The position numbers and the translations under genes are program-made. Shown in pieces: positions 1 through 64,000 of a DNA stretch of 64,000 nt. Source of the DNA: Epithemia pelagica (Eukaryota; Protista; Bacillariophyta). The DNA is taken from NCBI GenBank assembly GCA_946965045.2, contig OX337232.1:310001-374000 (forward strand), given 5' to 3'. The notes beneath the pieces were generated by a model, which saw nothing but the letters and a program-made list of their open reading frames with translations, was not told the DNA's origin and did no database searches. Each line of letters starts with the position of its first letter. Position 1 is the first letter of the stretch.

Positions 1-560
1 TACATTTGACTTTGTGCCGTTCCCCCATACAGTAGACGTACATTGTCCGACAGAAATGGCAGGACTGCCGTGATAATGATTGGCGCTTCCTTGCAGTGCC
101 AATGCCGTTTCTTGTTGACTTTCCAACCTTCGGATTCCCACAGTTTCCAGGCCACCAAGGTTTTGAGCGACATGTCCGGAGGAATGTCGGAAACACAAAC
201 AAACTTCCACACGGCCAATTCCAACAAACACATTTGTTCAAGGATCTTGTACGCTTCGAGGAATTTCTTGGCACGCCTCAACAATGACTGGTCTCGTTCG
301 AGAATGGCTCGTCCCAACAACGCTGTAGCTCGATCACGGTGAATGTGATAGACGATATAACGCTTGATGGATTCATTGATCTCTCGACCTTCGTCCAGCA
401 TGCTTTCGCTTCTAGGAGATCCCCAGTTGGACTCTACTGCCACGGCGTGTCTCACACGCGACCGGTCACGACCCCCCTCAAAACGTCTACGTGCTCGACC
501 AACAGTCTCAGCAGCAGCCGCCGCATCCGCATCGTCCCGAATCACTACCACATTGTCCAT
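1..560 (-). pseudogene. Paralog of the 1675-2208 hypothetical gene, with a -1 frameshift in a G run near 480; runs off the window edge
   Basis: Starts ATG GAC AAT GTG GTA GTG ATT CGG like the 2208 copy and shares MLDEGREINESIKRYIV and IIITAVLPFL. It has GAGGGGGT where the other copy has GAGGGTGGT, which could be an assembly indel. Confidence 0.6.
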
Positions 561-749
561 TTTGCTTCAACAGAATCCCAAACAACAACAGCTCTTGTTA
601 TGCGTAACCGCAGAGGATACAAAAGCTGATAGAAAAGATCTCAAATACCGCGACCGAAAAGATTCAGAGTACCTTTTTTGCTAGGCGCATATGCACTATG
701 CACGTAAAGTGCTCTTGAGACTTACCTCATTTTAGGAAACGCAAGCGTC

Positions 750-1090
750 CTAGTATGATCCTTCCAGTTTTTTAGCAGAACTGTATGGTCTGACGAATAA
801 ATGTCGTAATCGGAATGGAGCTCCAGATGTTGTCGCGATTGGATCTACCGCCACGACTTGTGGTTCGAGAGTGGTAGCAGTCGTCGTATTTGGGTGGTGT
901 TGCCGCCCGCCCCAACTATATAATAGGAGTAGGTACTGGGGCAACCGACGATTGCGTCGTAGCAAGGCAACAATCTCCAAAGGAATGGGAAATGATGATG
1001 AACGTACAGGATCAAGGTCACAAATCGATCGACATGCTTCCCCTTCATCTCCACCCAAGGCGTTCCTAACGACTCCCTTCACTCACATCG
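750..1090 (-). repeat. Duplicated 3' tail fragment of the LRR-like gene (matches about 2480-2790)
   Basis: Shares SSSFPIPL[E/K]IVALLRRNR and ctagtatgatcctt with 2480-2760. Confidence 0.6.
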
Positions 1091-1674
1091 CATCCCATTC
1101 TAATAATTCTTGCGAATCTTGTCGGTCAGAAAAGGGAAGGACTACTGTCATAATAGTCTAGGCTTCCTCGCATTACACCCGTTCCCATATCAAGGAGGTC
1201 TGGCGCTCCGCGTCGTCGAAAGGCCCATTCGAGATACAAACAAGTCTCTCCATGTCTGTATAACATGCCGTTCCATGTTTTGACCCGGCTCAACACAAAA
1301 GGACCCAAACAAACGGCCATATGGTGCCCGACATGGAACACACTATCTGCCATTACAAGAACACCAAGACAAAACGGAACATTCTGCCTCAAAGAATAGC
1401 TGTGGTGTACGGATACAGTCGTGATTCGTGATGGATGATTCTGTATTGGATTGCTCAACAACCCGAGTTTGGCTCGTAAGTCTGGCTCGTATTCCCAACC
1501 AATGCTACAAAAAAGAAAGAGTTAGCTTCAGATTCCTTAGATATGAGAGTGTGAGTTAGCAACCTTTGTTGAACATACCACGCCTGTCATGAATGGTTCG
1601 TTTTAGCCTCCCCAAATGGTTTCTCTCTAACCATTTTCCTTTGCTTTCGTTCATAAACTTGGAACGTCCGCACT

Positions 1675-2208
1675 TTATACCGTCTCCAGATACTGTATAC
1701 GTACCTTGTCGGACAGAAAGGGAAGGACTGCCGTGATAATGATCGGAGTTTCCTTGCAATGGACGTGTCGTTCCTTGTTCACTTTCCAACCTTCCGATTC
1801 CCACAGTTTCCAGGCCACCAAGGTTTTGAGCGACATGTCGGGAGGAATGTCGGAAACGGCCAATTGCAGCAAGCACACTTGTTCGAGGGTCTTGTATGCT
1901 TCGAGCAATCTCTTGGCACGTCTCAACAACGAGTTTTCTCCTTCGAGGATGGCTCGTCCCAGCAACGCCGTTGTTTTGTCACGATGAATGGGATAGACGA
2001 TATAACGCTTGATGGATTCATTGATCTCCCGACCTTCGTCCAGCATTTCCGTTGACACGGCGTGTCTCACGTAACGTGGCCGGTCACGACCACCCTCATA
2101 AGTTGACCCCCAAACCCGACGTTGTCCTGGACGAACAGCCTCAGCAGCAGGAGGAGGAGGAGGAGGCGGAACATCAACATCTTCCCGAATCACTACCACA
2201 TTGTCCAT
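1675..2208 (-). CDS. Hypothetical protein with a diatom-type C-terminal LLxLA...IIxxVLPFL motif; may be spliced at a GTACGT near 1700
   Basis: 177-aa ATG ORF with a conserved paralog at 1-560; the motif is recalled from diatom gene families. Confidence 0.6.
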   Translation of the reverse strand: MDNVVVIREDVDVPPPPPPPAAEAVRPGQRRVWGSTYEGGRDRPRYVRHAVSTEMLDEGREINESIKRYIVYPIHRDKTTALLGRAILEGENSLLRRAKRLLEAYKTLEQVCLLQLAVSDIPPDMSLKTLVAWKLWESEGWKVNKERHVHCKETPIIITAVLPFLSDKVRIQYLETV

Positions 2209-3103
2209 TTTGCGTTTGCGTCAATATCAACAGACTCTCTAATAGATAACATGCGTTCCATCAACCTCGAATTCGCAAGGCCACAGTCTTCTGACCACAA
2301 TGGAAAAGATCTCCCGAATGAGTCGCACCTTTCTTGCTATGCTGCAATGTACTCATACTATCTAGTAGGTATAGTAGCTAGGAGTATACTCCTACGTAAC
2401 ATGTGATTCTAGGTAGGTAGGAGTAGGTTGGATTCTAGAAACTCTTGACCAACAATCTTTGAAATCACCAGAAACGTTTTCGTCCTAGTATGATCCTTAC
2501 ATTAGTCTTTCGTTGGAACTGTATGGTGATACGGAATGGTGCAATCCGATTGGAGCTCCAGCGTTTGTTGTTGTGACGATTGGATCTACTACCACCAAGA
2601 CGTGTGTGATTCGAGCCTTGCAGCAGTCGTCGTGTTCGGGTAGTGTTGCTGCCCACCCCAGTTCTTCGACTATATATACTAGGGCAACTGACGATTGCGT
2701 CGCAGCAAGGCAACAATCTTCAAAGGAATAGGAAATGATGACGACGACGTACAATGAGTGTCACTGTGTGCGGATTGGTCTTGTTCCATGGTATCCAAAG
2801 GGACAAACGACCTGGCCTTCTCGTGGTGGTCCATGGTATCGTCGTTGTCCATCCCTCCATTGGTGGTCAGTGATGGGACATGCATTGTCGTCCGAGAAGG
2901 AAAAGGACTGAGACGTTGGATCTTGTTTTTGTGTTGAAAGGCCTCCACCACCTCGCGGATAAACGCGCTCTGTTGCTGATACGAAACCGACAAGAGAACA
3001 TGCCACGGAAGATACAAATCTGTCAAGTGTGGTAGTTGAAACAACTCATGCAACCACGAGTAGCCGCACCCGTCAGAGCTGTCATTCGTAGTTCTGGTGG
3101 TCA

Positions 3104-5698
3104 TCAAGGCACCGGGTTGGGACAATCCAAAACATGCAATGAACAAGAAGAAGAAGAAGACGAGTCTGTGGATATTGTCGCCAGAGCATGGCATAATTCA
3201 TCAAAGAAAGATGATGATGACGATGAGTCTCTTTTGGTCGAAGCCTGCTGATTGGATGAATATGTATCGTGTGGATCCGGCAGCTTCTTTTCCTCCCCGT
3301 CCGGTCTTAGGAAATCGTGGATCTCCTCGTGTACTGGTGATGGTGGTGGTACACTGTGATGAATGACTCGGGGTGTTTGTCCTTTGGTTTGCAACACGAG
3401 GGTATGCAATGAAGCATGGTGCACAATGGCTTGAATCAACTCGTGTTGTTGTTCTTGTTTTTGTGGATACGACTTGTTGCGTTGTTGATTTTGTGCTTGT
3501 TGGCTGCCTTGTACGAGTGGAGAATAAGAGCGAGTGGTACCATGGAATGAATGACAAGGTGCGACGGTGGTTGCTGGTGGAACGCCACGCAGTCTCAAGG
3601 TATGGAGATGGGATTGTTCCTGAACGAGTTGAGTTATCAACGACCATGGGGGACAGTCACTTCCCTGGAGATGCAAGGTGACCTCGGTCAATGCCAATTG
3701 GGGACACAACATGACATGGTTGTTGTTGTTGCTGATGATGGAGGCGGCATTGGACAGAGACAAGGTCAAGTGTGTCAAGTGGGGACAGGTGGTATTCAAA
3801 TTGTTACACAAGGCACGAACTCGTGATGGACTCAATCCTCGTCGTCCACTACCATCACCAACACCCTGCAAGGTCAAGGACACCAGGGGAGGAGGAGTTG
3901 TGGTCCCACTGCCTGTTGTGGCACTGTCTGTGGTTGTTGTTGTTGTTGTGGGGGGAATGAAGTGCCTCCAAAACTGGACCGGTAAGACGGTGGGCAAGGA
4001 GGAATCATCCACATGCAAGGCCACTTTTACAGTTGTTGTTGTTGTTGCTGTTGTCGTGGAGGAAAGGACATGCACGAGGGATTTCATAGTCTCTTGCAAC
4101 CTCGTGGGTTGTGTAAATTCTTGCAAGGCCATGCGAATGAGATGTGAATCGTCGCTCGTAGCATTGTGATTCTTCTGGCTGTTGGTGTTGGATATGCGTT
4201 TGACCGACACCAAGGGCACCAAGTCCAAGGACTGCCACATGGACGACGACGAGGATGACAATGACGTGACAAAGGCTTGGAACAAGGGTTGCACCACGTT
4301 TTGAATGGATGAACTGGATTCGCACAAGAGAGGCAACGACACGTGCTGCAGCCGAGGTGACAATGACGAGGATGACAAGGCACGACACAGGGCCGGAGAA
4401 GACTCCCACGGTCCGTGCCATTGAAATCTCTTTGGATTGCCATCCGAACGCGACAATGCAAACAAGTGTGCTTGGGGGGACACGGTCACGACCAAGGATT
4501 CCAACATGGGGTATTCTGTAGTAATGGGGACCAACCAATCCCAGTGACAATCGGGTCGATAGGGCCAATCTTGCAAGGTCAACTGTCGTAACGATTGGCG
4601 TGAACCATGCAAGGCCTGATACAACCAGTGAATCGAAGAAGGAGTGCTTTTTTGTAGTGTGGGATCCTCCTCCACACAAGTATCCGTACTACTACTTGGG
4701 GTTGTCGGATCCAGCTTGAAATAACACAAGTGCACTTGCTCCAAGTTTGTGACAGGTTCCAGAGCTCGAGCCAGTGTTTCCAGATTGGAACAAGGAGGAG
4801 AAGAAGAAGAAGAAGAATCCGTTTGGATTCGTCGTGGTGTCCGATCCAACAGACACAGGAATACACCTGTCGAATGTGATGTACGAGGATTTGTGGCCGA
4901 GACTGTGGATTGTTGTTGTTGTTGTTGTTGCAAGAGGGTGGACACAAAGGTACAGGGATATCGCAGGTCCAGACCCAATTCCCAGTGTCGGATACTGGTG
5001 GACGACAAGGATGACAAGGCACGAATCCACGACCACGAAACGTTGGTATCCATCAAACCACCGGGTGGATCACAGGCCAAACCAACTGTGGCACTCTCCC
5101 TCAAGAATTCAACCAGCAACTCGTGCCAGAGGGTCCGATCGCCCCCCGCGTCTCGTGGTGTGGTCGTTGTCGGCCCCTGGAGGGAATCCAATTCGACACG
5201 GTGCAATGGTCGTCGTTGGCGGATCCAGTCGTCATCTAGACACTGTTGGAGATAGCGAGCGTCTGGCACTCCCATGCAGGCCGTGGGCAAAAACAAGTAA
5301 GGGACCATCCCATCCTTTGGTTCTTCTTCATGTGGTTCTGGATGTTGTTGTTCTCCTCGGATCGAATGGTGGTTCTTAATAGCACTCATGGCGTGGTGCC
5401 AACACTGCTGCCATTCCTCTCGAATGGCTGGATGCACCACTGCTGCTGCTTCGTCATGTGGTGGTGGTGGTGGCAGAGTCCATTGGGTTTGGCATGGAGT
5501 GGTCGTCTCATGATTGTCGTGGTACAACAATGGTGATGCTGCTGCTGATGATGATGATGGTTGTTTTGGTAGACAACAGCTACCACTCGTCTCATTGTCA
5601 TGGACCACCAAACCAGGCGACAATGACGACGACGACAAGGATCCAGTGACAGCCTGTGGATCATCTCCTCGAGGACTCATTTTCTCTCTCTCTCGCAA
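3104..5698 (-). CDS. LRR/RNI-like protein; the 3' end is uncertain and probably continues in another frame to about 2680
   Basis: 864-aa ORF with recurring LxxLxL motifs (LEQVHL, LRQLTL, LESLVV, LVSLTL, LTHLTL, LHTLRL). It is conserved with the paralog at 38526-46985. Confidence 0.6.
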   Translation of the reverse strand: MREREKMSPRGDDPQAVTGSLSSSSLSPGLVVHDNETSGSCCLPKQPSSSSAAASPLLYHDNHETTTPCQTQWTLPPPPPHDEAAAVVHPAIREEWQQCWHHAMSAIKNHHSIRGEQQHPEPHEEEPKDGMVPYLFLPTACMGVPDARYLQQCLDDDWIRQRRPLHRVELDSLQGPTTTTPRDAGGDRTLWHELLVEFLRESATVGLACDPPGGLMDTNVSWSWIRALSSLSSTSIRHWELGLDLRYPCTFVSTLLQQQQQQQSTVSATNPRTSHSTGVFLCLLDRTPRRIQTDSSSSSSPPCSNLETLARALEPVTNLEQVHLCYFKLDPTTPSSSTDTCVEEDPTLQKSTPSSIHWLYQALHGSRQSLRQLTLQDWPYRPDCHWDWLVPITTEYPMLESLVVTVSPQAHLFALSRSDGNPKRFQWHGPWESSPALCRALSSSSLSPRLQHVSLPLLCESSSSIQNVVQPLFQAFVTSLSSSSSSMWQSLDLVPLVSVKRISNTNSQKNHNATSDDSHLIRMALQEFTQPTRLQETMKSLVHVLSSTTTATTTTTVKVALHVDDSSLPTVLPVQFWRHFIPPTTTTTTTDSATTGSGTTTPPPLVSLTLQGVGDGSGRRGLSPSRVRALCNNLNTTCPHLTHLTLSLSNAASIISNNNNHVMLCPQLALTEVTLHLQGSDCPPWSLITQLVQEQSHLHTLRLRGVPPATTVAPCHSFHGTTRSYSPLVQGSQQAQNQQRNKSYPQKQEQQHELIQAIVHHASLHTLVLQTKGQTPRVIHHSVPPPSPVHEEIHDFLRPDGEEKKLPDPHDTYSSNQQASTKRDSSSSSSFFDELCHALATISTDSSSSSSCSLHVLDCPNPVP

Positions 5699-6930
5699 AC
5701 GTCAGTGCCCTTTCTTGGTGGGTGGGTGGTCTGCCGTTCTATCGATTGGATGGTAGCAGTGTGTGAGCAAGGTCGTCCGACTGTCGAGAGTTTGGGGAGC
5801 CGAGAGAATCAATGTTGATTCTGGTTTGCAATCGCCTTCTACTGGTCTCTCTCTCTTTAAAAAAAAACAATCTCGCGTTCTGTTTTCTCAAAGGCAACAA
5901 CAAGCAGGAAAGACAAGAAAGTTGGAGAGACTGTCACACACCACTGCAACAACCAAACGATGCCAAAACTATTAAGTTGTTGTTGGAATGGTGACGTGCA
6001 CAACATACATCGTGTGTGTGTGGCCTTCCGATTCTCATTGTCGTATTGGGATACGAATCGGCAATTTTTCGAACCAAAACCCGAAACTCTTATTTTTTAG
6101 TATTGCCATGCGAATCTTTTTGGGGCCTATATCATTGCCAGCATCCCAGAACGCGCGGCGATTCGCGATTCACCATGATTTTGGAATTGCACACGCATGG
6201 TTTCGTGTGGGGCGCATGGTAGCACAAGCTCGGCCTGGTTCTCGACAACTGTTCCGACTGGAGGGATGGAATGGGTCCCGCCCAAAACGTGTGGTTGTCC
6301 CCAAGTCTCACGTTGTTCTACCTAGTAGTAGTAGTAGTAGGAGTAGCAGGAGTAGCAGGAGTAGTAGTGTCAGATGGACACAAGGAAATGATTCGGAATG
6401 TTGTGTCACCCGTGAAATTGGTCTCGTCGTCGAATAACAACAACAGAATCTTGTCTAGATGTGGTTGTGGGTCTTCTTGCTAGGTCCTTCCATTCGTGGA
6501 CACACCACGCTGGTAGGCACAGTGTGCTCATGCACGCAGTACGTGCTGAAATGTGCCGTGCTTGTGGTTTCTCGTGGCTGCTATACCTACGATTCCATCC
6601 GAACCGGAACAGTGAATGGCTCACCAGCAATACTACTACTACTATAATAATAATGTGAGAATGCCATTGGTGGTGTTTGGTGGACAACAACACACCAAGA
6701 CTTGTTGTTGTTCTTGTCGCAACCAGGCTGTCTCTCATCCACCACCACGGTCGTACGTCGGAAGAGGGCTTGGGGATCGTTCTACCGATACATCTCATAA
6801 AACGGATTGTCCGAAAAGCTTGACCCCCATCTCCTTTCCATCCATAATTTCTCTTATCCAATTCATCAGCTCTCCCTCTCTTCCTTCTCTCCTTGCGGTA
6901 TCTTTGCTCGAACCTCTCCTACCATCGAAA

Positions 6931-8811
6931 ATGTGCATTTCGACTCAAGTACGACGCCAAGCATCGCAATCGAAATCCATCGTCTCCTTGGACCAACAGC
7001 ATTTGTTGGCTCCCGAAAAGGTGGACAGCAGCAATAATCGCAACAGCAAGCAGACCAAGAAAAGTGGTGGTGGATCTACCAAACGAACTACCAGCAGTAA
7101 GCGACGATCGTCTACATCACATTCTCATCATCATCATCACCCTCAAATTGTGGTACAGCACAATTATCACGATCGTGCCCATGATTTGCCTCCTCCCTCT
7201 TCGCCCGCCTTTCACACACTGCTATCCTCCTTGGCTCCCTCCTCCCCACAGGCCGTAGTAGCAACAACAACCGAGCGATCACAACAGCAACAAGAAAACA
7301 AGCCGATTCTTCCCATGACCTCTCCTTCCATCACCAAATCCTCCTCCTCTATGGCACCGCCTAACGTGGATTGGGCGGCATGCTCCCCCCTCCGTACTTC
7401 GGCCACTACGCCCTTTCCTCTCAAGTTGTACGAAATGTTGGATCAAATTGATCGCCATGGAGGAGAACAAGAAGACAGTCACGTGGTTTCGTGGCAACCC
7501 CACGGTCGCTGCTTTGCCATTCACGATCCACAAGCCTTTAAGCAAGTCCTCTTGCCCCGGTACTTTCCCAAATTGTCCAAGGTTACCAGTTTTCAACGAC
7601 AATTGAACCTCTACGGTTTTGAACGCATTACGCAAGGCTTGGACAAGGGCAGCTATTACCACGAATGCTTTTTGCGGGGCAAACCCTATTTGGCCTACGA
7701 GATTCAACGCATCAAGGTCAAGGGGACCGGAGTTCGGGGCAAATCCAACCCCGATCAAGAACCCAACTTTTGGGCCATGGAATGGGTGGGTACCAGTCAC
7801 AACCCGACTTCGGCCATGTCCACCAGTCCAGAGTGGAACCATCCACAACAACAAGGTGTCAAGACGAGACGAAACAAGAAACCGTCCAGTCACAAAAAGA
7901 ACATCCTGAATGCCACTTCCAAGACTACCAAGCGTACCTCCATTACACCCTCCGCCAGCATGGACGAAGAAGAAGAAGCATCTATGGTTCCGGAACAAGC
8001 TGCTTCCTTGGTCACAAGTCCATCCTCTTCCTCCTCCAACAACAATAACAACGATTGTGTTTCGGTTGTGAGCAGCAGCGAAGATGAAGCGGAAGCCGAC
8101 AACAACAATGCTATGGATGCCGAGGATGATAACGAATCGTGCTTGCAACAACTGGGCTGTGCTACCACCAGCCAGACCTCTACTAGCAAGGGAGGTCTCC
8201 CCTACTCGGCGGCCAGCAGTGAAAACTTGGTTCTTCTCACCAGCATGGACATTGACACGACTGCGACCGCCTTGGAGCAGGCGGAGGACGAGACGAACCA
8301 TTCATCCACGGCCGTGTCGTGCAATGCCGCAGCCGTTGCGGCACTTTCTTCATCGTCCTCGTTTCCCTGGTTGTTTGCACCCACCGATGTCATTTTGACG
8401 GAATGGGGCATGCCCTTTCATGCCTTGGATGCTCTTCCCGAAGATATTGTCTCCCATGCGCAACACCACCATTCTACCATAACATGCATCAAGAATAACA
8501 ACAGCATCCAGACCACCAAAACACCTCCTCCCTCTCCCGATCAAGATGCCGTCGATCATTATTGTGATGCCTTGCCTCCTCTCGTGAACAATACCAGCCA
8601 AAACTTTGAGGGAGATTTGGAAGATCAATGGTACATGGAACAAGTCCTGTGTCGTATGGTGCACGATCGAGAATTGCAACAACAGCAACATGACGACAAT
8701 GACGGCGAGGAAGATCAAGGACCAGCCTTCTTGTCCCACCACAATGACGACGAGGAAGATCATGACGATCACGAACTGGTGGGTCTTTTGGATTCCATTA
8801 CTGCCGTATGA
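6931..8811 (+). CDS. HSF: Heat shock transcription factor (HSF-type DNA-binding domain)
   Basis: FPLKLYEMLD...VSWQPHGRCFAIHD...SFQRQLNLYGFERI...YYHECFLRG. The ORF is open from 6616; the likely ATG is at 6931. Confidence 0.92.
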   Translation: MCISTQVRRQASQSKSIVSLDQQHLLAPEKVDSSNNRNSKQTKKSGGGSTKRTTSSKRRSSTSHSHHHHHPQIVVQHNYHDRAHDLPPPSSPAFHTLLSSLAPSSPQAVVATTTERSQQQQENKPILPMTSPSITKSSSSMAPPNVDWAACSPLRTSATTPFPLKLYEMLDQIDRHGGEQEDSHVVSWQPHGRCFAIHDPQAFKQVLLPRYFPKLSKVTSFQRQLNLYGFERITQGLDKGSYYHECFLRGKPYLAYEIQRIKVKGTGVRGKSNPDQEPNFWAMEWVGTSHNPTSAMSTSPEWNHPQQQGVKTRRNKKPSSHKKNILNATSKTTKRTSITPSASMDEEEEASMVPEQAASLVTSPSSSSSNNNNNDCVSVVSSSEDEAEADNNNAMDAEDDNESCLQQLGCATTSQTSTSKGGLPYSAASSENLVLLTSMDIDTTATALEQAEDETNHSSTAVSCNAAAVAALSSSSSFPWLFAPTDVILTEWGMPFHALDALPEDIVSHAQHHHSTITCIKNNNSIQTTKTPPPSPDQDAVDHYCDALPPLVNNTSQNFEGDLEDQWYMEQVLCRMVHDRELQQQQHDDNDGEEDQGPAFLSHHNDDEEDHDDHELVGLLDSITAV

Positions 8812-9049
8812 ATGAACACACAAAAAAGAAGAAAACGCCATGGAACTTGTTGTCCTGGGGAATAGAGGACAAGATTGCTTTGTATCGGGGACTTGCCCCT
8901 GCAAGGTTCCAAAACGGTAGTGTGTGGGGTACCACCTAGCAAATGCATGTATTGGTTTGTTTCCGTCCAGCAAGCATCCTTGCAGTGCCACAAAACAAGA
9001 CAACGCACAACAGGAAAGAAACAAAACCGAGGATGAACTTCAAGCGATT

Positions 9050-9084
9050 GAGGAATGACAGTACGAGTCGTACTGTCATTCCTC
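9050..9084. repeat. Perfect 35-bp palindrome (17-bp arms, 1-nt centre)
   Basis: gaggaatgacagtacga-g-tcgtactgtcattcctc. Confidence 0.9.
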
Positions 9085-10709
9085 TAGTTTGTAGGAGTAC
9101 GGCGACGGCTACTCGATGCCCTCAACCGTCGGCCAGAGCTGTCTCGTTTCGGTGAAACCAAGTCTCTTGGTTACCATTCGTCACAAGTCCGCGATGGAAT
9201 TTACTCTAGAATACAATTATTAATCCAAGAGATGGACTACCTAATCTATTGCGTTGGTGGTTACGACCGCTGTCATTTCCAGCGACACTACTCCAGTGAC
9301 AACAATGACCCTGTCCATCAAGGGATGGAACCAAGAGGAATAGGGGTCATGGTCATATTCGTACTCCTATGATGTTGTGCTATTTTGTTATCATCTTCTG
9401 AGACACAATCTGCAGAATGGAATGTCTCCAATGACAAATGACAAATGACTGGGTCGCTCGAAGGGCAAACATTGCAGTTATCCTTGCTAACCATCGAAAA
9501 AAATTACTCCTACTCATAATGTCACTGTCGAACGACTCAAACAGTCAAACAGTCACTGTTTGCTATCGTTGACGAGTGAGCGATACCCGTGGATAGATTC
9601 TTTTCTGATAGAACATAGTTAGGGTCCCGCGCGAACCAGCATCCAATCGAATTGGGTCGGTTGTCGGTTGGTAGAATTTCGTTTGATGTTTGTTGTTTGT
9701 GTCGGTGTCTGTCTCGTGCCGTCTGGATGACTCTCTGTTTCTGTCGCAATCGGAGCCAGCGACCGAACAACTACACATGATTGGACAACGACATACAACT
9801 GTTCGGAGGGATTCGTTCGGAGAAAAGACGCCAAGGCCAAACGTGAAGTGTCAAACGTGCGACACCAAGAGCCGAACAAGAGGGATGCTATGAAGTGCCT
9901 CAAAGGGAATTGCCGCCCCTAAATTAAATATATTACCTGCAACAGGGGGAAGTTTGAATTTCAAAAATAGATATAGTGCTCATTTTACTGTATAATTCAT
10001 TCCAATTAAGGGGTTACCGTGCAAATTACATGTTCAAAGGGGGCATCATGAGACCCGAAATTCGGGATGTCACCCCTCTATTTCTTCCGGTAGTCCGATT
10101 CCTGCCAAATTGTGACACCATCCAATGTCCCTCCGTGTTCCACACTCGTCAACCGACAAGCAACGGTGATGGCGTGAAAAAGATTCTCGTTCACTGGTCA
10201 ACCACGTTGTTTGTTGGTTTGTTCTCCACAAAACAAACAACCAGGTGTAGTAGTCAGTCCTAGCAAATACTACCACAAGAACACACCCAAAAACGAACCA
10301 AGCACGAGTCCTTTTCTGACGACTTCGTGTTTCTTTCCTGGATTGCCCATAACCATAATCTCATCATCTGTCAATCGAATTTCGAATCTCTCATTGCTAT
10401 AGAGAACTACTGACACATCCAAGAAACATCTTCGAAAGAAACCGGTGGGTTTGAATCATCATTGGCTCACCAAGGACACCATCCTCCTACCTAGACTGCC
10501 GAACGAGGAGAACACAAGTGTGTCGAGACATCCCAGGACCGTGGGAAGAAAAAGCGTGGATGCATGCATGGTGTCCACCGAGGGCCGACTCGAACCGCAC
10601 TACCACAATTCGTACCACGCCCACACTTCCCCTCCGAACCAAATTACCATTTTCCAAACCATCCAAGACAGGTTTCTCCAAACAATCGAATCCTACTAGC
10701 ACGACGACC

Positions 10710-11432
10710 ATGGTGATCAAGAAACGAAGCTTTCGACCCACTGTGTTTCTCTCGTTTGGTGGAGGTCCCAAACCCAAACAATCCTCAACAGCAACCACTA
10801 CTAGTACTCTACGATCACTCAAGGCGCCACAGGAAAGCAACTCGTCGCAATTGTCCACCGAGGATGCCACCCATCATCATCATCATCATGATGGGTTCCA
10901 ACAGGACGATGAATTTTTGTATTCGACAAGGGATGCACCTTCATCCCATTCTCCAAGAAAAGACGTACGATTTAATGAAAGGGTCCAAGTGATTGAGTTT
11001 TATAGGGGCAATCGAACATGTGATGACTTGTGGTACACGGCACCCGATTATCAACGATTTCAACAAGCCAAGAGTTTGTTAGCCAGGGGAGTGATCAAAT
11101 CCATGCCACATTATGTCAAGGCACTCAAATTAACCTATCAAGCCTGTTGTCAGAACCGATCACCACTGCAACCACACAACAATTTGGCTGTAATGGATGG
11201 CAACAAAGACACGGCCGCCTTGGTCCATGTTCTGGAACCGGATTTGTTGGGGTTGGAAGATGTGTGTTTGGCCGATACGATTCGCAGTGACGACAAGCGG
11301 CAAAAGATACTCAAGGCCGTACAGTCGCAACAAAGCAATGTCGACCGCCTCCGAAAAACATGTGAAACTCTGTCACGACCCTCGCGTCTCTTTGCTCAAC
11401 AATTGGGCAAGGCCTGGGCGCAGATTGATTAA
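10710..11432 (+). CDS. Diatom-type hypothetical protein (VRFxxxVxV...LWY motif family)
   Basis: KDVRFNERVQVIEF...LWYTAPDYQRF...LLGLE; ATG at 10710 lies within ORF 10518-11432. Confidence 0.7.
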   Translation: MVIKKRSFRPTVFLSFGGGPKPKQSSTATTTSTLRSLKAPQESNSSQLSTEDATHHHHHHDGFQQDDEFLYSTRDAPSSHSPRKDVRFNERVQVIEFYRGNRTCDDLWYTAPDYQRFQQAKSLLARGVIKSMPHYVKALKLTYQACCQNRSPLQPHNNLAVMDGNKDTAALVHVLEPDLLGLEDVCLADTIRSDDKRQKILKAVQSQQSNVDRLRKTCETLSRPSRLFAQQLGKAWAQID

Positions 11433-11549
11433 ATCGGTCGAGTGCGCTCCTGTTTTGTACATTTTCCTTGTGTTGTTACTACCTTGTTGTACAAATGCCA
11501 AGGATTGCAGTGTAACCTAGTTTTAAAAGAATCACTCATCCAATTCCTA

Positions 11550-11804
11550 CTGCCTAGTGTCTAGTCTACCGGTCTCTGTCCTCATATGAGGACATCATGT
11601 ACAAGATATTGAAGCCTGGCAACCTTTACCAAGATATTAAAGCCTGACAACTGGTACTATGACCAAACTAAACCTGAGGAAAACTATGGTGCCATCCATT
11701 TTTCTCTATGCTGCAAAGAATACCATGAACTGAGATGTGCCAAATGTGTCCTCATATGAGGATATGTCCTCATATGAGGACAATGGTAGACTAGACACTA
11801 GGAG
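11550..11804. mobile_element. MITE-like non-autonomous DNA element, TA-flanked
   Basis: Perfect 18-bp inverted repeat: cctagtgtctagtctacc (11553-11570) and ggtagactagacactagg (11785-11802). TA at 11548-49 and 11805-06. Three internal TGTCCTCATATGAGGACA palindromes. Confidence 0.7.
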
Positions 11805-13158
11805 TACACCTGTAGTAGTTGGAAGGCTGTCGAGAATGGTGAACCTAGCCAGCACACTCTCATGGATTCTGACTACCTACACATCTCTTGGGCACACCAC
11901 AAGAAGCAGTCCTTGTCCTCTATTCGAGAATCGCGGCAACGGGAATCCGGACCACACACACATGATGAGATGACGACATGGCAGGACATGCCCTAGCTAG
12001 GTAGAGTAGGGGTAGGTGCCGCAAACGGGGAATTCGACTGAGGGGGTCGAGTCGTTTGAGAAGAATGATCATTCTCGGTAGCTAGTAGACATATCTATGT
12101 TGTGCTTGGTTTTGAGGAGAGGGATACAACGCAGGACGGCGACGAGGCTCTCAACTCTCAACACACATGGGATATGTAGTATGTTGTTTCTTGTGTGAGA
12201 TCCCTCTCCAAACGACTTGAGAGCTCGGATGGCTCGACAAAGAAACAAAACAACTAAAAAATACAAAATACAATACTCCTCCTTTTGAGCGCGTCGGGCG
12301 AGAACGTACTCGTGTGAGACAAAGCTGGGCTCGTGGGACTGGATCGTGGGACTGGAGCATCTCCGGGGGACTCGATCTCCACTCCCAATGGATTTCAGGA
12401 TCACTATATGGGCTGACAAGATGATTCCGTATAGGGAAGTTCCTTACGATTATCTTGTCCGAAGTATCTAATAGATGCCCTGGACACCTGCGGGGTTCCC
12501 AAGGTTCGAAGGAGCACTTCCAATAAGTAATGAATGAGGCAGGTTTCTCCCTGGACATTTCATTGGTCCCCATGCCCAAGCCCCCAAGCCCCAGTTCAAA
12601 ATAATCGTGAAAGACCCATCGAGTATCGAGTCACAGACATTTGCACCCAATAAGCACGAAGGGGACGACCACAGTTGAATTTTGAATTTGGCGGTGACTC
12701 TACCGACCGAGATTTTTTTGGCTCGACTTCCCATCCTGGCCAATCTAAGATAAGGTCTTTTCGAACGATGATTATGTATGCAACGTGTCGCTTGACAAAA
12801 CTATGGATGGTTGTTTACCTTGGCGGTCGCACCATCGAGCTTTTGAAGTGTCGGAAAGAACCCGGCCTCAACAATCATAGCTCCAGTGCCAAAACAGGGA
12901 GCATACTTCTTTTCTTCAACGATATCTACATTCTACGAGCACTTAGTGTTATTGTAGTTATTGGTGGAGAGATTGTGAGTGAGGGTCTTTTTTTCCCTCT
13001 GTCTCCTGAGCGACACAACAACCACAACGACCAGAAGCATCACACACAAAAGACCCACCCCTGTAAGAGGCTCCTCTCCACCACACACCACCACATCTCG
13101 TCTCGTCTCTCTCTCTCTCTTGTCGATTGGTGCCGTCGTCTCTCTCTCGATCTCTCTC

Positions 13159-15713
13159 ATGGACGATTATCCCAAGGCATCCTTATCTTCCTTGTCCGAA
13201 GTGACACCTCCACAACCCTCTCGTACACCGACCACGAGCATTTTAAAGAACAACACCAACAACATGTCGTCGGCTCCCCACAACAGTCGTCGCATGATGG
13301 TCGATGTGGAAAGTTTGGACGATGAAGAAGACGAGGCCATTTTTGTCACGGAAAATGAAGTGCCCACCTCCAACTATGGTTCGCAACCACCATCACAGCA
13401 ACCACAGCAATCCCAACCACCCCCGTCCCTGTATCGTCCGCCCGTGCCCGAAGAAACGGCACCCTCTCGCAATAATCACCACCCCAAGTCCGTCGGCCGG
13501 TGGCGTGTCGGCCTTGCCAGTCATTTCGGCCAATTTCTTGTGTTGGGCCTTGTTGGGTCTCGTTTTGGCTGTTGTGTTGGGAACGACGGGCACAGCCCTC
13601 GGCATTTACAAAACGGTTTCCGATAGCAACGACAGTGGTGGTGGTTCGTGCGGAGCGTGTGGCAGCCTCGAGGACGCTGTGGATCCCACGACCCTCCATG
13701 ACAATTCGACCTTGTATCGCATTTTGAATCGAGGCTACTTGAATTGTGGCGTGGGACCCCTGGGAGCCCCGGGCTTTTTGTGGGAAACCTCACCCGGAAC
13801 CTTTGCCGGATTGGAAGTGGATGTCTGTACGGCCGTGGCGGCCGCCTTGTTTGGCAATGATAATTTGGAACGATCCACGGAGGAATTGAACCAAGATGAC
13901 TATACCGGCACGTCGCGGGTCCGATTGATTCCCATTCCTCCCGAACATCGATGGCAATACTTGCTGCATCATCCGGACGAACCAGAACATGGTGTCGATG
14001 TCTTGTTTCGATCGACGCATACCTTGGAACGCGATGTCTACGAACCGACGACGCAACACGGCTTTGAATTTTCCACCCCCTACGTGTGGGACAATCTCGT
14101 CGTGGGGGGCAGTCCCACCCACGTGGCCTGTGCCGAAGCCTTGGACTTTGAATTGGAGTGTGCAAATACCGTGATTTGTGTGACAGAAGGAACGACCCAT
14201 TAAACCATTTTGGAACAATTGGTTCCAGCAGAAAATTTGCAATTGGTCCAAGGCGATAGTGTCGATGGGTTACTCTCGCCCTTGACCTCGTGAAACGTGG
14301 TGGCCGGCGAACGCGGATTTCTCAATGCCAAATCCTTGCAGGCACGAGGCTACAGTACCAACGACTATATTCTCGGCAACAAGGTGTGGAGTAAGGAACC
14401 CACATGCCTCGTGACCCGCCAAGGCGATCCCACCTGGTCCGATTTTTGCGAATGGACCATTCAGGCCTTGATTTATGCCGAAGAACAGGGCATTACCAAA
14501 ACGACCGCCTCCTTTCAATTGGGCACGACATCCGTGTGGGATCCTGCCACGAACGATACGACCAGTCCGCGCTTTGCCGCCAATACCTTGGAGGACACCT
14601 TTCAGCATGCCGTGGCGGCCCGAGGCAATTATGGCGAAATTTACAATTTCAATTTGCAAAGTTTCATGCCCCGCACGGGCTTGAATCGCCTCAATCCAGG
14701 CGATTCCCCCATCATGTATGCCTTTCCCATGGGACAATTAATGAGTGAGGCCGTGGCACCCGAACTCGAAGTCCAATCGCCCACAGTCAAAGCCATCAAG
14801 GAACGAGGTTTTTTGAATTGTGGCATTAGTACCCGCAAAGGCTTTGCCGAATTTGATCGCACCACCAAGGTGTGGTCCGGCTTTGATGTCGATTTGTGTC
14901 GGGCCTTGTCGGCCGCCTTGTTTGATGGTGTCGATACCCGTGTCGTCTTTACCGATTTGCCGGCAGCGCAACGATTTCCGGTACTGGTCCAAGAACGGGT
15001 CGATGTCTTGTCGCGGTTAACCACCTTGACACTCAGTCGCGATGTCAAGGAACCTCAAACGGGTGTCGGCTTGAGTTTTGCCGCTCCCTATGTCTACGAT
15101 GGATTACCTTTGGCGGTGTCCCGCCCTTTGATGAATGTGCCGATCAACTCGATGTCATTTCGCCCGAATGTCAAGCCCTCAATGTGTGCTTGTTGCAAGG
15201 ACCACCATTTTGTCACGCGTCCAAGATTTGTTGCGCGACGACTATGTCAGTGCCAAATTAACCTTTAAGGAAGTGGTCGATGGCTTGAACGATGGAAGTT
15301 GCAATGCCATTGCCGGTGGCTTTCACGATGTCGCCGTGGAAACCATTCGCGAACGCGGCTATGCCGGCAATTACAGTGTCGGAGGCAAACGGCATTCCAA
15401 AGATCCCCTCGCCTTGACGACAACACAAGACGACCCGGCTTGGAGTGACTTTGTCCGCTGGATCTTTTGGAGTTTGGTCCATGCCGAAGAACGAGGCATT
15501 ACGCAAGAATCGTCCTTTGCCGACATGCCCCGTACCACGCAGTTTGGACCGCTGCGGACGGATGCCTTTTATTTGGCCGTCAATGCCGTGGGCAATTATG
15601 GAGAAGTGTACGAACGCAACTTTGGACAATTGATTCCTCGCAATGGCATGCATTTGCTCAATCTCGACGATGGACCCATGCTCTATGCCATGCCCGGGAT
15701 TCCGCGAAATTAA
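13159..15713 (+). pseudogene. Membrane-anchored tandem amino-acid-binding (AapJ/PBP2-like) protein, copy 1, disrupted
   Basis: TM segment FLCWALLGLVLAVVLG, then two PBP2 modules (RGYLNCGV...GLEVDVCTAVAAALF; RGFLNCGIS...GFDVDLCRALSAALF; SKEP/SKDPLAL...WSDF). Frameshifts near 13490, 15110 and 15200; TAA at 14201; TGA at 14291. Confidence 0.75.
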
Positions 15714-16136
15714 CGTTGGAAAAAAAACACAATCGAGTCATTTGCCTACTACTCTCAACAAAAAGTCGACCCACCACAAGGAGAAAACTGGGATCCTGAC
15801 TTTGTGTTTGTTGTTGTGGTTATTCATTGTATGTTGGGAACCCAAAACTGAATCCATAGCTTTCTATATATTATTAAAAAAAAACAATGGGGATTTCTAG
15901 TACGGTCTGCACAGGAAGCAAACTCCACAGTCTCTCGAGGATTGAAATCAAGCTACTTGGTCTCGTGAAGTGGTGTCTGAGTAATATATAATGCGTTTGG
16001 TCTATTCCCTTACTTCATGCTAAAAACTACACGATGGTACGTTTGACCTACGATCTTCAATCGAAGTCTTTTGGTTCCTTTACAGCGACATACAACAACA
16101 ATCATCAACTGGGAAATTTGACATTTTCTGTTGATC

Positions 16137-16739
16137 TCATTCAGGCTTTCCTACGTCTTCTGTGTTTTCATGTTCAAGACTTTTGGGAGAAGTTTCCTCG
16201 ACGGTCTCATCTTTCATTTCAACAAGGACAATGTCTTCATCAGGTGCTTCGGTGATGGGTATGTTACGAATGTTATCTTCAATCTTTTTCAGATCCTTTG
16301 GGGCTGAGATGACAAGGACGCCATTCTTGAGACTAGCACTGAACTTTTCAACATCGACGGATGGATCAACGGAGAAACTTTGAGAAAACTCGGACCGAAA
16401 GGAACTGCTTTCGTCGGAACTTGTAACAGCTCGACTTGCGCGAATGGATAAAATCGATCCATCGTCCTCAAAGTTCACCTGAATGTCTTCAGGCTTCACC
16501 CCAGGAACATCAATTGATAGCTGAAACTTTTCGTCAGTATCCGTGATTTCATAGCGAGGCGAAGTGTGAGTAAAAGCCTTTTGAAAAAGTGACTGTTGCT
16601 TTTGCAACAAGGCATGCTGTTTCGTCAACACCCGTGGACTCCAAACATCGAGTCCATAAAAGCGTGGTCCATAGCTCCAAGCGGCTGTCACTTGAGGTCC
16701 AAACGCTAGGCTAGCAATGGCAGGCAAGAAGAGCTTCAT
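16137..16739 (-). CDS. HSP20: Small heat shock protein (alpha-crystallin domain) with an N-terminal signal-like peptide
   Basis: PRYEITDTDEKFQLSIDVPGVKPEDIQV...FSQSFSVDPSVDVEKFSASLKNGVLVISAPK. Confidence 0.92.
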   Translation of the reverse strand: MKLFLPAIASLAFGPQVTAAWSYGPRFYGLDVWSPRVLTKQHALLQKQQSLFQKAFTHTSPRYEITDTDEKFQLSIDVPGVKPEDIQVNFEDDGSILSIRASRAVTSSDESSSFRSEFSQSFSVDPSVDVEKFSASLKNGVLVISAPKDLKKIEDNIRNIPITEAPDEDIVLVEMKDETVEETSPKSLEHENTEDVGKPE

Positions 16740-17407
16740 GGTTGTTTGACTTTCGTTGCTCGTTTACAGATATTAGATGTCGAATTTGAGAAATTATGAG
16801 AACGCCCAACATTGCGAAGACACCCCCAGAGGATGTCTCACCATTCCCATTCAGACGCTCGATCGGACACGACTGGTTGATCGATGATGCTCTTTCACCC
16901 TCTATGGAGGTCGACAGCCTTCGCCATTTCATCCATACCACGCGTCACCGTGCCAGCCTTCGCCTGCCGTGCCGTCCGTCGTACGTCAGTGTCGAGAGTG
17001 GGGTGCTTGGGGTCGTTGTGGGGTGGGTGGTGGGTGCGCGTGGAGTATTTCTTTGTAAGGTTAGCATGAATCACGATCAACCTGGACTCACCCTTCTAAT
17101 TGTCCCCCAAATTTAAATTTGGCCCCTTGGAGTCCGCGCCGGCCGAACCGACACGTGTGCAAGACCAAACGGACCCCAAGCATTCTCACATTTTGAACCT
17201 CGATTTTCGTCCGTGACATGCTATTACCATAAACAACAGGACAGGCTTTTGCTCGACATTGCTCCAGTGCGTTGACTCTCTCTTTCACTTGGTGGGATTC
17301 TTTTTGACACAACGAGAAAAGGTGGAGTGAAGCGATTTCGCTGTTTCACTGCGCATTACGTTTGTGCATCGTCAACACGAGCGCGACAACACAAAAAGCG
17401 CATCAGG

Positions 17408-19056
17408 ATGAACACAAAAAACCTTGGTGGTGCAACCTCCTTAGGGAGCATGCTCATCCTTGCAGCACTTTTGAGTCATCTTGTAGCACTTGCCAATGCT
17501 GAAGACAACTCAACATGTACCCTTTGCCCTCCAGGAGAGGAAGTGACTCTCCCAAATGAAGTTGTCACAATTGATTTGGGCCCAATGGGCAATTTGCGGC
17601 AAACTTGTTCCTCCTTTGAAACTATCATTACCCAACAACAAGGAGAATGTCTCACTGTTTCATCGAGCATTCAAGACGACTGTGGGTGTCTTCCATTCTC
17701 CAGCTATCCTTCAGTATCTCCCAGTTCGTTTTCGGAGTCTCCCTCGTTTGTCGCTCCGTCGTCGATCTGCGGTTGTCAGCCCTCGCAATACGTGTTTCAG
17801 TTGAATTTTTCCTCTCCCTGTGCACTGGATGCATTTGAATCAGAGGGCATTGAAGCACAAGGCTGCCGAATCGATACGGATGCGACGGATACTACCTATG
17901 CGTCTGTTCAAACTGTTTATATTTTCGAGCAAGACCAACTTGGGTCAGAAGCTGCATTTCGACTCGCTATTGGAAACTTTACGGATGGAGCTGAGTTTTC
18001 GTTCCTGTCAGCCATGCTCGTCAACCCCGATGTTTCGAATCCCCCCAAGACGCTCGGAGTGATACTTCGAGGCATCAACAGCCAACAGGAACCGATTACA
18101 TCACGATGGAGCGTTACATTCACCAATGAGTGCCATGTGTTTCCTGTAATCAGAGGTGGCGAAGAAACTCTGAATACCATGATTGTAAGTAGTTCAAGCT
18201 ATACAACGTCGACCCGACTTGCCCGTTCTAGAACCTCACGCGCCTCTTTTTCTGTTAATAATAATGTCTGACGACAACAGATTGAAACACGCGATCCACC
18301 CCCTGAATTTTGTCCTCTTGTACCGACCGATCTTCCATCGTCCGAGCCGTCAATTGCTCCAGTTTCTGTGCCATCACCTCCTCCAGTTCCCGTGCCGACA
18401 CCTCCTCCCGTTTCTGTGCCAACACCACCCACTGTAGTTGCTCCAACTTGTGCTCCGATGACGGGCAAAAAGACAAAACCACCCAAATCGCTCAAAGCCA
18501 CCAAGGATTCGAAGGAAGACCAAGACTCGAAGGGAGATAAGGCCGCGAAGGATGACAAAAGCAAAGGTAAGAGACGTGATGTGACGTCGCTTTTTGGTTG
18601 TTTCGGATATACGAGAACTCATCACTGGTCCATGTACATTCCCTGTAACAAAACAGGCAAAGGCTATTACAGAATGCTCCAGGAAATGGACTTGGATTCA
18701 ACTCGAATCGTCAACCAGGGAGAAAATACTCGCAGCTTGAACGTGAAGCCAACTATTGAGCCTACGCTGTGTCCTGAGGACGAGGAGGAACATGAAGACG
18801 ATGATGATTACGAAAACTACGACGACGACTACGGAAAAGGCGGCACTGGAAAGAAGGGAAGGGGCGAAAAGGATGACGATGACAAGAGTGGCAAGAAGGA
18901 CAAGACCCACCAAAAGAAGGAAAAGGGCGAAAAGAATGACGATGACAGGAGTGGCAAGAAGGACAAGATCTACCAAAAGAAGGACAAGAGCGGAAAGGAT
19001 GAGGATGACAAGACTGGTAAGAAGGACAAAACCTACCAAAAGAAAGACAAGAAGGA
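17408..19056 (+). CDS. Secreted Cys-domain / Pro-rich / Lys-Asp-rich protein; introns 18185-18280 and 18567-18656; reads in frame into the binding-protein copy 2
   Basis: Signal-like MLILAALLSHLVALANA; CGCQPSQYVFQLNF...FTNEC domain; PSPPPVPVPTPPP stalk; KSGKKDK repeats. Both GT-AG introns preserve the frame. Confidence 0.7.
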
Positions 19057-20923
19057 CGATAGCAATAACAGTGGCAATGGATGCTGTGGAACGTGTTGCA
19101 GCGTCGAAGATGCGGTCGATCCCACGACACGCAATGACAATTCGACCTTGTATCGTATTTTGAATCGGGGCTACTTGAATTGTGGGGTGGGACCCCTGGG
19201 AGCCCCGGGCTTTTTGTGGGAAACCTCCCCGGGATCCTTTGCCGGATTGGAAGTTGATGTTTGTACGGCCGTGGCGGCCGCTTTGTTTGGCTATAATAAT
19301 TTGGAACGATCCACTGAGGAATTGAACCAAGATGACTATACCGGTACGTCGCGGGTCCGATTGATTCCCATTCCACCGGAACTTCGATGGCAGTACTTGC
19401 TCCATCATCCCGAGGAAGAACATGGTGTCGATGTCTTGTTTCGATCGACGCATACCTTGGAACGCGATGTCTACGAACCCACGACGCGTCAGGGCTTTGA
19501 ATTTCCACCCCCTACGTCTGGGACAATTTGGTCGTTGGGGGCAGTCCCACCCACGTGGCCTGTGCCGAAGCCTTGGACTTTGAATCCTCGTCCGACTGTG
19601 TGAATACCGTGATTTGTGTTACAGAAGGAACGACCCATCAAACCATTTTGGAACAGTTGGTTCCACCCGAAAATTTGCAATTGGTCCAAGGCGACAGTGT
19701 CGATGGGTTACTATCACCCGTGACCTCGTGAAACGTGGTCGCCGGGGAACGAGGCTTTTTAAATGCAATATCCTTGCAAGCGCGCGGTTACAGTACCAAC
19801 GACTATATTCTGGGCACACAGGTGTGGAGTAAGGAACCCACTTGCCTCGTGACCCGCCAAGGCGATCCGACCTGGTCCGATTTTTGTGAATGGACCATTC
19901 AAGCCTTGATTTACGCCGAAGAACAAGGCATTACCAAAACGACCGCCTCCTTTCAATTGGGCACGACATCCGTGTGGGATCCTGCCACGAACGATACGAC
20001 CAGTCCCCGCTTTGCCGCCAACCAATTAGAGTCCACGTTCCAACATGCCGTGGCGGCCCGGGGCAATTATGGCGAAATTTACAATTTCAATTTGCAAAGT
20101 TTCATGCCTCGCACCGGCTTGAATCGCCTCAATCCGGGCGATTCTCCAATCATGTATGCCTTTCCCATGGGACAATTAATGAGTGACGTCGTGGCGCCAG
20201 AACTCGAAGTCCAATCGCCGACCGTGAAAGCCATTAAAGAACGTGGCTTTTTGAATTGTGGCATTAGTACCAGCAAAGGCTTTGCCGAATTTGATCGCAG
20301 GATGAAGGAGTGGTCGGGCTTTGATGTGGATTTGTGTCGGGCCTTGTCGGCTGCCTTGTTCGATGGCGTCGATACCCGTGTCGTCTTTACCGTTTTGCCC
20401 GCGGCCCAACAATTTCCGGTACTGGTTCAAGAACGGGTGGATGTCTTGTCAGGGTTAACCACCTTGACGCTCAGTCGCGATGTTAAGGAACCCCGATGGG
20501 AGTTGCAATGCCATTGCCGGTGGCTTTCACGATGTCGCCGTGGAAACCATTCGCGAACGCGGTTATGCCGGCGCTTACAGTGTCGGTAGCAAACGTCATA
20601 CCAAAGATCCTCTAGCCTTGATAACCAAACAAGACGACCCGGCTTGGAGTGACTTTGTCCGCTGGATCTTTTGGAGTTTGGTCCATGCCGAAGAACGAGG
20701 CATTACCCAAGAATCCTCCTTTGCCGACATGCCCCGTACCACACAGTTTGGACCGCTGCGGACGGATGCCTTTTATTTGGCCGTCAATGCCGTGGGCAAT
20801 TATGGAGAAGTGTACGAACGCAACTTTGAACAATTGATTCCCCGGAATGGCATGCATTTGCTCAATCTCAATGACGGACCCATGCTCTATGCCATGCCGG
20901 GGATTCCACGAAATTTACGTTGA
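19057..20923 (+). pseudogene. AapJ/PBP2-like binding protein, copy 2, disrupted
   Basis: Homologous to 13622-15713. It has a -1 frameshift in a T run near 19505, TGA at 19729, and a roughly 250-bp deletion near 20490 (KEP joined to DGSCNA). Confidence 0.75.
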
Positions 20924-21749
20924 AAAAACAACAACAATCGAGTCATTTGCCTACTACTTTCAACAAAAAGTCGACCCACAAGGAGACACCAAAAAACAAT
21001 GGGGATTTCTACGATCTGAAAAACGGTTCTTCCTAGTACAATCCATTGCGACTCTTTAAGGTACGACAGTTTCATTAACAAGGGCACAATCTTGACACAT
21101 CCATTGTAAGTCTCGGATTGAGTGTGTGAATTATTCGTCACGCATTCTATGTTCTACGTGTGCTAGTAACACACCCTCCATAGTCCATAGAGTCCATAAT
21201 CGGCCGTTCCTCGTTGTCGTCCTTGTGGTTGTGGTTGAATAGTCCTAAATTTGATACGTTCTAACAAGGACGTTATGTCATGTAGCTCATGGTTGGCGCA
21301 GGATCATGGTTGATAAACAGACAGATGTTTAGACTCTTGACACATTGTCGATTGCGTCATGTTGTACTACCTTCGATAAATCATTCGGAAGCAGTGATGC
21401 AAGAAGATGCGCAAAGAAGAATAAAGTGCGTGGGCTGTGGGCTTCCTACCCCCAAGCACGGGCGTGTGGTCGGGTTGCATGTTTGTCTTTCCAACCACTC
21501 AATCGCACTAATCCTCATGACTCACCACCGCTGGGGATTGTGGGCTTCCCCTTCCATTTTCAGTCGCTGATTCTCGCTGGGAAAAGATCTCGGGTAAGAT
21601 TCGCCAGTTATTCTACCCTGCTCTATCGTGCTCTTCCATGTTCCTGAAGAATACTGTGTACTCCTAGGTCGTTGGAGTAGAGGTCTCACAAAACCAAAAT
21701 CACAACAATCGAACTTTGACCTGTTCGTCAAACCAAGTACATCATCACA

Positions 21750-22424
21750 ATGCCATCATCTGTTTCATTCAAGTACCTTGATTTGGGTCACATTGGTGGC
21801 CGGGGAGGAACTCTACGCTTCTTTTTGCTCGCCAATGGCATTCCCTATCAAGAAGAGTTGTACCAATACAAGGATTCTGTATGGGGTGTCGAAAAGAAAC
21901 GACTGGTCGAGTCTGGTGAGAATCCCTGTGGGACAGTTCCAGTTGCCTATAGAGAGGATGGTCAGCATTTGAGCCAGCACATTGCTATGGCTCGGTACTT
22001 TGCCCGTACCAACCAGTTGGATTCGGGAGATGCCTGGAAGGATTATGTCCAAGATGTCATTGCCGATGAATATCAGGGATTCCGCAATATCTGGGTCGAA
22101 AAGTCTTTTGCAAGCACGGAGGAGCAAAAGGCGGAATATGTCTCCAAGACTGTACCCGAGCTATTAACCAAGTTTGAGGCCCTGTACAAAAAATACAAGA
22201 CAACGGGCAACGATCAAGCATATTTGAGCACCAGCCCATCCGGCTCTCCCTTGTGGGGAGATACAGCCATGTTTAGTGTTTTGTACGATCACATTCAATT
22301 GGGTCACTTTACGGAAGAAACGTTAACGTCCTCGTACCCGCACTTGTCCGCCTTGTACAAAGTATTCATGGCCATTCCAGCTGTCGCAGAATGGATCCAA
22401 CGCAAAACACCATCTACAAACTAA
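21750..22424 (+). CDS. GST: Glutathione S-transferase, sigma-like, full length
   Basis: FKYLDL...GRGGTLRFFLLANGIPYQE...NPCGTVPV...LSQHIAMARYFAR...LWGD...YPHLSALYK...IPAVAEWI. Confidence 0.85.
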   Translation: MPSSVSFKYLDLGHIGGRGGTLRFFLLANGIPYQEELYQYKDSVWGVEKKRLVESGENPCGTVPVAYREDGQHLSQHIAMARYFARTNQLDSGDAWKDYVQDVIADEYQGFRNIWVEKSFASTEEQKAEYVSKTVPELLTKFEALYKKYKTTGNDQAYLSTSPSGSPLWGDTAMFSVLYDHIQLGHFTEETLTSSYPHLSALYKVFMAIPAVAEWIQRKTPSTN

Positions 22425-23111
22425 GATGAAATGTTTATAGAGAGAATAAATAATGAATCGTCTGATTCATTGTAGAAATAAACAAATAAAATAGCATTAC
22501 TGAGACTGTCTCGAGGGCGTAGGAGTCGAGAGATTATCCAATGGCCCTATGTAGTAGTCTTGAGAGTGAATATCAGTGCCGTCACATATTCGTTGTTGGC
22601 ATCCAAATGCGGACTCCATCATATATATTTCATGCAAGCTACTACCAAAGTTCGAACTCCCAACAACAACATACAATGGATCGAGGGAGGTTGGATTGGG
22701 TTGGAACCCCAAATGGAATCCCTCGTAGCTTTCTGTAGTATAGTTTTAAACTAAACCAATGGGGATTTCTACGGTCTTTATAACGATTCGTTCTAGTAGC
22801 AAGCGATCCCACAATTAGAACCAGCCGACCATGCTCACAGTGATCAATTCATGATGGTGCTGTTGCCCCCCTGGTTGTGCTTGTTGTTGCCGCAACAAGG
22901 TGGATGTCAGGTCCCATTCACACGATACTGGGAAGAGATTGCCATTCGCTTCTTCTTGTGCACCCAACAAAGTCCTATGCTTCAATTCTTTGCACTAATC
23001 GTTATATCTCTTCTATTTTATTCAGTTGGAGGCCAATGCGTCTATTCCCATAGTTTCCCGTCGTACGTCCCAAAACCCCATTTGTTCTGCCATGGTCTCG
23101 ACGTAGGACTT

Positions 23112-23765
23112 TTACGTCAGCCAAGGCAAAGAGCTTCCCTGTTCGGCCGCCGTCTGCTTCTTGAGCCAAGCTACAGCCCCATCGTTCAATGGATTAGTGC
23201 GTTGATTGGTACTCATAGACAGGCTTTTAGGAGTTACACCTTTCTTTGCATCAATCAATGCTTGGATATCATGTTTTTTCTTTTCGGTATTGGTCTCAAG
23301 TTTCTTGAGTTCCAGTTGAAAGATTTCTTCGCTTTCTTTCAAGCTGGTTTGAAAGATTTCTTCTCTTTCTTTCAGTTCCAATTGAAAGATTCGGTCCTCC
23401 ATGCGCATAGTTCGGTCTTCCATGCGCATAGCATCCATCTTAATGTTTGCCATATATGCAATGCCCAAAGGTACAACTGCAGAAATTGCAACAGAAATCG
23501 CAGCAATCGTATTTGCCGTGCCAGCTTTGTCAACAGACTGTTGGGCTGCCTCGACAGTCGCCACTTGGAGCTCTTCGGCGTTCATATCGGACGGCTGTTT
23601 CGGATCTTTGTCAGAGTTCTCAGAGTTCGTACTACAAAGACAGAAGTTTTTGTAAGAAATCTGGGCCCTCAAAGGACGGGTCGGCGAGAATGCCACCGTC
23701 GCTTTTACAGAAAGAAGCACGGCAATCAGCAAGCTTCCCAACAAGCAACACCATTTGTCTCTCAT
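23112..23765 (-). CDS. Gene X copy 1: putative plastid-targeted protein with a TM helix and coiled coil
   Basis: MRDKWCCLLGSLLIAVLLSVKATVA-FSP (ASAFAP-like); TM TIAAISVAISAVVPLGIAYM; heptad-like E/K-rich region. Confidence 0.7.
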   Translation of the reverse strand: MRDKWCCLLGSLLIAVLLSVKATVAFSPTRPLRAQISYKNFCLCSTNSENSDKDPKQPSDMNAEELQVATVEAAQQSVDKAGTANTIAAISVAISAVVPLGIAYMANIKMDAMRMEDRTMRMEDRIFQLELKEREEIFQTSLKESEEIFQLELKKLETNTEKKKHDIQALIDAKKGVTPKSLSMSTNQRTNPLNDGAVAWLKKQTAAEQGSSLPWLT

Positions 23766-24311
23766 TTTGCTAAAGAAGGGACACAAACAATTCAATTGAT
23801 CAGAATTTCTTTTTTAATTTGCACCGCTATTCTCGGCAACAGACGTTAATCTCAAGAAATGGCGACAACAACGGTGGGTTGAAAGAGAGAAGAGAGACTC
23901 AGAGCTCAGAGGATTGTCGGTGGAAATCGCCACGTCAGTGTGTTCGAGCTGAACAACTCGTATTTTTGCGCGACCAAGAACTAGTCGAGATAAGCCCCTT
24001 TCTGGGAGGCACACTTCCTATTGGTTGGAGAGATTGGAGATGGTCTGACTCAGCGTCAGGTTTGAGGGAAGGTAGGTGGTGGGGGTGCTAGTGGTAGGAG
24101 GTAGGTCAAAATGTCCCCGTGGGAATGATCCCATCTACCTCCCTGGTCCCCGTCTATAAAAATCGTGACAGGAACCGGTCTAATAGGTTTACGGTTTACA
24201 TGCGTGTGAAGTGTCTCCTGTCCCCGTGGGAGAACCAACTGCCAGGTTAGATAGACTCCCATGTATTCCCGTGCACGGGAATAGGGCACGATATTGTCTA
24301 GGAGTACTTCT

Positions 24312-24887
24312 AACAGCATTCCCTATCAAGAAGAGTTGTACCAATACAATGATTCCGTATGGGGTGTCGAAAAGAAACGCCTGGTAGAGTCTGGTGAAAA
24401 TCCCTGTGGGACAGTTCCAGTTGCCTATACAGAGGATGGCCATCATTTGAGCCAGCACATTGCCATGGCTCGGTACTTTGCCCGTATCAACCAGTTGGAT
24501 TCGGGAGATGCCTGGAAGGATTACGCCCAAGATGTCATTGCCGATGAATATCAGGGATTCCGCAATATCTGGGTCGAAAAGTCTTTTGCAAGCGCGGAGG
24601 AGCAAAAGGCGGAATATGTCTCCAAGACTGTACCCGAGCTATTGACCAAGTTTGAGGCCCTGTACAAAAAATACAAGACGACGGACAAGGATCAAGGATC
24701 AAGCATATTTGAGCACCGGGGAGATACAGCCATGTTTAGCATTTTGTACGATCACATTCAATTGGGTCACTTTACGGAAGAAACGTTAACGTCCTCGTAC
24801 CCGCACTTATCCGCCTTGTACAAAGTATTCATGGCCATTCCAGCTGTCGCAGAATGGATCCAACGCAAAACACCATCTACAAACTAA
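24312..24887 (+). pseudogene. 5'-truncated GST copy
   Basis: Lacks the first ~28 codons and has no upstream ATG; carries a +7 duplication and a -22 deletion. Confidence 0.8.
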
Positions 24888-25574
24888 GATGAAATGTTTA
24901 TAGAGAGAATAAATAATGAATCGTCTGATTCATTGTAGAAATAAACAAATAAAATAGCATTACTGAGACTGTCTCGAGGGCGTAGGAGTCGAGAGATTAT
25001 CCAATGGCCCTATGTAGTAGTCTTGAGAGTGAATATCAGTGCCGTCACATATTCGTTGTTGGCATCCAAATGCGGACTCCATCATATATATTTCATGCAA
25101 GCTACTACCAAAGTTCGAACTCCCAACAACAACATACAATGGATCGAGGGAGGTTGGATTGGGTTGGAACCCCAAATGGAATCCCTCGTAGCTTTCTGTA
25201 GTATAGTTTTAAACTAAACCAATGGGGATTTCTACGGTCTTTATAACGATTCGTTCTAGTAGCAAGCGATCCCACAATTAGAACCAGCCGACCATGCTCA
25301 CAGTGATCAATTCATGATGGTGCTGTTGCCCCCCTGGTTGTGCTTGTTGTTGCCGCAACAAGGTGGATGTCAGGTCCCATTCACACGATACTGGGAAGAG
25401 ATTGCCATTCGCTTCTTCTTGTGCACCCAACAAAGTCCTATGCTTCAATTCTTTGCACTAATCGTTATATCTCTTCTATTTTATTCAGTTGGAGGCCAAT
25501 GCGTCTATTCCCATAGTTTCCCGTCGTACGTCCCAAAACCCCATTTGTTCTGCCATGGTCTCGACGTAGGACTT

Positions 25575-26228
25575 TTACGTCAGCCAAGGCAAAGAGCTTC
25601 CCTGTTCGGCCGCCGTCTGCTTCTTGAGCCAAGCTACAGCCCCATCGTTCAATGGATTAGTGCGTTGATTGGTACTCATAGACAGGCTTTTAGGAGTCAC
25701 ACCTTTCTTTGCATCAATCAATGCTTGGATATCATGTTTTTTCTTTTCGGTATTGGTCTCCAGTTTCTTGAGTTCCAGTTGAAAGATTTCTTCGCTTTCT
25801 TTCAAGCTGGTTTGAAAGATTTCTTCTCTTTCTTTCAGTTCCAATTGAAAGATTCGGTCCTCCATGCGCATAGTTCGGTCTTCCATGCGCATAGCATCCA
25901 TCTTAATGTTTGCCATATATGCAATGCCCAAAGGTACAACTGCAGAAATTGCAACAGAAATCGCAGCAATCGTATTTGCCGTGCCAGCTTTGTCAACAGA
26001 CTGTTGGGCTGCCTCGACAGTCGCCACTTGGAGCTCTTCGGCGTTCATATCGGACGGCTGTTTCGGATCTTTGTCAGAGTTCTCAGAGTTCGTACTACAA
26101 AGACAGAAGTTTTTGTAAGAAATCTGGGCCCTCAAAGGACGGGTCGGCGAGAATGCCACCGTCGCTTTTACAGAAAGAAGCACGGCAATCAGCAAGCTTC
26201 CCAACAAGCAACACCATTTGTCTCTCAT
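25575..26228 (-). CDS. Gene X copy 2
   Basis: Protein identical to copy 1 in the ORF track. Confidence 0.7.
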   Translation of the reverse strand: MRDKWCCLLGSLLIAVLLSVKATVAFSPTRPLRAQISYKNFCLCSTNSENSDKDPKQPSDMNAEELQVATVEAAQQSVDKAGTANTIAAISVAISAVVPLGIAYMANIKMDAMRMEDRTMRMEDRIFQLELKEREEIFQTSLKESEEIFQLELKKLETNTEKKKHDIQALIDAKKGVTPKSLSMSTNQRTNPLNDGAVAWLKKQTAAEQGSSLPWLT

Positions 26229-26774
26229 TTTGCTAAAGAAGGGACACAAACAATTCAATTGATCAGAATTTCTTTTTTAATTTGCACCGCTATTCTCGGC
26301 GACAGACGTTAATCTCAAGAAATGGCGACAACTACGGTGGGTTGAAAGAGAGAAGAGAGACTCAGAGCTCAGAGGATTGTCGGTGGAAATCGCCACGTCA
26401 GTGTGTTCGAGCTGAACAACTCGTATTTTTGCGCGACCAAGAACTAGTCGAGATAAGCCCCTTTCTGGGAGGCACACTTCCTATTGGTTGGAGAGATTGG
26501 AGATGGTCTGACTCAGCGTCAGGTTTGAGGGAAGGTAGGTGGTGGGGGTGCTAGTGGTAGGAGGTAGGTCAAAATGTCCCCGTGGGAATGATCCCATCTA
26601 CCTCCCTGGTCCCCGTCTATAAAAATCGTGACAGGAACCGGTCTAATAGGTTTACGGTTTACATGCGTGTGAAGTGTCTCCTGTCCCCGTGGGAGAACCA
26701 ACTGCCAGGTTAGATAGACTCCCATGTATTCCCGTGCACGGGAATAGGGCACGATATTGTCTAGGAGTACTTCT

Positions 26775-27350
26775 AACAGCATTCCCTATCAAGAAGAGTT
26801 GTACCAATACAATGATTCCGTATGGGGTGTCGAAAAGAAACGCCTGGTAGAGTCTGGTGAAAATCCCTGTGGGACAGTTCCAGTTGCCTATACAGAGGAT
26901 GGCCATCATTTGAGCCAGCACATTGCCATGGCTCGGTACTTTGCCCGTATCAACCAGTTGGATTCGGGAGATGCCTGGAAGGATTACGCCCAAGATGTCA
27001 TTGCCGATGAATATCAGGGATGCCGCAATATCTGGGTCGAAAAGTCTTTTGCAAGCGCGGAGGAGCAAAAGGCGGAATATGTCTCCAAGACTGTACCCGA
27101 GCTATTGACCAAGTTTGAGGCCCTGTACAAAAAATACAAGACGACGGACAAGGATCAAGGATCAAGCATATTTGAGCACCGGGGAGATACAGCCATGTTT
27201 AGCATTTTGTACGATCACATTCAATTGGGTCACTTTACGGAAGAAACGTTAACGTCCTCGTACCCGCACTTATCCGCCTTGTACAAAGTATTCATGGCCA
27301 TTCCAGCTGTCGCAGAATGGATCCAACGCAAAACACCATCTACAAACTAA
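26775..27350 (+). pseudogene. 5'-truncated GST copy
   Basis: Same as 24312-24887 apart from an F>C change. Confidence 0.8.
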
Positions 27351-28037
27351 GATGAAATGTTTATAGAGAGAATAAATAATGAATCGTCTGATTCATTGTA
27401 GAAATAAACAAATAAAATAGCATTACTGAGACTGTCTCGAGGGCGTAGGAGTCGAGAGATTATCCAATGGCCCTATGTAGTAGTCTTGAGAGTGAATATC
27501 AGTGCCGTCACATATTCGTTGTTGGCATCCAAATGCGGACTCCATCATATATATTTCATGCAAGCTACTACCAAAGTTCGAACTCCCAACAACAACATAC
27601 AATGGATCGAGGGAGGTTGGATTGGGTTGGAACCCCAAATGGAATCCCTCGTAGCTTTCTGTAGTATAGTTTTAAACTAAACCAATGGGGATTTCTACGG
27701 TCTTTATAACGATTCGTTCTAGTAGCAAGCGATCCCACAATTAGAACCAGCCGACCATGCTCACAGTGATCAATTCATGATGGTGCTGTTGCCCCCCTGG
27801 TTGTGCTTGTTGTTGCCGCAACAAGGTGGATGTCAGGTCCCATTCACACGATACTGGGAAGAGATTGCCATTCGCTTCTTCTTGTGCACCCAACAAAGTC
27901 CTATGCTTCAATTCTTTGCACTAATCGTTATATCTCTTCTATTTTATTCAGTTGGAGGCCAATGCGTCTATTCCCATAGTTTCCCGTCGTACGTCCCAAA
28001 ACCCCATTTGTTCTGCCATGGTCTCGACGTAGGACTT

Positions 28038-28691
28038 TTACGTCAGCCAAGGCAAAGAGCTTCCCTGTTCGGCCGCCGTCTGCTTCTTGAGCCAAGCTAC
28101 AGCCCCATCGTTCAATGGATTAGTGCGTTGATTGGTACTCATAGACAGGCTTTTAGGAGTCACACCTTTCTTTGCATCAATCAATGCTTGGATATCATGT
28201 TTTTTCTTTTCGGTATTGGTCTCCAGTTTCTTGAGTTCCAGTTGAAAGATTTCTTCGCTTTCTTTCAAGCTGGTTTGAAAGATTTCTTCTCTTTCTTTCA
28301 GTTCCAATTGAAAGATTCGGTCCTCCATGCGCATAGTTCGGTCTTCCATGCGCATAGCATCCATCTTAATGTTTGCCATATATGCAATGCCCAAAGGTAC
28401 AACTGCAGAAATTGCAACAGAAATCGCAGCAATCGTATTTGCCGTGCCAGCTTTGTCAACAGACTGTTGGGCTGCCTCGACAGTCGCCACTTGGAGCTCT
28501 TCGGCGTTCATATCGGACGGCTGTTTCGGATCTTTGTCAGAGTTCTCAGAGTTCGTACTACAAAGACAGAAGTTTTTGTAAGAAATCTGGGCCCTCAAAG
28601 GACGGGTCGGCGAGAATGCCACCGTCGCTTTTACAGAAAGAAGCACGGCAATCAGCAAGCTTCCCAACAAGCAACACCATTTGTCTCTCAT
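28038..28691 (-). CDS. Gene X copy 3
   Basis: Protein identical to copy 1 in the ORF track. Confidence 0.7.
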   Translation of the reverse strand: MRDKWCCLLGSLLIAVLLSVKATVAFSPTRPLRAQISYKNFCLCSTNSENSDKDPKQPSDMNAEELQVATVEAAQQSVDKAGTANTIAAISVAISAVVPLGIAYMANIKMDAMRMEDRTMRMEDRIFQLELKEREEIFQTSLKESEEIFQLELKKLETNTEKKKHDIQALIDAKKGVTPKSLSMSTNQRTNPLNDGAVAWLKKQTAAEQGSSLPWLT

Positions 28692-29184
28692 TTTGCTAAA
28701 GAAGGGACACAAACAATTCAATTGATCAGAATTTCTTTTTTAATTTGCACCGCTATTCTCGGCGACAGACGTTAATCTCAAGAAATGGCGACAACAACGG
28801 TGGGTTGAAAGAGAGAAGAGAGACTCAGAGCTCAGAGGATTGTCGGTGGAAATCGCCACGTCAGTGTGTTCGAGCTGAACAACTCGTATTTTTGCGCGAC
28901 CAAGAACTAGTCGAGATAAGCCCCTTTCTGGGAGGCACACTTCCTATTGGTTGGAGAGATTGGAGATGGTCTGACTCAGCGTCAGGTTTGAGGGAAGGTA
29001 GGTGGTGGGGGTGCTAGTGGTAGGAGGTAGGTCAAAATGTCCCCGTGGGAATGATCCCATCTACCTCCCTGGTCCCCGTCTATAAAAATCGTGACAGGAA
29101 CCGGTCTAATAGGTTTAAGGTTTACATGCGTGTGAAGTGTCTCCTGTCCCCGTGGGAGAACCGACTGCCAGGTTAGATAGACTC

Positions 29185-29714
29185 TTGTTGTTGTTGTTGT
29201 TGTTGTTGTTGTTACCCCACCACCTCGACAAAGTCGAGTTGGGGCAATTTCAACCAGGGCAAGGGATCTTGTTGCACGGCCCGATCCTGGTCGTCCAACA
29301 GTGGCCGAAATGCGGAATTGGAATAGCCACGACCATCTTGTAAAAAGGCCCCCAATCCTTGATCGCCCTCCAATTGTTTGTTAATGAGACCTTGGGCCGT
29401 ACTGCCAATCCCCAAGGCCAAGACTACCAGGAACCACGGAGAGATGCTGTCCAGGGTAATGATTGGATCCATGGAAGACGAAGAAGCATCGTCCAATAGA
29501 TTGCAAACCACACGAAACGAGTTTTTCGGAAAGAGGCCGAAGGGCAACAAACAGAAACAGGGGGTCGACGACGGGTTGTTGTTGTGGTTGTTGTGGGGCC
29601 AACGGCGGTTCCTCGTGTGGAAGAAGGAACGACGACCGGGACGGAAAACGCGTGGACCGAGGCACCCGCCAACAAGCGCCAAAAGACGCCGACGCCGAGA
29701 AATGATGACACCAT
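29185..29714 (-). pseudogene. Truncated, frameshifted copy of gene Y (intact at 55393-56085)
   Basis: Frameshift near 29590; CAA>TAA after VEVVG; ends in (TTG)9 at the array junction. Confidence 0.8.
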
Positions 29715-30778
29715 GACCAACGGGTTGGCAAGACGACGCATGGTTGGAGAGTTTCTCTGTGTTTGCCAGTTCTATCGTACGCCTCTATCTTATAGGCACC
29801 ACAACGCTGATGGCAAGTGCGTGCTCTTCACGATATACGGATATTGTCTTAGTCTCGCTAGGAAGGAACGCCGCCATGGTGGACTTCAACCCAAGATCCA
29901 ACGATTGGGTGTGTTCACGAACGGGACCAGGAGCAAAGCTTCAAGCGTCCGGTTTAAGATACAAGTTTAATTCTTATTATTCGGAGGCCGCTTCTGACCG
30001 CTCAAAGAGTATGCAATAGCTTTTCAGTCGCGCGAAACCAATGGTACTTTCAGTTCTACAGTGCTATGTTTTGTACTAGTCGATGCTACTCAAACGAATG
30101 ATCGGTCTCGACGTCAGGCATTACGTACAACAGCGTCCTCTCCGGAACACGAATGAGAATTGCGCAGTTAGATGATCCCAGCAGGTGATGGCCCGTGCAG
30201 GGTGTTGAAGTTACAAAATAAAGATACAAACTCAACTTTTGACTTAAAGCGTACTCTTAGCAGAGATAACAATTCAACTTCACCTTCTCAATTCAAAAAA
30301 TGACTCTGTCTAACTTGAATATCTCTTGATTAGTCAATTATGCACATTCCACGAAAGAACTTCAAACTTTAAGTCAATCTCAGTATTTTCCCAACTTGAA
30401 TTCAACTTATTACTCAAATTGATCCCGTTCCTAGTAACTTTATTGTACAACTAAAATTCGAATTTGAAACGTCTCAACTCGACTTCCCTATTTTAAGTCA
30501 TATTCTTTTCATAGCCGACTTAAATTCATGAAATAAGTCGACCCACAGAAAAGTCTGACTTGACTTTGTAAAGCGACTTAAGTCGGAAAAACGACTTATT
30601 TGGAGCTACAAGTTCGATTTAACTGTCCGACTTTTCGATAAAACTTAGTCGCAACCACCCAACCACGCCTTAGGCAGCATCACTCATCACTCACTCCCAA
30701 CTCCCACCTCTCTCTCATACCTCGTACTCTCATAGCACCTCTCCCTCACCCATCATCAACATACATGCACAATACACC

Positions 30779-32527
30779 ATGAAGATTATTGTTAACGGTC
30801 ACCTTGAACCAGATCATTACCTTTCCCAAGTTCCATTGTCGCTATTACAACGGATTCTTAAACCAGAAGCTCGACTTGAAACCATCGAAATCCACCTTCA
30901 TGTGAATGCGTGGTTGACGGACGTTGGAGGTTCATTAGCAGTCAAGAAAGGACACGGACTCAATTGCCGTTGTATACACGGGAGGTGTGTTTTATGTCGA
31001 CCGTTCACAACATCACAAGCTACGACTGTGATTGTAAACCTTCTTGACCGTCACCTCCGAATGAATATACCCTTCAATACCTCGAGTGACAATTGCATCG
31101 ATAAAGAAACACTTGAGCTGACAACGAACTTCAAAGTCCATATTTTGCACATCAACCAAAATGAAGCATTTTCAGAATGTTGTAAATTTGTTTCCTCAAA
31201 TTTGGTTCATTCCATAACTCCAAAGCATTCAGTGCGTCCATTCGTTCGCTGCTGGTTCATCCGTACCAGGACAACGACGCAATTCCATTTCATGAACCAC
31301 CCAACATGTTCCTTGACGAACAAATCAATTCCAATACACATTATCCTCAGTTTTATTGAGCTCTACATCAAGTCTCATTATCCTACTTCAATCTCAACAA
31401 CAGTCGAGACCAAATCTGTGGACTCTGCCATCACACCTACGGACAACAAAGAAACACCGTCAGTCAACTCTGAACCCACACCCAATCCTCTCCATGTTGT
31501 CACACCACTCCCCAACTTGTCACTGGCTATTCCGAGTAAGAGTCATTCCCACCAACTCAGAAAATCCCAACACCGACCCTTGAATCCATTTCTACGCCGC
31601 AATACACGACGAACTATTGCCCAGAAGACACAACTCCTACTATCTGGCTCCTCTGCAAAGCAAACAATCAACTACTATGACGTCTCCACGCGTCATATAC
31701 CTGGAACAACACCCAAATATTCGCCAATGACGAATATCAAATTCCCAACATCACAAAGGCAATTTACGGACACAACCAGAGAGTCACTCCTTTCTATATA
31801 CAACGATCTCTGTGCTTTTCATTTGTCACTGGTATGTCAAGATGAATTTTCAATGCCCCGTGATTCATGGGAGCAATGGATCGATCTCTCTTTTGAAGAA
31901 GATGATGGAACATACGACCGAGCCTTTATGTGTCTCATTGTAATCATAATGAGCTCAAGTACGTCAGACCAACAACTATCTTTGCTTGTTCCCCGGCTAT
32001 TCTTTGCTGGGTTGACGTCCGCTACTGCCGTGATGGATTTCGTCTCTTTATACGGGATGAACGTGCTTTGTTCGTTATTGACGTCCACTGGCCGGTTCTA
32101 TCAGAATGCGGAACGAATAACGAACGCAGCTGATCATTTTATTCAAAAACACAACGGCAGGATTCCTTCCGACATTTCGGTTATCGAACTCGCTTCATTA
32201 TTTGGCATTGGCTACTAGACAGCCAACATTGTCGTTACTTATGCATTCGAAAGAGTGGACGGTATTCCGTCCGATATCCACGTTATACGATGGGCCAATC
32301 ATCTTAATTGGGTCCCCAAAACTTGCAGAGATGGATTTGAATGCTCAAAGTACATTGAGTCATGGCTGCCCGTCGATAAATGGGGTTCAGTCAACCCTAC
32401 TTTTGGGTCGCTTGGACAAATGATTAACACACGCAACTCCAAGCTAATGGATGTACTACATTCAGAGATTGTCTCACCCAATGTGAGAAAATGTGTTTCT
32501 CAAATCCTCAAGGAATATGGTCGCTAA
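30779..32527 (+). pseudogene. Endonuclease III-like (HhH-GPD DNA glycosylase/AP lyase) cargo gene with a long unknown N-terminus; one in-frame TAG at 32216-32218
   Basis: FMCLIVIIMSSSTSD...HNGRIPSD...LASLFGIGY*TANIVVTYAF...GIPSDIHVIRW...IESWLPVDKWGSVNPTFGSLGQ aligns with Nth HNGEVPED...LEALPGVGRKTANVVLNTAF...IAVDTHIFRV. The frame continues past the TAG; there is no C-terminal Fe-S Cys motif. Confidence 0.88.
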
Positions 32528-32586
32528 TTGTCACTACTAAGTATTATTTCCTAACTGTGGTTCATTGTCTTCCTTTCTTTGTTTTT

Positions 32587-32861
32587 CTTGTCGTTCTTAT
32601 TCTGATTGTAGTTAGTGTAAGTTGTCATTCTTTTTTTGTTTCTTGTCGTTCTTATTCTGATTGTGATTGTTGTTTGCTGTCTTTCGTTCTTGGATTCTTG
32701 TCGTTCTTATTCTGGTGGTAATTGTTGTTCGCTGTCTTTCTTTCTTTGATTCTTGTCGTTCTTATTCTGGTTTTGATTGTGTTTCCTTGTCTTTCTTTCT
32801 TTGATTCCTGTCGTTCTTATTCTGGTTGTGATTGTGTTTCCTTGTCTTTCTTTTTTCGTGG
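32587..32861. repeat. 55-bp tandem repeat x5 spanning the transposase stop codon
   Basis: The core c[t/c]tgtcgttcttattctg starts at 32587, 32642, 32697, 32752 and 32807. Confidence 0.9.
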
Positions 32862-35800
32862 AGAAGTACGACGTTGGACAGCTTCTCCTCCAGCTTCGCT
32901 TGACGATGCAATGGGAGGGTCCTTCCTCTTCCGAGATGACTTGGAACCAGTCTTGGAACCACGGGTGGTGGATGCCGTTGCCGTCAAACCAACCATTGAA
33001 GCATCTGCGCTTGTTGAATCCGTATTCACCACCAGATGCTCTTTCAACATTTCAACCAACAGGTCATCGTCATCCATGGCTTCGTCCGTACCTGTGACAG
33101 CTTCTTTGCTTCCTCCAGTCAAATCGATAAACTCGATGGTATCTGCAAAATCCATGTCTTCCTCTGTCGGTTCTTTTTTATTATCACTTGACTCTTTGAG
33201 AAACCCATATTCAGGCATGTCTTCCGGTCCTGCTTGCACGGTCTTGTTCATGTAGTCCCTCAATACTCCAACTGTGGACAGCATCGTGTCAACTTGTAGT
33301 CCGTCAGTTCCGTCGCAAGGCACTTGAACCGATGATCCATTTCGCGATTCACTAGTGGTGCGAGTTGTCACAGACGCCATTGCTGTCCCATTGGTTGCTG
33401 TCCCATTGGTTGCTGTCCCATTGCTATCGGCCTGCTGGGATTGTCGGGGTCCTTGTGCACCAACACTCTCTGTGGGACCTGTCTCACGTCCTCGAGATGC
33501 ATCCGTGTTGTTGGACCGAGCAGGAAGTTTCTTATCGCCATCCTCAAAATGAAGCACAGGTTGCTTTTTTCGTAACTCCTCCTCAGCGACAAGAATTTTT
33601 TTTACGACAGGCCGAGTCACATACCCCAAAGTCCGCATTTGAAAGTTGCTTGCCGACTCTCTGTTCATTAGGGGGTTATTGTCGAACCAAGACGAGGATG
33701 AAAACACCCTCTCCTGAAAAGCATTGGTAGCTGGCTTGCCGAGCCAAACAAGAGAGGTTACAAACACATGGGGAAACGTATTCTTGTTGGCTTCCCACCA
33801 TCCCAATACGTCAAAATATTTCCCAACCGACATGAAGTCGTCCTTGGCACATTGTTGTGCGAACCAGGCCTTCGTTGCACCATTCCAATCCGTGAACTGT
33901 TCCAGATACAAGTTGGTTGGGTGCCTGTTAATGAGATCTGCCCATCGCCCACGAACCTTCTTCTCGCAATGCTTCTTGTATTCCTGATATTCCTCTATGA
34001 GTTCCTTCTCTAATTTCTTTTTACGTTCAGCCTCTCTTGCTTGTGGATTTAGTTCATCTTCATTGTTGTTGGTCACTGAACTATCGTCATCCGAGTCTCC
34101 CAAAGCGAGTTCATCAAAGATGTCGAACTCATCAGCAACAGCACCAACAGTCGTCACTTCAGGTCCATGTTCCGCAGTTTCGGCAGTGGTTCCGTCCGTC
34201 GCGTTGTTCTGGTTGTTCTGGTTGTCGTGGTTGTCTGCAGGAGTTTGGTCATCACTACCCGCACTTTCTTGATTGGGGACTGGTAATGGATAGTAGAATT
34301 TATCCATCATATCGGCGACGAAGTGGCCTTGGATTCTAGCAAAGTCCACGTCCGAGAAAATTCCCATCTTCTTGAATAGCTTTGGACGCCATCCACAGAG
34401 GAATGGGTTGCCAATCATGGCCTTCTCGGCGTCCTCATCCTTCTCCTCCATCATATAGAACCTATATTCACGCAAAATGCGTTGAATAAGGTTCTGTGTG
34501 GGCTCCTCAAGTAGCGCATGGCTGACCTGATGCCGTTTCTTCTGCTGGAGAGCAGCCATTGTGGAACTTGCATCCCAAGGTGTAGATTTTGTATCGAGGA
34601 CTTGGATGCCCTTCTTTGTCATTTGTTCAACACAGTGCTTGGATAGGAATATTTCGAGCAAAGAAGCGGATGCAGCGGAAGGGTTGTCCGTTTGGAGAGT
34701 CATTCCGCATTTCTGGACCGGGTTGAGAACTGCTTCATATTCGATTAGTTGGTCCCACTGTTCAAGAGTCAGATATTTTGCCTTGAATTCCGGGTCGTTA
34801 ACAAGGGAGGATGAAGCGTAATCATCCATTACAAACTTGTTCCGGATGAGGCCGTGTATCATAATGATACATGAGCCGATTCGAGTGGCATTGGGAATGG
34901 GGATTTCAATAATCACGCGTCCATTCTTCATTGCCCACTGACGAAGTTTTTCGAATCGACTACGTTTCTTGCTTGACATAAGCCAGGACGCAAATATATG
35001 CACGACTTTGTAGAGTTCGGTGAACTCTTTGTTCTCGTCGATTACCACTTTTCCTCGACGGCGAACAGCCTGCCCTGTGGCATGCTTCATTATAAGTTCG
35101 GCACGGTGCATGTCACACTTGCCTCCCTTGTTCGAACCAACAATGTATTTGCTCGCCAATATAGCTGAGTTTGTGTTATCGTTGATTGCTGCTGCAACAT
35201 CATCCTTAGTGAAACCAATGGTCAGAAGCAAAGACTCGGTATGTGTTGCAATTTGGACGGCTGTGTGTCCTTTGGTTTCGACAAGACCAATAGGGATGCG
35301 GTAGGAGTTGCAATTCCGAGGATTGACAAAGAACAGAGTTACGCCCAGCACGTCCTTTTTTTATCCTTGCCATATGTCATGGGCGATACTCGCTTAAGGG
35401 ATGGGGTGACCACAGAGTCTTCGGTAGTGGTCACGGATCTTGTTTCCAAGTTGTGACACGACGACAAGAACGTTGTTGTAGGAGTCAATGCGCAATCTGG
35501 TCATTGCACGATTGCTTATCGCACAATCATGTGAGTTCAACATCGTAGAATGTGTCGCCGCAAACTCTAACAGTGACCGGAAAGACTCTTTCTCTACCGT
35601 CCGTGAGGGAAAGCCACAATCATTGACAAACTCATAGATTTTCTGGTGGAAAAGGTTCCGAGTGTCAGCTTTGGTAATAGTATTGGGCATGAAAGTCAGA
35701 AGTTTTTTCTGATTGTTGTTTTCCAATATGGCATCTTCACGAGATTTCTCCCTAACTTCAAGGGGGTGAAAACGAAGGCGGTGTTGTTGTATGTTAGACG

Positions 35801-36443
35801 ATACTTTTTGATGTCCATGCATGATTACTGCATCAAAGAGACTTCGCTCTTTATTTGCAAAGCATTTCAGACAGATGGTCAAGCGTTTAGCAATGTTGTG
35901 AAAATTCTTGTCTTTTGGGTCCTTTTCACCTTCTTTTAGAACCTTGAAACAACGTTCTAAGCCGGGTGAATTACTGACATCTGGTTTGTGTTCGTCCTTG
36001 TACTTTTTGAGTTTCGCCCAGTTGATGTGACTCACTAGTCCCCATAGAGAGCCCTTGAGGTTCTTGAAGATTGTTTTTGGAGCAGGTTTGAACTTGATTG
36101 GTCGTTTTTCTTCCTTGTATCGTTCGAGGACCTCTGCACTTAGGGACGTTCCTTGCTGTTGACTGTTCGTGGCTTCTTGGTTCAAAGTTCCATTGGTGGC
36201 ATCTTGATTGTTGGTGGCATCCTGGTTGTTGGTGGCATCCTGGTTGTCGGTGGCTTCCTGGTTGTTGGTGGCATCCTGATTCGTCGACTCGTTGGTGGAG
36301 GTATTGGTGACGGAGGGAGGGTTTTCTGTTGGAGGGTTGGCCATGGGATCGGAAGAAGGGTTTGTCGTCCAGTTGGACTCGGATATTGGGGAGATTGATG
36401 ATATGCTGCCAGAGGATGAGGTTTGTGTAACTACTGGTATCAT
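32817..36443 (-). pseudogene. hAT transposase, one reading frame of about 1208 codons with two in-frame TAA stops (35394-96, 35361-63)
   Basis: BED finger CLKC...HRLRFH; PSRTVEKESFRSLL; catalytic HDIW; INDNTNS; CDMH; NATRIGS; dimerization domain WWEANKNTFPH...KPATNAFQERVFSS. Confidence 0.92.
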
Positions 36444-37624
36444 GCTCCAAAGATGAATGAGGCAGATATGAGACCGAGTGGATTGCAGGTACTGTGCTGT
36501 AATGCACCTCTTGCTGTGTGTCGTATGTGCTCGTGCTGGTGGTAGGTGGTTGATTCTGACTTATTTCATACAGAAATTCTGACTTCGCCTGATGGCCCAT
36601 CGACTTTAAGTCATCCATTTCATGTTTCATGACTTAACTATGTAGAGTAAAAGTCGTATAGTTGGTAGTCCTAACTAGACTTTTGGGGATAGAAAGTCAG
36701 GAATTATTCGTTGGGAATCGACTTCGACTTTTTGTTGTAAGTCATGACTTTTTTGGGGTGACGTGGCTTTGTAGGAAGTTCCTGGATCTTAGGCGGAACT
36801 TGACTTGATGACAACTTCAACAGAAAAAAGTTGTTATTTGCATCTGGTGAAATGAATGGCTGTGAGAAAGTCAGTAAAAATGGAGTGGTAATTCGACTTG
36901 ATTTTTTGGAAAAAAGTTAAAAGTTGGCTTTTTTAAGTCAAAAGTCAAAAATGATGAAGTCAGACTTCAACACCCTGGGCCCGTGACACGAATCCATCAA
37001 CCCAACGAAATTCGAGTTGTCGGCGAAGTGCGAAGAGAGACATGTCTTCTCTTCGGTGGGAAAGTGCAACTGTTACTGCAACGACCAATGGTCTTGGATT
37101 AACCACAAAACACAGAGAAGAATCGAATTCAATTGTGTCAATTGGCAAACAGACACACATCTCGGAGATACCGAAAAAGTGAGTCACGTACGATCCATGA
37201 TGGGTGAGCACCATCAACTGAGAGAAAGAAAAAGATACTTCTGGATCGGATGAATGGTGGTGGTTTCTGGTGTCCATGTAGAGTGTCGTCGAATTGAATC
37301 GAGACTGACCCAAGTTCCTTCCCTCCATTGCCACAGAATTCTGAACACTAGTAGAACAATTGAAAGAAACCGAACCACCCACACACAAGAGAGTGGTACG
37401 TACGTCCATTCTGTATTGTTTCTCGAGGCCCATTGGCATGTCTCCCGAATGAATCCTTGCTGGATGGATTCGACTGGACGACGACTGACCCCCCTCTGTC
37501 TGGTGTGTTGTTTGGGTGTGTGTTTGCGCGTGTCTCCACAGAGAGAGAGAGAGAGAAGGTTTGTCATTGAGGGTGCGACTCTCTACTCAATTGCGGTAGT
37601 AGTAGTAGCGCCCATCTTGGATGA

Positions 37625-38131
37625 ATGGTGGGAATCGCAGGGATGAGCCATTACGAACCACCACTCGTCGGCGACCGACCAGCAACCATGGACACACCAC
37701 CACCATCACATGAGCGTTCCTCCCGGATGGAGTGTGACTGCGGTTCCAACTGTCATTCCTTTCATCACCCGTTGCATGATTCGTTGTCCAACAACAACAA
37801 CAACAACAACAACAACGACAAGGTTCGGGTTGTGGCGGAACCTAGTAGGGGCGAGGAATTCACGACTGCGGCTGCTGCGGCATGGGACAGTCCCGACTAT
37901 GTTCCGACCATCCGAAACAAGGCTACCATTGCTCTTCCCTTCCAGTCTGCTCCATCCGAGGACCATGATGATCACAGGAAAGAATACAATCAAGAAGTGA
38001 ACCCACTGTTGCTTTCGCGAAGCAAACATTCGACCGAGACGACCGTGCCCCATCCCAATGAAGAGCTCCAACGACAAGCATCGCACGCCGACAATAATGA
38101 TCCTCCTGAGATGGACCATGAGGATGAGGAT
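37625..38131 (+). pseudogene. 5' fragment of the NAT permease gene (paralog of 57220)
   Basis: MVGIAGMSHYEPP...EMDHEDED matches the 57220 copy, then joins inverted sequence homologous to about 5760-6115. Confidence 0.8.
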
Positions 38132-38525
38132 CGCATGGCAATACTAAAAAATAAGATTTTAGGGTTTTTTTGTTCGAAAAATTGAGGTTGGCGGATTCGT
38201 ATCCCAATACGACAATGAGAATCGGAAGGCCACACAGTACAATACGGCATAGGGCAGAGTTTCCATGTTGTGCACGTCACCATTCCAACAACTTGCCTTG
38301 TAAGTCTTTTGCTGTCGTGCGGAGACACTCTCTGCTACTTCGTCTGTGAAAAAAAGAGAAAGAGACATATTTAGAGACAGAGAGATAGAGAGAGACCAGA
38401 CAAAGGCAATTGCAAATCATCAGTATCGATTGTCGGTTCCCCATATTCGGCTTGGGTTCCTTTGATGCACGCCGTTACCACCAATCTACCTAGTATAGAC
38501 AGAATACTTGCAGCACTAGAGAGAA

Positions 38526-40184
<1,659 letters not shown>

Positions 40185-40680
40185 GACGGGCATCAAGACA
40201 CGAGGAAGTCCCTCGACCTTCACCGCTGGTGGTACCAAGACCGATTCTGGTGGCCGCAAGTGGAAGCCCGTCTGTTGGAACTGCGGTGGCGAGCATACGA
40301 TAAAGGATTGTCCCAAGCCGATCGAAGCCAACCGCCAGAAGTACAATGCTAAGAAGAAAGCTCGCGAGAATGGATCGGGTGATCGTTCTCGCACCTCCAC
40401 CAAATGGCGTCCCCCTTCGTCTGAAGAGAACGGCAAGCGAGTCATTGATGGCAAGACCATGTACTGGGATGCCTCTTCCAAGCGTTGGAACAAGACTCAA
40501 GGGAATGTCGCGACTGATGGCGACACCACTCCAACCGATAGGACCACTCAAGTGCCAATTGCTGGCGCTACTGCCAATGTTGCCTCCACTGGCACCACAG
40601 GAACGACGAATGCCCAATCTCGTCGCGTAATCGAACGCACCCTGGAGTCTTTGATGACCCAGGTGCAAAACCTCTCTTGA
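40185..40680 (+). CDS. gag: Gag C-terminal fragment with zinc knuckle
   Basis: CWNCGGEHTIKDC (CX2CX4HX4C); ends in TGA at 40678-40680. Confidence 0.85.
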
Positions 40681-43600
40681 TGGTGTGGCCGTCGACGTCC
40701 TGTCGATGTAGGCCTCTTTTTCCCGATAACCTCATCTCCCAGGAGGGATACCTGGGTTGATTTAGTTTGGTTGTTGCTTTGTGTTTTTCTGAGCGTGTTT
40801 TTCTCTTTGCATTTCTGTTCAATGATGCCCTGGGCCCTATCTTTCGTCGCAATCTGGTTGCGAGAGGGAGGTCCGCGTGGTGGCTATTCTTCGTTCTCTT
40901 ATGCCACCTTTGGTCCCAACCAGATGCAACGACGACGACGGCGTTACAAGACTCGAATTTATCACGTGCGACGCCGGTTTACTACTAATATAATGGCCTT
41001 TGACTGCACAACGGATTCAACGGTTACATGGGCTGGTACGATTGACCGTCAACGGACCCCTTTTACTAAGGCCCGAGTGCCCTCTGTCCGAAGACGCGCG
41101 AGGCAACACAAGAAAACTACCAGACCAAAGAAAACTACGCATGACACCTATGATTTCAACTACCAAGGCATCTATGTCCCTACAACATGGACAATACAAG
41201 ACGAGCCGCCTCTAGATCCAACATCAGAGCGACTATCTCGTTGGTTTGGGTCAGCTGAGGAGCTTCAGTCTGCAATTTGGAAGCCATGGCTGAGCAAGGG
41301 GCCGGATCCATTGGCACAGTTTCGTGCCATTCGAGCATTGAGTGGCTCCACATTCTCAAGATCTCGGTCACCCAAGCAACGAATGCGGCAAGCAATGATT
41401 GCCGCTGCCAAGTTAACCGGAAAATTGCCTCCCCAAACTGATCCTGAGTCCTTGTTGCCACCAGCATTGCAGCATCGCATGTCTGTCTATCTCAATGCAG
41501 CAGACGATGCAGACCTGCCCGTGGTGATCGATACAGGAGCATCCACATCGTTGACTCCTCGACTAGAAGACTTTGATGGACCACTCAAAGAGTGTGAGAC
41601 CACTGAGCTGAATGGATTATCCAGTACAACAGCCGTGGTTGGAGTAGGAATGGCTGCCTGGACGTTAAGGGACGTGTTTGGTGTGGTTCGAACCATCCGA
41701 ACACGGGCCTACTACGTTCCAGAGGCGCAGATACGCCTGTTTAGCCCCCAGACCTACTTCCAAGAGCAAGCTAAAGGCGAATTGTCGGTCAATGCTTTTC
41801 GTTCTCGCTTGACTCTTCACGATGGGAGCGAACTGGAGTTCCCCTTTCATCCCAACAGTAACCTCCCTTTGATGCTCTCTGGACGGCAAACCAAGATGGG
41901 CCTTGCATTCGAAGACGTCATGGCCTTATCCAAAGAGTTTGATTGTCGTGGTCTTATGTCAGTGGCGGATGAAACAAATCAGAATGTCACCCAGGCGCAG
42001 AGAGAGCTATTGACCTGGCACTGGAAGTTAGGTCACGCTAATTTTGAATGGATCCAGGATTTGTGTCGCGATCCTCAAACGGATCGACGTCGAATTCTTC
42101 ACACGAAGCATCGACAAGTGTCAAACTGTCCTGTCAATGGTTTGCGCTGCACAGCTTGTCAATTGGGCAAACAGAGGCGTCGTGGTGCTAATACCCAACA
42201 TACGCACACGAAGGATGGTCGTCACATGGTCACTCGGTCAGAGAATCTTCGACCAGGTGACTGCGTTAGCCTTGACCAGTATGACTCGACGCTCACTGGC
42301 CGTCTCCCTCACACTAGAGGAAAGGAACCCAAGAAAGATCAGTACACTGGCAGTACATTGTTTATAGATCATGCTACAGGATTGATGCATTGTGTACATC
42401 AAGTCTCCCTAAACACTGGTGAAACCATCGAAGCCAAACTTCAATTCGAACGGTTTGCACAGGACCATGGAGTTACAGTCAAGTCGTACCTGGCGGATAA
42501 TGCCCCTTTTGGCAATACCAAGTTTGTGGACGCAGTGAAACATGCTGGTCAGTCCCTGTCGTTTTCTGGTGTGGGGGCCCATCACCAAAATGGTGTGGCC
42601 GAGCGTGGCGTCCGTACGGTAACCTCTTGGGCCCGTACTATGATGTTGCACGCAGTATTGCATTGGCCGGAGCACGCCCATGACCTAAGTCTATGGCCCT
42701 TCGCTCTCAATCACGCTATCTGGTTGTGGAATAATCTTCCCAAGCGAGGTTCCTTTATTGCCCCGCTGGAATTATTTACCGGAACAGTTTTCCCTACCTT
42801 GGCCCATCTACATAGGAGCCATGTTTGGGGTTGCCCAGTGTACGTTTTGGACCCGAAGATCCAAGACGGGAAGAAACTTCCCAAGTGGTCGCCTCGTGCC
42901 CGTCGAGGGCAATATCTTGGAGTCTCTCCCGACCATTCTAGCAGGGTGGGCTTAATTCTCAATATTTCTACCGGCTATGTGAGTCCGCAATATCACGTCG
43001 TCTACGACGACCTCTTTTCAAGTGTCCCTAACGCCGAAACTGGCGGTGTCCTACAACAAGACATGTTCACAGGGTCCTTTTGGGACCATCTTGTGGCCTC
43101 TGGTCTGGAGCGGATTGACGATGGCGATTTTGACGACGAACAGTCTCAGCCACCACCCCTTCACCACGACTGGCTGACCCCTGAGGAAGCCGATGCTCTT
43201 CGCCATCAACAAAATGACGCAGCTCGGATAAATCCCTTACCTTTGCCTCCTCCTCCCATCCCTGTTCCAGAGGGAGCTGCTGCTCCAGAGGGAGCTCTGG
43301 TGCCCTTGGCTCCAGAGGGAGATGACGACAGTGAGATTCAACTGGATGGAGACCCCATTTTCCCTCACCTTTTTCCTTTGGATAACGTGGAGCCAAATCC
43401 ACCAGCCGCTCCTCCAGATGACTTGATTCAACCTTTGGTGGTAGATGGAATGTGGGACGATCCCAACAACTCCACCATCGACTCTGGAGACGAAATTGTA
43501 ATCTTTGAGCACGAGGAACAGGATGAGGAAGACCCAGTTCGCGCACAAGATAAGTCAAGACGTGCGCAACATTTGGAACAACCGGACGAGATGCACTTTG

Positions 43601-45519
43601 GTCGTGGAAAGCGCGCACGCAAACCTAATCCTAAGTACGCCTCGTACTCGCGTGAACGTTGGAAGGAGCACGCGTTCTTTGGTCATGATGATTATGCGCG
43701 ACTAAAGGTAAAGCGTGACTGCTTAAACGATTCATTCCTGGCAGGACTTGACTGGAATTCAACCATCCGTGACCTCAAATCCACACAGTCAACGCTGATG
43801 AGTCGCATGATGGACATGAACACCAACCCTAAGACAGGAACTGTCGAGGCTATGCATCCAATGGTACTGATCACCAAGGCCGATGCAGCGGATAACCCCA
43901 GATGGAATGAAGCCATGAGCGGTCCAGATGCCGCTGGCTTCATGGAGGCATGTAAAAAGGAAATAGACACACTATTCCGCCTCATGAAGGCTTGGATAGT
44001 CGTCGATCGCCAACCTTGGATGAACGTAATCCCATCTACATGGGCCTTCAAAAGGAAGCGATTCCCTGACGGCTCTGTCAAGAAACTGAAAGCAAGATTT
44101 TGCGCTCGAGGAGACTTTCAAGTGGAAGGAGTGGACTTCTTCGATACCTTTGCCCCAGTGGTAAACTGGACCACAGTCCGCTTGATGCTCATCCTATCTA
44201 TTATCCTAAACCTCGCCACAGTGCAGGTAGACTACACCGCGGCATTCCTTCACGCCCCAATTGATCGTGATCCCAGATGGGACTCAATGACACGTCAAGA
44301 GCGTGAAAGAAGCGGTGTCTGCGTCGAGATGCCCAGAGGATTTGGACAAGACGGAAAGGTACTAAAACTACAACGATCACTGTACGGGCTGAAACAAGCC
44401 CCACGGAATTTCTTCCAACATTTCAAAGGGCAGTTGGAACGAGTCGGCTTTGTTGCCCAGGACTCGGTTGATCCCTGCCTATTTATTTCAGACAAGGTAA
44501 TAGCGGTGGTCTATGTCGACGACACGCTATTATTTTACAGTCCCAAAAGAGAGTACATCGATGAAGTACTTGATAAACTCAAGAAACAAGAGAACGCTGA
44601 GCTCGATGTTGAAGACAGCGTGGCTGGATTCTTGGGCGTCCATATCGAACGTGACGAGACCCAAGGAACAATCAAATTGACCCAACAAGGTCTGATTAAG
44701 AGAATTCTAACTGCCTTACAAGTTGGTGACTTGGACCGAAGCTTTACCCCAGCTTTATCTAAGCCCATTGTAGAAGACAAGAATGGAGATCCCCCACAAG
44801 GTAGATACAACTACGCAAGTGTGATTGGGATGCTTCAGTATTTACAAGCGCACAGTCGCCCCGACATCACCTATGCGGCGAGTCAATGTGCACGCTTTGC
44901 CTTTAGCCCAAAGAGGTCACATGAGCAAGCCGTTGAAAAGATTGGACAGTACCTTAAGCACACGCAAGATCAAGGACTGATCCTTAAGCCCTCCACGAAT
45001 CTGGACATCGACTGTTTCGTCGACGCCGATTTCGCTGGTTTGTGGCCCTATGAAGAAAAATTGGATTCGACCTGTGTGAAAAGTCGCACGGGATTCGCTA
45101 TCTGTTTGGCAAATTGTCCCATGGTCTGGACAAGCAAATTACAAAGTTCAATTGCCTTGAGCACGATGGAGGCCGAATACAACGCATTGAGTGAGTCGTT
45201 GAAGTCGGTCCTACCACTACGAGAGCTGTTGACCCACGTTGCAGAAGGAGTTGGGCTCAGCAAAGAATATACAACAACATTTAAGACGACAGTCTGGGAA
45301 GATAACATGGGAGCCTTGACTTTGGCCAACCTAGAACCTGGACGGATCACACCTCGGTCGAAATATTACGCAGTGAAGATGCACTGGTTTCGACAACATA
45401 TAAGCGATCGGTTGCGAGTCGTCAAAGTCGATACGACACAACAGCGCGCCGACATTCTGACCAAAGGTCTCACCCAATCCACGTTTGAGCACATTCGGAA
45501 GCTCCTCTGTGGATGGTGA
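40681..45519 (+). CDS. pol: Copia Pol polyprotein (PR-IN-RT-RH), open in the gag frame directly after the UGA
   Basis: VIDTGAS; WHWKLGH...CTAC; QNGVAER; KARFCARG; LYGLKQAPRNF; YVDD; FVDADFAG; EDN; ADILTKGL. Confidence 0.96.
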   Translation, partial: WCGRRRPVDVGLFFPITSSPRRDTWVDLVWLLLCVFLSVFFSLHFCSMMPWALSFVAIWLREGGPRGGYSSFSYATFGPNQMQRRRRRYKTRIYHVRRRFTTNIMAFDCTTDSTVTWAGTIDRQRTPFTKARVPSVRRRARQHKKTTRPKKTTHDTYDFNYQGIYVPTTWTIQDEPPLDPTSERLSRWFGSAEELQSAIWKPWLSKGPDPLAQFRAIRALSGSTFSRSRSPKQRMRQAMIAAAKLTGKLPPQTDPESLLPPALQHRMSVYLNAADDADLPVVIDTGASTSLTPRLEDFDGPLKECETTELNGLSSTTAVVGVGMAAWTLRDVFGVVRTIRTRAYYVPEAQIRLFSPQTYFQEQAKGELSVNAFRSRLTLHDGSELEFPFHPNSNLPLMLSGRQTKMGLAFEDVMALSKEFDCRGLMSVADETNQNVTQAQRELLTWHWKLGHANFEWIQDLCRDPQTDRRRILHTKHRQVSNCPVNGLRCTACQLGKQRRRGANTQHTHTKDGRHMVTRSENLRPGDCVSLDQYDSTLTGRLPHTRGKEPKKDQYTGSTLFIDHATGLMHCVHQVSLNTGETIEAKLQFERFAQDHGVTVKSYLADNAPFGNTKFVDAVKHAGQSLSFSGVGAHHQNGVAERGVRTVTSWARTMMLHAVLHWPEHAHDLSLWPFALNHAIWLWNNLPKRGSFIAPLELFTGTVFPTLAHLHRSHVWGCPVYVLDPKIQDGKKLPKWSPRARRGQYLGVSPDHSSRVGLILNISTGYVSPQYHVVYDDLFSSVPNAETGGVLQQDMFTGSFWDHLVASGLERIDDGDFDDEQSQPPPLHHDWLTPEEADALRHQQNDAARINPLPLPPPPIPVPEGAAAPEGALVPLAPEGDDDSEIQLDGDPIFPHLFPLDNVEPNPPAAPPDDLIQPLVVDGMWDDPNNSTIDSGDEIVIFEHEEQDEEDPVRAQDKSRRAQHLEQPDEMHFGRGKRARKPNPKYASYSRERWKEHAFFGHDDYARLKVKRDCLNDSFLAGLDWNSTIRDLKSTQSTLMSRMMDMNTNPKTGTVEAMHPMVLITKADAADNPRWNEAMSGPDAAGFMEACKKEIDTLFRLMKAWIVVDRQPWMNVIPSTWAFKRKRFPDGSVKKLKARFCARGDFQVEGVDFFDTFAPVVNWTTVRLMLILSIILNLATVQVDYTAAFLHAPIDRDPRWDSMTRQERERSGVCVEMPRGFGQDGKVLKLQRSLYGLKQAPRNFFQHFKGQLERVGFVAQDSVDPCLFISDKVIAVVYVDDTLLFYSPKREYIDEVLDKLKKQENAELDVEDSVAGFLGVHIERDETQGTIKLTQQGLIKRILTALQVGDLDRSFTPALSKPIVEDKNGDPPQGRYNYASVIGMLQYLQAHSRPDITYAASQCARFAFSPKRSHEQAVEKIGQYLKHTQDQGLILKPSTNLDIDCFVDADFAGLWPYEEKLDSTCVKSRTGFAICLANCPMVWTSKLQSSIALSTMEAEYNALSESLKSVLPLRELLTHVAEGVGLSKEYTTTFKTTVWEDNMGALTLANLEPGRITPRSKYYAVKMHWFRQHISDRLRVVKVDTTQQRADILTKGLTQSTFEHIRKLLCGW

Positions 45520-45589
45520 CCACCAAATCTATTCTCACAATTTACACCTTTAAAGTCCATTATCTCATCCGTGTTCGGCTGAGAGGGAG

Positions 45590-45758
45590 TGAAAAGGGTG
45601 CGACCTAATGGAGACTAGCCTAGAGCTGACTCACAAGGTCCTACGTCACCTTGCCCAACCAGCCTCACACTTGGACTGACGCACTACTTGCATATCTTTT
45701 AGGAACGTACAACCTAGTTAATCTTCTATCATAATTTTCCCAATTCATCCCCTTTTCA
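45590..45758 (+). mobile_element. 3' LTR (169 bp), preceded by a polypurine tract
   Basis: TGAAAAGGG...CCCTTTTCA 9-bp inverted ends; PPT gagagggag at 45581-45589. Confidence 0.9.
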
Positions 45759-46985
45759 CAGGGTGGACAAGGACGAGGATTGAGTCCATTACAAGTTCAG
45801 GCCTTGTGTCACAATTTGAATACCACCTGTCCTCATTTGACACACTTGACCCTACCTCTTTCCAATTCCTCCAGTACCAACAACAACAACAGCATCAATA
45901 ACCATGTCGTCATGTGGTGTCCCCCATTGGCATTGACCGAGGTCACTGTGCAACATCCGGGAAGTGATGACTCTTGTCCGTGGTCGTTGGTAACGCAACT
46001 CGTACGGGAACAATCCCATCTCCATACCTTGCGACTGTATGGAGTTCCACCAACATTCACCGTCACACCTTGCCATTTATTCCATGAAACCACTCGCGCT
46101 TGTTCTCCACTCCTAATACTAAAAGGCAGCAAAAAACAAGCTCAAACTCAACAAGGCAACCAGCCATATCCACAACAAGAACAAGAACAACACGAGTTGA
46201 TTCAAACCATTGTACAGCATGCTTCATTGCATACCCTCGTGTTGCAAACCAAAGGACAATCACCCCGAGTCATTCACAGTGCACCACCCACAGTACTACT
46301 ACACGAGGAGAGCCACGATTTCCTAGCATCGGACGGTGAGGAAAAGAAGCTGCCGGATCCACACGATAAAGATCCATCCAATCCGCAGGCGACCGCCAAA
46401 AGAGACTCATCGTCCTTATTCTTGGATCAGCTATGCCATTCTCTGGCAACCCCATCCACAGGCCCGTCTTGTCCCGTGCGTGATTTGGATGACCACCACC
46501 ACAATAACCATGAATGATAGTCATATAGGGGAACTGCTACTCCTGGGTGCAGAATGTGTTTCAACTCCCAAAATGGACCGATTGGTGTCCTCCGTGGCAT
46601 GCCCTCTTGTCTTTTCCGTACCAGCAACAAAAGGCGCTTCCGCGAGAGGTGGTGGAGGCCTTGCACTTTCATCCAACGATTCAACACCTCCGTCCCCCTT
46701 CTCACACAAAAATCACAATCCCCCCACGGACCACCACCCATGACGGGATGGAGACCGACAATGCCATGGACCACCACACGAGGAGGGCAAATCATTGGTT
46801 CGGTCGGATACCATCCCACTCCACACCCACGGACACTCATGATTGTACGTCATTGTCATTTTTTCCCATGCCCTTGGAGTTGTTGGCCCTGCTGCGACGA
46901 AATCGTTGGTTGCTCGAGGAACGGGGGTGAGCAGCTACGCTATACCCCAACACGACGACTGCTACAACGCCCGAATCCACACGTT
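45759..46985 (+). pseudogene. 3' part of the LRR-like paralog
   Basis: Resumes at QGGQGRGLSP...LCHNLNTTCPHLTHL, matching the paralog from position 3868 onward. Confidence 0.8.
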
Positions 46986-47727
46986 GTGCAAATCCTTGCA
47001 GGCCCGCGGGTACAACATCAACGACTATACGCTGGGCACCAAAGTGTGGAGTAAGGAACCCATTGGTCTCGTAACGCGACAGGGCGATCTGACTTGGTCC
47101 GATTTTTGCGAATGGACCATTCAAGCCTTCATTTTATGCCCAAGAACATGGCATTACCAAAACCACCGCGTCCTTTCAATTGGGTACGACCACCGTCTGG
47201 GATCCCGCCACGAACGATACCAGCAGTCCCCGCTTTACGGCCAACCAATTGAAGTCCGTCAATGCACATGCCGTGGCGGCGCGGGGCAATATTGAAGAAC
47301 TGTACAATTTCAATTTGCAAACCTTCATGCCTCGCACCGGCTTGAATCGCCTCAATTCAGGCGATTCGCCCATCATGTATGCCTTTCCCATGGGACCATT
47401 AATGAGTGACGTCGCGGCACCCGAACTCAAAGTCCAATCGCCCACGGTAAAGGCCATTACAGAACGTGGCTCTTTGAATTGTGGCATTAGTACCCGCAAA
47501 GGCTTTGCCGAATTTGATCGCACTACCAAGGAGTGGTCCGGCGTTGATGTTGATTTGTGTCGGGCTTTGTCGGCCGCCTTGTTTGATAGCGTGGATACCC
47601 GGGTTGTGTTTACCGATTTGCTGGCGGCTCAACGATTTCCCGTCTTGGTGCAAGAACGAGTCGATGTCTTCTCCCGGTTATCGACCTTGACATTGAGACG
47701 CGATGTGAAGGAACCCCAAACCGGTGT
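46986..47727 (+). pseudogene. Internal fragment of an AapJ/PBP2-like gene (copy 3)
   Basis: KSLQARGY...SKEP...WSDFCEW...GSLNCGIS...DVKEPQTG; homologous to about 14330-15067. Confidence 0.8.
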
Positions 47728-47861
47728 GACAACACACTTCGCCGACATCCAAGCTGTAGCGCTATATCTCTACAGTGATTTGTGAAAGAAGGTTAGGTAC
47801 GGAAGCACTGGAGGGAAGCCCTTCTTTCGCAACAAAAGATCATATATCGCAACCGATTATC

Positions 47862-48317
47862 ATGGCAGAGGTACAACAGGGCATGAGGGAGAAGATTGAC
47901 GAGGATTCAACATAATCAAAGAATTTTCTATATCGACTGACGGATATCACGAGTGAGACCGTTCGAAGCATGGAAATTGAAGGTGTCCAGCACTGTCCAA
48001 GGCTACCAATGAGGACAGAAAAACAATGTTTTGAACGGAATCCAATAGTCGGGAGGGCCTTCGTCAAAGCCATCTTGACGGCTCATGAAATCTCTCAGAA
48101 TGCCCTCCTGTTGGTGGATACCAGTTCGCCGTACACCCTTTTGACGACCGAGACCTTGAACGCATTGCACGTCAAGTTGGAACCCAGCGATCATCATCAT
48201 CCAGATCCATCTCGCATTGTTGTTTGTGTCAAATGTGATGGTGGCCGGATTCGAATGGCAGGATGCAAAGAAAGGACCAAGGTATACAAGTGCTGTGTTT
48301 CGGCTGTCCAGGGTTGA
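47862..48317 (+). pseudogene. Degenerate retropepsin-like aspartic peptidase family gene
   Basis: RAFVKAIL...NALLLVDTSSPYTLLTTETLNAL resembles the FLVDTGSPYT motif; in-frame TAA near 47915. Confidence 0.45.
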
Positions 48318-49112
48318 GTCGTACTGGTCGCGTCGCGTTGAGTTGCGTCGATGCAGCACTCGCCGAATGGACATGCAGGGGCAAATAAATGGTTTTCTGC
48401 CACAGGCAGGATCCTGCCCGCCATTTATTGGACAAGGAGGAGGAGGAGGAGGAGGACACCCAGTGTGACTTGTGGTGGTACTAGAAGCATTCGTGGTTTC
48501 ACGCTTGTTGTTGTTGTTCTTGTGGTCGTCGTTGTAATTTGCTGGTTCGTGGTTGGAATCTTGGTACAAGGCCACTTTGAAAAGCGTCCTCGTTGTATAG
48601 ACATATAGTACTCCGTGGGCGTGCGTAGGCGTATTCATGCCCGTATCGTGATGGTCGTCGTCCGTGGTTGGTTCCGTTTTGACTGGTGGCGATGGTTTTT
48701 GATAATGCACTTGTACCTGCAAGTCTCCATAGGCCTCGGCCTGGACTCGGTATAGTGGACCAGGTCGGCCTGTGGATGTCGACAAATCAGTTCGATCAGC
48801 AAGCGATCCCACAATTAGAACCAGCCAACCATGCTCACAGTGATCAATTCATGATGGTGCTGTTGCCCCCCTGGTTGTGCTTGTTGTTGCCGCAACAAGG
48901 TGGATGTCAGGTCCCATTCACACGATACTGGGAAAAGATTGCCATTCGCTTCTTCTTGTGCACCCAACAAAGTCCTGTGCTTCAGTTCTTTGTACTAATC
49001 GTTATATCTCTTCTATTTTATTCAGTTGGAGGCCAAAAAATCTATTCGCATAATTTCCCGTCGGATCGTCCCAAAACCCCATTTGTTCTGCCATGGTCTC
49101 GACGTAGGACTT

Positions 49113-49694
49113 TTACGTCAGCCAAGGCAAAGAGCTTCCCTGTTCGGCCGCCGTCTGCTTCTTGAGCCAAGCTACAGTCCCGTCAATCAATAAATTAGTG
49201 TGTTGATTGGTACTCATAGACAGGCTTTTAGGAGTCACACCTTTCTTTGCATCAATCAATGCTTGGATATCATGTTTTTTCTTTTCGGTATTTGTCTCCA
49301 GTTTCTTGAGTTCCAGTTGAAAGATTTCTTCTCTTTCTTTCAGTTCATCCATCTTGTTGTTTGCCATATATGCAATGCCTAAAGGTACAACTGCAGAAAA
49401 TGCAGAAATTGCAACATAAAACGCAGCAATAGTATTTGCAGTGTCAGCTCTGTCCAGAGACTTTTGGGCTGCCTCGACATTCGCCACTTGGAGCTCTTCT
49501 GCGTTCATTTCGGACGGCTGCTTCGGTTCTTTGTCATCAGAGCTCGTACTAGAAAGAAAGAAGTTTGTGTAAGAAATCTGGGTCCTCAAAGGACGGGTCG
49601 GCGAGAATGCCACCGTCGCTTTTACAGAAAGAAGCACGGCAATCAGCAAAGCTCCCAACAGGGACAAAAACAGAGATTGCCATTTGCTTGTCAT
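49113..49694 (-). CDS. Gene X copy 4 (most diverged)
   Basis: MTSKW...ATVA-FSP, with the same TM and C-terminus and a shorter coiled coil. Confidence 0.7.
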   Translation of the reverse strand: MTSKWQSLFLSLLGALLIAVLLSVKATVAFSPTRPLRTQISYTNFFLSSTSSDDKEPKQPSEMNAEELQVANVEAAQKSLDRADTANTIAAFYVAISAFSAVVPLGIAYMANNKMDELKEREEIFQLELKKLETNTEKKKHDIQALIDAKKGVTPKSLSMSTNQHTNLLIDGTVAWLKKQTAAEQGSSLPWLT

Positions 49695-50198
49695 CTTGCT
49701 AAAGAGGGGACACAAACAATTCACTTTATCAGAAACTCTTCCGGAATTTGCACGGCTATTCTTGTCAACAAACGTTTTAATCTCAAGAAATGGCGACAAC
49801 GAAGACATTCTTTCGATCTACAGAGACCGATAGCTGGGGTAAATGGTTCCCGTTCAAGTCCATTCTTACAAAAATGGAGCGGTTGCTGATAACTCACAAC
49901 ATGACAACTATCACACTTCAGCCATATATAGAAGGCTAGAGATTGCAAACCATCTTTTGGAAGGTGCGTGGCCATGACACATCAGCATCCGATGGCAAAA
50001 CAAAAAACAGAGGCGATATCAAACACAAACCTTTTTTTCGTAGCAACTAGCAACAAAACTAGGTCTTGTCTCTCACTGCGACAACAAGAAAGGGTTGAAG
50101 AGTGTGTGGACTGCGCTCAAGTTTGAAAGAGTGTGCAACAAGCAACAAGCAACAACAACAAGGCTTTGTGTGGTGGTGATATCGAATTCGAAAGGGCC

Positions 50199-51917
50199 AT
50201 GGTGGTGGTGACGGCACGATCGTCCTTGTTGTGTTCCTACCTTTCTCGTTGTCGTTGTCCACTCTCGATTCTGGGTGTGTCCACTCCACAGCAGTGGCTG
50301 TTTCCCTTCGCAATTGTTCGCAACAAGAACAACAAGACTTGCAGCAACAGCACCAGGAGTCCGTCTTCTTCTCGAGAACGACCGTATTCTTCGTCTTCTT
50401 CCACAGTGGTGCATCGTCGTCGGAGTGGTCGAGGCAGCATCAAACGGTCCAGTCTGGTATCCGCGGTAGCCTTGTGGTATTGGTGTTGGACCTCGTGTGC
50501 CATTCGTCCCGTGCAGTGTTGGGCTTCCATTCCTCTTTCTGTCTCTTCTTGGAGTCGTACCGCGTTGGTTCGACTCCAGCATTCTCGCATTGCTCGGCTT
50601 CGAGGAGGAGGTAGTAGTGCCGGAGCCAATTGTCTTCCAAGCCTTACAACAACGCGTCTAGCATCTACCACCACGAATCCTACAACAACAACAACAACAA
50701 CGACCATATCCCCTCCCAGCATCATGTCGTCCTCCTCGGCGGCGGAGAAATTGGCCGCCTTGCGAGCGCAACTGCAAACGCACCACATGGATGTCTACCT
50801 GGTTCCCAGTGATGATCCACATTTGTCGGGTACGTAATAGAGTCTTGGTTGTCTTGTTTGTGTGTGTGTAATTCTCTCCACGAGAGAAATCTTGGTGGTG
50901 GTCTCGGTATTGGAATGAGGCTGGATTGAATTTGGATGCGAGTGCTTGGGTCTTGCAAAAACAAGGTTTGCCGACCACCCTGACCATTCCGCAATGGTTG
51001 GCCCAACAGGCCGCCTTGTATTATAGAAGCCATGGCATGGCCTTGCGGATTGGTATAGATCCCTACGTTCACACTGCCTCCTTTCCCAGTGATTTGCAAG
51101 CCGCCTTGAAGGAGGCCCAACAGGGCCCGGAACCACCACCCAAACAGGACGACGACCAGGATGACGACGATGCCTTTATTGGAGAATTGGTCACCTTGTC
51201 CAGTGACGACCTTGTCCAGTGACGATCTGGATAAACCGCGCCTTAGTTTGGTCGATGTCATTTGGAAGGATCGTCCCACCTTGCTGTTGTCGCCCTTTCG
51301 GGTTCATGCCTTGGAACATGCCGGTGTCTCCTGGCAGGAAAAGGTGGCTCGCGTCCGACACGCCATGGCCCAAGGTGGCAATTCCAAGACACAGAAATCA
51401 TCGTCCACTCCACATCCTTGTACCTTGGCCGTGTTTGGGACACTGGACGATGTTCCCTATTTACTCAATATCCATGCGACGGGAGATATCGATACGTACG
51501 TGCGTGTGAAAGAAAAGGACAGAAAGAGAGAGAGAGAACGAAAGAGAATTGGACTGCGTTTGAGGGAAATTCATCTCACGAAAATGAGTACTGTTTCTTT
51601 TTGATTCCCTCTTCTTTTTGTTGTTTCCTTATGGACTCGTGAATGAATGAAACGCTCGTTTTGGTTTCTTTGTTTGTTGGGTGGACGTGTGTTTCTGGAA
51701 TCAATCTTGGATTCGTCGTTTGGGTAACACCCTACACAAACATACAGTTGTCCGGTGGACATTGCCTATGCGACCATCTCGAACGATCAAGTGTGTTTGT
51801 ATTGCGATTCAGCCAAAGTGATGGATCCGGCCATTCAAGAGCATTTGCAAGATGTGACGGTCCGACCCTACCATGCCATTGTGCCCGATATCCTGGCGCA
51901 TTGTGCCGCCGACGAGA
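50199..51917 (+). pseudogene. Xaa-Pro aminopeptidase (aminopeptidase P) N-terminal fragment
   Basis: KLAALRAQL...YLVPSDDPHLS; SRYWNEA...WVLQKQG; WQEKVARVR...LDDVPYLLNI; PVDIAYA...VRPYHAI. It has an internal deletion and no catalytic domain. Confidence 0.8.
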
Positions 51918-53760
51918 ATTGACGAGGATTCAACATAATCAAAGAATTTTCTATATCGACTGACGGATATCACGAGTGAGACCGTTCGAAGCATGGAAAT
52001 TGAAGGTGTCCAGCACTTGTCCAAGGCTACCAATGAGGACAGAAAAACATTGTTTTGAACGGAATCCAATAGTCGGGAGGGCCTTCGTCAAAGCCATCTT
52101 GACGGCTCATGAAATCTCTCAGAATGCCCTCCTGTTGGTGGATACCAGTTCGCCGTACACCCTTTTGACGACCGAGACCTTGAACGCATTGCACGTCAAG
52201 TTGGAACCCTGCGATCATCATCATCCAGATCCATCTCGCATTGTTGCTTGTGTCAAATGTGATGGTGGCCGGATTCGAATGGCAGGATGCAAAGAAAGGA
52301 CCAAGGTATACAAGTGCTGTGTTTCGGCTGTCCAGGGTTGAGTCGTACTGGTCGCGTCGCGTTGAGTTGCGTCGATGCAGCACTCGCCGAATGGACATGC
52401 AGGGGCAAATAAATGGTTTTCTGCCACAGGCAGGATCCTGCCCGCCATTTATTGGACAAGGAGGAGGAGGAGGAGGACACCCAGTGTGACTTGTGGTGGT
52501 ACTAGAAGCATTCGTGGTTTCACGCTTGTTGTTGTTGTTCTTGTGGTCGTCGTTGTAATTTGCTGGTTCGTGGTTGGAATCTTGGTACAAGGCCACTTTG
52601 AAAAGCGTCCTCGTTGTATAGACATATAGTACTCCGTGGGCGTGCGTAGGCGTATTCATGCCCGTATCGTGATGGTTGTCGTCCGTGGTTGGTTCCGTTT
52701 TGACTGGTGGCGATGGTTTTTGATAATGCACTTGTACCTGCAAGTCTCCATAGGCCTCGGCCTGGACTCAGTATAGTGGACCAGGTCAGCCTGTGGATGT
52801 TGACAAATCAGTTCGATCAGCAAGCGATCCCACAATTAGAACCAGCCGACCATGCTCACAGTGATCAATTCATGATGGTGCTGTTGCCCCCCTGGTTGTG
52901 CTTGTTGTTGCCGCAACAAAGTGGATGTCAGGTCCCATTCACACGATACTGGGAAGAGATTGCCATTCGCTTCTTCTTGTGCACCCAACAAAGTCCTATG
53001 CTTCAATTCTTTGCACTAATCGTTATATCTCTTCTATTTTATTCAGTTGGAGGCCAAAAAATCTATTCGCATAATTTCCCGTCGGATCGTCCCAAAACCC
53101 CATTTGTTCTGCCATGGTCTCGACGTAGGACTTTTACGTCAGCCAAGGCAAAGAGCTTCCCTGTTCGGCCGCCGTCTGCTTCTTGAGCCAAGCTACAGTC
53201 CCGTCAATCAATAAATTAGTGTGTTGATTGGTACTCATAGACAGGCTTTTAGGAGTCACACCTTTCTTTGCATCAATCAATGCTTGAATTTCATCCTTCT
53301 TCTTTTGGTTGTCTGTGTCGAGCTTCTTGAGCTCCAACTGAAAGATTCGGTCTTCCATGCGCATAGCATCCATCTTAATGTTTGCCATATATGCAATGCC
53401 CAAAGGTACAACTGCAGAAATTGCAACAGAAATCGCAGCAATCGTATTTGCCGTGCCAGCAATAGTGTTTGCAGTTTCAGCTTTGTCAACAGACTGTTGA
53501 GCTGCCTCGACATTTGCCACTTGGAGCTCTTCGGCGTTCATATCAGACGGCTGCTTCGGATCTTTGTCAGAGTTTTTACTACAAAGACAGAAGTTTTGGT
53601 AAGAAATCTGGGCCCTCAAAGGACGGGTCGGCGAGAATGCCACCGTCGCTTTTACAGAAAGAAGCACGGCAATTAGCAAGCTTCCCAACAAGCAACACCA
53701 TTTGTCTCTCATTTTGCTAAAGAAGGGACACAAACAATTCAATTGATCAGAATTTCTTTT
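51918..53760. repeat. Direct duplicate of about 47895-49750 (peptidase-like remnant + gene X)
   Basis: Near-identical sequence starting attgacgaggattcaacataatc. Confidence 0.9.
53134..53712 (-). CDS. Gene X copy 5
   Basis: MRDKW start, with a different number of internal repeats. Confidence 0.7.
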   Translation of the reverse strand: MRDKWCCLLGSLLIAVLLSVKATVAFSPTRPLRAQISYQNFCLCSKNSDKDPKQPSDMNAEELQVANVEAAQQSVDKAETANTIAGTANTIAAISVAISAVVPLGIAYMANIKMDAMRMEDRIFQLELKKLDTDNQKKKDEIQALIDAKKGVTPKSLSMSTNQHTNLLIDGTVAWLKKQTAAEQGSSLPWLT

Positions 53761-54247
53761 TTAATTTGCACCGCTATTCTTGGCGACAGACGTTAATCTC
53801 AAGAAATGGCGACAACAGTGGTGGGTTGAAAGAGAGAAGAGAGACTCAGAGCTCAGAGGATTGTCGGTGGAAATCGCCACGTCAGTGTGTTCGAGCTTAA
53901 CAACTCGTATTTTTGCGCGACCAAGAACTAGTCGAGATAAGCCCCTTTCTGGGAGGCACACTTCCTATTGGTTGGAGAGATTGGAGATGGTCTGACTCAG
54001 CGTCAGGTTTTAGGGAAGGTAGGTGGTGGGGGTGCTAGTGGTAGGAGGTAGGTCAAAATGTCCCCATGGGAATGATCCCATCTACCTCCCAGGTCCCCGT
54101 CCATAAAAATCGTGACTAATAGGTTTACGGTTTACATGCGTGTGAAGTGTCTCCTGTCCCCGTGGGAGTACCGACTGCCAGGTTAGATAGACTCCCATGT
54201 ATTCCCGTGCACGGGAATAGGTCACGATATTGTCTAGGAGTACTTCT

Positions 54248-54842
54248 AACAGCATTCCCTATCAAGATTTGTACAAATACAATGATTCCGTATGGGGTGT
54301 CGAAAAGAAACGCCTGGTAGAGTCTGGTGAGAATCCATGTAGGACAGTTCCAGTTGCATATACAGAGGATGGCCATCATTTGAGCCAGCACATTGCCATG
54401 GCTCGGTACTTTGCCCGTATCAACAAGTTGGATTCGGGAGATGCATGGAAGGATTACGTCCAAGACGTCATTGCCGATGAATACCAGGGATTCCGCAATA
54501 TCTGGGTCGAAAAGTCTTTTGCAAGCACGGAGGAGCAAAAGGCCGAATACGTATACAAGACTGTACCCGAGCTATTAACCAAGTTTGAGGCCCTGTACAA
54601 AAAATACAAGACAACGGGCAAGGATCAAGGATCAAGCATATTTGAGCACCAGTCCATCTGGTTCTCCCTTGTGGGGAGATACAGCCATGTTCAGCATTTT
54701 GTACGATCACATTCAACTGGGTCACTTTACGGAAGAAACTTTAACGTCCTCGTACCCGCACTTGTCCGCCTTGTACAAAGTATTCATGGCCATTCCAGCT
54801 GTCACAGAATGGATCCAACGCAAAACACCATCCACAAACTAA
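54248..54842 (+). pseudogene. 5'-truncated, frameshifted GST copy
   Basis: Same 5' breakpoint as the array copies; has the +7 duplication but not the -22 deletion. Confidence 0.8.
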
Positions 54843-55392
54843 GATGAAATGTTTATAGAGAGAATAAATAATGAATCGTCTGATTCATTGTAGAAATAAA
54901 CAAATTACAGAACATTACTGAAACTATCGAATGGCCTCATGTAGTCTTGAGAGTGAATATCAGTGCGTGCCGTCTCATACTATTCCTTGTTGGCATGCAT
55001 TCAAATACAAGCTACTACCAAAGTTCGAACTCCCAACAACAACATACAATGGATCGAGGGAGGTTGGATTGGGTTGGAACCCCAAACCGAATCCCTCGTA
55101 GCTTTCTGTAGTATAGTTTTAAACCAAACCAATGGGGATTTCTACGGTCTTTATAACGATTCGTTCTAGTAGAATCCATTGGGACTCGTTCAGTACGCCA
55201 TGGCATTGTGAAATGGCAACACACTCGGTTCATGCCTCGGGTCCGTTGTGTGCGCATGTATCACATTCCATGTTGACGTGTGTGTGCCACGAACACCCTC
55301 CTCCTCAATGGAAGGCACCATTGGCCGGCACACTGGTTGTTCTTGTTATTCTTGTTCGTGTTGTTCGTCGACCCTTGTGATTGTGGTTGGAA

Positions 55393-56085
55393 CTATCCTC
55401 CGAATCGGGGATCATTGTTGTTGTCGGGTGTGTAGGTAATGCCCTGTTCGGCCATGACTTGTTCGAGCCGACCTTGAATGGCTTGTGCTTCCGCCGTATT
55501 CCCCAAGGCGACTTGACGTTTCAATTCCAATTTCAAGTCCTCCAAACGTTCCAGCGTGGCCTCCAAGCCTTTGTCGTCTTGTTGTTGCCCCGCCACTTCG
55601 ACAAAGTCGAGTTGGGGCAATTTCAACCAGGGCAAGGGATCTTGTGGCACGGCCCGATCCTGGTCGTCCAACAGTGGCCGAAATGCGGAATTGGAATAGC
55701 CACGACCATCTTGCAAAAAGGCTCCCAATCCTTGATCGCCCTCCAATTGTTTGTTAATGAGACCTTGGGCCGTACTGCCAATCGCCAATGCCAAGACTAC
55801 CAGGAACCACGGAGAGATGCTGTCCAGGGTAATGATTGGATCCATGGAAGACGAAGAAGCATCGTCCAATAGATTGCGAGCCACACGAAACGAGTTTTTT
55901 CGGAAAGAGGCCGAATGGCAACAAAAAAAAGAAACAGGGGGTCGACGACGGGTTGATGTGGTTGTGGAGCCAACGGCGGTTCCTCGTGTGGAAGAAGGAA
56001 CGACGACCGGGACGGAAAACGCTTGGACCGAGGCACCCGCCAACAAGCGCCAAAAGACGCCGACGCCGAGAAATGATGACACCAT
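55393..56085 (-). CDS. Gene Y: putative plastid-targeted membrane protein
   Basis: MVSSFLGVGVFWRLLAGASVQA-FSVP (ASAFAP-like); TM PWFLVVLALAIG; GLGAFLQDGRGY...DPLPWLKLPQLDFVEV; C-terminal coiled coil. Confidence 0.7.
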   Translation of the reverse strand: MVSSFLGVGVFWRLLAGASVQAFSVPVVVPSSTRGTAVGSTTTSTRRRPPVSFFCCHSASFRKNSFRVARNLLDDASSSSMDPIITLDSISPWFLVVLALAIGSTAQGLINKQLEGDQGLGAFLQDGRGYSNSAFRPLLDDQDRAVPQDPLPWLKLPQLDFVEVAGQQQDDKGLEATLERLEDLKLELKRQVALGNTAEAQAIQGRLEQVMAEQGITYTPDNNNDPRFGG

Positions 56086-57118
56086 GACCAACGGGTTGGC
56101 AAGACGACGCATGGTTGGAAAGTTTCTGTGTTTGCCAGTTCTATCGTACGCCTCTATCTTATAGGCACCACAACGCTGATGGCAAGTGCGTGCTCTTCAC
56201 GATATACGGATAGTTTCTTAGTCTCGCTAGGAAGGAACGCCGCCATGGTGGACTTAAACCCAAGATCCAACGATTGGGTGTGTTCACGAACGGGACCAGG
56301 AGCAAAGTTTCAAGCGTCCGGTCTAAGATACAAGTGTATTTCTTATTATTCGGAGGCCGCTTCTGACCGCTCAAAGAGTATACAATAGCTTTTCCGTCGC
56401 GCGAAACCAATGGTACTTTCAGTTCTACAGTGCTTTGTTTTGTACTATTCGATGCTAGTCAAACGAATGATCGGTCTCGACGTCAGGCATTACGTACAAC
56501 AGCGTCCTCCCCGGAACACGAATGAGAATTGCACAGGTGGATGATCCCGATGGTTCGGACCGTGACACGAATCCATCAACCAACAACGAGTTGTCGGCGA
56601 AGTGCGAAGAGATACATGTCTTGTCTTCGGTGGGAAAGTGCAAGCGTTGCTGCAACGACCAATGGTCTTGGACCAACCACAAAACACAGAGAAGAATCGA
56701 ATTCAATTGTTGTCAATTGGCAAACAGACACACACATCTCGGAGATACCGAAAAAGAGAGTCACGTACGATCCATGATGGGTGAGCACCATCAACTGAGA
56801 GAAAGTAAAAAGATACTACTGGATCGGATGAATGGTGGTGGTTTCTGGTCCATGTAGAGTGTCGTCGTCGAATCTGGACTGACCCAAGTTTCTTCCCTCC
56901 TCCATGCCACACAGAATTCTGAACTACCTCTAGAACAATCGAGAGAAACCGAACCACCCACACACAAGAGAGTGGTACGTACGTCCATTCTGTATTGTTT
57001 CTCGAGGCCCATTGGCATGTCTCCCGAATGAATCCTTGCTGGATGGATTCGACGTGACGACGACTGACCCCCCTCTGTCTGGTTGGTTGGTGTTCTGTGG
57101 TGTGTGTACGTGTGTCTC

Positions 57119-57150
<32 letters not shown>

Positions 57151-57219
57151 AGGTTTGTCATTGAGGGTGCGACTCTCTACTCGATTGCGGTAGTAGTAGT
57201 AGCGTCCCATCTTGGATGA

Positions 57220-60092
57220 ATGGTGGGAATCGCAGGGATGAGCCATTACGAACCGCCACCACTCGTCGGCGACCGACCAGCAACCATGGACACACCACCA
57301 CCATCACATGAGCGTTCCTCCCGGATGGAGTGTGACTGCGGTTCCAACTGTCATTCCTTCCATCACCCGTTGCATCATTCTTTGTACAACAACAACAACG
57401 ACGACGACAACAAGGTTCGGGTTGTGGCGGAACCTAGTAGGGGCGAGGAATTCACGACTGCGGCTGCTGCCGCATGGGACAGTCCAGACTATGTTCCGAC
57501 CATGCGAAACAAGGCCACCATTACTCTTCCCTTCCAGTCTGCTCCATCCGAGGACCATGATGATCACAGGAAAGAAGACAATCAAGAAGTGAACCCACTG
57601 TTGCTTTCGCGAAGCAAACATTCTACCGAGACCACCACGACTGTAAACGAAGGGCTCCAACCACTAGCATCCCACCACGAAAACGATCATGATGACAATC
57701 CTCCTGAGATGGACCATGATGAGGATGATAATGGTCCCGACTATGAAGCCATGGCACGACGAAATGGTATGCACTATACCTTGACACAAGTCCCACCGTC
57801 CTTGTGGATTACCTTTTTGTTGGGTGGTCAACAATTCTTGACCATGTTGGGCAGTACCGTCTTGATTCCACTCGTGATTGTCCCACCCATGGGGGGAACA
57901 CCGGCGCAAACGGCGCACGTGCTGGGGACCCTCCTGGTCGTGTCGGGTGTGGCCACCTTGTTGCAAACCTGTCTGGGCAATCGATTGCCCATTGTGCAAG
58001 GAGGGAGCTTTACCTATTTGCCAGCCACGCTTGGGATTATCCGACATCCCCAACTCCAAGCCATTGTCGATCCTCAAGAACGATTGGAACAGTGTATGCA
58101 AGTCGTGTCGGGAGCATTCTTGGTACGTGCAAATCGAATGGGTCTTCTCGAGCGACAAGAGTCCATATAATGCTCGAGGGCCATGACGACAGGGACGAAC
58201 CAGTGCTGACAATTTTTTGCTGTTGCTCATTGTTTTCTATTGGTTCTGTCACTCTGATTTGGTTCCTACGATTGTCTACGATATCCATACGAATACAGGT
58301 GGTCGGTCTGGTCCAAATGACTCTGGGCTTTTCGGGTGTCATGATTCCCCTGTTGCGGTACATTTCTCCCGTGACGGTCGCCACGGGATTCTCGGCCGTG
58401 GGATTGGGATTGTACGCCTTGGGGTTTGCCAATGTGGCCTCTTGTTTTCCCATGGGGTTGACCATGATGGTCTTGACCATTGGCTTGAGCAAAGGCACGA
58501 GTCGGGGTCGAACCAGCACTGGACGACAAGCACCATTGGAGATGACAACGACAAGTAGCAACAACAGTAGGCATGGTCACCCCTCCCAACAAAAGAAGAA
58601 GCAAAAGAAGAGAAAAGCATCCAAATCGATTCGGAGCAGCAGCATGTCACCTCAAGAGACGTTTCAAAGGGCACAGCCCTCCAAGCCAGGAACAAACCAA
58701 ACCATGAAAGGTACCAATGCCATTTCCAATGACGATACCACGGCACATGCTGCTGCTTCTTCCACAAGGCCGTCAACAATGGATTCCGTATGGAACATGA
58801 TTGCCTTGGTTCCCATTTTGACCGCCATGGGATTGACGTGGTCCTTGAGTGGTCTCTTGACGGCCGCCTCGGTCTGGGAACCCGGTCATGCCTGTCGCAC
58901 CGATTCGGCCCGACAATTGTGGTCCGAAGCACCCCTCTTTCGCATTCCCTATCCAGGACAATGGAAGGGATTCCGGTTTGAATCCTATGGTACGTACGTA
59001 TCGCGCAATCACGCGAATGGCAGTGACATGCGACAACTCTCTGACTTTTGCTCTTCTTTTTGTGAATGCCTTCCTCTCGATTGTTTGTCCTGGATAGCCA
59101 TTGTGCCCATGTTGGGCGGTATGATCGCCAGCATGATTGAATCCGTGGGAGATTATTATTCCTGTGCCAAACTCTCGGGTGCGCCGCCACCTCCACCTCC
59201 CATTATTTGTCGAGGATTGGCCATGGAAGGCATGGGTGCCATTGTGGCTGGATTGCTGGGAAGTGGATCCGGGACCACCTCGTACAGTGAAAATGTGGGC
59301 GCCATTGCCTTGACACGGGTGGGATCGCGTGTCGTGGTTCAAATGGCGGCGGCGACCATGATTGTCTTGGGTCTGTGGGGCAAGGTGACGGCCCTCTTGG
59401 CCGCCTTGCCGACTGGGATTGTCGGAGGCATGTACTGTGTCGTGTTTGCCGTCATTTTGGCGACGGGGCTGTCCAATCTCCAATACGTGTCCCTCACGGA
59501 TGCCGCACCCATTCAAGGGAACAATGCGCCTCGAAACCTATTTATTATTGGATTTGCCCTCTTCAATGCCTTGTCCATTGCGGGACCCGGAGGGTACTTT
59601 TCCCATGAGTTGCTTCCCCCTGAAACCGAACTGACCATGGGGGAGGAACCAGTCTTGTCCAACCACAATCCCTTTGGTGACAGCCATGGTGGTCGAATTG
59701 CCTATTCGATTTGTAGCAGTCCCATGATTATGGCCCTCTTGATTGCCCTTGTCTTGGACAATCTCATTCCAGGAACACGGCAGGAACGAGGCTTGGACTC
59801 CTGGAACCAAGTGGATTCGCAGCATTCCTCCAATCTACTACTGCGACGACAATACCAACAAGCCTATGGCTTGCCACGTGTCGTACTGGGTTTGATGGGA
59901 CGTTCGGTGGGTGTGGTGGGTGTCGGCAGTAGTGTACCCGGGGTCTCGTCGTCGTCGTCGGCGGCCTTGTCGTCGTCGGCCTTGTCATCATCGAGTGCCA
60001 CGACTCGAGAAGAGGATTGTCTGGAATCTCCTTCCACGTTGTTACCGTCCCACAAACACGGATGGTACGATCCGGAAGGTCAACCGGCATGA
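57220..60092 (+). CDS. Nucleobase-ascorbate transporter (NAT/NCS2, xanthine-uracil permease); introns 58123-58298 and 58990-59097
   Basis: QQFLTMLGSTVLIP; GNRLPIVQGGSF; signature SYSENVGAIALTRVGSR. The spliced CDS is 2589 nt and in frame. Confidence 0.93.
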
Positions 60093-60712
60093 CAGACGCA
60101 CCACACTTGGAGCCCAACTGCAGGCAGTTTCCATGGAGAGATGCTTTGAGACGCGTCCTCTCTGGTTGGGAGGGTTTTTATTCTCGTGGTGGTGGTCGCA
60201 ATTTCCAGGAAATCTCCGACAGGAGCACGGGACTGACATTCCTCCACCCCAATTCTGGAAACGGAACACTGCGCTATCGATTGGAAACGAGGCGATCCTT
60301 GCTAGCATAGAAGCATCAGTTTCAGAAATGTACATAGTATTCCTATAGACGGCTAAAAGATATATACAGTTGGGTTGTTTTCTGTCATGGATGATACGAA
60401 GTCGAGCAGACCAATCCAAGTTTAGATGGAAGCGTCATTTCATAGAAACTAAAACCGGGACAGTCTACGTATGTTTTAGAACATTTCACCGATCCCTAGC
60501 TAGCTTCAATGGATAAATCGTCCTTGGGACGCAGGTGAATCGCTGATAAAGGGTCGCGCATTATTTCCTATGCCATCAAAAAAAGTCTGTCGTCATTTTG
60601 GTTGTCGTGTGCGTGGTTGGTGGTTGGACGCCATTGTGATACGTTTGTGAGCTCCAGACCAACCCCCTCTGAGATTCTCTGTACACCATTGCCGAAAGAC
60701 CATTGATTCATT

Positions 60713-60716
<4 letters not shown>

Positions 60717-60760
<44 letters not shown>
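60717..60760. repeat. (AG)22 microsatellite just upstream of the eEF3-like ATG
   Basis: Read directly from the sequence. Confidence 0.9.
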
Positions 60761-60763
<3 letters not shown>

Positions 60764-60779
60764 GAGAATCTGGAACAAA

Positions 60780-63502
60780 ATGACCTTGTTGGATCCACCG
60801 CTTACGATTTTGCAATTGTTGCATCAATCCCTGGTCCCTGGAGACCCAAGCACCAAGGCAACCGCGACGACGACAGAGAATGATGACAAGACGAGTGGTG
60901 AGGACGAAGAAGTCTTGTCCTATGTGGCGTTTTTGGCGGCTGGATTGGCCGAAGCCAATGAATTTGATCCCTCTGTATGGAGCAATGTCTTGACACCCTA
61001 CTTGCAACCCGACGATCCCACCCTGTCCACCAGCACCAGCAGCGCTCCGTCGGTCGATCCATCCACTATTGTGGAAACCTTTCGTCAAGCCACGGAACGT
61101 GCCTTTGTCAAGGTGGATGAGGATGAATCGGTGGGTGGTGACGACGAGGAAGGCGTCGAGGAAATTTGTAATATTCGCTTCAATTTGGCCTATGGAGGCA
61201 AAATTTTGTTGCATCAAACCAAATTGCGCTTGTTGCGGGGTCGTCGCTATGCCTTGGTGGGTCAGAACGGGGTCGGTAAAACCACACTCATGAATGCCAT
61301 TAATACGGGCAAATTAGAAGGATGGCCGGCCGATGAATTAACGACCGCCTATGTCGATTCCGGTTCCAACGTCGATCCCGATCATGAAGCCCAAATTGTC
61401 ATTCAATACATTATGGATTCCTGTCCCCAACGTACCAAGGAAGAATGTGTGGCCAAAATGCAAGAATTGGACTTTACCGATGAAATGTTGGAGGGGAACA
61501 TTGGAGCCCTGTCGGGTGGGTGGCAAATGAAAATGAGATTGGTACGAGCCGTGTAAGTATACTATTGTATCTAGTGTCGGTTGTCGTTGAGGATCGGGCG
61601 ATGCAAAGTGTGTCCCAATGGAGCTGTACCTGTTGGCGAAAATTAGTTCATGTCTTATGGGTGGGTCTGTTTTCATTCACATTTTGTCTTGTGCATGTTC
61701 TGTCTTGTCACACAGTTTGATCAACCCGGATATTTATCTCATGGACGAGCCGACCAATCACTTGAGTAAATCGGCGATTGAATGGATTACCAATTACTTG
61801 TTGACCTTGACGCACCAAACCGTGGTGATTGTCAGTCACGACACGACCTTTTTGGAAAATGTGTGTACCGATGTCATTCATTACGAACAACGCGATGTCT
61901 GGGGTCCCTACCGTCGCTTGGTCCATTACAAGACCAAAATGTCGGAATTTGTCCAGTTGCAGCCCCAAGCCAAGCATTACTTTGAATTGGCCACGACCGA
62001 TCAAGTCAAGTATGTCTTTCCCGAACCGGGACGACTGGAGGGAGTCAAGACTTCGACGCAAAAGTTTTTGGAAATGGAACGAGTCAATTTCCGGTATCCC
62101 GGACGAGAACGTAATACCTTGACCAACATTCATTTGAAAATGACCCTGTCGTCTCGCGTCGTCGTGTACGTATACTGGACCAATCGCCAGTGCCTCTTTT
62201 CGTCCTGCTTGATTTATGATCTCACACTTTCTGATCAATCCTTGCTCTCTTCTGTACCTCTTTTTACGTTTCGTCCTTGGGCAACGGACTCTACCACGTT
62301 CCAGATTGGGTGCCAATGGTGCCGGAAAGACCACCTTGATTAAAATGATTGTCGGAGAGACGATTCCGAGCAACTTGGGCGAATGCAAGTTTCACATTCA
62401 TCCCAATTTACGCATTGCCTATGTAGCCCAGCACGCCTTTGCCCATGTGGAACATCACATGGAATCCAGCCCCGTCTCGTACATTCAATGGCGATTCAAG
62501 GATGGCTGGGATCGGGAAAAGTTGGAATCCGAAGCCTTTCGCATTACGCCCGAGGAACAGGCCATTATGGACGACTTTGGTTTGGAAGATATTTGGAGTC
62601 GTCGCATGCGCGGCGGCAAATTGGAGTATGAAGTCAAGAAACGCAATGTGCCGGAAAAGGACAATAAGTATTACAGTCGCGATGAATTGTTGGCCATGGG
62701 CTTGGAGCATTTGATTAAACAAACGGATGAAAAGATTGCCTCCCGGGAAGCCGGCTTGGATTTACGTCCCGTGACCACGACGGAAATTCAAGGTCATTTG
62801 GATGGCTTTGGGTTGCCCCAAGAATTTGGAACCTATGGCAAAATTCGTGGTTTGTCGGGTGGACAAAAGGTCAAGTTGGTCTTGGCGGCAGCCTTTTGGA
62901 CGGTTCCCCATTTGGTCATTTTGGATGAACCCACCAACTATTTGGTATGTGGTGTGGTAGCATGATGTGTGTGTCTTGTTGTATCGTAACATTTGGGTCG
63001 GAATTCCATCTCATGCATCCTCCTCCTCCTTGTTGTCGTTTTGGTGTGCTCATGTCTCGTGGTCGATTCGTAGGATCGCGAAAACTTGGGCGCCTTGAGC
63101 AAGGCCTTGAACGAATGGGGTGGTGCCGTGTTGATGATTTCGCACAATGAAGAATTTTATTCCAGTGTCTGCAAGGAGGAATGGCAGTTGGTCAATGGCG
63201 AATTGTCTATTCAAGGCGTTTCGGACGAACGCGAAATGAAGGCTGTGGCGCGCAAGAAAAAGCAAGCCAAGGAGGATACCGACGAACAAGTGTTGGAAAA
63301 GGCGGGTGGAAATACCAATACCGATGGCGATCGGTACAAGGATGCGACGGTGAATTTTTGGGGCCAGACCGTCTCCAAAAAGGAAGCCCGATCGTACGAA
63401 AAGGCCAAGAAAAAGGGCGATGTCGAAACCATGCGCAAAGTCTTGCAAATCCCCAAGGGCAAAATCATGCCTGGATACGAAGAGTTGGGGGATGGCAATT
63501 AA
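60780..63502 (+). CDS. EF3: eEF3-like ABC-F protein (4HB, ABC1, ABC2 with chromodomain-like insert); introns 61553-61715, 62166-62304, 62945-63073
   Basis: CNIRFNLAYGGKILL...GQNGVGKTTL; LSGGWQMK; DEPTNHL; LSSRVVVLGANGAGKTT; IAYVAQHAFAH...YIQWRF; LSGGQKVKLVLAAA. The spliced CDS is 2292 nt (763 aa). Confidence 0.9.
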
Positions 63503-63900
63503 GAAATAGCTTGCGCACCGAGAGTCGTGTTGTCGAGACAGTGCGGCCATGGTGGACCCATGAGGTGTGTTGTTTGTGAAAGCGCCTGGACAGAGGAGAA
63601 CAAGCAACTGATTTATACATTCTTGGTTCTCCCTAAAATGAATATAGGATGAGATAAATGGTTATGTCTTTGGATTGGAATACGATCTAGACTTCTCTGG
63701 CGGAAGAAGTCCAACCTACTGGAGCATAGATTGGGTCATCACGACGCCTCTAGCTATTTATGCTACCCATAGTAGGATCACGACTTTGGGATGGGAGTCG
63801 CACGCGCGGTCGCTGTCACGCACCTACACACCGCGTCGTCGCCACCATTTCAAATTCTCAACCCAAATAACGAAAGAGAAACCCTCTGGACCAGCAAAAC

Positions 63901-64000
63901 ATGTCAGAGAATCCAGACGACCCAAATCAAGCATCTACAGCTGCGGCATTACAAGTCGACGAGGCTGGAGGTGGCGGTCGAGGTGGACGAGGTGGACGAG
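63901..64000 (+). CDS. Possible start of a gene with RGG repeats, cut by the window edge
   Basis: ATG...MSENPDDPNQAS...GGGGRGGRGGR is open to the end of the window. Confidence 0.3.
   Translation, partial: MSENPDDPNQASTAAALQVDEAGGGGRGGRGGR

What the first reader, a model, noticed from the sequence alone, without database searches (positions are those of the whole stretch)
30198..36977. hAT transposon carrying its own endonuclease III/HhH-GPD DNA glycosylase gene
Seen: exact TIRs and an 8-bp TSD enclose two convergent genes, an hAT transposase and a 582-codon gene whose C-terminal ~175 aa align with Nth (HhH motif, catalytic Lys position, D-x-H motif, WLP...W..N..G.GQ). It lacks the Fe-S cluster motif. 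Established: hAT elements typically encode only a transposase. HhH-GPD enzymes include the 5mC-excising DEMETER/ROS1 and MBD4, and other transposons carry anti-silencing cargo (VANC in VANDAL, TET/JBP with KDZ elements). Inference: this may be an undescribed transposon-encoded base-excision or demethylation system, either counteracting diatom TE methylation or processing excision-site lesions.
Basis: partly seen in the sequence, partly recalled or inferred. Interest (0 to 1): 0.9.

Follow-up and report, generated by a model that had tools for sequence, protein, structure and literature searches.

The report
Decayed hAT transposon carrying DNA glycosylase
This is a broken copy of a cut-and-paste (hAT) jumping gene from a diatom whose family carries, next to its transposase, a long-conserved DNA base-removal enzyme derived from endonuclease III; I found this cargo in no paper, and in this copy both genes are knocked out by stop codons.

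Summary
Window 30198-36977 has exact 14-nt inverted ends and an 8-bp target duplication (GGCCCGTG). They enclose two convergent genes: a hAT transposase and a 582-codon gene whose last ~225 residues form an endonuclease III/NTH1-type HhH-GPD domain without the Fe-S cysteines.

This copy is dead. A TAG replaces the catalytic Lys, and two TAA codons flank the transposase's HDIW motif.

Seven other copies on other contigs of the same assembly (ENA ERZ21939226) carry the same gene pair between CAGGGT ends. Six have perfect 8-bp duplications. They represent six lineages.
- Synonymous sites between lineages are saturated, yet the glycosylase domain stays 44-75% identical.
- Lys and Asp are invariant in the eight aligned intact members.
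- The glycosylase and transposase trees have the same topology.

So the cargo is old, co-inherited and under purifying selection, not a recent host-gene capture. A sister copy shares the TAG at a different site, so a glycosylase-null element still transposed. An intact sister gene (P0167) exists.

The function is untested. Removal of a silencing base such as 5mC is my leading guess (about 0.4). I found no paper describing this pairing. The scan has already reported this family on other pieces of this genome.

The parts
30190..30197 (.). Left copy of the 8-bp target-site duplication, GGCCCGTG
   Evidence: Identical to 36978-36985.
30198..30211 (+). Left terminal inverted repeat, CAGGGTGTTGAAGT (fits the hAT 5'-YARNG start)
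   Evidence: 100% complementary to 36964-36977. The same CAGGGT... ends occur in seven other copies.
30198..30630 (.). Left subterminal region with clustered TGACTT/AAGTCA hexamers (candidate transposase-binding sites)
   Evidence: 17 of 19 occurrences of the hexamer in the element lie within about 430 bp of either end.
30779..32527 (+). Glycosylase pseudogene: 582 codons including one in-frame TAG. It has a family-specific N-terminal region (about aa 1-204), a low-complexity basic linker with the conserved TR...Y..RH.PG motif, and a C-terminal EndoIII/NTH1-like HhH-GPD domain (aa 358-582, nt 31850-32524).
32216..32218 (+). TAG at the catalytic Lys codon (GIGY-K-TAN). The codon is AAG in copy L003 and Lys in P0167. 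Copy L001 shares the TAG.
   Evidence: Logan contigs of four runs read A at 32216.
32273..32284 (+). DIHV motif holding the conserved catalytic Asp of the HhH-GPD fold
   Evidence: Aligned to VDTHV of NTHL1. The Asp is invariant in the family alignment.
32566..32853 (.). 55-nt tandem repeat (5.2 copies) between the two convergent genes, overlapping the end of the transposase ORF
32817..36443 (-). hAT transposase pseudogene: 1208 codons with two in-frame TAA stops. It has a CCHH (BED-like) signature at 35766-35873 and a hAT dimerisation domain around 33693-33836.
35394..35396 (-). TAA replacing an invariant Phe (TTC in sister copies L001 and L003), 6 codons upstream of the HDIW Asp
35361..35363 (-). 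TAA replacing Ser (TCA in sister copies), 5 codons downstream of the HDIW Asp
36557..36977 (.). Right subterminal region with clustered TGACTT/AAGTCA hexamers
36964..36977 (-). Right terminal inverted repeat
36978..36985 (.). Right copy of the target-site duplication, GGCCCGTG

Best explanation
Anatomy (shown, about 0.95). The stretch is one decayed copy of a hAT transposon family in a diatom genome (ENA assembly ERZ21939226). Every full-length member encodes two convergent genes between CAGGGT... inverted ends. One is a transposase of about 1200 aa. The other is a protein of about 580-640 aa with a family-specific N-terminal region and a C-terminal endonuclease III/NTH1-derived HhH-GPD glycosylase domain. 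That domain keeps the Schiff-base Lys and the catalytic Asp but has lost the 4Fe-4S cysteines. The pair was acquired once, has been inherited together and is kept by purifying selection. In this copy the Lys codon is TAG and the transposase has two TAA codons, so neither protein can be made here. Any movement of this copy would depend on proteins from intact relatives.

Mechanism (inferred, about 0.4). The glycosylase is an active bifunctional base-excision enzyme that works for the element. Most likely it excises a silencing-associated base (5-methylcytosine or a derivative) from element DNA so that host base-excision repair restores unmodified cytosine. It would then be a transposon-encoded counterpart of DEMETER/ROS1. 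It acts in trans, because a glycosylase-null progenitor still transposed.
For: - Ends and mobility: exact TIRs plus an 8-bp TSD here. Sister copies at 99.2% and 98.6% identity sit at other loci with their own TSDs.
- Linkage: lineages L002, L004, L005, L006 and L009 have the same gene pair inside CAGGGT TIRs. Four have perfect 8-bp TSDs and L004 an imperfect one.
- hAT identity: Pfam PF05699 scores above its cut-off, and the family profile hits Hermes at E 6e-5.
- Glycosylase homology: the family profile hits NTHL1 at E 2e-21 and bacterial EndoIII at 1e-13, with Lys and Asp aligned. P0167 alone gives E 3e-15. TIGR01083 nth gives E 2.7e-19. The AlphaFold model has pLDDT above 90 in most of the domain, and its top Foldseek hits are NTHL1 and EndoIII.
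- Selection: between lineages pS is 0.74-0.88 (saturated) against pN 0.16-0.39 in the domain. K142, D161 and H163 are invariant.
- Single origin: 31 of the 32 family rows form one clade (99 SH-aLRT) apart from a 51-row cellular NTH clade. Transposase and glycosylase trees of six lineages share one unrooted topology.
- Action in trans: the window copy and L001 share the TAG but have different TSDs.
- Hints for the methylation idea: 10 of 40 copy-specific substitutions are CpG transitions, although CpG makes up 8.4% of sites. Fungal DNA transposons, hAT included, carry TET/JBP genes, for which the authors speculate removal of silencing marks (PMC12730594).
- Possible transcription: run X4 covers only the glycosylase gene and reads Lys at 32216.
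Against: - No activity, substrate or expression has been demonstrated.
- The domain is nearest to NTH1/EndoIII (oxidised-pyrimidine repair), not to DEMETER/ROS1. It lacks the Fe-S cluster that both of those have.
- The N-terminal region matches no known fold, and in particular no methyl-DNA reader.
- Scores are below the Pfam HhH-GPD gathering cut-off (17.8-25.1 against 26.2 bits).
- A glycosylase-null element transposed, so the enzyme is not needed in cis and could be dispensable.
- All verified linked copies come from one genome assembly. Contigs from other samples were too short to show a transposase.
- The kind of run X4 is unknown.
Confidence: 0.4

Rival explanations
1. Transposition-linked repair enzyme. 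The glycosylase/AP-lyase helps the cut-and-paste reaction itself. It could process damaged or blocked ends at the donor break or at the 8-nt gaps of the new insertion, or it could recruit host base-excision or short-patch repair, rather than acting on epigenetic marks.
For: The closest relatives are true repair enzymes (NTHL1, EndoIII). The lyase Lys and the Asp are conserved. The gene has co-evolved strictly with the transposase.
Against: By established knowledge, known hAT transposition (Hermes, Ac) needs no base excision. A progenitor with TAG at the catalytic Lys still inserted at a new site, although supply in trans is possible.
Confidence: 0.2
2. Self-protection against mutational decay. 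The enzyme removes deamination or oxidation products (T:G, U:G, thymine glycol, 5-hmU) and so slows C-to-T decay of methylated element copies.
For: CpG transitions are about 3-fold over-represented among copy-specific substitutions. Other Fe-S-less HhH-GPD enzymes such as MBD4 act on T:G (recalled knowledge). A thermostable thymine-DNA glycosylase (1kea) is among the structural neighbours.
Against: A diffusible repair enzyme would benefit the whole genome, so selection at the level of the element is weak unless the N-terminal region targets it. No such targeting was shown.
Confidence: 0.12
3. The HhH-GPD domain serves as a non-catalytic DNA-binding or structural partner of the transposase, like the Myb-like second protein of PIF/Harbinger elements.
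For: The protein has a large family-specific N-terminal region and a conserved linker motif. The Fe-S cluster has been lost.
Against: The catalytic Lys, Asp and neighbouring His are invariant across lineages whose synonymous sites are saturated. Catalytically dead derivatives usually lose these residues.
Confidence: 0.08
4. Passenger with no role. A host NTH gene fragment was captured and is decaying neutrally, so the element is an ordinary hAT with junk cargo.
For: Within the young subfamily the substitutions look neutral. For the window copy the count is 10 non-synonymous plus 3 stop-creating changes against 3 synonymous. Three of the four known copies have a broken glycosylase gene.
Against: Post-insertion decay is expected for any transposon copy. 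Between lineages the domain is strongly conserved while synonymous sites are saturated. The family is a separate clade with a stem of 0.67 substitutions per site. The gene trees are congruent. Intact genes exist in every lineage.
Confidence: 0.03

Closest known systems
hAT superfamily transposons (Ac, Hermes, Tol2)
   Same: 8-bp TSD, short TIRs starting CAGGG (YARNG), clustered subterminal hexamers, a transposase with the C-terminal hAT dimerisation domain (PF05699), a CCHH BED-like signature and a D-I-W motif.
   Different: The transposase is about twice the usual length (about 1200 aa). The element always carries a second, convergent gene for a DNA glycosylase. By established knowledge, classical hAT elements encode only the transposase.
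Endonuclease III / NTH1 (NTHL1) bifunctional DNA glycosylases
   Same: HhH-GPD fold, a G-[IV]-G-x-K-T-A helix-hairpin-helix with the Schiff-base Lys, and the D-x-H-V catalytic Asp. These are the best sequence and structure matches.
   Different: There is no C-x6-C-x2-C-x5-C Fe-S cluster. About 350 extra N-terminal residues have no known fold. The family forms a separate clade. Scores lie far below the nth equivalog cut-off (69.6 against 211.7 bits). The gene is encoded inside a transposon.
DEMETER/ROS1 5-methylcytosine glycosylases of plants
   Same: Bifunctional HhH-GPD enzymes with Lys and Asp. They offer a possible functional analogy, namely excision of a silencing mark.
   Different: DME/ROS1 have an Fe-S cluster, a discontinuous glycosylase domain (PMC3045615 title and abstract) and extra C-terminal domains. 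None of these was detected here. The function here is untested.
DNA transposons that carry TET/JBP dioxygenase genes (Kyakuja-Dileera-Zisupton, hAT7 and others in fungi; PMC12730594)
   Same: DNA transposons, including hAT, that carry a second gene for an enzyme acting on modified DNA bases. The authors speculate that it removes silencing marks.
   Different: The enzyme class differs (dioxygenase against glycosylase). In fungi the cargo moved often between superfamilies, whereas here one capture was co-inherited with one hAT lineage. The host is a diatom.
VANC anti-silencing proteins of VANDAL (Mutator) elements in Arabidopsis
   Same: A transposon-encoded accessory protein that counteracts DNA-methylation silencing of its own family (recalled knowledge; Hosaka et al. 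2017 is cited in PMC12730594).
   Different: VANC is a sequence-specific DNA-binding protein without a known catalytic base-excision domain.

Membership tests
hAT superfamily | 8-bp target-site duplication | tested here: met
   GGCCCGTG on both sides. Perfect 8-bp TSDs also flank six of the seven other copies.
hAT superfamily | Short TIRs with a 5'-YARNG start | tested here: met
   CAGGGTGTTGAAGT, 14/14 complementary. CAGGGT is conserved in all lineages.
hAT superfamily | Transposase with the C-terminal hAT dimerisation domain (PF05699) | tested here: met
   25.7 bits against a cut-off of 21.4 in the window. Relatives score 24.5-32.2 bits. Hermes is the top PDB hit for the family profile, E 6e-5.
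hAT superfamily | RNase-H-like DDE catalytic core | tested here: inconclusive
   An invariant H-D-I-W motif and other invariant acidic residues are present in the alignment. The profile-to-Hermes match covered only the dimerisation region, so the assignment of the first Asp rests on motif resemblance recalled from memory. In this copy the core is interrupted by two TAA codons.
HhH-GPD superfamily | Helix-hairpin-helix followed by a Gly/Pro-rich loop and a catalytic Asp | tested here: met
   The family profile aligns to NTHL1 and EndoIII across the motif. Foldseek's top hits are HhH-GPD enzymes. The Asp is invariant. The Pfam PF00730 score is below its cut-off (17.8-25.1 against 26.2 bits).
Endonuclease III (Nth/NTH1) family | Catalytic Lys in G-V-G-x-K (bifunctional glycosylase/lyase) | tested here: not met
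   Met in intact family members (K invariant). In this window copy the codon is TAG (32216-32218).
Endonuclease III (Nth/NTH1) family | C-terminal 4Fe-4S cluster, Cys-x6-Cys-x2-Cys-x5-Cys | tested here: not met
   The motif is absent from family members P0003-P0042, and no family row in the tree set carries it. It is present in many of the cellular NTH hits in the same search. The TIGR01083 match stops at profile position 174 of 192.
Endonuclease III (Nth/NTH1) family | Score above the curated equivalog cut-off (TIGR01083) | tested here: not met
   69.6 bits against 211.7. It is a homologue, not an orthologue.
DEMETER/ROS1 family | Fe-S cluster, discontinuous glycosylase domain and DME-specific C-terminal domains | tested here: not met
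   No Fe-S motif. Pfam finds only a weak HhH-GPD match and no DME-specific domains.
DEMETER/ROS1 family | Excision of 5-methylcytosine | not testable with these tools
   This needs enzyme assays.
MBD4-type glycosylases | Methyl-CpG-binding domain plus a monofunctional HhH-GPD domain without the lyase Lys | tested here: not met
   Pfam, Foldseek and the Atlas find no MBD. The lyase Lys is present in the family.

The most novel reading that the evidence does not exclude
A diatom hAT transposon family has carried its own Fe-S-less, NTH1-derived bifunctional DNA glycosylase since before its lineages diverged. It uses the enzyme in trans to excise 5-methylcytosine, or another silencing or defence base modification, from its own copies. 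That would make it the first transposon-encoded DNA demethylase of the glycosylase type, and an independent invention of DEMETER-like demethylation outside plants.
Probability: 0.35. Interest if true: 0.85.

Novelty: new variant of a known kind. Interest (0 to 1): 0.7.

Why it matters
Transposons that carry enzymes acting on DNA modification are rare. The known examples are TET/JBP genes in fungal DNA transposons and VANC in VANDAL elements. They are informative about the arms race between mobile elements and genome defence.

A base-excision glycosylase kept under selection inside a hAT element would be a new tool in that arms race. Diatom transposons are known to be methylated, but no active demethylase has been described there (recalled knowledge).

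The case is directly testable. Intact natural genes exist (P0167, P0003). The catalytic residues are obvious. The genome also holds natural knock-outs: this copy and L001 carry TAG at the Lys codon, which already shows that the enzyme is not needed in cis. An Fe-S-free EndoIII-type enzyme is also of interest to DNA-repair enzymology.

Tried and rejected
- Pfam on the two pieces of the window gene gave only a 12-bit HhH-GPD hint. Homology had to be shown through intact relatives and profiles.
- Two scans of metagenome contigs, one with the glycosylase profile and one with the transposase profile, found no relative. One scan of viral contigs also found none.
- Short contigs from other samples (L007, L008, L010) hold family glycosylase genes but no detectable transposase or TIR. 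A Logan contig with convergent ORFs downstream of P0040 had no DNA available. Linkage outside this genome therefore remains untested.
- dN/dS could not be computed between lineages because synonymous sites are saturated. I report pS and pN instead.
- Read laying could not confirm the three copy-specific stop codons, because Logan contigs collapse the near-identical copies. They show the majority state, which is A (Lys) at 32216. The stops are present in the public assembly's gene calls: 479-aa and 844-aa products.
- The N-terminal region gave no significant match in the Atlas features, Foldseek against PDB, or AFDB clusters.
The TAG is exactly at the Lys codon, and the two TAA codons lie at -6 and +5 from the HDIW Asp. 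If the adjacent double change (35394-35395) counts as one event, two events within 34 nt among 21 are expected by chance. Any earlier stop would inactivate the genes equally well. I treat the placement as coincidence and reject recoding or read-through, for which there is no evidence.
- Six literature searches found no hAT-plus-glycosylase report.
Full report
**1. Observation**

The repeat search finds two perfectly complementary 14-nt arms, 30198-30211 (CAGGGTGTTGAAGT) and 36964-36977. They are the only two matches to that sequence in the 64-kb window, even with two mismatches allowed. Directly outside them lies the same octamer, GGCCCGTG, at 30190-30197 and 36978-36985. The hexamer TGACTT/AAGTCA occurs 19 times in the element, and 17 of those lie within about 430 bp of either end. 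This is the usual pattern of subterminal transposase-binding sites.

Two long reading frames converge inside the element.
- On the + strand, 30779-32527 reads 479 codons, a TAG at 32216-32218, then 102 more codons in the same frame.
- On the - strand, 36443-32817 reads 1208 codons with two in-frame TAA codons, at 35394-35396 and 35361-35363.

**2. The transposase**

The 844-aa piece carries the hAT dimerisation domain above Pfam's gathering score (25.7 against 21.4 bits). So do the intact relatives. A profile of five full-length relatives has Hermes transposase as its top four PDB hits (E 6e-5).

The alignment shows an invariant C-x2-C...H-x4-H signature and an invariant H-D-I-W motif. By motif resemblance recalled from memory, that motif holds the first catalytic Asp of hAT enzymes. 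Together with the 8-bp duplication and the CAGGG start of the TIR, this makes the element a hAT element.

**3. The second gene**

The window's two pieces give almost nothing in Pfam on their own. The protein database holds relatives of 465-639 aa that continue through the TAG position with GIGYKTANIV...GIPSDxHVxRW.

Evidence that the domain is EndoIII/NTH1-like:
- A profile of eight C-terminal domains matches human NTHL1 at E 2e-21 and bacterial endonuclease III at about 1e-13. The Schiff-base Lys and the catalytic Asp are aligned.
- P0167, an intact gene of the same young subfamily, is 98% identical to the window protein before the TAG and 100% after it. On its own it matches NTHL1 at E 3e-15 and TIGR01083 (nth) at E 2.7e-19.
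- An AlphaFold model of relative P0003 has pLDDT above 90 in most of the domain. Its best Foldseek matches are NTHL1, EndoIII, a thymine-DNA glycosylase and MutY.
- Read with X at the TAG, the window protein scores 337 bits along the whole family profile.

Limits on membership:
- Scores stay under the curated cut-offs: Pfam 17.8-25.1 against 26.2 bits, and nth 69.6 against 211.7 bits.
- The C-x6-C-x2-C-x5-C Fe-S motif is absent from family members P0003-P0042, and no family row in the tree set carries it. It is present in many cellular NTH proteins found in the same search.

So the protein is a homologue and offshoot of EndoIII/NTH1, not a member of that orthologous group.

The first ~200 residues fold into a moderately confident duplicated alpha/beta module that has no significant match in PDB, AFDB clusters or the Atlas. 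Residues 214-327 of P0003 are predicted to be disordered.

**4. This copy is dead, and how it died**

The window lies on ctg1340l of ENA assembly ERZ21939226. Two near-identical copies lie on other contigs of the same assembly: L001 (99.2%, TSD TGCCTAAC) and L003 (98.6%, TSD CTTCCGAT).

| Copy | Glycosylase gene | Transposase gene |
|---|---|---|
| Window | TAG at the Lys codon | Two TAA stops unique to this copy: TTC to TAA (an adjacent double change at an invariant Phe) and TCA to TAA |
| L001 | Same TAG, plus a second stop | Unique indels that shift the frame |
| L003 | AAG (Lys), but a 1-nt deletion | Open frame of 1174 aa |
| Copy encoding P0167 | Intact, with a 33-aa in-frame duplication | Not examined |

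Copy-specific substitutions in the window copy look neutral: 10 non-synonymous plus 3 stop-creating changes against 3 synonymous.

The window copy and L001 share the TAG and 68 other states, yet sit at different sites. A progenitor lacking the catalytic half of the glycosylase therefore still transposed. By parsimony its own transposase frame was then open. The enzyme is thus not needed in cis.

Logan contigs of four runs read A (Lys) at 32216, which is the majority state of the subfamily.

As a description this is correct: the TAG is on the Lys codon, and the TAA codons lie at -6 and +5 from the HDIW Asp. I see no evidence that the placement is more than coincidence.

**5. The family**

- Linkage. 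Five more diverged lineages in the same assembly (L002, L004, L005, L006, L009) have glycosylases 33-55% identical overall and 44-75% identical in the domain. All have the same convergent gene pair between CAGGGT... TIRs. Four have perfect 8-bp TSDs and L004 an imperfect one.
- Selection. Between lineages the synonymous differences are saturated (pS 0.74-0.88). In the domain pN is 0.16-0.39, and second codon positions are 67-89% identical against 30-44% for third positions. Lys, Asp and His are invariant.
- Family size. An exhaustive profile search of 1.84 billion representatives finds 38 family clusters at E of 1e-30 or better. After a gap come cellular NTH proteins at about 1e-24.
- Separate clade. 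In a tree, 31 of the 32 family rows form one clade (99 SH-aLRT, stem 0.67) apart from a 51-row cellular NTH clade.
- Co-inheritance. Transposase and glycosylase trees of the six lineages have the same unrooted topology. With 105 possible topologies this argues for one capture followed by joint inheritance.

Family members also occur in other samples (JGI 3300048584, ERZ27267782, SRR23447908, ERR11523665). Those contigs are too short to show a transposase.

**6. Function**

Shown: homology, conserved catalytic residues, purifying selection, co-inheritance, and dispensability in cis.

Inferred: that the protein is an active glycosylase/lyase that benefits the element.

I rank the candidate roles as follows.

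| Role | Probability |
|---|---|
| Excision of a silencing base (5mC or a derivative) | about 0.4 |
| Role in transposition-linked repair | 0.2 |
| Protection from deamination decay | 0.12 |
| Non-catalytic partner of the transposase | 0.08 |
| Junk passenger | 0.03 |

Two weak hints favour a link to methylation. First, 10 of 40 copy-specific substitutions are CpG transitions, although CpG makes up only 8.4% of sites. Second, fungal DNA transposons, hAT among them, carry TET/JBP genes (PMC12730594).

One 2024 run of unknown kind (X4) covers only the glycosylase gene, in five 151-nt pieces, and none of the transposase. This could mean the gene is transcribed, but the evidence is not firm.

**7. 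Novelty**

Six full-text searches found no paper describing a hAT element, or any transposon, that carries an EndoIII-type glycosylase.

The scan itself has already reported this family on other pieces of this genome. Those notes agree with what I tested here.

I class the finding as a new variant of a known kind, namely a DNA transposon with cargo that acts on DNA bases. The particular copy in this window is a pseudogene copy. Its value is as a natural knock-out of the glycosylase.

Noticed in passing
window 22851-23849, 25314-26312, 27777-28775: Three 332-aa ORFs on the + strand start exactly 2463 nt apart, which looks like a tandem array of one gene. The first ORF has no Pfam match.
   Followed up: partly
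window 32566-32853: A 55-nt unit is repeated 5.2 times (85% matches) in the space between the two convergent genes, overlapping the stop codon of the transposase. Its role is unknown.
   Followed up: no
window 30760-32523 (run X4): A small 2024 run of unknown kind holds five 151-nt pieces that all fall in the glycosylase gene and none in the transposase. It reads Lys (A) at 32216. It may be an RNA run showing transcription of intact copies.
   Followed up: partly
window 30198-36977 and L001:7420-14200: 10 of 40 copy-specific substitutions are C-to-T or G-to-A changes at CpG, although CpG makes up 8.4% of sites. This hints that the copies are CpG-methylated.
   Followed up: partly
P0167 (ctg1310l of ERZ21939226): The intact sister glycosylase has a 33-aa in-frame tandem duplication in the basic linker. 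The linker therefore tolerates length changes.
   Followed up: partly
window 36193-36278: An 18-nt coding tandem repeat (4.8 copies) gives a QDATNN-type low-complexity run in the N-terminus of the transposase.
   Followed up: no
window 6616-8811; 40771-45519; 57804-60092: The neighbours are an HSF-type DNA-binding gene, a Copia-type pol (RVT_2, gag_pre-integrs) and a xanthine/uracil permease gene. L001 sits beside chlorophyll a/b-binding (PF00504) genes. All of this is consistent with a diatom-type alga.
   Followed up: partly
L001:7420-14200: The sister copy L001 carries a second glycosylase stop (Ser to stop at the position of window 32463) and indels in its transposase (7 nt inserted and 1 nt deleted).
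   Followed up: yes
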